From Nemertoderma westbladi (Eukaryota; Animalia; Xenacoelomorpha): a DNA stretch of 50,231 bases. Positions 1-50,231 of this stretch are shown piece by piece. The notes below the pieces were generated by a model that was not told the origin of the DNA, searched no databases, and worked only from the letters and a program-made list of their open reading frames with translations. The DNA is taken from positions 1 to 50,231 of the forward strand of contig JAUCBJ010000892.1 in NCBI GenBank assembly GCA_032718475.1, read 5' to 3'. Every line of letters starts with the position of its first letter. Positions within the stretch are counted from its first letter, which is position 1. The position numbers were made by a program, and so were the translations under genes.

Positions 1-26
1 ATAAGTAGGAAACAAATAAGACTCAC

Positions 27-219
27 AATGATAGCGAAAAGCCCCTCTTTTATCTGACGTTCAAAGAAAATGTAAATAACCATAGCAACGAGAGTGTAGA
101 GGAAAGAGAAGACGGCGATGGTGACAAAGAACTGACTACTGGGGGCGAAGTTCCCTGTGAGACATTGATCCCCGTCGATGGAGCAGGTAGGGATCTCCTG
201 GAAACAGGATTCCTTTAAC
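27..219 (-). CDS. SYP: Synaptophysin-family exon (KLKESCFQEIPTCSIDGDQCLTGNFAPSSQFFVTIAVFSFLYTLVAMVIYIFFERQ...); gene continues beyond position 1
   Basis: 193-nt exon, phase 2 in and phase 0 out, consistent with the previous exon; SSQFFVTIAVFSFLY matches physin SAEFFVTVAVFAFLY. Confidence 0.93.
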
Positions 220-583
220 CTACAAAGAGACAGAAACATCAGTACCAGAACCAATAGTATAGGGAATAAATCGGTCTAGAAACGATCTCCTTATGAATTC
301 CATGTGTTGCAAGCGTGAGACCGGGATACTTAATCGAACAACTAAATATAACATTTTGTAGTTTTAGTTTAAGAGTCCGAATGGGCTCCATGGCCTAAGA
401 CCTTTACCGACCTCATTCTGGTTCCCACGTAACCGAACCGGTTAACTGATATAAGGAAATAAGATGAAATTAATGATGATTGAAACAGACCGCATTACTA
501 AAAAAAATTCTTTTTATTCCAATTTAGGATTTTGAAATAATACGCAAATTTGCGAGATATAACATAAAACATTGAAGACTTAC

Positions 584-699
584 TTGAAGGGATAACCAAA
601 GGTAACGTTGGTGGTTGTGTTACCAGTAGCGCAGGTAACGTTGATACCAAGCATCGTACTGTATCCACCGCAGGTAGCGAATGTAAATATTGCTACAAA
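584..699 (-). CDS. SYP: Synaptophysin-family exon (FVAIFTFATCGGYSTMLGINVTCATGNTTTNVTFGYPF)
   Basis: 116-nt exon with AG/GTAAGT boundaries; AIFxFATCGxY and YPF motifs of the synaptophysin MARVEL domain; N-glycosylation sequons in loop 1. Confidence 0.93.
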
Positions 700-1802
700 C
701 TATAATAAACAATAATATTATTATTTATGAATGACGTCCGACTTGCTAAAAAATGGTTATTGTATTAAGAGAGATGGCCGATGGTGTAATACTCTGATAA
801 TAGGCCCATTGCTACAATACAAACAATTACCGGTACACTATTAACTATATATAATTAATAAAAAATTATAAACAACGATTTAAAGTAGACTGTTATCATT
901 ACCCCAAATAATGGTATATAAATATATGATACTTGGGCTCTATCACCACACTACAGACGCCACTTTTTATATGGAAAGCATTCAGTGTTATTTTATTTCG
1001 TTGAGTTGGGATACTTACGTTGTTTTTGTGATGTTTTGTATTTGTATGTACTGACTAGGATATTGGTTTGTTTTTTTGGTTAGGGTTTGTTGAGATATCC
1101 CATGCAGATTTTATGATTCGGTATCTAATTATTTATTTAATTAATTAAATTGGTTCACATTACCCCTTTAGTTTATTGGCAATTGGGTAAAGTGAGCTAC
1201 TGAAATTTTGGAGCTGTTTATGTTTTAGAATATTTTGCGTATATGCTTTTATATTTGGAATCACCGAATCTGTTTTGATTCCGTTGTTTATTTGAATGTA
1301 TGACCCGACCCGAGAGTATTAAGTTAGTGGGCCACTATTATTATGTAGCTTTATTATAATAATTTTGTAATGTTCTAATTGGTAGGCCTATATGTTTATT
1401 TGATGTTTTTCTTTAAACATTAAAAATGGTTCACTTTACCCCCGGAAAATTATTGAATGGTAAAATGGTTTCGGACCTAATTCAAAGGGAAACTCACTTT
1501 GCCTCATGAGTGGGGCAAAGTGAGCTATTCGAGAGATAAAAAAAAGATATAATATATAAATATATATATAAATATAAATATAAAAATATATAATCTGCCT
1601 ATATAATAGTCAAATTATGATTTATTTTTCTGAGGTTGTTTAGAGCAATAATAGAGTGCACAAAGGAATGCATTGTATTTCCTAAATGTGAAAGTAACTA
1701 TTTTTAAAACATGAAAAACTTCCACAAAGTAGCTCACTTCACTTCACCCCAGTTCTGCAGTTTACCCTATACTATTAGGCCTACCGTAGTAAAGAAACTT
1801 AC

Positions 1803-1868
1803 AAATTCCAAAATTTTAATAAATCCTCTTGGCTCCTTCAACACCCTCATGTTTGCATCAGATGTAAG
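1803..1868 (-). CDS. SYP: Synaptophysin-family exon (LTSDANMRVLKEPRGFIKILEF)
   Basis: 66-nt exon bounded by ttttag and gtaagt; matches the physin N-terminal motif (vertebrate FRVVKEPLGFVKVLQW). Confidence 0.9.
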
Positions 1869-2833
1869 CTAAAATAACAAAAATACAAGAGTATTAGGTA
1901 GGTCCTAACAGTATATAGTTACTATTTCTGTATTCTGGTATTTGCAGATTTAACTGTTTGGTTTGTCACTCACTTTCAGAGTTTGTGTTACCGGTAAATG
2001 TAAGTAAACTGGTAAAAGTCCAGAAGTCATCACAAAGACCCAAAACCCAGCCTGACCAGCTGTCCTGTCAGTCTGTGATTGTGGTTTCAGGTTACCTTCT
2101 TTCTTACATCACATCCTGCATTCTGTTATGACATCAGTCACATTCACATTACACATTCAGACATTGACATAGGCTGATAGGGCCAATATGACTGACTGGC
2201 ATATCTCTGCCTAGGTGGGTATTAGTAAATCCAGTCCAAATCCGATATGATGGGATGGTATGGTACAAGCATGTGACATTTGACATTTTGGCGCAATTCG
2301 AATTGCTAGAGTGCTAGCGCTAGGTCAGTAGGTATAGGGCCTACCTACCACGCTTATCAGCTTATGCTGTATGCTGCTGCTTCACGTGGCACTCCTGCAC
2401 TCCTCGCTCCGCACTCTACATACCCATAGGCTGATAGGTACCGGTAGTCCTACTTAACAGCTTAACTAGGCCTACCGGTAGCCTATTACTGTAGGTATTA
2501 CAGTAATGTATTATTGTTAGCGAAAATAAGATATGACTGGGATAAGGGTGGGATTAGGCATAGGTACTAATATATAGCCTATATACAGATATATATATAA
2601 ATATATAATACAGTAATATATACAGATATAGGGCCTAGTACTAATAACTCCGGTACAGGACCGGCTGGCCCATGCAGCCATGGCCGGTAACATGGTTGGT
2701 AACCCAACCTGCCAACCGGCTGACCGGTATCAAACTGCAGAACTGTCAGTCAGCTAGTATCAAACTGAAAACCTATACTGCTCTACCTTTAGTCCATACA
2801 GTCCATAGTCACAGAGTCAACTTCTGAACTTAC

Positions 2834-2848
2834 CCTCTGAACCTCCAT
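2834..2848 (-). CDS. SYP: Synaptophysin-family gene, putative first coding exon (MEVQR)
   Basis: ATG at 2848 followed by 15 nt and a strong AGG|GTAAGT donor; phase 0 joins the next exon. Very short, so less certain than the other exons. Confidence 0.6.
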
Positions 2849-3571
2849 GACCAATTAACTGATTAATGAATGATGTTCCGGCAGTCCGGAGACAAGCGTA
2901 CAACTGTACAAGGCAGCCAGGAGCACAGTAATTGTTCGTTTTCTCTGTTTCTTCTGATCTGCTGATAGTGGATAATCAGAGATAATTATACTATACAGTA
3001 CTATATTGTATATACCGTTCTGCCGTTACCGTACTGCTATAGGCCTACCGGTACCAGTACACAGTTATATTCAGTGGTCAGACAGCAGACAGGCAGACAG
3101 TGCACAGTGAGCAACTACAGAACTATTGAATGCATAACGGAGGAACCTCTCTACAGCTCTAGGAACGGCAGAACGGAGAGTTTCATCATTACTGTAAGAA
3201 TTGGTCCTGGCTGGCTGGCTGGCTGACTGATCTACAGCCAAATAACTACTCTAACGATTTTGATGAAATGTTTACAGCGGCTGGCTGACCGGATTCTAAA
3301 GGTCCCTGGCATGATCGGCTACTAGCCTCTGGGCTCGAAAAATAAACGTTAACGAAAAAACGCCATAGGGGCAATGAGAAAAACACCAGCTATGGCACTC
3401 ATGAAAAATGGATAGAGATTGCCTAGTAATGCTATTCAATAGAGGAAGGGCCAAATAATTACAACTGAATCTCAACTCAACTCGAGTGAGAGTAGCTCGT
3501 ACTTTCGTATTGTTTGTACAAAGACAAACAAACCTCGTCTGTCATACACTCATACAGTACACAGAGTGTAA

Positions 3572-4517
3572 AGCCCTGTTTATACTTCGTCTGAAGATAT
3601 CATCTGACACGTCTGTGGCACGTCTGCGTCAGACACCATCAGATATGCTTCAGTGTCTGAGGTCTGTGGCGTCTGTCGCGTGTCTGATACTGTCTGCGTG
3701 TCTGATACTGTCTGCCACAGTCATACCGCACCGACACACACGTCACAGACATGCTCAGCAATGTCTGTGACAGACACAACTACGTCTGTGGCGTTATATA
3801 ATAAATGATTTAAAAAAAATATGACTGATATCAGACACATGAAGTGGGGCCGTCGCGCTGCACATGACAGTAACTTATGTTAAGTGTCAAATCAAACAGT
3901 CAAAATAATTATATAAGAAATTCAAAGCAGATGTCCCATATTCACTTTTACCACCTAGAGGCAGACTGGGTAACTAGGGATAAGACCTCACAAAAACTCA
4001 GTCTGAAGTCTAGAATGTGTCAGGTAACAATCAGGAAGAAAGGATTACAAACAATAATAGAAAATGGCTGAAGGTTTTCATTTCAGACATTTAAAAAATG
4101 TTTTAATTTCATACCACTAGCGGTAGACTTGAGAACTGCCTAGGGATTACTGTCCCCACAAAGACGCAGACATACCCTATGGTATGTGTATCTGCGTGTA
4201 GCACGTGTAGCGCGTGTAGCACGTGTATCTTGAAACGGATAACAAAACTTTTTATTATTATTGGAGTTAACAAGAAATGAAATGGGCATGTCTGAGGCAG
4301 ATATAACGATAATAACGATATAAACGATAAGGTACAGTATAAACGATAATGTCTGATGTCAGATGTCTCTCTCTTGTCTGTGTCTAGCAAATGTCTGATG
4401 ATTTCTTACATCACACATCAGACACCGCCGGATTTTAGATAAGTCTGTCATCAGACTGTCTGAGTCTGAGCTCAGACACTTGTCTGACATCAGACGAAGT
4501 ACAGTATAACCGGGGCT
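3572..4517. mobile_element. PIF/Harbinger-like MITE
   Basis: Imperfect TIRs AGCCCTGTTTATACT / AGTATAACCGGGGCT, TAA on both sides (3569-3571, 4518-4520), many subterminal GTCTG/CAGAC motifs, no real ORF. Confidence 0.7.
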
Positions 4518-4699
4518 TAAGGCAAAGAACAATTACACCATCTGGTTTGGCAACTAAATTACATTGTCCTAATGGCCTTGTAATGCTATTCAATAGAGGA
4601 AGGGCCAACTAACAAGGAAGTACTTTCTGTGCCAAGTAGTATCCTCACTCTACAACCCAGACAATAGCAAACATTAACTGGGTTAGCTATAGCTGGTTA

Positions 4700-5142
4700 T
4701 TACAGCCTCAGTGTGTGTTTCTAATGTACAGTATTACCCCATAAGCTGATTGCTCTCCCAGTGCTTCCTATGACTTATACTTGGCCAACATTAATTACCT
4801 TCCCAGTCAAGCCAGAGGGAATCTCGCTTATGTAACTTATACTGCGCCGTTCAAAAAGCTGTATGATTTAACAATAACTGCGTAGGTCACTCACTTATTC
4901 GACCGATAGAATCTCAGTATACCGAGGCATTAGCTGCGGCATTACGTGTGAGGCCTAAAGTGTGTCGTGATCCGTTATTCATAGAGTCAGGTGTGTCGGA
5001 TCCATAGAGTGCTATCCGGAAGCGCCAGAGAGACTTCCTTTGCAGGATCTTAGAGGATAAGAGCCTACACAGGCCACTCTTTTTTGTCCTGGATCGCTGT
5101 ATACTTGAACGGACTCCAATGGGAGTCGCGGTTGAGAAGTTG
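4700..5142 (+). pseudogene. Degraded non-LTR retrotransposon ORF2 3' region, left part (split by the copia insertion)
   Basis: Residual peptide ALRVRPKVCRDPLFIESGVS resembles post-RT LINE motifs; continues after the copia TSD at 10376. Confidence 0.5.
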
Positions 5143-5147
5143 CTATT

Positions 5148-5231
5148 TGTTATATGTGAATAATAATCAGTTTGATCGAGTTATTATATTACAGTTTAAC
5201 CGTCATCCAGGTACTGTCTACAGTATTAACA
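5148..5231 (-). repeat. 3' LTR (84 bp)
   Basis: TGTTATATGTGAAT...CAGTATTAACA, identical to 10287-10370. Confidence 0.97.
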
Positions 5232-5253
5232 ATCTTCCGTTTCTTTCCTTTTT
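5232..5253 (-). promoter_or_regulatory. Polypurine tract
   Basis: Minus strand reads AAAAAGGAAAGAAACGGAAGAT immediately before the 3' LTR. Confidence 0.85.
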
Positions 5254-5411
5254 AGTTTGTTCCACAAATAAATTCTAACTATAAAAAAAACTATTCTGGC
5301 CATAAGTCAATTATGGTCTTAAGTTTCAACTTGTACAAATACAAATCGGATAGTCATTCAATTAGTTACTTTCAGTTTGTTACATTCATTGAAATTTATG
5401 CTATCGGCTTG

Positions 5412-8400
5412 TCAAACATGACCAGTTAGATTTTCCAAAAGCTCATACATCACAAACGGGTCGTTCAATATGCGTTTTAATAAAACAACGGACTGACTTT
5501 TTGCTTTGGTCAGTGTATCAGCAATCTGCAACTTTGTTGGAATCCATTTCAGTTTTTTAATATCAACCACGAGTTCTTTAATAAATGCAAAGTCAATTGC
5601 CAGTCGTTTCTCTATCGGAATCTTCCCATTATATAAATCCTGAACCAATCCTTTGTGATCGGAGTAAAAATGACAATCAATTAGATCAGATCGCAATATA
5701 GACTTCATAAACATCTGAATATATCGACCCATATCGACACCCTCTACCAGGGCAAACGTCTCGGCAGATAATGTACTTTTAGTAACACGCCGACAACAAC
5801 GGCTAGCCCAATATAACAAATAATGTCCCCAGAAAATATAGATAGCTAAGCGAGACGGGTTACCAAACGAAGAATCAACGAATATATAAAGATTAGGAAT
5901 TGTTGAACGCACTGCTTCGGGAGGATCTGCGGTTTCTGGATGGTAATATTTCAATATAACCTTTTCAGACTTTATCTTCCTTACTGTTTTGTTTAATAAC
6001 GCGATATCGTCCGCGTTTGGAGAGTTAATCTGAGATAAACTCCCTACAATAAATCCGATATCTGGTCTAGTGTTTGTTGAAACCCACATTAGCTTCCCCA
6101 ATGTTGATTTGAAATATGATTTGCACGATAACTCACTATCTTTGTCAATAACCTCAAAATCAATGCCTTCAATATACTGTTCTTGTGATATTTCATAACT
6201 ACCATTATCTAGCTGGCGAATGCATACTCCCAGAAACTTAGTCCATGTATCTTTGATTCGCCGGACTTTACCCACTTTCAACAAATGTGCAATGCCTTCA
6301 CGAACCTTAGGAAGACCATTCACACCACCTATGAGAAGGTCATCAACGTGTGTTGCTATCATACCAACAAGTCTATCATGTTCATCATAATTTGTATACA
6401 ACGCTGGATCAAATTGGTTTTGAAAGTTACCCAGTACAAACAGCTCTTCCTGCAACTTATGATACCAATACCTACAGGCATCCTGTAACCCATAGACGGC
6501 TTTATTTAATTTCCAGAATACATTCGCAGCTTTGATTTCTTTTGATTTGGTGCTTAATTTGTTTATGTACTCTGGAGGTGGTACAGCATAAATAACTCGA
6601 TCACTTTCAAAGTTATTACTCTGAAGAAAGGCCGTTTTAATATCAATGACCCACAAATCCCACTTAAATAAAGAAGCCATGGATAACAGAGTTCGTATCG
6701 ATGTCTTGTCACAAGTTGGCGAAAATGAGATTGGATCTTCTTTATCCTGAAATCCTTTAACTACCAAACGGGCCTTTGTAAATTTTATACCTTCCACATC
6801 TTTCTCCGTAATAACCCAGCGAGTCTGAACAATATTAGCTTTACTAGGAACTTCATAGACTTCCGTATATACATCATTCTGCAGCCAGTTTAACAGTTCC
6901 TGTTCCTTGGCTGCCTCAGTGTCTAGCAAAGGTGTAGGTCTTTGTTCGCCAAAATAACCATAGAACTCTGGCGGTTTGCGCTCTCTTGTAGGATATTTCG
7001 AAGAAACTTCCGAAAGAATTGGTTCTTCCATGACCTCACAATTATCAATACTAGTCGATTCCATAGACGGCATCATTGCGTCATCGTAATTAGCACTGGA
7101 CGCATTCAAATCGTCAGAGTATGACTCAGAAGTTGAACCATTGGGATTGACTTGTTTGACTTTATTTATCGCCGGTAATTCTTCTGGATCAGAAGTGCCA
7201 ACACTTCCTGAGTGGCTATAATCTTCAACTATCATGTCTGTGTCTTCGGTTTCTTTGAACTCACTTCCAAATCCCAGTTTGGCACTATCGTGTAGCTTAA
7301 TTTTTGATCTATGACAACGGATATAGCGAGAGCCATGACCAACAAGTATTTCCGAACCTTTAACAGCAACAACCTTCGCTGGACCACACCACTTGCCCGC
7401 AGTGTTATAATAATATACTGCATCTCCATTGACAACCTCACTATTAGATGGTCGTATGTTTCTTTGTAATGCTCTACGAACCCGACTAGAAGCATCCGAT
7501 TTTGCAAATTGTTCCCTCACATCATTCAACAAAGCGATATGTTCAATAACAGATTTGCTAACTGATTGTGAATTATCTAAAGCACATAAGTTGTCCGTCA
7601 AAACTCCTCCTATATTCGGGCCCCTGCCAAACATTATTTGGTGTGGAGAAAAGCCATTATGATTTGGCCAAGCATTCTTTACAAACGTAGCCATAGTTAA
7701 TATTTTATAATCAGAATAGCTCTGATTATCCGATTTTATTCGACAATATATATCCTTAATTAAACCATTATGTCTCTCCGTTATTCCGTTGCTGAATGGA
7801 GAGTATGGTGCCGTAACATCATGTGTCATATTAAGCTTATTGCACAACTCAGTAAAGCTTATAGCAACGAACTCGCCACCATTATCTGTGAAGACTGATT
7901 TGTTAGGTGGACCAAAAATAGAACACCATTTATCCAATAATGCACTCTGAACACTTGTGGACAATTTATTTGGCAGTATCATTGTCATACTATAGCGAGA
8001 GAATAAGTCTACAACGTGAAGAACAGGCTTACCATGGCTATAATTCAACTCTTCCATAAAAAATAAATCTAAACCGATAATATCGTTACATGTTTTGCCA
8101 AGAGGCAGTGAAACAATTGGATTAGATGGTTTTCTTCTTCCATGTATTTTACATTCAGCACAATCCTTCATTACTTCATCAACAAAAGTTATATAGGACT
8201 CACCAACAAACAAGCCAGACTGTTCGATCAGCTTAATTAGCGTTTGTTTCGACGGATGAGCGAACTGTTTATGAAGTTTCAGAATCTCCTTATATGATAA
8301 CTGCAATTGAGATTTCGGATTCTGCAATTTCCCACGTTCGGTTTCACTAGAATCGATGCGATTATCACCGTTGTCAGCTCTTTTATCAGCTGTATCTGTG

Positions 8401-9827
8401 ATTAATGCAGTATTAATAAGCCTTTCACCTGGAATTAGTGGAATCGCACAGTGACCAGATATTAACTCAACAAGTTGCACTGCTGATCCATTAATTGTTG
8501 CAATATTTGCCGAAATATCTAGCATTACCTGAAGTTTGGCCATTGTTGGTCGAGAGAGTAGTAGTGGCAATGATCCCTCTATAACGTCAACAGATATTTT
8601 ATATGTAATATCATTAACCGGAATATCAAGAATATAGTTCTGTTTTGCAATCTTTTCTTCTCCACCGCCGAATATATATACTGAATAAGTGGTACGAGAA
8701 GAAGGATTTACATTGAATATAGCCTTATAAGTTTCAAGCCATTCAGTTCCAGAAACAGTCTTCGTGCAAGCAGTGTCCAAAATGGCATAAATGTCAGTTG
8801 TTTTTCTAATGAAGTTATTAGTTTTCTTGGTCGGTTTTGCAAGAAACACGCTATTTTTAAACAGATGTTTAAGAAAGTAAACATTTCGTTCATTATCTCC
8901 AGAATCTTCTCTACACCCAATGAGCATCTTTTCATTATCAGATTCTGATTCATTATGCGGACAGAGATCATCTGTATGGAGTACAGACTCACATACATTA
9001 CATTGAGATTTATGGGGACAATCCCGTTGAAAGTGATATATCGAATCGCAGACTCGGCAGCGGTTGTTTTTATTAGGGCCCTTGACATTTGAATTAGTAA
9101 ATGGTAAAGGTAGTTTGCTGGTGTTTATCGAGTTTGGCTTAAACGATCTACCGGTGCCAGTACCTAGGTTGGATTTGGATTGAAAACGTGACGGTTTCTT
9201 ATTCCTAAAATTAGCCTCAAAAGCAATTTCAGTTTTTAGTTCTTCGGAATCAAATCTCGATTCATCGGTGCCTAACTTGGAATTACCAGATCCAATATCC
9301 GACATCATTCTCAAAATATGTCGTTTCACGTCATTAAATTCAAGTTTAGCAGTTGCCAAAATCATTTTGCGCTCACTATTACTTAAATTGGATTTATGTA
9401 TCAATTCGGCCGCCAAAATAGAATCGTCAAACGTACGACCAAATTCTTTTAGGTTACTCACCATACTCTCGAATTTTATCACAAAGTCACGCACATTTTC
9501 ATTGGAATTTCGACAAAAATTCCGAAATATAACAAAATTGTTGTAGGCATCTTCCTCTTTTTCTTTTAAAAACGTTTCATCCAATTGTCTAATAAGAGAA
9601 GCTAAACCGCCATCCACCGCTAATGCGGGAACGTCTAAATCCAAAGCTTTATCTTTGGCAACACCACGAAGATTAAGAATTACTGTAGCTGCTTGTTTCG
9701 CCGCTGAAGTTTCTGTTATCGATTCCCAAACTAAGATTTCTTTCTTCCACCGACGATAGTTTGGATTCTTTCCAGATGGATCAAATACGGGAGGTGGTAT
9801 ACGATTTGAATTATTACCCGTTGCCAT
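5412..9827 (-). CDS. Copia gag-pol polyprotein (1471 aa)
   Basis: Two CX2CX4HX4C knuckles, protease ILDTAC, integrase HHCC plus DLF..TDNGGEF..NGITER, RT KARLVVKGF/DIKTAFL/YGLQDA/HVDD, RNase H DSS..AE..SD..ADTLTK. Confidence 0.97.
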   Translation of the reverse strand: MATGNNSNRIPPPVFDPSGKNPNYRRWKKEILVWESITETSAAKQAATVILNLRGVAKDKALDLDVPALAVDGGLASLIRQLDETFLKEKEEDAYNNFVIFRNFCRNSNENVRDFVIKFESMVSNLKEFGRTFDDSILAAELIHKSNLSNSERKMILATAKLEFNDVKRHILRMMSDIGSGNSKLGTDESRFDSEELKTEIAFEANFRNKKPSRFQSKSNLGTGTGRSFKPNSINTSKLPLPFTNSNVKGPNKNNRCRVCDSIYHFQRDCPHKSQCNVCESVLHTDDLCPHNESESDNEKMLIGCREDSGDNERNVYFLKHLFKNSVFLAKPTKKTNNFIRKTTDIYAILDTACTKTVSGTEWLETYKAIFNVNPSSRTTYSVYIFGGGEEKIAKQNYILDIPVNDITYKISVDVIEGSLPLLLSRPTMAKLQVMLDISANIATINGSAVQLVELISGHCAIPLIPGERLINTALITDTADKRADNGDNRIDSSETERGKLQNPKSQLQLSYKEILKLHKQFAHPSKQTLIKLIEQSGLFVGESYITFVDEVMKDCAECKIHGRRKPSNPIVSLPLGKTCNDIIGLDLFFMEELNYSHGKPVLHVVDLFSRYSMTMILPNKLSTSVQSALLDKWCSIFGPPNKSVFTDNGGEFVAISFTELCNKLNMTHDVTAPYSPFSNGITERHNGLIKDIYCRIKSDNQSYSDYKILTMATFVKNAWPNHNGFSPHQIMFGRGPNIGGVLTDNLCALDNSQSVSKSVIEHIALLNDVREQFAKSDASSRVRRALQRNIRPSNSEVVNGDAVYYYNTAGKWCGPAKVVAVKGSEILVGHGSRYIRCHRSKIKLHDSAKLGFGSEFKETEDTDMIVEDYSHSGSVGTSDPEELPAINKVKQVNPNGSTSESYSDDLNASSANYDDAMMPSMESTSIDNCEVMEEPILSEVSSKYPTRERKPPEFYGYFGEQRPTPLLDTEAAKEQELLNWLQNDVYTEVYEVPSKANIVQTRWVITEKDVEGIKFTKARLVVKGFQDKEDPISFSPTCDKTSIRTLLSMASLFKWDLWVIDIKTAFLQSNNFESDRVIYAVPPPEYINKLSTKSKEIKAANVFWKLNKAVYGLQDACRYWYHKLQEELFVLGNFQNQFDPALYTNYDEHDRLVGMIATHVDDLLIGGVNGLPKVREGIAHLLKVGKVRRIKDTWTKFLGVCIRQLDNGSYEISQEQYIEGIDFEVIDKDSELSCKSYFKSTLGKLMWVSTNTRPDIGFIVGSLSQINSPNADDIALLNKTVRKIKSEKVILKYYHPETADPPEAVRSTIPNLYIFVDSSFGNPSRLAIYIFWGHYLLYWASRCCRRVTKSTLSAETFALVEGVDMGRYIQMFMKSILRSDLIDCHFYSDHKGLVQDLYNGKIPIEKRLAIDFAFIKELVVDIKKLKWIPTKLQIADTLTKAKSQSVVLLKRILNDPFVMYELLENLTGHV

Positions 9828-10274
9828 ATTCTGATTACAGGATTGCCGTTAATCGTAGTATGTAACCAGAAACACCTTGTCTGCAGTCACCGGTACGGTA
9901 GGCCTAGCACCTAGGCCTATACAATCAGACGGTACGGATCAACTGGCACTGTCGTTTCGTAGGAATTATCAGTGAGGTTGACAGGTTAAAATGTACCGGT
10001 ACGGTACCGTAGGCTACCGTACAGAAGTTTCAGAATGCCAGAAATCCTTGCGAAAAATTGATTCTCACAATACCGATAGGCCTACCGGTAAATAATTAAG
10101 AAAGCGTCATCACGCCAGATCCGCCATCACGGAATTGAGGTTAAACGTTAAACGTCGAACTGGAGCGCCATCACGCCTGCGCCATCACGCAGAATTCAAA
10201 TGTACCGTCAGACCGTAAAAACTTGCGCCGTCACGCCTGCGCCATCACGCATTTAAACCGTAATAAAGTGTAAG

Positions 10275-10285
10275 CTCTGCTACCA
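10275..10285 (-). promoter_or_regulatory. Primer binding site complementary to initiator tRNA-Met 3' end
   Basis: Minus strand TGGTAGCAGAG, one base inside the 5' LTR boundary. Confidence 0.9.
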
Positions 10286-10286
10286 T

Positions 10287-10370
10287 TGTTATATGTGAAT
10301 AATAATCAGTTTGATCGAGTTATTATATTACAGTTTAACCGTCATCCAGGTACTGTCTACAGTATTAACA
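10287..10370 (-). repeat. 5' LTR (84 bp)
   Basis: Identical to 5148-5231; followed by TSD CTATT. Confidence 0.97.
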
Positions 10371-10375
10371 CTATT

Positions 10376-10800
10376 AAGCCAGGGGGATCCCGTCATAAAC
10401 TCATTCTGCACTACAGGGTATGAGAATTAATATCCGACGTTCTACCGCAACTGACTCCACCAAACGTAAACTCTACCTTCTGTATAACCCTACACTATCA
10501 CATCCACCTTACTGCAAACGGGGTTACAACATTCCAGAACGGAGTAGGATCGCTCTATCCCGATTTCCGCTCGGTAGCACCTCCTTGGCTGTGGAGCTAG
10601 GGAGGTGGAAGAGGAGCGCCGTATTTGCAGGTGTGGGCTTATACAATCGGAGGAGCATGTGCTTCTGAATTGTGTTTTAGTGACTAGGCCTCCTTCACTC
10701 TCGTTTACAACCGTAGAATCCCTAATGATTGTAACTACTGTAGTAAGGAAGAGTTAGTGACCCTGTCAAACTTCATTTATAGTGTGCTTGAAATCTACAT
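10376..10800 (+). pseudogene. Degraded LINE ORF2 C-terminus, right part
   Basis: RIALSRFPLGSTSLAVELGRW resembles the RxRLSSHxLxIETGRW motif at LINE ORF2 ends; followed by an AT-rich tail. Confidence 0.6.
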
Positions 10801-12418
10801 ATGTATTTATGTAATTGTTTGTGAATACACTATTACGTAATCATTACACCAATACACTATTGATGTAATTGTATTTATATTATTTTGTATTAGTTATGTA
10901 TTTATACTGTATATGGTAATGATTTATTGTTTAGTGTATTATTATTTAGTATTATTAGTAATTATTTAATGTATTAGTTTAATTTGAACCACCATAATCT
11001 GTATCTAGTAAAGGTTAAAGTTTGATTTATTACTGGTTCTAGTCTGTGCGATTTTGGACAATAGATTTTTGTCAATAAATATATATATACTGTACAACTG
11101 CAAGAATCGAATGCAGGCGGAAATCTATTACTACAGCTACTGTGGATAGCGGGCCTGCAGGTATAGTATAGTACTGCAGGGTACATATACTACTTTAATA
11201 GAATGATATTGAATTTAATTGAAATCGTAGAGGGGGTTGAATTATGTTTTGGCAACATATAATTCAGTTCAGTGGTTCGGTTTCGGTATCAGATATATTT
11301 TGCTTTAGATAAACTTTTATAACTACAGTGAATATAAATTGCTGGAGTTTTCAATTTATTAACTAAACTCGATATCGAGTCTCGGACCAGCATGGTTACG
11401 AAATTCCAAAACATTATTTATTATTATTTACATTATTAGTTCTATACATCGAAGCGTAACATATAAAGCAGTAAAATTAATGTTTAACTTGAAATCGAAA
11501 TCAGTTTGCGACAAGGTTCTCATATTTGTAACCAAACACACTGATTTGAAACAACTAACACAGATTCGTAACCAGGTACTCAAGTGTAACTGGGAACCCA
11601 AAATCATAACCAGATACAATTCCCCCCAGTTGAAATGTTAAAATTAATCTGGCATCGAAGCAATAAACAAAGGTTAATTCATCTTAGAAGATCATATTAA
11701 AAAAAATTTTTAAATTATAAAAGAAACATTTTTATAGTCAAATTTTGATTGTTTTCTTTTTATTGGGGGCTGGCGCCCCCAAACCCCCGCTTTTCCCTGT
11801 GTGCCCGTGTTAAATACAGTACTTTAAAACCATTTTGCAATAAATTAATTCATGTTGTATCATCCATGACCTACTATAACCATACTGTTATAGTAGGTCA
11901 TGTATCATCAGATAACAATTTGACTAAGCCTAAAGTAGGAACTGAATTGAATGTTTACTAAATTATTATAAAAATTACTATAATATTATATAATTCAAAC
12001 AAAATCCTATTAAAAATATTGCAAGTAACCAGGAAATTTAATTAGTTTATCAATATGTAATGCTGAACACAGAATACATACAGGTCGACGCATGTTGATT
12101 TCCCCTGGAGAGGTATAATAGGGTTGCTCCGCAAAAAAATTGTTGGGCTAGAAACAATCGAATAAGGGGTAACAAGGTGCCCTGAATCGAGTGGCAGGGT
12201 TTTTTTTTTGTGATAATTGAAAGTACCGACATACTGACTAATGGGGCTTGGTGGTATATAAATATAATAAATGGGTAAACACTAAAGTCTTACACCCCTT
12301 AATCTAACAAAAAAACATAGGATCAGGACATTAAGCCCTAAATAAGTAAAAAATACAAGGAAACGGTCGAAATGGCGGGTTTAAGTAGGCAAGGGAAGCC
12401 AATTTTGAAAATCGGCTG

Positions 12419-12865
12419 TGATTTAATCACAATTAAAAAAATATATAATTTATCCAGCGTTAGTCATCAGCTTTCCAGCCATGCTTCTCCTTTGCAGCAC
12501 GGGGAGCTCCTCGATAGTGGCAAAGGATGCTAGCCCTTAAAAGGGCCGTTTTGGTTTGAGTTCAGTTTGATTATGCCACAGAATCACGACCCTCTCTAAA
12601 AGTAACATCTCTGATCCTGTCAACCATACGTTTTTCTTCAGAGTCATCGAAGATTGCACTGGAACTTGTCATTTTAATTACTTCTGTTAGGCCCAATTCA
12701 GTAAAATTACCAAAGAAACACTAATACCGGTAACTGAATACTGTAATATATTGCAATACAGCAAAAGTCAGGTAGTAATAATAACTGTTTAAACAGGGTT
12801 GCAACCTGCAAAGCTGATGCCTAACGCTGGATAAATTATATTTTTTTTTAATTGTGATTAAATCA
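12419..12865. mobile_element. Inverted-repeat element, probable deletion derivative of a DNA transposon
   Basis: About 55-bp inverted repeats (12419-12474 vs 12810-12865) enclosing a short minus-strand peptide remnant. Confidence 0.6.
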
Positions 12866-13816
12866 TAAATATTGAAATGTAAGATAGGTTTAAAGAATTG
12901 CCTATAAAATTTTTATACTTTTGTATTGGACCCTAAATTTTTGAATTCAAGCTCAGATTTAATTTCTCTTTCGAATTATATATTGCACTAAAGTACATGT
13001 CTGGCAGTTTTGTCTGGCCAGGGGGGGGGGGGGCAATCATTATGGAACACCCGGTACAAAGTTAAAACGGCCCAACCAACAACCGAAAACATTAAAAAGG
13101 TTCAGAAAGCTAAGGAAGATCTTAAATTGGCCTATAATACCAGCCAGGAGAAGGGTAGGTGAAAAACGCGGATCCGGATTCCAAAATTAGCAAAAAAAAG
13201 GGAAAGGAGCAGGTTACAGTGGTACGTTATTTTAACCAAACCAATAAACTAAAGTCAATAGAACATGTTATAGTTTTATTTTTGGGAGTTATAAAAATGT
13301 AAAAAAAATCGACTTCCGTAGGGACAATGTTAAATGTAGAATCCGGATCCGGATTATATTGAAATTTTATATATGACTGAATGGCAAAATTTTTGCTCAG
13401 TCCCAAACGCGACGGTCGTCGATAAAAAACAGTCTATCTCTAAAAGAACATGACATGCAGTTTTTATTCAACGTTGCAAATAAAAAGTTATCCTTTGCCT
13501 CACTTTTGGGTTCATTCTCGTCTATGGTGATGTTTATAAACGCCACGAACACCACTTCATGGGGACCTTACCAACCAACAAACCACGTGCTGTGTGTGGC
13601 ACTCTTTTTATACATGCCTACGGTGGCTGAATTATGCAGTATTGTACAGTATTGTATGCAGTAATGTACAGTATTACTTTCAGATATTTATTGGTCGACC
13701 ATAAATTATAATTTTTGGACCAATCATTGAAGAATGATGATTACAGGGAAATTTAACATCTATCAAAAATCATCAATTATCATTTTAGAATATACGTAGC
13801 AAAATATACACTAGAA

Positions 13817-14108
13817 CACTCCCCTTTAGGCTGAGATAACTCCCTTTAGGCTGAGATGACTCCCCTTAGGCTGAGATGACACCCCTAATTGAGTTATAAT
13901 TCATATCCGTACCTGTGTTATTTTCGTATATTGCAAAAATCAAACTGTAACTTATTGAGATATCGTTTATTGTTTTGGTTAGAAAAGCCCGCCATTGTAA
14001 CCTGTTCCTTTCCGTTAATTAAGAAATCTAGGGAGAAAACGGGGGAGTGTACTCAGCCTAGGCTGAGAAGACCAGAGAGTCATATTTGGTGGGGAGTTAT
14101 CTCAGCCT
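13817..14108. mobile_element. Small MITE-like element with about 20-bp tandem subterminal repeats
   Basis: ACTCCC(C)TTTAGGCTGAGAT x3 on the left, inverted GGGGAGT..CTCAGCCT copies on the right. Confidence 0.45.
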
Positions 14109-14962
14109 GTTGCTGTGACACCGGCACATTGTTTCACAGCGGCGCGGTGTCCTAGGCGAATCTGCCCCCCCGCGTGGAATGCCCTCCTCCCTATAGACTT
14201 ACAGTATAGTAATATTGTAGTAGGCCTAGCAAACCGTACAGCACTTTAACTTGGATTTATTTGTTTATTTTTTGGTTAGGGTTGTTAGTTGGTCGGAAGT
14301 GACTACTAGTTGGCCAGGCCCAAACCCTAATTAAAAATGTCGTGTAACCCTAACTCTAAGTCATGAGGCTATAAATATAAGAAATTCAGGGGAATGTTGG
14401 ACCTTGCCATAATGACCGAAATTCCACAAAATTAAATGAATTTCCACAAAGTGCCACAGCAAAGGCCACATCAAGGGGACACAATGAAATATTTACCATT
14501 TAGCAAGTATTTAGCATAACAAATTAAAAAAAAACTATATTTACAATATTTATTCACCCATCCCCCCACCCCATATCTTTCTTACCTATTAAAAATTTAA
14601 TTCAAAATTTGTTTTCCATTTCAATAAAACTACAAACTACCGTAAATATTTAGTTTGTCTGGGCCCGCACTACAGTTAGTCATGTACTGAGTCCTGCCTG
14701 ATGCTCACTTCAACCAATTCGCATCATTATTGAATTTCAAATTTCCCGCCCTAACAGCCTTTTACCCTGTTCCATACTTGTGCTGTAGTTGTTGGCTGTC
14801 CCATGTAGACCAGTACTGCAGTAGACGACCCTCCTACCCTACTGTGTCCTACACTACTACACACTAGTCATCTAGTACACACAGCCTACACCAGTGCACA
14901 CAGTCGATAACTCAGTAACTGTATAACTGCTGAACTGTACTGATTTGTAACTGATTAACAGA

Positions 14963-16789
14963 ATGGACACCGACAGTTCTTTGTGCACAATGCTCTACGA
15001 AAAATTTGAAACTGCTTTACGGCTATCTGAAGATACATTGCATGAAGATAGTGGGGATACAAATATTTTTGAATCGAAATACCAAGCGATAAACTTATTC
15101 AAACAATTAAAAGAAGACATAAATGAAATATGCGACTTCTCCAGTGTAAAGAAAATTATCTTATCTGCCGCCGTTGAATATTACATAGGAGTTCTACGAG
15201 TTGAAACTGAGGAAATATCTGAAGGAATAACTTCGTTACAGAAGTGCATCTCTCTACTCGAGAAATGCAGCGCGTCTGAATCTGAAGAGCTCGCTAAAGA
15301 TATAACATCTCTCTCGATAAAGACCCACAATGAACTCGGAATGGTGCGAACCTCATTGTCACAGAGGCGTAAATCGCTGAACGCATTTCTCCTCAGTAAG
15401 GCATTGCACGTCGATTACAAGAAGCGATTCGACGCCCCGCCCAGGTTAGTGCCTGATCTCTTCCGACCGGAGACACGCCAGTCGACGATAGAGGCGAGAT
15501 ACACGAATCTCGAGTCCACCTACACGCACACGCTTTTCTACATCGCGCAGGCGTACAAACATATGGGAAATGCGGCTATGTCGGCTACCTACTGCCACGC
15601 CACTATCCGCAGACAGCTGGACAGCGGCAGTTACGATCCCGTGGAATGGAGCATCAACTGCGCGACGCTGTCGCAGTTCTACGTGGAGGCGGCGGGGAAG
15701 GCGAGGCATTGTCTGGCTGCGGCCTCGGTTGTGTTCGCTACAGCCACCCCACCCGAAAGCGAGGAGGAGGAAGAGAGTGAGCGTTACGAACGCTCACGAG
15801 CCGATATCAGTTGGTGTTGGGTAAAATACTGCCTTAATCTGCTGCAGAGATCCAAAGACACCGCGGATAACGTGGTGAACAACGCAGAAGATTTGGTGAG
15901 CACCTCGGATAGTGTTGTATCCGACGATGAGGACGAAGAGATTGATAACGAAGACAGTAGCGACGTTGCGGCCTTGGCGAAGGAGACATTCAGAGGACTG
16001 GAACTCACCCAGTACGAGGAGGCAGTTGGCGATGTTCTAGTGGCGGACGTCGATGCCGCTAGAGAAGTATTCCGCTTTGCCGCCAAACAGATAGAGGAAG
16101 TTAAGCGTTACTACGTGCTCGACGGTTTCGCAGCCGACTTTCTCGACATCATTCGGGACCACAGCAAACTCTACCAACTCCTCGTCTACTTCGAGGTGGA
16201 CCTCAGTCGACGCTGCAAACTCCACAAACGGCGCATTGGACTCATCAGCGACGTCCTCAACCAACTCAACGCTAAGTTCTTCCTCGACGATTGCCGACAA
16301 CTATCCTACGAGTTGGCTGAGACTTACAATGAGATGATAAGTCTAAAGTGCGAGATTGCTTCCACACAGAACGAACCCTCTCACAATGAAGCCTCAATCA
16401 GCTGTTCATCTAACAGCGAATCATCCACGCCGGTACCCACACTCCACCAGACCAATAAGATCAACCAACTCGCCACCAAGGGCATCAAGTGCTTCTCACA
16501 GTTCATCAACTTCCTCAAGGATAACTCAGGGAAACTTCCAAGCAAGTTCGACGCATTCTACGAACGACCAGCCATGGTCGCTTACCTGTGTATGGGTCGA
16601 CTTTACTCAAAAATAAACACACATGATATATCCGAGAGGCTGGGAAACCTACAGCACAGCGTGGAATGCTACAAGGCAGTGGTCGAGTACTGCTCCAAGC
16701 ACCAGTCAGCCAAATCGAGTTGCGCTCAGGAGTTCGAGATTTGTAGCGAAATGGTTGATCTATTGCCCTTGACAATGGACCGCATATAA
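14963..16789 (+). CDS. KIFBP: KIF-binding protein (KBP/KIAA1279 family), single exon, 608 aa
   Basis: YTHTLFYIAQAYKH..SATYCHATIRRQL..DPVEWSINCATLSQFY, RRCKLHKRRI, RQLSYELAETYNEM and C-terminal EICSEMVDLLP match KBP; AATAAA at 16896-16901. Confidence 0.95.
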   Translation: MDTDSSLCTMLYEKFETALRLSEDTLHEDSGDTNIFESKYQAINLFKQLKEDINEICDFSSVKKIILSAAVEYYIGVLRVETEEISEGITSLQKCISLLEKCSASESEELAKDITSLSIKTHNELGMVRTSLSQRRKSLNAFLLSKALHVDYKKRFDAPPRLVPDLFRPETRQSTIEARYTNLESTYTHTLFYIAQAYKHMGNAAMSATYCHATIRRQLDSGSYDPVEWSINCATLSQFYVEAAGKARHCLAAASVVFATATPPESEEEEESERYERSRADISWCWVKYCLNLLQRSKDTADNVVNNAEDLVSTSDSVVSDDEDEEIDNEDSSDVAALAKETFRGLELTQYEEAVGDVLVADVDAAREVFRFAAKQIEEVKRYYVLDGFAADFLDIIRDHSKLYQLLVYFEVDLSRRCKLHKRRIGLISDVLNQLNAKFFLDDCRQLSYELAETYNEMISLKCEIASTQNEPSHNEASISCSSNSESSTPVPTLHQTNKINQLATKGIKCFSQFINFLKDNSGKLPSKFDAFYERPAMVAYLCMGRLYSKINTHDISERLGNLQHSVECYKAVVEYCSKHQSAKSSCAQEFEICSEMVDLLPLTMDRI

Positions 16790-18012
16790 TGCAATGCCCA
16801 CACAATCACAGACACAACTCATCTATAGCCTCTTTTTACTTTTAAACTAAATTCATTTTATATGCCATAGTTATTTTACCAATTTGTTTTCTTTTAATAA
16901 AAATAACCTTTCCAAAAATATCGACTTCTTGATTCTTTGTAGAAATATTGGAATGTGGGGAGGGGGGGGGGGGGGGGCTTCCGGGTTGTTTAGCTGAACT
17001 CGCTATATGCAGGCCTCCCAGAGTTTCCTTTTTTGTAGAACGTTTCCTTTTTTTACCTCTTTTTTTTTAGAACCTTTCCTTTTTTCCCTCCATTTTCACA
17101 CATTTTTTTCCTTTTTTTTTGGTTCAGAAGATCAGCTTCAGCTTTCTGTTGATATTGACAAGGTTATAAAAGAGATTGACGGGCATATGCAGATGTTTAT
17201 TTTGAATATGTTTATTTTGATAAATATCACGAGATAAGTTACCATAAAAATGTAGCAGTGGAGGTGACTTTACTATATTTATTTTCTGAGGCGCGGACAT
17301 ATTATAATTTATATAAAGCCCGCCTTGGTGAATTAACAGTGTTGAATTTCAATTTAGGGAAAGGAACAGGCTGCAGTGGCAGTCTATTCTAACCAAAACA
17401 ATAATAAGAAAGCCCATTCATTACATGGTTACAGTTTCATTTTTGCTCATAATCAGCTGGTATTTGCATCCGTTTTCCACTGAAGATGGTTGAATTTTGA
17501 TTGCGTCTAAAAAGCATTTTTGTTATTTATATTTTATATAAATGTAGCCACGACCGGAAATCCGTACCAAAGTTTTTATATCACTTTCAAAATAAAGTTA
17601 TATTTACAATCGTTTTATAAACCTCTATCAATAACCATCAATCGGCCGAGCTCAACCCACTCTGATAACAAGGCAAAAAAAGTGAAAATTTCATAATTGT
17701 TTTTAAACTGTTCTTATTTCATTGATATGTTGATTTATAATAATTATATTGCCATTGCCGTGGTCGTTCTCTTTCTTTGTTTCTACTTTTTAAATTATTT
17801 GGATCTCTTCCTGTCATTTAATACGATGTTTCTTAATAGGCTTTTAGGTTAATGAAATATAATTTTTACTATCCTTTTTTAAAGATAATATCAATTCAGT
17901 TTTTCCCTTTTTTTGAACTGCATCCTATCCCTTTTTTCCTTTTTAGAAAATATAAATTCCTTTTTTCCTTTTTTTCATCGATTTTTTTGGCCCTAGAGGG
18001 CTGTATGATGAG

Positions 18013-18238
18013 GGGTGAGTACAAAACAAAGACCAAAGACACAAGACCTGTACAAAAAACATGTGTTACTTTCGTTTATTGTTTTGGTTCCCCCAACACG
18101 CCTCTGTAACCTACTCCCTTACTAACCTGCTCCTTTAAATGGCATTGGGACCCAGCGCACTTTGGGACCTAACGCGACTTTACCTCTTTGTTTTGTACAG
18201 AGGGTATTGGGTCACTGGTCTTTGTTTTGTACTCACTC
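18013..18238. mobile_element. Shorter copy of the Mutator-like MITE family found at 37595-37936
   Basis: Same termini GGGTGAGTACAAAACAAAGACC / GGTCTTTGTTTTGTACTCAC and shared internal sequence; no TSD visible. Confidence 0.8.
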
Positions 18239-18410
18239 AAAATTAGTTATCATGAACTCATACCGGGTGTATGTCAAACATTCAACATGGGTGGGCTTGG
18301 GGGACGTTAATAATTATTAATCCTCCATTCCTTGGATGCTGAAGTTCTTCAAATTTTATTAATGGTCAGGGAAATAAGAGGAGAGATTCGTGCCATAGTT
18401 GACCACTCAC

Positions 18411-18628
18411 CTGGTCTTCTAGGTGCAGATCCATACTACTTCTAATCTTCGGATCAATAATGTAATTGTATGGGCAAATAATCAGATCGGCGTCCTTCAT
18501 GAGATCTCGTTGGGCAAAGTAAGGGCACGCAACTATTCTCTTTCCAACCTTTATGAGGTCTTCTAGATCCCAAGCTGTTCGGATACCGTACTGGTAAAGT
18601 TGGTTTTGGTGTTTAATCTTCGTAACAC
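18411..18628 (-). CDS. BRIP1: FANCJ/BRIP1 helicase exon (GVTKIKHQNQ...AWDLEDLIKVGKRIVACPYFAQRDLMKDADLIICPYNYIIDPKIRSSMDLHLEDQ)
   Basis: 218-nt open exon, ttacag acceptor, GTGAGT donor; WDxExL, ACPY and CPYNY motifs of XPD-family helicases, closest to FANCJ as recalled. Confidence 0.9.
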
Positions 18629-18940
18629 CTGTAACGCCAAATTGGGTTGTAAGAAAATTGAAAATATCAAAATTGAAAATTAGTCAAATGATCCTCTTAG
18701 ACTCGGGTAATAGTTCATTCAACAAGGATGTCCGCAGTTCGATCCCACCTCACAGAGGGCCCTGTTCAAAGGAAAAGGTATTGAACTTTGTTTTCCTTTA
18801 CATACACATATAAATTAATTCCACTTCCTACAATTACTAAATAATTTTAGGGATTGTATTAATGATGCAGGTACTGCTTTTATATGTTTTTATAAATTTG
18901 TATACATACTAACATATTTAACATTTAACAGCGTTAACTA

Positions 18941-20841
18941 CTACTACTACTACTACTAGGATCGGCATGCTGCATTGCAGCTGCATTTTTAAGAATGCTG
19001 TGCCGGCTTATCGACAAAATTGCACCGCCACAACTCCCTATCACCCATGACATTTGCTAGATCATCCGCATCTTCAAGGCCAGTGTCCTTAAAGATGCGT
19101 CTCAAGAAAGTCATGGGCTGTCCAACATGCTTATTCACTCCATGAGGCTGCCAAAGTACAAGATTATGCACTGGCTGGTCCTCACGGTGAAAGCAATGTC
19201 CTGCAAAGCGGAGGCGATTTTGTTCTAGTGTCAAGCTTGGGGGAACCAATGAGACACCTCCAATGTTATATAGTGTCTGGTTGGAGATGTGTGCATTGAA
19301 CTTGACACAATGAACCCGGCGTAGCATTCTTGTGAATGTGCCATCCAGAGATTTGGTGTCCTCAGCAGTTAGAGCCCAGCATGGACTCCCATAGAGGAGT
19401 ACTGGAACTACTGCTGCTCTAAATAACCGGACCTTAAGTTTCCGATTAATTCTCGGTGACTTCCAAATCCTGGAAAGCCTATTCAAGGCTGCCCATGCCT
19501 TTCCCTTACGTATTCGAAGGTCCTCACCTGACTTCCGGATCCATGATCCCAGGTTATAGAAGTCATCCACATGCTCAAGCATACCATCTTTTGAGCTTAT
19601 GCTCATCCGATCAGAGACTTGCTGAGGACTTTCGAAGTTAACTGTCAAAATTTTGGTCTTTCTGGAGTTAATAAAAAGACCAACACTAGAAGCAGCATTT
19701 TCTAAATGAGCTGAGGAGCCGTTGGGCTCCCTCTAGTGATTCTGAGAGTACTCCTAAGTCAACAGCAAAGTCTAGATCAGTTAGGTACTTGGCAGGATTT
19801 CCTCGACTTCTGGAGCCAGTAGGTGGAGTTATCATCACCCCATTATCATTATGATGATCTAAGGACATGCGTAGAACATAGTCAACAACAATTATGAACA
19901 AGAATGGTGCAAGTGTGTCTCCCTGGAGGACGCCCCATAACACTTCAAATGGTTCTGTGTCACCGTCAACAGAGATAAAATCCTGAAGATGGACGGAATT
20001 TCGGTTAACACTATTGCTATAGACCCAGGGCAATGTAGGTGATTGATGCAGACTTGCATTAAAGTCTCCCAGGAATGTTAAGAATGCATGCTGATCCACT
20101 CCATCAGTACCTGCTTGTAGATTCTGGTAGAAATTTTCCACCTCCACTACAGGGGCAACACTAGTTGGAGAGTAGCACACAATCAGAACCACCTTAGGAA
20201 ACTTCTTAGCCAGTCTTCCAGAACATGAGAAGTGGCAACGGATGATGCGGTTAGAGATTTGGTCATTTTGTCCAATGCTGCATGTGCAGTTGGATTCATC
20301 AATAGACCAATTCCACCATTGCCACTATCATCTGCTGAAGCGAGGGCGAGTCGCCAACCGCCCCCCATGTCCTTAATCAGAACCTCATCAGTCTGTCCAG
20401 TCTGCATTCGGTGCTCTTGAACACCCACTGCACTAAGAGAAAGCTTATCTGCCAAGGCAGTCAGCTCACCTTGTCGCATTGGGGACCCGAGTGTTAGGGT
20501 GTTTACTGAGGCTAGTCTAGTGACTTGCCTCAGATTCACCAATGGCATTGTTGGTCGGGGTGTGACATGAGAGTAGCCTCCAACTCCAGAATCCCTCTCC
20601 CCCTCACAATCTGGCCTCCCCGGTGACCCAGGATTTGGTCCAGAAAGGTCATCAGGAAAGGGACTCAAAGAATTGTTTGCCGCTCTCTCTCCAGTAGGGT
20701 GTGAGACAGGCAGCCGGTCAGGCGATAACTGATGCCTGTGAGGCCAATTGTGTCCAGTCATTCCACTGGCCTCTAGTGGCTGGATTACTAATGTAATCCA
20801 TAGTGGGGGTTGGGGGGTGCTTTTTTGCCGAGCGTTTTTTG
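18941..20841 (-). mobile_element. RTE-clade LINE copy with both ends but a large internal deletion and frameshifts
   Basis: 13-bp TSD ACAGCGTTAACTA (18928-18940, 20842-20854), (TAG)n tail, APE motifs (GVQEHR, GGIG, YSPT, GDFNA) fused directly to RT GVLQGDTLAPFLF; lies in the intron between the two FANCJ exons. Confidence 0.9.
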
Positions 20842-21288
20842 ACAGCGTTAACTAGTTACTTATTAAACTACACTGACGGGTAAAATGGACATACGGTGAA
20901 ATTAACTTTTACTTAATTTTAACTTAATATTAACTTAATGTTTATAAATGTGTGGTGAACGTCCCTTAACCCCGAACGTAACGGTTAACAATTTACTATT
21001 GAGAGTCCCGAAACAAAATTTCCTTCATACATTTTCGGAAATGTCGGGTTTTACAGATATTTAGTTTATTGCTGCAATTTTTAGAATAAAAAGGCTGAAA
21101 TATAAAGTGATCAAACACAATTAGTGTATTAATTCCCTAAATTATGTAGAAGCAGCTGTTCAATAATAGTTCTAACTTAAATTTGACAATATAACTTTGT
21201 TCTTCGTTCTATAATAGAAATTAGTCCAACGTGATACACAATATAAATTTGTTCCATATTCTAGAATATAATAACTTGTTCCTCATAC

Positions 21289-21478
21289 CTTGATAGAAGG
21301 CACATCCCGCACCCTCCTGCTGCCTCACACGTGGATCAATAAGTTCCTTACAACGTTCATTTTTATTGCTGTTACTGGATACCTCTGGGTGGATACACGA
21401 GTGCTCTCTGCTAGATAGCACACACATCCTAGCATCATGGTATTGAGTCTTCCTTAACTCCTTAGAGATTTGAGATAC
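21289..21478 (-). CDS. BRIP1: FANCJ/BRIP1 helicase exon (VSQISKELRKTQYHDARMCVLSSREHSCIHPEVSSNSNKNERCKELID...GCAFYQ)
   Basis: 190-nt exon, ttacag acceptor and AAG|GTATGA donor, phase 1 compatible with 18628; aligns by eye with FANCJ IAQITRELRRT..ILSSRDHTCVHPEV..NEKCMEL. Confidence 0.9.
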
Positions 21479-21977
21479 CTGTAATATATTAATAGACTAC
21501 TATTTAAAGGACTCATATAATTTTGAGTAAGTGGGAAATGTTTCCAAAAACCTTGGGTGAATGATATTGACCATAACAGCCTAGAAAGTTAACCCAGAGT
21601 GGGTATGATATGATACAGTATGTTCAATAGATCGAAGTATAGGTTTTACGAAAAGTACAAAGGTTTTATTTTCAGTCAACGTAAAATACGCCGTGAAATC
21701 ATGCTGAGGTAGGCCTAACATTAAGTCATTAATCACATATGAAGACAGCACAATATAAATAAGTCGTTACCGGTACCGTACCACGGACGGGACCCGGGAC
21801 CGGTGTCACTCATACTGTCGCATGCCTACACCTACTGGAGGCCGCAGACACCACACGCTACATAGGCTGATATCGGTACCGTTATGGTATAATATACAAT
21901 TTATAATTAATAAAACAACATAAAGTACCTGTATTTTTCACTTTCATATTTCGTTTCAAATTTCACTCACTCCCTTA

Positions 21978-22880
21978 CACCATGTCCCAGAATATAGTGT
22001 CGTAATTGAGTGACCCCCCCCCCCCCCCCCCCCTAATTTTTTTACAAATCGTAATGAGATTGCATGAAATTTGAAACAGAGATATTTTCACATCCCGACC
22101 ACTGACTGGGTGAGTCAGAATTTTTATTTGCTTTTAATCTTTAGCTACAAGCGTTTAAAAAAAGTGTCTCCAGCGATATTACACCAGTTACACCGCTGTT
22201 ATTCTTCAACCTTATAGTGATTTGTTGGTACTGATAGAAAGCTGACCGTACGAGGATTCCTAATATGTAACACAATTTGAATTTCGTTGAAAAATAGCGG
22301 AGATAAGGGCGTTCAAATTTTGCATGGTTTTGCATTATAATCTGGAATATTTTGTTTATCCAACTGTCCCAATACGTAGCTGGGCAACAATCTTTAATTT
22401 CATTTTAATAATTTCAATTTTAATTTTAATATCTTTAATCATACTATTAAGTAGCTATTCATACATTTAGAAAATGTTCCAGAACATGGTTTATTTATTA
22501 AATATAATATAATAACCTCGCGCCGGTGCAAAACCATGGAACATTTGAACGCTCATATCTCAGCTATTTTTCAACGAAATTCAAATTGTGTTACATATTT
22601 AGAATCCTTGCATGACCAGCTTTCCATTGGTACCAACAAACAGCTATAAGGTAGAAGAATAACTGCGGTGTAACTGGTGTAATATCGCTGGAGACTCTTT
22701 TTTTAAACGCTTGTAGCTAAAGATTGAAAGCAAAAATAAAAATTCTGGCTCACCCAGTCAGTGGTCGGGAGGTGAAACTATCTGTGTCAAATTTCATGCA
22801 ATCTCATTAAGATTTGTAGAAAAATTAGGGGGGGGGGGGGGGTGTCACTGAATTACGACACTATATTCCGGGACATGGTG
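21978..22880. mobile_element. Tc1/mariner-type MITE with long (about 350-bp) TIRs
   Basis: TA|CACCATGTCCC...GGGACATGGTG|TA, arms inverted over several hundred bases; related partial copy at about 27056-27460. Confidence 0.85.
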
Positions 22881-23169
22881 TACGCTCGTTTGTGGAAATA
22901 TTACCACTCAAGGCGGCATTAAATACACTGCTACTTTATTTATATCTAAAATGCATGAACGCCGAGGCGAACAACTTGAAAATCCACCGAAAGCATTTCA
23001 CCTAACATGTAATCAGGAAGACCGTGACACAGTGATGGATCCCGAGGTCTGGCAAGAGGGCATAGTCATACGCAATTACCGTTTGAACGATGAGGAACGA
23101 GCAGCCCTTAACTTACGACCACGACGCAGAAATAACCATTGGGGCGTTTGACTTGATGCCAATATAATT

Positions 23170-23330
23170 CCAACACCCCCTCCAGTAACCCCAATTGTCT
23201 CAACCCCAATTGTCCCAACACCCACTCCAGCAACCCCAATTGTCCCAACACCACCTCCAGTAACCCCTATTGCCCCAACACCGTCTCCAGTAACCCTTAA
23301 TGCCCCAAACCGCCCTCCAGTAACCCAAAC
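23170..23330 (+). repeat. 30-bp tandem repeat encoding Pro/Thr-rich units (PVTPIVPTPP-like)
   Basis: CCAGTAACCCCAATTGTCCCAACACC-like units, about five copies, in frame with ORF2. Confidence 0.75.
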
Positions 23331-24189
23331 ACGTCTACCAGCAACCACAATTGCATCAACACGACCCCCTCCTAACCAAACTGCGCGTACTACAATGTGC
23401 ATTGGTTGCTTGAAGCCGTATCGCTACTTGGCCAGTCTGGAAAAGCACCAGAAAGTCTGTTTACGTTTCCAGTCCGCTTCAAATCTGTTACTGTTTAGCG
23501 AACTCCCTTTCTGTGACGAATCCAATATTAAATTTTCAAACAATAGCTCTGGTTACTACACATTAGTTGCATGGAATGTGGAAGGTGCGCGCTCTACGAT
23601 CGACACAACGATGGATGACACCTTCATAGACACTGATATCCTTCTCCTTTATGAAACGTTTACGACAGACTTGGTCATCCCAGGCTTCTCATGTCACAAT
23701 GTGTCTTGTGAGAAACGCGATTTAGGGCGCCCTTACGGTGGTATCACTATTGCCATTAATATGAAAACCGCAATGCGTCAGGAGCCCATTCATAAAAGCT
23801 CAACAGCTTTAGCACTACTAACAAGTAACTTTGTGATAATATCTGCCTATTATCCCCCATCAACTGATGTCTCTGATATATTACTCGAGCTCACCACTAT
23901 AATTGTAACTGCACGGGCAAAGTGCACTCTTACCATACTGCTAACAGGTGATTTTAACTGCCGTTTAGATGGCCCTCATGATCGTGGAGACACACTATGC
24001 AGTGGCCTACTTGGTGCAGGACTGAACTGCATTAACGACCACTCAATCCCTACATATTACTCCTGGAATGGTCAGAGCGTAATCGGCCTCGTTTTTGTCG
24101 ACCACCTATTGGCTGATAAGGACTCAGTAAGTATCCGCCCAACTACAAACACTAAACACCAGCGCGTTTATATAAAATATGAAACACGT

Positions 24190-24784
24190 TGTGGGGTCTT
24201 CGAGCAGCACGTGTTCAAATGTTCAATGACTGAGCAGCGACTAATTAACAAATTTATGAGAGATTCATTGACCAGCTACCGACAGACCAATATTGTGACA
24301 TATATTTTAGTTTAATGTTTGATTCAATTAGAGGCACAAATTAAAAAGGCTACAAATATATAGGGGTGAATAATTAAATTAGTCACCCATTTAGGCCTAA
24401 AAGGTAGCCAAATATAAGTTGCAATCTATATAAATTTTTAAATTCAGTAGTGTGGGTGTGTTGTGTATTGATTCCGTAGATTTCATGTTGAAATAGCGTT
24501 CATTAATTTAATTTCTATTTAATGATTCATGCATACTATTATACACATTAAATTAGTTCGCGTGTGTTAAGTGTGTAAGATTTGATTGTTTCGTCACGAA
24601 CCCATTAGGGCACAGAAACTGACGGATTCTTCGCGAATTTCGCAAACGTCGCAAACTTCGGGAATTTGTTCTACAATTTTGACTCCTTAAGCAAAAGGGT
24701 CCCGAATGAGTTTTTTAACCTTTATTTTTTGTGATTTTGAGTGCTTTTTTTATACTAGTGAATATTACGCTGATGGCTCGCCAT
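24190..24784. mobile_element. Non-coding insertion interrupting LINE ORF2, related to the element at 45468-45757
   Basis: AT-rich block starting TGTGGGGTC..GCAGCACG and ending TGGCTCGCCA, possible ACGT duplication (24186-24189, 24785-24788). Confidence 0.55.
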
Positions 24785-27557
24785 ACGTGTCTCGCCCCAC
24801 AACAAGCCCCATCAACTATAGGAAAGAGCGCTGTAAAGCAATCAAGAGGCTTGATGTAGACAAATTAGGCCACATTCTAACGACAGGTGATTTTCAATCT
24901 GCTATAGCCAATGGAGTAGACGATGTCTGTTCTTACATAACTAATGCTATTACAAATTCTTCGTTATCTAGTAAGCCGAGAAATTCCAAACCTTGGTTCA
25001 ATCAAGAATGCTATCTGGCTAAACACGAACTCATATCAAGTTTTCAGTTAATGAAACGGGCGCCAACACCCCTAAACAAGCAAATATATTCGGAGTTAAC
25101 TCGTTCATATAAGAAGCTGATGCATACTGACAAACAGAAATTTTGGAACATTCTGAAGACCGGCGACCAAGTCAAACCAGTTGCTCAACAAGTGTCAGAA
25201 CAATCTTGGTTCACACATAGAGTTGCTTTCAACCAAACACTCACCCCAACTACCGCCAATTCCAGATCAACCAAATGATATACTAGATAAACAAATAGAG
25301 CCATCGGAAATAACGGTCGCTGTCAATAATGCCAAGCTCCACAAAGCAACGGGGCCAGATGGCGTGTCGAACGAGGCGCTAAAATCCGGTTTCGGTCATC
25401 TTCTTCCGTTCCTTCTGAGTCTGTTGTCCCTCTGTCTCACACTGGGAGTTTGCCCAATATCCTGGTTGACATCATATCTGATACCACTGTATAAAGGAAA
25501 AGGCAAAAAGACATCCCCTGACAGATATCGTGGCATAGCACTCCTTTCGTGTCTACTAAAACTATACACCGCTATTCTGTTTGAACGTCTGTACGTGTTT
25601 GCCGAGATCAGTGGCATCCTTCCTGCTGCTCAATACGGCTTCCGTCGAGGACTCTCAACGGTGATGGCTGTCAAGAACCTATATGGTATAATAAATATAG
25701 CTCTTCAGTCGGCCGGAGGCCATACATATTGTGTTTTCGTCGACTTCACTAAGGCGTTCGACTCCATCAACAGAGAAACTCTTTGTCAGCGTCTAGTAAT
25801 ACATGGCATCAGTCGAAAATTTATCACTGCTATATGGGCACTAATCGCAGTTAATTATGTATGTATTTGTATTGGACCCAATCACACAATCGGTCGGAGT
25901 AGTGCAAGGTGACAAGCTCTCTCCCCTTTTATTCAGCTTGTTCGTTGCAGACCTCCCATCTATCCTCATGGCCGCATGCTGCATCGTCATAATGTACGCT
26001 GATGATCTCGTCATAGTCGGCGATTCGATCGCAGTCACCCAGGACGCACTGGACAGATTATCAGAATATTGTCGGGTCAATGACCTGAAGGTCAATATAA
26101 AGAAAACTAAGGCAGTCAAATTCCGCAGAGGTGGCCGATTAGCTTCTGGTGATAAATTCTATTATAATGGCACTTTAATGGAGTTTCAAAATACGTTCAA
26201 CTACTTAGGCGTAGTGCTAGCAACAAAAAATGGTCCCACAGCTCACTTCCAGCACTTATACAAAAAGGGCGTGGCCTGCTCTATTCGTATTGCAACTAAG
26301 GTAAATCTACATCATATATCGTTAGCCACGGCAAAACGTTTGTGGGCAACTGTAATCTACCCGTCGACAACATACGGATGTACTATTTTTACGTCTAATG
26401 AAAACGTTCCGCGGCTGGAACACATCCATCGAGTGCGAGCATTTTACTACAAACTTTGGTGCGGCATCAGTAAATACTCGTCGTCAACTGCAATCCTTAA
26501 CGCAATAGACAACTGCGATGACGCGGAAATAAATCTCGTGGACCTAACCGGTTTTCGTCGCCGCGCGGCAGCCCAGTTAATGGCGAACGGCTGCCACCAT
26601 CGGATTTGTAAAATTTCGAACTGCTGGAGACCCACTGATCAATGTGTTTGCTGGTTGTGCAATAATAGTGCCACATCTACCGCCCACTACCTGCAATGCA
26701 CAGGAATGCCAGCCAACCTGTCTACATTAAGATGCGCGCTGTATCTGATGAGCGTAGACCAACCACTTCCCCATCAACCGTGACTTATTTTATTATAGTT
26801 TAGTAACAGTATTTTAATATTTATATTATATTATTATTATTTATTTTACGAAAATTTGTGCTTCAATTAATTAATTTTACTAAGCTCCATATGTTGGAAT
26901 AAAGAAGTCAATGGTCAAATGCAAGAATAGCCCGATTTGATTAAATGAAACCATACGCCTCGGTGAGTCATTAAAAATAATGTTTCATTATTTTACAACA
27001 AGCAAACGAAATTTATTAAGTAACTGTGCTCTTATAGCTACCAATTAATAATATACACCATGTTCTGGAGACTTTATTCAGGTATCTGCCCCACCCCCCA
27101 AAAAATTTATTTTTTATTCAAATATTAATGAGATTGCAGCCAGAATTTATATTTTCGCTTTCATTCTTTAGCTAGAAGCGTTTGAAAAAGGTGTCCCCGT
27201 TGACATTGCACCAGTTATACGTTATTCTTCAACCTTATAGTGATTTGTTGGTGCTGATAGAAAGCTGGTAAGGATTATAAATATATAACACATCTGAGCT
27301 TCCTTGAAAGATAGCTGAGATATAAGCGTTCAAAGTTACATGGTTTTGCATCGGAGGTGCGAGGCTGTTTTATTCTATTTAATAAATACACCACATTCTG
27401 GAACATTTTGTTTATCCCGTGTATCTGGGAAACAATGTAATACCTATTTAATCATACTATTACGTAACATAAACAAATTAAAATTAATAAACACCCTTAA
27501 CATATGTAACTCCATTGTACTGCTTGTCCATGTATCTACTTGTATGTTATATAGCAT

Positions 27558-28400
27558 TAGGGGGGGGGGGGGGGGGGGTGGTAGGTATGCCCCCCCCCCC
27601 TTGCTCAATTTTTCAAATTGTTGTTTCTTCATTTGTTTCTTCACTGTTTTTCCGTATGTCGGTCTGTCCGTCAAATTGTAAGAAAGACAGAAGACCGACA
27701 GACAGACTAGATTCATTAAAACAATAAACACTAAACATTAAAACTGACATCGGAAATGGAATCAGCGACCCCAAAAACCCCCATAATATAGTTTTAGCTC
27801 GTTGGTGTGCATCCTTTGTGCCAGAAATAATTAACCAACCAGAACACAGATAGCCAGTTTTGGCGGGACGGTTTAAACTTTGAAGGTCATTTTCTCGGAA
27901 TGACATTTTTCATCTTCAAATTACTACTCCTACGTCATTTTTCAACCAATTTTCTTCGTTTTTGGCTCATTCAAACAAGCTTGGGAAGCTATTTAAAAGT
28001 TATCTAATGGAAATTTGATAAATATTACCATTTTGTGTAATTAGCCAATTTTAATTAAAAATATGATAATTAATAGACAGAAATTAATTAAATTAATTAC
28101 TTAAAATAGAAAAGGCTAATTAAAAATTCTATAAGATAACTTTTGTAGAATCGATGACGCTGAGTCTAAAAACGTTGGTTTCATGAAATTTCGACTAAGA
28201 TTGAGGGACTAGTAGCATTTTGACTGAAATCTTTAATTCCGCCTCCAGCCGCTAGGGGGAGCCTATAAATTTTCCAATATAGGATTTTTGGCCTTCCATA
28301 CAGTGGTTGGCCATGACGAAATAGCAATATTATCATTTAACACTAATTGACAGTCGATCGATTAAAAAAGGTTCATCGGGGGTATATCCCAACCCCCGTG
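27558..28400. mobile_element. Probable non-autonomous element with G/C-rich ends
   Basis: Imperfect inverted ends (GGGG..GGTATGCCCC / GGGGTATATCCC..CCCC), GACA microsatellite-like stretch, about 25-bp direct repeat at 27525 and 28408. Confidence 0.4.
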
Positions 28401-30014
28401 TACTGCGTGTCCATGTAACTGCTTGTATGTTAAAGCCTTAATTAAACAATAAGGATGTAAATGTGGCACAGGATATTCAAAATAATATTTCAATATCGAT
28501 TTGATATTTCGATATTTCAATATTTCGATATCGATTCCACCTGTTGGTTGACTTGTTAATTATAGGCATACGGCTATTTAATGTAATTAAATTTATTACA
28601 AATAAATAATTATTCAACATGATTCTAATAGATCTGCAATATATACAATACATATTTAACATCCTGATCAGTTTAATCTGCTCCGACGTCATCAGGACGT
28701 AGCATGTGTTCCAAGTACTTTATAAAACTCATATAAAAAAATGTATCTTAGCTCTATTCTTAGGACATATATATTAATCAATCGTTTTCAATCGTTTTCA
28801 ATCCATTATTTTCATTTTCACAACCTAATAATGATTCGTTAATCAGATCCTCCACAGAAATTATGGGAAACTATACCATACAATAAACGGTATTTATTAA
28901 TTGAGTGTAAAAACAGCGGTATAATCTGCATACTACTGGTTGTTTTAACTAACATATATACTAACTAACTAACTAATAACTAACTTAAATCTAATAGATG
29001 CGAACTTTTTGTCCATCCAAAATCTAAAAATATGAATGAAAACGTCTGACATTTATTCCTTTGCTGGTAGATTTAAATATTCTGAATCTTACTGAAAAAA
29101 ATTCACAAGAATTAATTTTTTGAAAGAATAAAAATTAAAAAAATCTATCAATTTTGAAATAATAGTAAAGTTTATAATTTCCTTTTAATCGTCATCGCTT
29201 ATTTGTATGCGTTTTCCGTTGGAAGAAATCATTGGCTTACAATGAATGGCAGTTTTAGGCATCTACATAAGCACAAAAAAAACGAATGAAAAAAAACAAG
29301 TAACCTGCACTTTTCAATTTGAGCCAAAAAAATTTATATTGACTCAATATAACATGCTATAAATTCACATTTTTGGGTTTTCTAGGGCGCTGATTATATT
29401 GGAATATATTTCAAATGGTTGTTCATTTCTAGTCGTTTTTAACGCGTAAAAATTTGTTGCAAGCACCAAATTTTGCATACATCACCAAAAAAACCACATT
29501 TACAAACACCACCGAAAAATTTTGCTGAGTTTGAAATATCAAATGAAATGTTGATTTATTTCATTGAATTCAGAACCCTCAAAACCTTTTGATGAAAATT
29601 TTCAAAATTTATAAAACATCTTTAAAAATTGATGAAAATTTCAAAATATGGTGCTTGCACCAACATTGGACACACGACGAAACAAAATAAGATTCAAATT
29701 TCTACCTCATTTTATATGTATGTATTTTATTTGTATGTATACTTGCAATGGTTACAAAAATAGTACAGAAAGTAGGGTTCATTTAACAACATTGAAATTT
29801 TGTTTAATGACATGTGATATATCAGCAACAACAATGATACAGGACACGTAATCTACGAAATTGACATTGTGTTTATTTACATGGTGTACATCATCAACAC
29901 ACAAGATAAGTCATCAACAACATTATTACATTGTGTTTACTAACACTAATGACACGAGGCAATTTCTCCTACCATCCATCCATCCTACGACAATATCGTA
30001 GGATGTAGATTAAA

Positions 30015-31085
30015 CCCTATTTGGCTCGGGGGTGGGTCATTTTAGAAATTATTTTGCAATTAATCTCGTGACTTTTCCTAAATGTAATAGGCTATCTAAA
30101 AGAGCAAACGCCATTTACTGGCTATGTTAGTTTCCGTGCTGCGGTCCCTTTTTGGCACCCATCTCCAGTATCTTTCTTGCTAAAATATTCAAAAGTTTTT
30201 ATGGCTCACTAAAATAAATTTATTTGGAGTAAATAGCGGTTTTCTAGATGTGATCACGATTACAGAACTCAAATATAACATTCGAGAAAATATTTGACAA
30301 GCAGTGCAAATATGATAATGAAAAATCACCACCAAATCAAATTGATTTTATGACCATAGGAGTTTTTTAGGATGCTCATCACGAAAATGACACTGAAAAA
30401 TATCGTACATTGTTGATTAGGGCATTTTTGCATATTTGTCAATGCGCGGCACAAAAAATACAAGTGCACAAATTTGATAATAAAATTGATTACCAAATCA
30501 ACCTGATTTTAAGACATGGTTTTTCTGGGACGCAGATCACTTTCAAAAATATCGCATTATCCAATCAAATTCGATTTTTGCCGTCAGAAATGTTATGCTA
30601 CTTGTATTTTTCGTCCCACCAGACAAGCACCAAAGGCGATAGGTGCGTTATCACGAATGAGTTTTAACGAGTTGTATCCTTGAAAACCAGTATAGATAGC
30701 TTCAGAATTACCAAACCAACTTTTGCTACTAACTTTTGTAATTTTTTGGTACTTTCGTTCTGGGGCACCAGAAAGGCACCTAAATTGCATTTATCAGAAA
30801 TATTTACAAATAGTTTCATCGTGATCACCGACCTCGAAAACCCTTCGTTCAGAATTATCAAACCAAATACAAATTTTTTTAGTTTGACATTTTTTTACAC
30901 TCCTCCTTTTCGTCCTGCGGGACCAAAATAGCACCAAAAATTATGGTTGCCTTGCAAGAAAATATTTTAACAAGTTTAATCGTGTTCAGCGACCTCGAAA
31001 ACACTTATACCATCAAAATTGTAATCTTTGAGCCAAGATCTAAAGAATTTCTATTTCGTTGTAAAATAGCCCGGGCCAGATAGGG
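30015..31085. mobile_element. piggyBac-like MITE
   Basis: TIRs CCCTATTTGGCTCGGG / CCCGGGCCAGATAGGG, flanked by TAAA and TTAA. Confidence 0.65.
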
Positions 31086-31296
31086 TTAATTTGACACTTT
31101 TTTTTAACTTCACTTTTTTGTCCTGGGGGACCAAAATAGCACCAAAAAATAGCAAAAATAATACGGCTGTGTCATAAAGTTAAGCCCTAAGTCAAAAATT
31201 ATAATTGTTCAGGAGAGCCTATATAAACATAAAGATATCTAGGGCCTTTCCGCAGTAAAACATTGCCGAATAGGATTATTGGATTTCACTTTACTA

Positions 31297-33151
31297 TTAC
31301 TACTAGTAGGATCGGCATGCTGCATTGCAGCTGCATTTTTAAGAATGCCGTGCCGGCTTGTCGACAAAATTGCGCCGCCACAACTCCCTATCAGTATCAC
31401 CCATGACATTTGCTAGATCATCCGCATCTTCAAGGCCAGTGTCCTTTAAGATGCGTCTCAAGAAAGTCATGGGCTGTCCACCATGCTTATTCACTCCATG
31501 GGGCTGCCAAAGCACAAGATTATGCACTGGCTGGTCCTCACGGCGAAAGCAATGTCCTGCAAAGCGGAGGCGACTTTGTTCTAGTGTCAAGCTTGGGGGA
31601 ACCAATGAGACACACACCTCCAATTTTATATAGTGTCTGGTTGGAGCTGTGTGTGCATTGTACTTGACACAATGAACCCGGCGTAGCATTCTTGTGGATG
31701 TGCCATCCAGAGATTTGGTGTCCTTAGCAGTTAGAGCCCAGCATGGACTCCCATAGAGGATTACTGGAACTACTGCTGCTCTAAATAATCGGACCTTAAG
31801 TTTCCGATTAATTCTCTGTGACTTCCAAATCCTGGAAAGCCTACTTAAGGCTGCCCATGCCTTTCCCTTACGTATTCGAAGGTCCTCACCTGACTTCGGG
31901 ATCCATGATCCAAAATCCCAGGTAACAGAAGTCACCCACATGCTCAAGCATACCATCCTTTGAGCTTATGCTCATCCGGTCAGAAACTTGCTGAGGACTT
32001 TCAAAGTTAACTGTCAAAATTTTGGTCTTTTTGGAGTTAATAAAAAGACCAACACTAGAAGCAGCCTGTTCTAATGAGCTGAGGAGCCGTTGGGCTCCAT
32101 CAAGGGATTCTGAGAGTATCTCATTCTGGGATTTGGGTTGCCGTATATTTTCGCTCTGTTTTCTGTGTTCGCCTTTAGATGTCGCGTTTACAAGTAGAAG
32201 CGTTCTAGGTGGTGGGGCTGATTGTTTAATTTTATTTGCGACACATTTAGAATGCAATAACATGCATTTAAGAATAAAAAATTCTAAACTGAAAATTGTA
32301 TAGGTTTAAAATCTCTGAAATGACTATATCTCCCTTTCATAGAGTAGTACTAGAGGAGGGCCTAGCGGCCCGTAACAGCGTAAAGCAAGGGTTATCCAAA
32401 ACTGATTGCAATTTAATGGCATGTTATCAATCAATTAATTGCAATTGGAAATTATATCAATCATTTTAATTGCAATTAAAGTCTTGAACCAATCAATTAA
32501 TTTACAAAATTTACAAAAAACCAACACTAGAAGCAGCCTGTTCTAATGAGCTGAGGAGCCGTTGGGCTCCATCTAGGGATTCTGAGAGTACTCATAAGCC
32601 ATCAGCAAAGTCTATATCAGGTAGGTACTTGGCAGGATTTCCTCGACTTCTGGAGCCAGTAGGTGGAGTTATCATCACCCCATCATCATTATGATGATCT
32701 AAGGACATACGTAGAACATAGTCAACCACAATTATGAACAAGAATGGCGCAAGTGTGTCTCCTTGGAGGACTCCCCATAAAACTTCAAATGGTTCTGTGT
32801 CACCATCAACAGTAGACACAAATGTTGTCGAACCATCGTATACTGATCTGATTGCTGCAATAATTTCATCAGGAATCCCATATAATGAAATTATGCTGAA
32901 CATACGTGAGCGAGAGACTGAATCAAAGGCCTTGACGAAGTCAACAAAGATAACAACAGCCAGATGCCTGTCTTTCTTTTTTGATAACTCTTCAATGCTA
33001 AGTGCCAAAATGGGCTCCAAGGTCCCACGACCTTTACGGAACCCATTCTGATTTCCACAGAGCAGTCTCTCAATGGCATCCCTGATGCAATTTAATAGAA
33101 TTCTATTTGCAGCAATCGAGATCAATGAGACTTTCATCATGAGACTTGAGA
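31297..33151 (-). mobile_element. 5'-truncated RTE LINE copy (same family as 18941-20841) carrying a foreign insert
   Basis: Near-identical 3' end and TAG tail; TSD ATTT(C/T)ACTTTACTA at 31283-31296 and 33152-33165; RT motifs QNGFRKGR, FVDFVKAFDS, DFAD. Confidence 0.9.
32131..32510 (+). repeat. Copy of the MFS gene 3' end/3' flank (38652-39023) inserted in the RTE
   Basis: Direct alignment by eye; bracketed by a 70-bp duplication of RTE sequence (32049-32118, 32521-32590). Confidence 0.92.
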
Positions 33152-33900
33152 ATTTTACTTTACTACGCAATAAGCATCACTCCTCATTGGTTAAAATGTT
33201 AAAAAACTTAACATAGGGACTTATGCAGTAAAACATTCTCCGCTGGGATATAGGGCTTCATTTTACCACGCAATAATCATCACTTCCCATTGGTTAAAGT
33301 GTTCAAAACTTCACCAGCTGATAGAGCATGTCTTCTTAAAGTGTGGAATTGTATAAAAAGTAAAATCCGACAAAAATCTACTTAGGGCCTTAATGACACT
33401 TACTTAAGCTACGATATTATCATTGTGTAATTAACACAGGAGAACAATTACATTAGGTGTATGAACACGGGGTACATCATATAACATTGAGTATCACGGA
33501 TACACCATCAACAACATCGACATTGTACATCATTTATAACATTCTGTGTTTTATAACACAAACAGGGTACAATGTTAACATAGTGTTTATAAACACATTG
33601 TACATTATCACCAACATTAAATCGTGTTTATTAACACCATAAATATCATCAACAACAATAACAATGTGTGTAGAATCACATGGTGCATCATCAACAACAT
33701 AACATGATGTTAATGTTAAGTGTCAAAAGAAAACTACATCTTTGGACTTTGGCCCCAGAAACCAACAGTCAACAAATACTTTTGATTCACGGTTTACACA
33801 CAATGGCCAGATACTGTGGCTAACCCCCAAAGATTGTGAAATTTGTATGGTGATTGATTGGAAAATGGATTGAAAAATGTGTATGGTGAAAGAAAGGGTT

Positions 33901-36686
33901 GGGTCATTCCACGCCAAATCATCCAGTATTTTCAATTTTGACACTATAGGTCTCAGATTGTTTTGAAACCTGCACCAAATATTAGCGAACATATATATAT
34001 AATGCTACAGGCGTCAACCTGCCAATCACCACATCCTCTGAGGATGAGTCACGGCGGTTCTACCACGCACAACTACCCGTTAGTGGTTAGTAGTAGACCT
34101 AGTGGTGGGGTGAGGGGGGGGGGGGGGGTGTTTAATGGTTAGTAGTAGAAGTATACGTAGATGTAGTGATAGATGGGGGGGGGGGGGGGTTGTTTAACGC
34201 GGTTAGTACTGTAGTAGTAGACGTAGTGCGATAGAGGATGGGGAGGGGGGTATTTAATGGTTAGTAGTAGACATAGTGATAGAGGGTGAGGGGTGGGGGT
34301 TATTAACAGTTAGTAGTATAGGGGGGGGGGGGGGGGGGTTTTGTTTAACTGTTAGTAGTAGAATAGTGATAGGGAGTGGGGGTGTTTGTTAATATGACGC
34401 ATGTTTTCTCTGATCGTAATGGTTGTTATCAGGTTAAATGTGTAACCTCTATCTCATATATTGCTCTCGTCATTATTGGTTTATTTTGTATAAGTCAGTG
34501 GGATAGTTGGTCTGTTGCCTGTAGGGGTTGACAGTATTTGATATTGATGACTCATATTCTGAAGGACTAATAATGCTGCCCGGCTAATCCTAAGGTCGGT
34601 TATGAGTGTTTCATTAATATTGTAGGAATGGGAGCATTGCGTGGTGGTTGGAAGGTCTGTAATTCGAGAGTCACTGGTGTTTGTTTATTATAGTCCATTA
34701 GGCTGGAGTCATAAATCAACAGTTGACATGTTTATTCGTTTTAAAAAATTTCCCATAGATGTTGTTGGTTTGTTCTTGGTGAATATTCAATATAACAGGG
34801 GTATATAAAATTTATCTCCATAATTCTATCTTATAACAGAGGTATAAAATCGCGCTTTATCAATAAGATGATAGCAAATGGGGTATCTTTGGGTTGTTGA
34901 TATCATTATAAATGTAATGAAAAGGCAGTGGTGGTGTGACATTGATTTTTGATGTGGTATAGTGAGATGTATTGGTAATCTGTTAATTGGTAGGGGAATA
35001 GTGTTTAGATGGATTGTTTTGTTGGGTATTTAGTAGAGATATTGTGCGTTATCATTATAGGTATAGAACCTTTATTAAATAGTAATAGTATTTATTACTA
35101 ACTAATCCAATTTTATTCTGTTTTTCTGAAGTTGGGATGGTAGTTTGAGCGTTTTAGAGAAAAAAAGTGGAAGATTTAGTTGGAAATTTGTTAGTTGGGT
35201 AGTGCGCTATGCTGTATCTTACCCATAGGTGCCCAGCCCAACACCTACAGGGGGTATTTAAGGAATACCCTACCCTGGGTTAGATGTCTCTAGTGTTGCC
35301 ACTAAAAGTTGCGGAACCCTATACCGCATGGAAATTAAAATCCCTGAAAGTAAAAAATTTGGTAAAATGGGATGAAAGGGCCTGGAAATATGTAAATTAA
35401 TGCAATTGAAATATTTCTGAAAAATATACATGAAAAAGAAGTAAATATCAGCCATATTAATTGCCAATTTGTTCGTTAGTTTATATCATGCTAGATGAAT
35501 TACAATCCCAGTATTTGTCAGATTTGTACAGTACCAATTATACCTTAATTTTTAACATGCATGAGTATGTAAGAGTATGTATTGACACTCGCGAAATGAT
35601 AGGTGAGCATTGCAATTAATTTAGTAAAAGTTTTGAACAATATGTACAGTATTCCATTAAGTGAGATTATGACTGATATTCTCAGTAAATCATGCATTCG
35701 TCTTGCAAGCTTACCGCTTTAGTTGTATGATTCAACTTATCCTGTTTTTTTTTTGTATTGGGTACAATCTTTCAGATCGTAGGTGTGGGTGGGTGTCGCG
35801 GTGTGGGGTAGGGTAGTGGGTTGGTGTATGTTGATTTTATGTTCATTTTCGTCAGAGAGCGAGAGTGGGAGAGGTGATGAGTTGGGGCAGTTCCGCGGCA
35901 ATAATAATACTGCCTCTCAATAAAGAGACCCCCTTTACTGCTATCAGGGACGCGTTGTTCGACAGAGCCCCGTCAGCAAAAACAGCCAGTACCGCTAGTC
36001 GGTGGGGTTGACTTGTTGACGAGAGGCTATTTACAGGCGCATCGGTCAACCATTACTGACCATTAGCGAACATATATCTAGCAAAATGCAAAAAAAATTA
36101 GCTCAAAATGTTTCACGGTTTAAAAGTTACAGCCCTCTAAAAATGGCGAGTCTGCGAATAATGCGATAATTTGAAAATTTGTGTGATCACCCTCATCAAA
36201 TTTTGCATGATTTTACTATCACATGTTGTATATATTCACACCAAAAACCAAGACCGGCAACACTTGGCCACATCACCAAATGAGCATTTGAATTTTGTCA
36301 GTTATCAAACAATCGCAAAAACTCAAATTTTTAAATTTTTTCACCCATGGAGTACTTGGACTTCGTTTTGAGTCGTTATTAATGCCATTTTCGAACTCAG
36401 TACCATCAAATTACCCCAGAAACATCTAATTGGTCTTATAAATCAGACAAAATTGTCTAAATGTTCATATTTGTGGATTTAACACACATCGCGATAAGCG
36501 CAACGATTGCAAGTGTTGACCGCAGAGTCGCCATTTTTAAAGGGATGTAACTTTTGAACCATAAAACATTTTGGGCAATTTTTTTTGCATTTTGCTAGAT
36601 ATATGTTCGCTAATATTTTGTGCAAGTTTCAAAAAAATCTGTGACCTATGGTGTCAGGCCCTGGATGACTTGACGTGGAATGACCC
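33901..36686. mobile_element. MITE (GGG termini, 4-bp TSD GGTT) split by a 2.07-kb insertion
   Basis: TIR GGGTCATTCCACG / CGTGGAATGACCC; left arm stops at 33996 and resumes at 36062. Confidence 0.8.
33997..36061 (-). mobile_element. Unclassified insertion with 16-bp TSD, probably retrotransposed
   Basis: ATTAGCGAACATATAT at 33981-33996 and 36062-36077; (AT)n at the left end; G-run minisatellite 34085-34390; no credible ORF. Confidence 0.6.
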
Positions 36687-36808
36687 GGTTGTGTTTTTGC
36701 TTCTATGTCTCTAGAGGTATCCAATCCAGGTGTCGTGCACCAGTGTAATTGTTTTTCGGATATGTAATACTACTTTCATTATTCTCCATACTCTTTTTTA
36801 ATATTAAT

Positions 36809-36925
36809 GATCTAGCAAATGTCATGGGTAATAGGGAGTTGTGGCGGTGCAATTTTGTTGACCAGCCGGCGCATCATTCTTAAAAATGCAGCTGCAATGC
36901 AGCATGCCGATCCTAGTAGTAGTAG
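36809..36925 (+). mobile_element. 117-bp 3' fragment of the RTE family
   Basis: Reverse complement of the 3' end of the other two copies, ends (TAG)4, ATTAAT on both sides. Confidence 0.85.
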
Positions 36926-37055
36926 ATTAATAATTATAAAGTTAACAATAAAATTTTAATACATTTAAATTTAATATTTTTATTAAATTATAATTTTACT
37001 AGATATATCATATATTAGATATTTATACTAGATATGAGGTAGGTCGGTCTACAAA

Positions 37056-38718
37056 ATGTCAGACGAATCGGCACCCATTGTCTCGTGTGATGAAAATGAA
37101 ATTGCTACAAATCAGAACGGCCATCGAAAGGGCTGGAGACTATACATGTTGGTGGTAATTTTGATGGTAAATCAAATGATACCAGGATGGTGTCATAATC
37201 TATTGGAGTCATTCTTCCCAATTGTTGTAGAAGAACGTGGTTGGTCGAAGACTCTAATTGGTACATTACTAGCAACATTTGCCACCATCAGACTAGTAAT
37301 ATACATTAGTTGTCCTCATTCTATCAACAATTGGGGGACTCGTATATCTTTGGGGATGTTTGGTGTCATCGGGGCAATTTCTCAGTTTGCATTTGGGTTT
37401 GTTGGATGTATACCAATCGGTAATAATGGGTTATATATATTCACATGTTTTTCTCTGCGCATCATTGAAGCAGTTGGGCTCAACATCAGTTTTATGTATT
37501 CATACAGTTTATTGATGGAATTGGTGCCATCGCAAAGAACTTTACTAGCTAATCTAGCAGTAGTTATTGACAACCTTGGATTTATGATTTCACCGGGTGA
37601 GTACAAAAAAAAGACCCAAGACCCAAAGGCCTGTGTAAACTTTCGTTTATTGTTTTGGTTTCCACAACAGGCCTCTGTAACCTGCTCCTTTACAAACCTG
37701 CTCCTTAAAATGGCAATGGGACCTAAAGCTCTATGGGACCTGCTCTTTGGGACCTAACGCGACTTTACTTCTTTGTTTTGTACAGGTACCAAAGAGCGTT
37801 AGGTCCCATTGCCATTTAAAAGAATAGGTTACAAAGGCGTATTGGGGGAACCAAAACAATTAACAAAAGTTAACACATGTTACAAGAATATGCAGGTCTT
37901 ATAAATGGGTCTTTGGTCTTTGTTTTGTACTCATCCTGATTTCACCAGCTTTTGGTTCAACAGTATTTGCTGCATGGGGTTTTAAGTTCCCATTTATAAT
38001 ATCCGGTTTGATGTTTCTTACTGTCACACTTTACTGCTGGAAGGAATCACCGGACTATGTCTACGACAGATGTGAATCAAAAGATGACAGACCAACTTAT
38101 ATTGAAGTTCTGAAGAATCCAGCAATTACACTTATATTTATTTTGAACGCATATTGGAGACTACTTTCAGCATTCACCCTTGCGAATTATTCTGCCTACA
38201 TTTTTCACATCTACAATGTGAACCAGTACAACATTGGTGGTATTTATATGATTACTCCGGGCTTTCAAACTTCCACAGGCCTCATAATGGTGTTGTTTAT
38301 GAAGAAATTTAAATCTATCTTTCCAACTGTATTTGGGGCAATGTTACTAACAGTATCAATGCAATTAATAGGCCCAACAGAACTACTGGGTTTACCACAT
38401 AATCTCGATATCTCTATCTCTGGATGCGCTCTCTTTGGATTTGGTGCTGGATTATACCTAACTCCTGGGCTGGAAACACAAACGCAACTCGCAGTGAAAG
38501 TTTGCGGTTTTCCAGATAATGTAGACACCAGGTCCCTTCTCCAACAAATGCTTCGAATTGCAACGTCTATTGGAACTATCATAGGTCTCATTATTGGTGG
38601 CTTTCTCAACGATATATTTGGAATGGAATTAGTTTCTTCGTTTCTCGGTCTATTTGGGTTGCCGTATATTTTCGCTCTGTTTTCTGTGTTCGCCTTTAGA
38701 TGTCGCGTTTACAAGTAG
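37056..38718 (+). CDS. MFS transporter, SLC18B1-like; exons 37056-37596 and 37949-38718, 436 aa when spliced
   Basis: Two hydrophobic ORFs join in frame across a GT..AG intron (541+770=1311 nt); motifs FFP..E.RG, LRIIEAVG, GFMISPAFG..WGFKFPF, LIGP, GF.DN..T, IGLIIGGFL..FG recall SLC18B1; AATAAA at 38794. Confidence 0.85.
37595..37936. mobile_element. Mutator-like foldback MITE forming an intron (introner-like)
   Basis: TIR GGGTGAGTACAAAA / TTTTGTACTCATCC, long imperfect inverted arms, 10-bp TSD TGATTTCACC (37585-37594, 37937-37946). Confidence 0.9.
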
Positions 38719-38899
38719 AAGCTTTCTAGGTGGTGGGGCTGATTGTTTAATTTTATTTGCAACACATTTAGAATGCAATAACATGCATTTAAGAATAAAA
38801 AATTCTAAACTGAAAATTGTATAGGTTTAAAATCTCTGAAATGACTATATCTCACTTTCATAGAAGTAGTACTAGAGGAGGGCCTAGCGGCCCGTAAAG

Positions 38900-40052
38900 C
38901 AAGGGTTATAAAAAAGTGATTGCAATTTAATGGCATGTTATCAATCAATTAATTGCAATTGGAAATTATATCAATCATTTAATTGCAATTAAAGTCTTGA
39001 ACCAATCAATTAATTTACAAAATCAATTATTCAATTAATTGCCAATTATTTTAAAAAAAGTTGAAGATATAATATTTACATAATTTATTTATTACGACTG
39101 ACTATTCAATATCAGTAACATACGGGTCCTACGAATTACCCCAAAATACCCCAAAATAGTCAAAAATTACCCCAAAAAGGCTAAAAAATTACCCCAAAAT
39201 CAGCCAACAATGTTTATTAACGGCGAGGAAAAGGAACAGGTTACAGTGGCAAGTTTTTTTTAACCAAAACAATAAACGAGAGTGAAGAAAAAATTGTAAA
39301 TTTTTTTGGGGGTAATTCGTCATTTTTTTTGGGTTAATTCGTAATTTTGCCATAATTTGTGGTATAAATTAAATTTCCAAAACAAATGCTCAAAAACAAG
39401 TATTTTGGGGTAATTCTAACTAGCTGACTAGGCTATTTTGGGGTAGTTTTATTATACTATTTTGGGGTGTTTTGGGGTAATCCGTAGGGCCTACCGGTAG
39501 TTACTACCTAGCTTATTTCTGTCAAGTATCTCGCTCAAACTACCGCAGTACCGCTGTACCGGTACAGGTAACAAGATAACTGAAATGAACGGCTGATGCT
39601 GTTGTAGGCAGTCAGTATGTAGGCCTAATGCTGTAAATATGACTGATACTGATAGTTTATTTTACATAGTGTTTGTGTAGTGGTTCTGTGCACTGTATAG
39701 TAAGCAATAGGAATATAGCCTACAGTAAAACGGTAAGTATTACTGATGCTGCAACTCTGCAAGGCTGGGCGCTGGCTAACTTTCTACTGTTGAACTGATA
39801 AAAATAATTGGATAGGCCCAATTGATTGGGCTGCGCAATGGACGCAATACATTGATAATTGCTTCCTGGGCAATCAATTATCCAATTAATTTCGTCTGTC
39901 TCAATGAATTATCCAATTAATTGCGTCCATCCCAATCAATTATCCAAATAGTTTGAAATTACCAATAAATTAATTTGGTCAATTAATTGCAATTAATTGT
40001 TTGCCTATTGGTTTGCTAATTAGTTTGCTAATTGTTTTTTTGATAGCCCTTG
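38900..40052. mobile_element. hAT-like non-autonomous element with a nested inverted-repeat element (about 39124-39492)
   Basis: TIR CAAGGGTTAT / ATAGCCCTTG, 8-bp TSD CCGTAAAG/CCGTGAAG, CAATTAATTG subterminal motifs; nested IR GGTCCTACGAATTACCCCAAAA / TTTTGGGGTAATCCGTAGGGCC. Confidence 0.75.
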
Positions 40053-41093
40053 CCGTGAAGCAAGTCGTAAGAATAGTAGTAAGAGTCGTAAGAGTTTTTT
40101 GTTCTGTCAAATAAATTAGTCTGAGATTAGTCCCGGTGTTCGAGCTATTTTATACGCAGCTTCAGACTATAATTATTCCGTTGTAATCGTAATCATCTGA
40201 TGAATTATAACAGCTGTTGTGAATATAGAAGATAGAGAGCGGTTAGCGAAATGATTCTTTTGTTCTATCGGTTAGAGTAATCGGAGAGGAGTCGAGGTGT
40301 CAATAGATTGATAATAATAGTTGTTGTCATGAATTCAATACAATAGCGTCAAAGAAGTAAGTAATAAGACGAATTCGTTCTTAATTTTATAAATAAAACA
40401 AGTTGAAATGTTTCAATTTCAATCCGCGATTTACCAATATATATTAATTAAATACATCAATGATACTGTATTATTATTATAGCAGAGAACATTTCAGACC
40501 CGAGAATCAACAGAAGTACTCTGTCTAACTAAAATTCATTCAGCTGGCCTGTCACCTAACATAGCACAGTGAGAGTAACCTTGTAGATATTCCCATAGGA
40601 TTCACTGAAAAGAGCTATTCAGCTGACGGGGTTTTACTTTAGAAACTACTGTCTGGGATAGCGTGGCTGAGTAAACACAACCTTACTAAACTTGGCAAGC
40701 AATATACTTCTCTGCAGTTTGGGCCTATTCTATAGCATTCAACACTAGGCCCTCTCTATAATTTTTTTTCATGAGCACACCAGCTGGTGTTTATATCATT
40801 GAGTCTATGGCAAGATTGCACCCAACCTCAGAAGCCAGTAGCTTTTCTTTCTTACAGTAGCTAATTTGCAACAAAAGTCGGATCACCATACAGTGTCTAA
40901 CTTATATTTTTTGTAATTCTTCAAAATCAGACCATCTTATCCTGGAATTTACACTGTATAATATAGTATTACTTATATTTTTTGAAAGCATAGGCGGCCT
41001 ATTTCAAAATCATTTCATCATTTACATTTGCGAACTGCTGCCTAAATTCATCACCAATAAAAATGTAATGCAAACAAGGCGTACTACTATATA

Positions 41094-41687
41094 CAAGGCC
41101 ATGCCATCGAGTTAACTGGGGGCAAGATTTTTTTTCAACAATTTGATATTTTGATATTGGGAGAGTTCTATAAATTTTCATTTGCTGCAATTTGGTCAAT
41201 GGACGTAATTGAAGCAACCTCGTTAAGTAAGATAAAAAATTTATGGTATATAGCTAGTGTTTTAGATAGGTTTAGCTAGTAATTTTGACACTGGTTCCGA
41301 CATCCTACTTCCCTCTATAAATATTTTGTAGTACGTGTATATTTTGTATGTTCTAGAACATAATTTTTTTAAAAATGAATAGCTAACGTGTTCTGGAACA
41401 TTTTCTATACAAATAGTAAAAAGAACTAGCTACTACAAAATATTTATAGAGGGAAGTAGGATGTCGGAACCAGTGTCAAAATTACTAGCTAAACCTATCT
41501 AAAACACTAGCTATATACCATAAATTTTTTATCTTACTTAACGAGGATGCTTCAATTACGTCCATTGACCAAATTGCAGCAAATGAAAATTTATAGAACT
41601 CTCCCCATATCAAAATATCAAATTGTTGTAAAAAAAATAATCTTGCCCCCAGTCACCGCCCCCAGTTAACTCGATGGCATGGCCTTG
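41094..41687. mobile_element. Tc1/mariner-type MITE, nearly palindromic
   Basis: TA|CAAGGCCATGCCATCGAG...CTCGATGGCATGGCCTTG|TA; about 240-bp arms of high identity. Confidence 0.85.
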
Positions 41688-41836
41688 TATATAGTACGCA
41701 TTGAACGCAAACCAGCAAATTATATATATCACAGTGGTGATTTCGACCTTTTCCACCTTATCGGGTGAAAATATTTGTTCCTTTTTTATTAGAAATTGTT
41801 TATTTTCCTTATTTTCTGATTTACTCAATATCACCC

Positions 41837-43003
41837 GTAGGGGTGGGCACTTCTCCTATCTGCTACACTAAGATAGGGTTAGGTGCTACTCCTATCTGCT
41901 ACCCGAAGGTAGGGTTAGGTGCTACTCCTATCTGCTACCCGAAGGTAGGGGTGGGCGCTACTCCTATCTGCTACCCGAAGGTAGGGGTGGGCGCTACTCA
42001 TATCTGCTACCCGAAGGTAGGGGAGGGCGCTACTCCTATCTGCTACCCGAAGGTAGGGGTGGGCGCTACTCCTATCTGCTACCCGAAGGTAGGGGTAGGC
42101 GCTACTCCTCTCTGCTACCCGAAGGTAGGGGGGGGGGGGGGGCGCTACTCCTATCTGCTACACTAAGGTAGGGTTAGGTGCTAATCCTATCTGCTACCCG
42201 AAGGTAGGGGTGTGCGCTACTCCCATCTGCTACCCGAAGGTAGTGTTAAGTGCTACAACTCCTATCTGCTACCCGAAGGTAGGGGTGGGCGCTGCTCCTA
42301 TCTGCTACCCGAAGGTAGGGGTGGGCGCTACTCTTATCTGCTACCCGAAGGTAGGGGTGGGCGCTACTCTTATCTGCTACCCGAAGGTAGGGGTGGGTGC
42401 TACTGCTATATGCTACACGAAGGTAGGGTTAGGTGCTACTCCTTTCTGCTACCCGAAGGTAGGGGTGGGCGCTACTCCCATCTGCTACCCGAAGGTAGTG
42501 TTAGGTGCTACTCCTATCTGCTACCCGAAGGTAGGGTTAGGTGCTACAACTCCTATCTGCTACCCAAGGTAGGGGTGGGCGCTACTCCTATCTGCTACCC
42601 GAAGGTAGGGTTAGGTGCTACTCCTATCTGCTACGCAAAGGTATAGGGTTATAGGTGCTACTCGGGTGGGCGCTACTCCTATCTGCTACACTAAGGTAGG
42701 GTTAGGTGCTACTCCTATCTGCTACCCGAAGCTGAGTTAGGTGCTACTCCTATCTGCTACCCGAAGGTAGGGATGGGCGCTACTCCTATCTGCTACCCGA
42801 AGGTAGTGTTAGGTGCTACTCCTATCTGCTACCCGAAGGTAGGGTTAGGTGCTACAACTCCTATCTGCTACCCGAACTTAGGGGTGGGCGCTACTCCTAT
42901 CTGCTACCCGAAGGTAGGATTAGGTGCTACTCCTATCTGCTACACAAAGGTAGGGTTATAGGTGCTACTCCTATCTGCTACCCGAAGGTAGGGTTACGTG
43001 CTA
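41837..43003. repeat. 36-bp minisatellite, about 32 copies
   Basis: Unit GTAGGGGTGGGCGCTACTCCTATCTGCTACCCGAAG with a GGGTTAGGT variant; explains the VGVGATPICYPK ORFs. Confidence 0.95.
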
Positions 43004-43093
43004 ATATACAAAGTATATGCCCCCAGTAATTCAACTGGTTCTCATTTTAACTACCCCAGGGGTTGGAAGGCTGTGTGGACCCTGGCCCCGCGG
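43004..43093 (-). mobile_element. SINE core segment contiguous with the minisatellite
   Basis: Minus strand GCCAGGGTCCACACAGCCTTCCAACC..AAAATGAGAACCAGTTGAATTACTGGG matches the SINE at 46195-46259. Confidence 0.75.
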
Positions 43094-43765
43094 ATATCAT
43101 AAGAACGCCCTTCATCTGCAGAATCCACATCGGAAAAAAAATTCCGCATCCTGAGATATCAAAATTCAAAGGTTAACTTTGGCAAGTAAATCGATATAAT
43201 TCTACTGATTTTTTTACTCAATTCTAGTTCTACCTAGAATTTCAAAAAAAACATTAGAATTATATCGATTTAAGTCTCAAAATATACAATTTAGAATTTT
43301 GGGGGCGCATGGTGATGCTGCGACGCCAGTGCCATTGTTCCACACAACAAACATAGAGTAAGGATGACAATGTCAGCTTTCAGTGCATACAAAAAGATGG
43401 GCCTGAGGAAGATCTTAGCTCCACATATTTGTTAATCTAGAGGTACAGTTCTTTGAGTAAATGGCCACTGAAGAGGTTGTAGATCAACTGTTTGTTCAAC
43501 CAATCCAAAGGCTGACGAAGTGGTATCACGAAGTCTTTGTAGGATATATTGAAACTGGGTCTGGTGTAACAGAGTTGTTATCCGGGTATTCAATTACTTG
43601 ATTGGAAAGGTGACACATTTCATGCCCCAGAAGTGGGGCATGAAATGATCTGTTTGTTTGTGTTTGCGAAATGATTTGTTTGGTTGTGCTTGTTTGATCT
43701 GTTTGTCCTAATCCAAAGGCTGGCGATGGTGTATCATCAACATTCTTGGTAGGATCTATTGGAAC

Positions 43766-44500
43766 TCAGTCTGGTGTAACAGTTTTGTTGTCTGTGTATC
43801 CAATTCTTTGATTGGAAAGGTGACACATTTCATGCCCCAGAAGTGGTTCATCTGTTTGTCCTAATCCAAAGGCTGGCGATGGTGTATCATCAACATTCTT
43901 GGTAGGATATATTGAAACTGGGTTTGGTGTAACAGAGTTGTTATCCGGGTATTCAATTATTTGATTGGAAATGTGACACATTTCATGCCCCAGAAGTGGT
44001 TCATCTGTTTGTCCTAATCCAAAGGCTGGCGATGGTGTATCATCAACATTTTTGGTAGGATATATTGGAACTGGGTCTGGTGTAACAGAGTTGTTGTCTG
44101 GGTAGCCAATTCTTTGATTGGAAAGGTGACACATTTCATGCCCCAGAAGTGGTTCATCTGTTTGTCCTAATCCAAAGGCTGGCGATGGTGTATCATCAAC
44201 ATTCTTGGTAGGATATATTGAAACTGGGTTTGGTGTAACAGAGTTGTTATCCGGGTATTCAATTATTTGATTGGAAATGTGAAACATTTCATGCCCCAGA
44301 AGTGGTTCATCTGTTTGTCCTAATCCAAAGGCTGGCGATGGTGTATCATCAACATTCTTGGTAGGATATATTGAAACTGGGTCTGGTGTAACAGAGTTGT
44401 TGTCTGGGTATCCAATTCTTTGATTTGAAAGATTCCCAAAGTCGGGTTTAAGAAGTGTTTCATCAGTTTTGATTTCCGGGTTGGGTACTGCTTCAGTCAT
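43766..44500 (-). CDS. Hypothetical protein made of 51-aa (153-bp) tandem repeats; possibly a pseudogene
   Basis: ATG-initiated 244-aa ORF; period 153 (CATGCCCCAG at 43831, 43984, 44137, 44290); the array continues past the stop to about 43490. Confidence 0.45.
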   Translation of the reverse strand: MTEAVPNPEIKTDETLLKPDFGNLSNQRIGYPDNNSVTPDPVSIYPTKNVDDTPSPAFGLGQTDEPLLGHEMFHISNQIIEYPDNNSVTPNPVSIYPTKNVDDTPSPAFGLGQTDEPLLGHEMCHLSNQRIGYPDNNSVTPDPVPIYPTKNVDDTPSPAFGLGQTDEPLLGHEMCHISNQIIEYPDNNSVTPNPVSIYPTKNVDDTPSPAFGLGQTDEPLLGHEMCHLSNQRIGYTDNKTVTPD

Positions 44501-45467
44501 CGTTCAAGGGTCTACATTTCCGAAAGTAAGACGGGATTAAATAAGGTACTTAAACTTTACAGCCATTAGCAAAATAGAACTAGCAAAAAAAATAATCGAA
44601 AATATATTAACTCTTCACTCCCAAGTCATATTATCCAGATTTTTTTCAGACCTGCAATCTTGGATTTATATCACATAAAGTACCTAATTTTATTAGAAAA
44701 TTGAATAGGCATCGAAAAAATAAACTCCAAAAGCCAGATTACCAATCATCGAAAATTTATAAATATATATATAATATATGAAAAATATATTATATAAAAC
44801 TACATCGTAAATCAAAATTAATATTTATTACAAACAATAATAAAGTTGTATATGAATATATTACTGACAGCGTAATTCATGCAATATTTAAATTATACCG
44901 CATATTTTGTAAGATGTTTGTATGGCAGGAAGAGTACTGAACTATACGGGTAGCCGTCTCATTCTCATATAAAACATATACGTAACAAACATCGTTTTAT
45001 CTATGGAGTTTGTAATATTTCAATTTTCGAATAAAAATTAAACAATTATCCAAAGGAGATCAGTCACAAATCAAAATAATATATATATTTCTAAAGAATT
45101 ATAAATAAACTGGAACTCATGTATTAGCTACAGCAACATTGGATGTATTATTATTGGATGGAAGTGGAGGGCGTTGGTTATAAACCATCTGTTCCCCACA
45201 CCCACAGACCGCGCTGTACAATCCACTACACAGTCACTCCCAACTACCTCCTACTGCAAGAAGTGATAGCCAAACAACTTGCAATCTATGTTCCCATCTC
45301 ATAGTTAGTTATACAGTGTATAGTTAGGAAAAGAGCAAAGCAACGTGTTATGAAATCAGAAAAAACAAACAGTAATAAAATCATATAGATATAAGATACT
45401 CTTTATCTGAGTTACTTAGGCTCAAGTACCTCAGCATATACGAATGGGTTAGCAATACCTACACGTT

Positions 45468-45757
45468 TGTGGGGCGTCGCGCAGCACGCGAACTTGAGCA
45501 AGTTCGAAACAAGTTCGATTTAATCTGGAGTCAAAAGTTCGAGAGGAATTTGCCCGTAACTTTTAAAAATATTGCAAATTTTTCTCAAGTATGCCAATAC
45601 AAAATTTGGTTGAAAATGGTTAAAATCTTCAAAAGTTACTTACGAGTTAATTTTTCATTACAGAGGGACAGACAGACAGACGCACATGAATTTTTTTCCT
45701 ATTTACTAATTATAATTGTGCGCTAAGGCTCGCCTTTACTGCGTGGCTCGCCCCACA
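45468..45757. mobile_element. Small TIR element (TGT..ACA ends)
   Basis: Perfect 9-bp TIR TGTGGGGCG / CGCCCCACA, flanks CGTT/TGTT, internal GACA repeats; a related end occurs inverted at about 46070-46125. Confidence 0.6.
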
Positions 45758-46137
45758 TGTTGCACGATGAAACACGTGAAACACAAAAACTGTTTCATAT
45801 CCAAGTAGAGTCCGTAAAAAATCCACACATGTGCCCCTAGGCAAGCGCAAGATACATTTAGAGGTTAATGTTCACACAAACCTAGATGGGACGGACAATG
45901 TGGATCTGGCTTCGGGTGTAAGGCATGGAGGGCTTCACACAACCTTGGAAGTTAGTGTGAATCCCTCCCTGCCTTACAGGTAGCAGCCAAGAGAGAGCCT
46001 TCGGATTACCTCCGGTGTTTCGTGTGGTACACTGTAAGTTTATAGTTATATATCGTTGACGGAGTGTAATGCGGGGAGAGCCACGAAGTCGAGGTGAGCC
46101 TTAGCGTAACGGTATAATTAGTGATATAATTAATTAG

Positions 46138-46372
46138 GGTAGCTCATTTGGTTGAGCCCGGGGCCTACAATCTATTGGGTGTAGGTACAGCTCCGCCAGG
46201 GTCCACTCAACCCTTCATCCACTGGGATCGATAAAATGAGTAGCAGTTAAATTACTGGGAGAAAAACTAGGAATAGAATTAGCGCCCACACCACATCTAC
46301 CCTCGGGTAGCAGCTATCGAAAGAGGAGAATTCGAGTCGCCTCCAGCTTCTGCCGACTGTTTGGAATTGTGA
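46138..46372 (+). mobile_element. tRNA-derived SINE
   Basis: A box-like TAGCTCATTTGG, degenerate B box, then GTCCACTCAACCCTTCATCC..GATAAAATGAGTA core typical of animal tRNA-SINEs; TAATTAG on both sides. Confidence 0.7.
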
Positions 46373-46864
46373 TAATTAGTGGACCGTCTGCATCGCTGTC
46401 AATGTCGTCGTCGTTAGAAATGTTTGATCGCTAATAATCTGTCAATCATTTCTGATATGGAATCAAACTTGGTACACATGCAGTCTATGAAAAGTTCGCC
46501 GACTTCTAATGTTATTCAGTCGTCCGCTAGGAGGAGTAACCATGTACACTAATTGTACCATTACATTTTCAACTTTTGTTAAATATGTGATGACGCCTGT
46601 TGTAGTACAGTAGCAAAATGCAGTTTCTTATAAAATATATTTAGATTTGGGAGTCTCGGGTGTATTTTATGTAGACGCTTACAGACGAATCTGCTGCATC
46701 CGGATTATAAAACATAACAATTTATTGTCGATTAACATTAATCACATTGATAATATATATTATTACATATAAAATTCATTGGTATATTAATCAGCGATAA
46801 CCTAAAACACATCGATTATATTCGACTGAAAATTGCAAAAAATATTGGAAATAAAACAAAACTA

Positions 46865-47360
46865 AGAACTTCTTGCCACTAACGCTTCAATCTATATCAT
46901 TCTCTGATTGAATCAGACTTAAATTACGCTGTCACGGCTTGGGGAAATTGCGGCGATTCACACATCCTTATCTGTGCCTTCTTCCACTAATAAAATTAAA
47001 GAAAAAATTAATTAGGATAATCCTCTTGAAATCTCATGACCACCATACACACATCTTATTTAATCAATTGAAATTCATTTCATCTGTCCTCACTCTATAA
47101 ATTCCAATATCTACAGTACACAATCTGCTTTAGGCTCCCAACCCAACTAAAGAACAACTTCACGCTCGCCAAATCAATCCATACTTATCTCACTCGAACA
47201 GCCATCAGTCTAAGCTACAAACTACTAGTCTACCGATCCAATCTCACCAAATCCTCCATATCCTACCTACCAGACCCCCAAACTATGGAATGATCTACCT
47301 AAAGACCTTCATAGAGCCACAACCTTACATCAATTTAAAAAAACAGATAAAAGCATTACG
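46865..47360 (+). pseudogene. Degraded CR1/L2-group LINE 3' fragment
   Basis: LYHSLIESDLNYAVTAWGNC, later P.LWNDLPKDL and ..FKK motifs; multiple frameshifts. Confidence 0.7.
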
Positions 47361-49149
47361 CGGCCACTACCCCTGTATAATTGAAAAATTGAAAGTGATG
47401 GGGGGGGGGGGGGGGGGGGGGTAAGTAAGTAAGTATCAGTAGTTAGATTTAGTTCTTATCCACATATTTTAAGTAGAATAATATGCCTTTTATTTACAAT
47501 AATAATAAATTGTTGACAATATGAATAAAGGTTCGGGCCTATCCCGGCAATAATAATAACAATAATAAATAATATAACTAGTTAATATAAATATATTTAA
47601 TTATAATTATATAATTATAGTTAATATAGCCTTTTTGCAATATTTCGTGAATGAATTGCAAACAAATATCGTCTCACAGTTTTTGTTTATGTTAGAAATC
47701 ACTAGTTAAAACTTCCATATCCATGGTGTCCACATTGTACGTACCGTACAGTTTATATTTTTTATTTATTTATACAGTATTGGTTAAGTACAACCAGTTA
47801 ACACTGCGTATAACACACGCAAACACCAAGTAAACCGAAACATTAGAAATTTTCACAGGACTACTATAAATTTGCACTCACAGGTGTTGCTACAATAGCC
47901 AATCACCTGTAAACAAAATAATCCAACGGAATAAGATACATAATAATCAGTTATTGTGATATCCATAAAGGTGTGTTTGTGTCGAACATAATTCACGATG
48001 ACAACATGATCTGATCATGCGCTACTAGTGGACCCATCACAAAATTTGTAAAGCTCGAGTATTATAAACCTAACAAAATAAACAATCACCAGACATCACC
48101 CTTATTCAGAAAGCAGTCGAGTGTTGTTGTGTGTGTTTAGATAAGGTGCAATAGTACAAATAACTGTAATTGCCATCACGTTAAAATAAAACGGAAGCAA
48201 CTTCGTTGTTAGGTAAATCACAACAGTATATTTATGACTACAAAGCTTTTCATTGTATAGGCCTACATCGACCACTATGTAGGATGCACTTCCTACCCCC
48301 TACAACAGTTGTTGAGCAGACATCCATAATCCAATAATCAATCTGTATTATTAATAATAATAATAATATATAATATTTATATCGCGCTTATACTTTATGT
48401 TCTAAGCGCTTAGCTGAACTTTAAATAAAAACCACAATTCAGATCTATAAAAATAGGCATGTTTAAAAGAAACGCATAAAAATATAGAAGAGAAAAAAAT
48501 ATCTCTATTATTATTATCATATTAAGTATTATAGTGGCAATATGACTATATCTCGATGTTGTAGTGTGCAATATCTGCACATTTGTTAAACGAAGATTGT
48601 ATACTACTGTACCCATGATTAGACCTACAGTATTCGAAACGAGTGTGAGGCTTTCACAAAAATAATTAAGTTCATAATCTAATTTAGGGATATAAGGATC
48701 TATTTTCGCATATTCAAGATAAAAGTTCGTTTTAACCGGTAATACGAACTTATAGATCCCGTACCGTTAATTTGTTCTACTGTTACGTTTTTTTTCACAC
48801 TTCACTGTTCTAATTCTCGTAGCTTATTTGCACGCATTCTCTACAAGCTACATTTGCCCACCGTTTCTGTGATTTTTACCAGCTCTTTTCATTTGAAAGG
48901 GTTAGTGGAAAAATATAATTTTTGGGCCATTTCTGGAAATTGCTAAAATGTGCCTTAGGGCCACCACAGGCTTATTCCGGGGCTGTAGGTAAAGGTAATG
49001 AAAGACGCGGAACCATAGCATAGGGTATACTGTAGTTACGGTAGTGTTCGTCATTACTACCGGCTGTCTCGATTTCTGTTGTAATTGACCATGACTATTG
49101 TGATCTATATTATACCATGCCTACGGCCTACTCTACCATCTAGATCAAC

Positions 49150-49440
49150 CAACATTGTTTTGTTTAGAAAAGCCTGCTGTAATAAAATAATTTCCCTCAA
49201 TTGTTAAAGAGATCGTTTATTGTTTTGGTTAGAAAAACCTGCCTCTTTAAACTGCTAATTTCCCTCAATTGGTAATGGGTGGTTTATTATTGTTTTGGTT
49301 AGAAAAACCCACCTCTGTAAACTACTCCTTTCCCTCAATTAGTAAAGTGATCGTTTATTGTTTTGGTTAGAAAAGCCCGCCACTGTAACCTGCTCTTTTC
49401 CCTGTTGGTAAAGTGATCTGTGATCGTTTTGGTTAGAAAA
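49150..49440 (+). repeat. About 65-70-bp tandem repeat, 4-5 copies
   Basis: Recurring TTATTGTTTTGGTTAGAAAA..CCTCTGTAA..TTTCCCTCAATT. Confidence 0.75.
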
Positions 49441-50231
49441 ATGTCTTATAGCTGTTTACATGCCATCTTGTTGTTATGTTAGTTTACAGAATTGATTTAA
49501 TTCAATTGTATTTTGTAATGTAGTGTATGTATGTATGTAATGTGATTTAATTTATTATAACTTCATTAAAACTGAGTAGGACTGAAAGCCGTTTACTGTA
49601 TGAATCACAGTCTGGCGGGATGTTGTTACAATCAGTACAGTCTGAATGTGTGAATGAAAAAATGGGGTCAAAAGCAGAAAAGAGCAATAAAATTGGTCAT
49701 GGTCATAAGAAAATAACTGCCTATATTATTAACAATAAAATCAGAAAACAGCTGATAAAAATTTTTTTTATGTAACTCAAGGACTACTGAAGTTCAGTAG
49801 TCCAGTAGTCCTTGCTGTAACTTTAGCCACGGTAATTAGCAAATAGCTGATAAATAACCGTCAGTCCAAAGGCGGTATCACTTAGGTACCGGTACACCAG
49901 AACTTACGGTAACGTTCGTTAACCGATAGGCTTACGCCTTTATGTTACCGTACAGAGATACAGCGATAGGCCTAGGTAGATAGGCCTAATATACAAATTT
50001 TAACAGTCTAAGTTTATCCTGCACGGGCACGCTAATGGTACCTGTCAGTCGGTATAGGTAGCCCAGTAGCCGGTGGGGGTGGTCATACACACACGAAAGA
50101 TACCGTCCCGTCGGCCATATCAGATACTACTGTACTAGTAGTTCTGAGTCTGACCCTGTGGCGTGGCCGACACTGTACTACAGTGCTGCAGTACGTACTG
50201 ACCTAGGCCTACTATGTTAGTGTCGGAAGTA

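What the first reader, a model, noticed from the sequence alone, without database searches (positions are those of the whole stretch)
37585..37948. Introner-like event: a Mutator-type MITE that splices itself out of an MFS gene with exact protein restoration
Seen: a 342-bp TIR element plus 10-bp TSD adds 352 nt inside the CDS. The TIR begins GG|GTGAGT (consensus donor at 37597), the opposite TIR supplies a U-rich tract and branch-like TACTCAT/CCTGAT, and the host AG right after the second TSD (37947-37948) is the acceptor. The intron 37597-37948 is exactly 352 nt. Pre-insertion ATT TCA CCA GCT TTT becomes ATT TCA CCG GCT TTT: same ISPAF peptide, one synonymous change. Both halves of the gene remain open. 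Known: introners (TIR transposons that carry one splice site and co-opt the other) are described mostly in aquatic eukaryotes. Inference: this family creates a clean intron whenever the two bases after the TSD are AG; it may be an unreported intron-generating family in this animal lineage.
Basis: partly seen in the sequence, partly recalled or inferred. Interest (0 to 1): 0.9.

Follow-up and report, generated by a model that had tools for sequence, protein, structure and literature searches.

The report
Transposon likely turned into new intron
A small hairpin-shaped jumping DNA element sits in the middle of an otherwise intact transporter gene of an animal, placed so that the cell could likely cut it out of the RNA as a brand-new intron, a known way for introns to be born, but no RNA data were available to show that the cut happens.

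Summary
A 342-bp inverted-repeat element (37595-37936) with a perfect 10-bp target duplication interrupts an SLC18B1-like transporter gene. Removing 37597-37948 (GT..AG, 352 nt) restores the same 436-aa protein. The junctions are in DNA runs (left in two studies), and diverged paralogs are empty here with no older intron, so this is an insertion into an intronless exon. Splicing is not shown: no RNA run was listed. Indirect support: the element has decayed about 5% while both gene halves stayed open (neutral survival 0.001-0.12), and exact removability occurs at only 47 of 1269 sites. Against: a stronger-looking internal acceptor at 37785 gives a truncated protein; donor and branch site pair in a long hairpin; dozens of paralogs make the gene dispensable. 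Best reading (0.55): a single transposon-derived intron. Rivals: dead copy (0.25), SOS-type excision (0.1), mostly mis-spliced allele (0.1). The 'introner family' claim is untested: 1 of 2 copies in the window is exonic, and no genome was held. Mechanism known; new instance.

The parts
37056..37596 (+). 5' part of the SLC18B1-like MFS transporter reading frame (predicted exon 1; its last two bases GG come from the element)
   Evidence: MFS_1 E 3.7e-6; family profile E 7.6e-20
37585..37594 (+). left target-site duplication, 10 bp, stays in the mRNA
37595..37936 (.). non-coding 342-bp MITE, nearly palindromic, no transposase
   Evidence: RNA fold -164.9 kcal/mol, z -11.45, 0 of 100 shuffles as stable
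37595..37625 (+). left terminal inverted repeat, holds the predicted donor GTGAGT at 37597-37602
   Evidence: I7; only GTRAG in 37400-37950; same hexamer as a host FANCJ donor
37753..37785 (+). competing internal acceptor-like site (CTAAC 28 nt upstream, pyrimidine-rich tract, CAG|G); its use would give 185 aa
   Evidence: the AG is predicted base-paired
37906..37936 (+). right terminal inverted repeat: U-rich tract and candidate branch site (A at 37933; another candidate A at 37901)
   Evidence: 51 nt free of AG upstream of 37948
37937..37946 (+). right target-site duplication, removed with the predicted intron
37947..37948 (+). host-derived AG, predicted acceptor
   Evidence: no difference listed at these places among paralog contigs laid there (table 3)
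37962..37963 (+). second in-frame AG; its use would delete 5 codons including a glycine found in 40 of 42 homologs
37949..38718 (+). 3' part of the transporter reading frame (predicted exon 2), open to the stop
   Evidence: MFS_1 E 2.2e-9; SLC18B1 structure 9d7u E 4.6e-6
18013..18238 (.). second, shorter (226 bp) copy of the family, inside an intron of the FANCJ gene, no target duplication left

Best explanation
A non-autonomous, likely Mutator-type DNA transposon inserted into the single coding exon of an SLC18B1-like transporter gene and is likely removed from the RNA by the ordinary spliceosome as a new 352-nt GT-AG intron, which would restore the original protein. Shown: the insertion, its duplication, the empty state of paralogs, the exact geometry, and the open frame on both sides. 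Inferred: U1 binds GG|GTGAGT in the left repeat while the RNA is being made; the inner arms fold back and hide the internal AGs; the right repeat gives the U-rich tract and branch site; the first AG behind it is the host's own, two bases past the duplication, so the element's two leading G bases replace the host's AG. I read this as a rare lucky survivor among a very large number of copies, not as proof of an intron-making family.
For: (1) Geometry exact and protein identical. By chance 47 of 1269 positions of this gene have AG right after a 10-bp target and 25 keep the protein identical; any in-frame first AG occurs at 257 of 1269. (2) Paralogs are empty: of 9 'before' loose-end rows shown (18 of 45 rows shown), 8 reach across the site and all 8 read as coding sequence; the X1 consensus matches the left exon at 23 of 30 letters, counted by eye. 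(3) The copy is not fresh: its two terminal repeats differ from the four-end majority at 3 of 62 letters (counted), the left arm has 11 private changes in 128 three-way columns, and unique contigs run 67-106 nt into it. Neutral survival of the open frame is 0.12-0.04 at 2% decay and 0.005-0.001 at 5%, with indels at 5-10% of substitutions; repeat pairs in this window show 21 gaps per 147 mismatches. (4) The joined protein matches a 42-homolog profile as one domain (positions 13-414 of 451, E 9e-71) with no gap at the site, which lies in the conserved P-x-x-G helix motif. (5) The host uses canonical GT-AG introns, one with the same GTGAGT donor. (6) With the donor held open, the internal AG is predicted paired (0.01 unpaired) and the terminal branch region open (0.77). 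(7) Left-junction depth equals flank depth in two studies (26 vs 28; 20 vs 19), and the 3 + 2 contigs with a loose end at 37937 are all paralogs with 10-17 differences. (8) 2 of 3 same-locus coding variants shown are synonymous (too few to weigh).
Against: The splice junction itself was never observed. The internal site at 37785 looks better than 37948: 16 of 20 pyrimidines vs 14, CTAAC at -28 vs CTCAT at -15, and CAG|G like 2 of 2 host FANCJ acceptors, while the proposed one is CAG|C; all 12 AGs inside the element from 37640 on give 181-205 aa. In the full fold the donor pairs with the branch region (unpaired 0.11 and 0.001), and local folds do not clearly favour the terminal site. The gene has dozens of paralogs (51, 43 and 29 contigs laid on 139 bp), so its loss would cost little. 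Part of the element's divergence may predate this insertion, and the two duplications are still 10 of 10 identical. This copy also differs from nearly all paralogs at two amino acids close behind the site (codons 190, 193). The case was picked because it has the AG, so the 3.7% figure overstates the surprise.
Confidence: 0.55

Rival explanations
1. The insertion killed or silenced one redundant member of a large gene family; the splice geometry is a coincidence and the frame is still open because the insertion is younger than the element's divergence suggests (an aged copy moved again).
For: Dozens of paralogs; perfect 10 of 10 duplication; about 4% of exonic insertions would show this AG by chance; at 1% decay without indels the frame survives in 55% of runs; two amino-acid changes private to this copy near the site.
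Against: Changes in both terminal repeats, one at position 3, and 11 of 128 private changes in the left arm; open frame over 436 codons where LINE pieces in the same window are broken into several frames; present in two studies with no empty allele among the contigs shown.
Confidence: 0.25
2. The element is cut from the mRNA by SOS splicing (spliceosome-independent, triggered by paired inverted repeats) or a hybrid SOS-spliceosome route; a share of products is in frame and keeps the gene alive.
For: The whole element folds into one long hairpin that pairs donor with branch site. PMC12779559 (passages) reports such excision in nematode and human cells, independent of the repeat sequence, with hybrid and GU-AG products near splice sites.
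Against: That paper reports indels at most junctions and rescue only in poorly conserved regions; here the site lies in a conserved helix motif with no gap in the homologs shown. The ends here match GT-AG exactly. AKAP17A, CAAP1 and RTCB could not be looked up in this animal.
Confidence: 0.1
3. The donor is used but mostly with the internal acceptor at 37785 (or the element is often retained), giving truncated products removed by nonsense-mediated decay; only a minor share is spliced exactly, so the allele is a weak, tolerated one.
For: 37785 is the first strong acceptor downstream of the donor and resembles both host acceptors; its tract stays largely unpaired (0.63-0.66) in all folds; the same site is kept in the second copy.
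Against: The AG itself is predicted paired once the inner arm is made (0.08); a weak allele explains the long survival of the open frame less well.
Confidence: 0.1

Closest known systems
Introners of TIR-transposon origin (PMC9860276, passages; PMC12130899, passages, section 6 and family table; review PMC11282704, parts 1-2 of 5)
   Same: Non-autonomous TIR element with target duplication that carries one splice site and co-opts the other, with no change in mRNA length; 'carry 5-prime, co-opt 3-prime' and recruitment from neighbouring exon are described types.
   Different: Those are families of at least 4 similar introns in unrelated genes, mostly RNA-supported, with 3-9 bp duplications in the 2022 survey. 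Here there is one case, no RNA, a 10-bp duplication, and the AG lies outside the duplication. The one family finally classed as Mutator in the 2025 table is in the dinoflagellate Amoebophrya, co-opts the 5' site and has non-canonical 3' ends.
Single intron gains by transposon insertion (PMC3443670, passages: 35 events in rice, Drosophila, Oikopleura, maize; the maize Ds case of Giroux 1994 seen only as a reference, not held)
   Same: One exonic insertion whose ends and flanks give splice sites allowing precise removal; the review notes it is unclear whether this is more than chance.
   Different: The textbook route duplicates AGGT; here the donor comes from the repeat and the acceptor from the exon two bases past a 10-bp duplication.
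Mutator-like elements, MULEs (PMC6446971, passages)
   Same: 8-11 bp target duplication and long terminal inverted repeats; GG..CC ends as noted for the Amoebophrya Mutator family.
   Different: No transposase or autonomous partner found; only one duplication observed.
SOS splicing (PMC12779559, passages)
   Same: Exonic DNA transposon whose inverted repeats pair in the RNA.
   Different: SOS products have varied, mostly non-GU-AG ends and leave indels; the junction predicted here is a single exact GT-AG.

Membership tests
Introner | Transposable element inserted in an exon where relatives have no intron | tested here: met
   TIRs and duplication; paralogs empty and coding across the site. True orthologs not available.
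Introner | Splice sites carried or co-opted so that removal keeps the frame | tested here: met
   436 aa identical; 2 of 15 AGs in 37640-38000 give a near full-length protein
Introner | Spliced out of real transcripts | not testable with these tools
   No RNA holder listed; all five runs laid were contigs guessed as DNA
Introner | At least 4 similar introns in genes of different paralogy groups (criterion in PMC12130899) | not testable with these tools
   No genome held; 2 copies in the window, 1 exonic and 1 inside a FANCJ intron
Mutator-like element (MULE) | 8-11 bp target-site duplication | tested here: inconclusive
   10 bp exact at this copy; best 5 of 8 at the second copy; n = 2
Mutator-like element (MULE) | Long terminal inverted repeats | tested here: met
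   31-nt ends at 90% plus inner arms of 61 and 48 nt at 82-85%
Mutator-like element (MULE) | Autonomous partner with a MULE DDE transposase and the same ends | not testable with these tools
   No transposase family among 122 window frames scanned; collection scans gave 0 hits and 1 chance hit; no genome
MITE | Short, non-coding, TIR-bounded, many copies | tested here: met
   342 bp; summed contig depth 44,000-93,000 against about 27 for unique flanks in X1 (the tool warns this is no copy number, so order of magnitude only)
SOS-spliced transposon | Inverted repeats pair in the mRNA | tested here: met
   predicted only:
SOS-spliced transposon | Varied non-GU-AG junctions that depend on AKAP17A, CAAP1 and RTCB | not testable with these tools
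   no RNA, no genome
SLC18B1-like MFS transporter (host gene) | Full-length match to the family | tested here: met
   MFS_1 in both halves; only PDB hit is SLC18B1; one domain over profile positions 13-414 of 451; best relatives only 21-33% identical

The most novel reading that the evidence does not exclude
This is the visible member of an animal Mutator-type introner family: both ends of the element carry a consensus donor, the opposite end gives tract and branch site, the fold-back hides internal acceptors, and any exon AG in frame just past the 10-bp duplication completes the intron, so a family with on the order of a thousand copies has left several to many new introns in otherwise intronless genes of this animal.
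Probability: 0.18. Interest if true: 0.65.

Novelty: new member of a known kind. Interest (0 to 1): 0.36.

Why it matters
Intron birth from transposons is established, but the 2022 survey found introners in only two animal groups among 835 animal and plant genomes (PMC9860276), and the 2025 table classes one family as Mutator, in a dinoflagellate. A confirmed case here would add an animal example with a long duplication and empty paralogs as built-in controls. Because the element is also an ideal SOS-splicing substrate with a perfect GT-AG frame and a competing internal acceptor, one RT-PCR or long-read experiment would show which pathway handles it, a direct test of how tolerated insertions become true introns. 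As it stands it is one unconfirmed event.

Tried and rejected
No genome held, so no genome-wide copy census. A 352-nt skip was not among the 15 of 119 joints shown. X4 holds the paralogs but only about 250 bp of this gene, and X2 lacks the right-junction contig; the tool says holes prove nothing, so neither is used. Summed depth was not taken as a copy number. An early idea that most family members lack 37786-37906 was dropped: such joints are in all 4 runs and the second copy has that form, but palindromic arms can be laid either way, so which form is typical is unknown. Repeat-end scans: 0 hits in metagenomes, then 1 hit in metagenomes and the same contig in viral contigs, rejected as chance (61% GC, 21-nt match, no second arm). 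Word-based protein searches found nothing for the MFS 3' half or the FANCJ exon. The Atlas gave no answer. No Rfam match in 36500-39600. A literature guess at the lineage led nowhere; the lineage stays undetermined. A pre-existing intron later invaded by the element was rejected: the predicted intron is exactly element plus duplication and paralogs have none. An assembly artefact was rejected. Searches for a printed animal Mutator-derived introner (supplement searches) showed none, and the repeat-end motif is absent from the 14 supplements of PMC12130899 (cells over 400 characters are cut). Subscription journals and the supplements of the other papers were not seen.

Full report
Observation. 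A 10-bp direct repeat (37585-37594, 37937-37946) flanks a 342-bp element with 31-nt terminal inverted repeats. The element starts GG|GTGAGT, the two host bases after the second repeat are AG, and 37597-37948 is 352 nt. Joining 37596 to 37949 gives a 436-aa reading identical to the reconstructed empty site, while the unspliced reading stops in the element. The terminal 14-mer occurs 4 times in the window against 0.53 expected: the two ends of this copy and of a 226-bp copy at 18013-18238.

Host gene and genome. Both halves hit MFS_1; the only solved-structure match is SLC18B1. A profile from the 42 of 122 homologs of 380-560 aa covers the joined protein as one domain with no gap at the site, which lies in the conserved P-x-x-G motif (P in 38 and G in 40 of 42). 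The window is from an animal with no close relative in the databases (intronless KBP gene, best hits 30-40% identical); the lineage was not determined. Two FANCJ exons on the minus strand (21478-21289, 18628-18411) show canonical GT-AG introns, donors GTATGA and GTGAGT, and acceptors ending TTACAG|G. The second copy of the element lies in the intron behind the second exon.

Read evidence. Six runs were listed, none on record as RNA. Contigs bridge the left junction in X1, X3 (one sample) and X2 (another study) at the depth of the unique flanks, and an X1 contig covers the right junction without differences. Laying the right side alone showed 51, 43, 29 and 0 contigs in X1, X2, X4 and X5. Of 9 loose-end rows that lie before the stretch's match (18 of 45 rows shown), 8 reach across the site and continue as coding sequence homologous to the left exon, 23 of 30 letters for the X1 consensus. 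So paralogs are empty and have no intron here. The 3 contigs in X1 and 2 in X2 that break at 37937 all carry 10-17 differences, so none is an empty allele of this locus. No difference is listed at 37947-37948 among laid paralogs, while 2 more distant ones lack the AG, so the AG most likely predates the insertion (inference). The element's summed depth is three orders of magnitude above unique sequence (order of magnitude only).

Is the gene still alive? The element has aged: 3 changes in 62 terminal letters against the majority of four ends (counted), 11 private changes in 128 columns of the left arm, and unique contigs that run 67-106 nt into it (that this means no other copy shares those 31-mers rests on my knowledge of such contigs). 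In a simulation with an assumed mutation spectrum, started from today's sequence, the frame stays open in 12% or 4% of runs at 2% decay and 0.5% or 0.08% at 5% decay, with indels at 5% or 10% of substitutions; without indels the figures are 31% and 5%. Six repeat pairs in the window show 21 gaps per 147 mismatches, 16 of 21 not multiples of three. This favours continued function, which needs removal of the element from the RNA. The caveat is that an aged copy may have moved again, and the duplications are still identical. Exact removability arises at 47 of 1269 positions of this gene (25 with identical protein), but the case was chosen for that feature.

Splice signals. The donor is the only GTRAG in the region and equals a host donor hexamer. 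The acceptor at 37948 has 51 AG-free bases before it and branch candidates 15 and 47 nt upstream. Of 15 AGs in 37640-38000 only 37948 (436 aa) and 37963 (431 aa, losing the conserved glycine) keep a long frame. The main objection is the internal site at 37785, with CTAAC 28 nt upstream, 16 of 20 pyrimidines and CAG|G, which would give 185 aa. The element folds into one hairpin (-164.9 kcal/mol, z -11.45). In that fold the internal AG is paired, but so are the donor and terminal branch site. If the donor is held open, as by early U1 binding, the terminal branch region opens (0.77) and the internal AG stays paired (0.01). Local folds are less clear. The fold therefore allows the model but does not prove it.

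Mechanism and rivals. Most likely (0.55) the spliceosome removes 37597-37948, making this a single transposon-derived intron that survived because it landed before an AG. Rivals are a dead redundant paralog (0.25), SOS-type excision triggered by the hairpin (0.1; PMC12779559, passages) and a weak allele mostly mis-spliced to 37785 (0.1).

Comparison. It works like a 'carry donor, co-opt acceptor' introner (PMC9860276, passages; PMC11282704, parts 1-2 of 5). Membership needs RNA proof and at least 4 introns in unrelated genes (PMC12130899); neither could be tested. Single gains of this kind are on record in plants and animals (PMC3443670, passages). Mutator type fits the 8-11 bp duplication and long repeats (PMC6446971, passages) but rests on one duplication and no transposase. 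In the 2025 family table one family is finally classed as Mutator, in Amoebophrya, with the opposite arrangement; the two tunicate families seen are hAT and Pao; other animal rows were not listed by my search terms. Earlier notes of this scan list three similar cases in other genomes, two of which proved to be unfixed insertions (unchecked); none was found for this genome or element.

Verdict. Real feature, exact geometry, good indirect support for survival of the gene, no direct proof of splicing, and no evidence either way for a family-wide effect. New member of a known kind; interest 0.36.

Noticed in passing
window 37056-38718: The SLC18B1-like family is strongly expanded in this animal: 51, 43 and 29 contigs at 80% or more lay on a 139-bp piece in three runs, yet the best database relatives are only 21-33% identical.
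   Followed up: partly
window 32131-32510: Near-identical copy (365 matches, 6 mismatches, 3 gaps) of the transporter's last 21 codons and 3' flank (38652-39023), set inside a LINE-like fragment between an 82-bp duplication (32043-32124, 32515-32595); either a real capture or an assembly chimera.
   Followed up: no
window 21478-21289 and 18628-18411, minus strand: Two exons of a FANCJ/BRIP1 helicase gene separated by a 2660-nt intron that holds LINE pieces; other exons were not mapped, so the KBP and transporter genes may be nested in its introns.
   Followed up: partly
window 14951-16789, plus strand: Intronless KIF1-binding protein (KBP) frame of 612 codons, best hit 38% identical.
   Followed up: partly
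window 5412-9848, minus strand: Unbroken 1478-codon copia-type frame (integrase, RVT_2) with an identical 85-bp repeat at 5147-5231 and 10286-10370: likely a young LTR element.
   Followed up: no
window 36807-36925 (also 18947-19065, 31298-31421): Short repeat with summed depth above one million in X1 and X3, attached to the ends of LINE-like pieces; no Rfam match.
   Followed up: no
window 13203-13255, 13963-14011, 17360-17412, 39230-39283, 49213-49399: A 50-bp motif of the element's inner arm recurs in other repeats with different ends, in tandem at 49154-49441; possibly a shared binding site of related elements.
   Followed up: no
window 36062-36614 and 39125-39491: Two further inverted-repeat elements flank the transporter gene (I1/I4 and I6).
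   Followed up: no
window 41837-43003 and 43484-44469: Two tandem arrays (units of about 72 and 153 bp by the offsets); their weak Pfam hits come from repeated short stretches and are likely spurious.
   Followed up: no
window 3-275, minus strand: Weak MARVEL-domain hit (E 0.0013, below cut-off), perhaps an exon of a gene running off the window.
   Followed up: no
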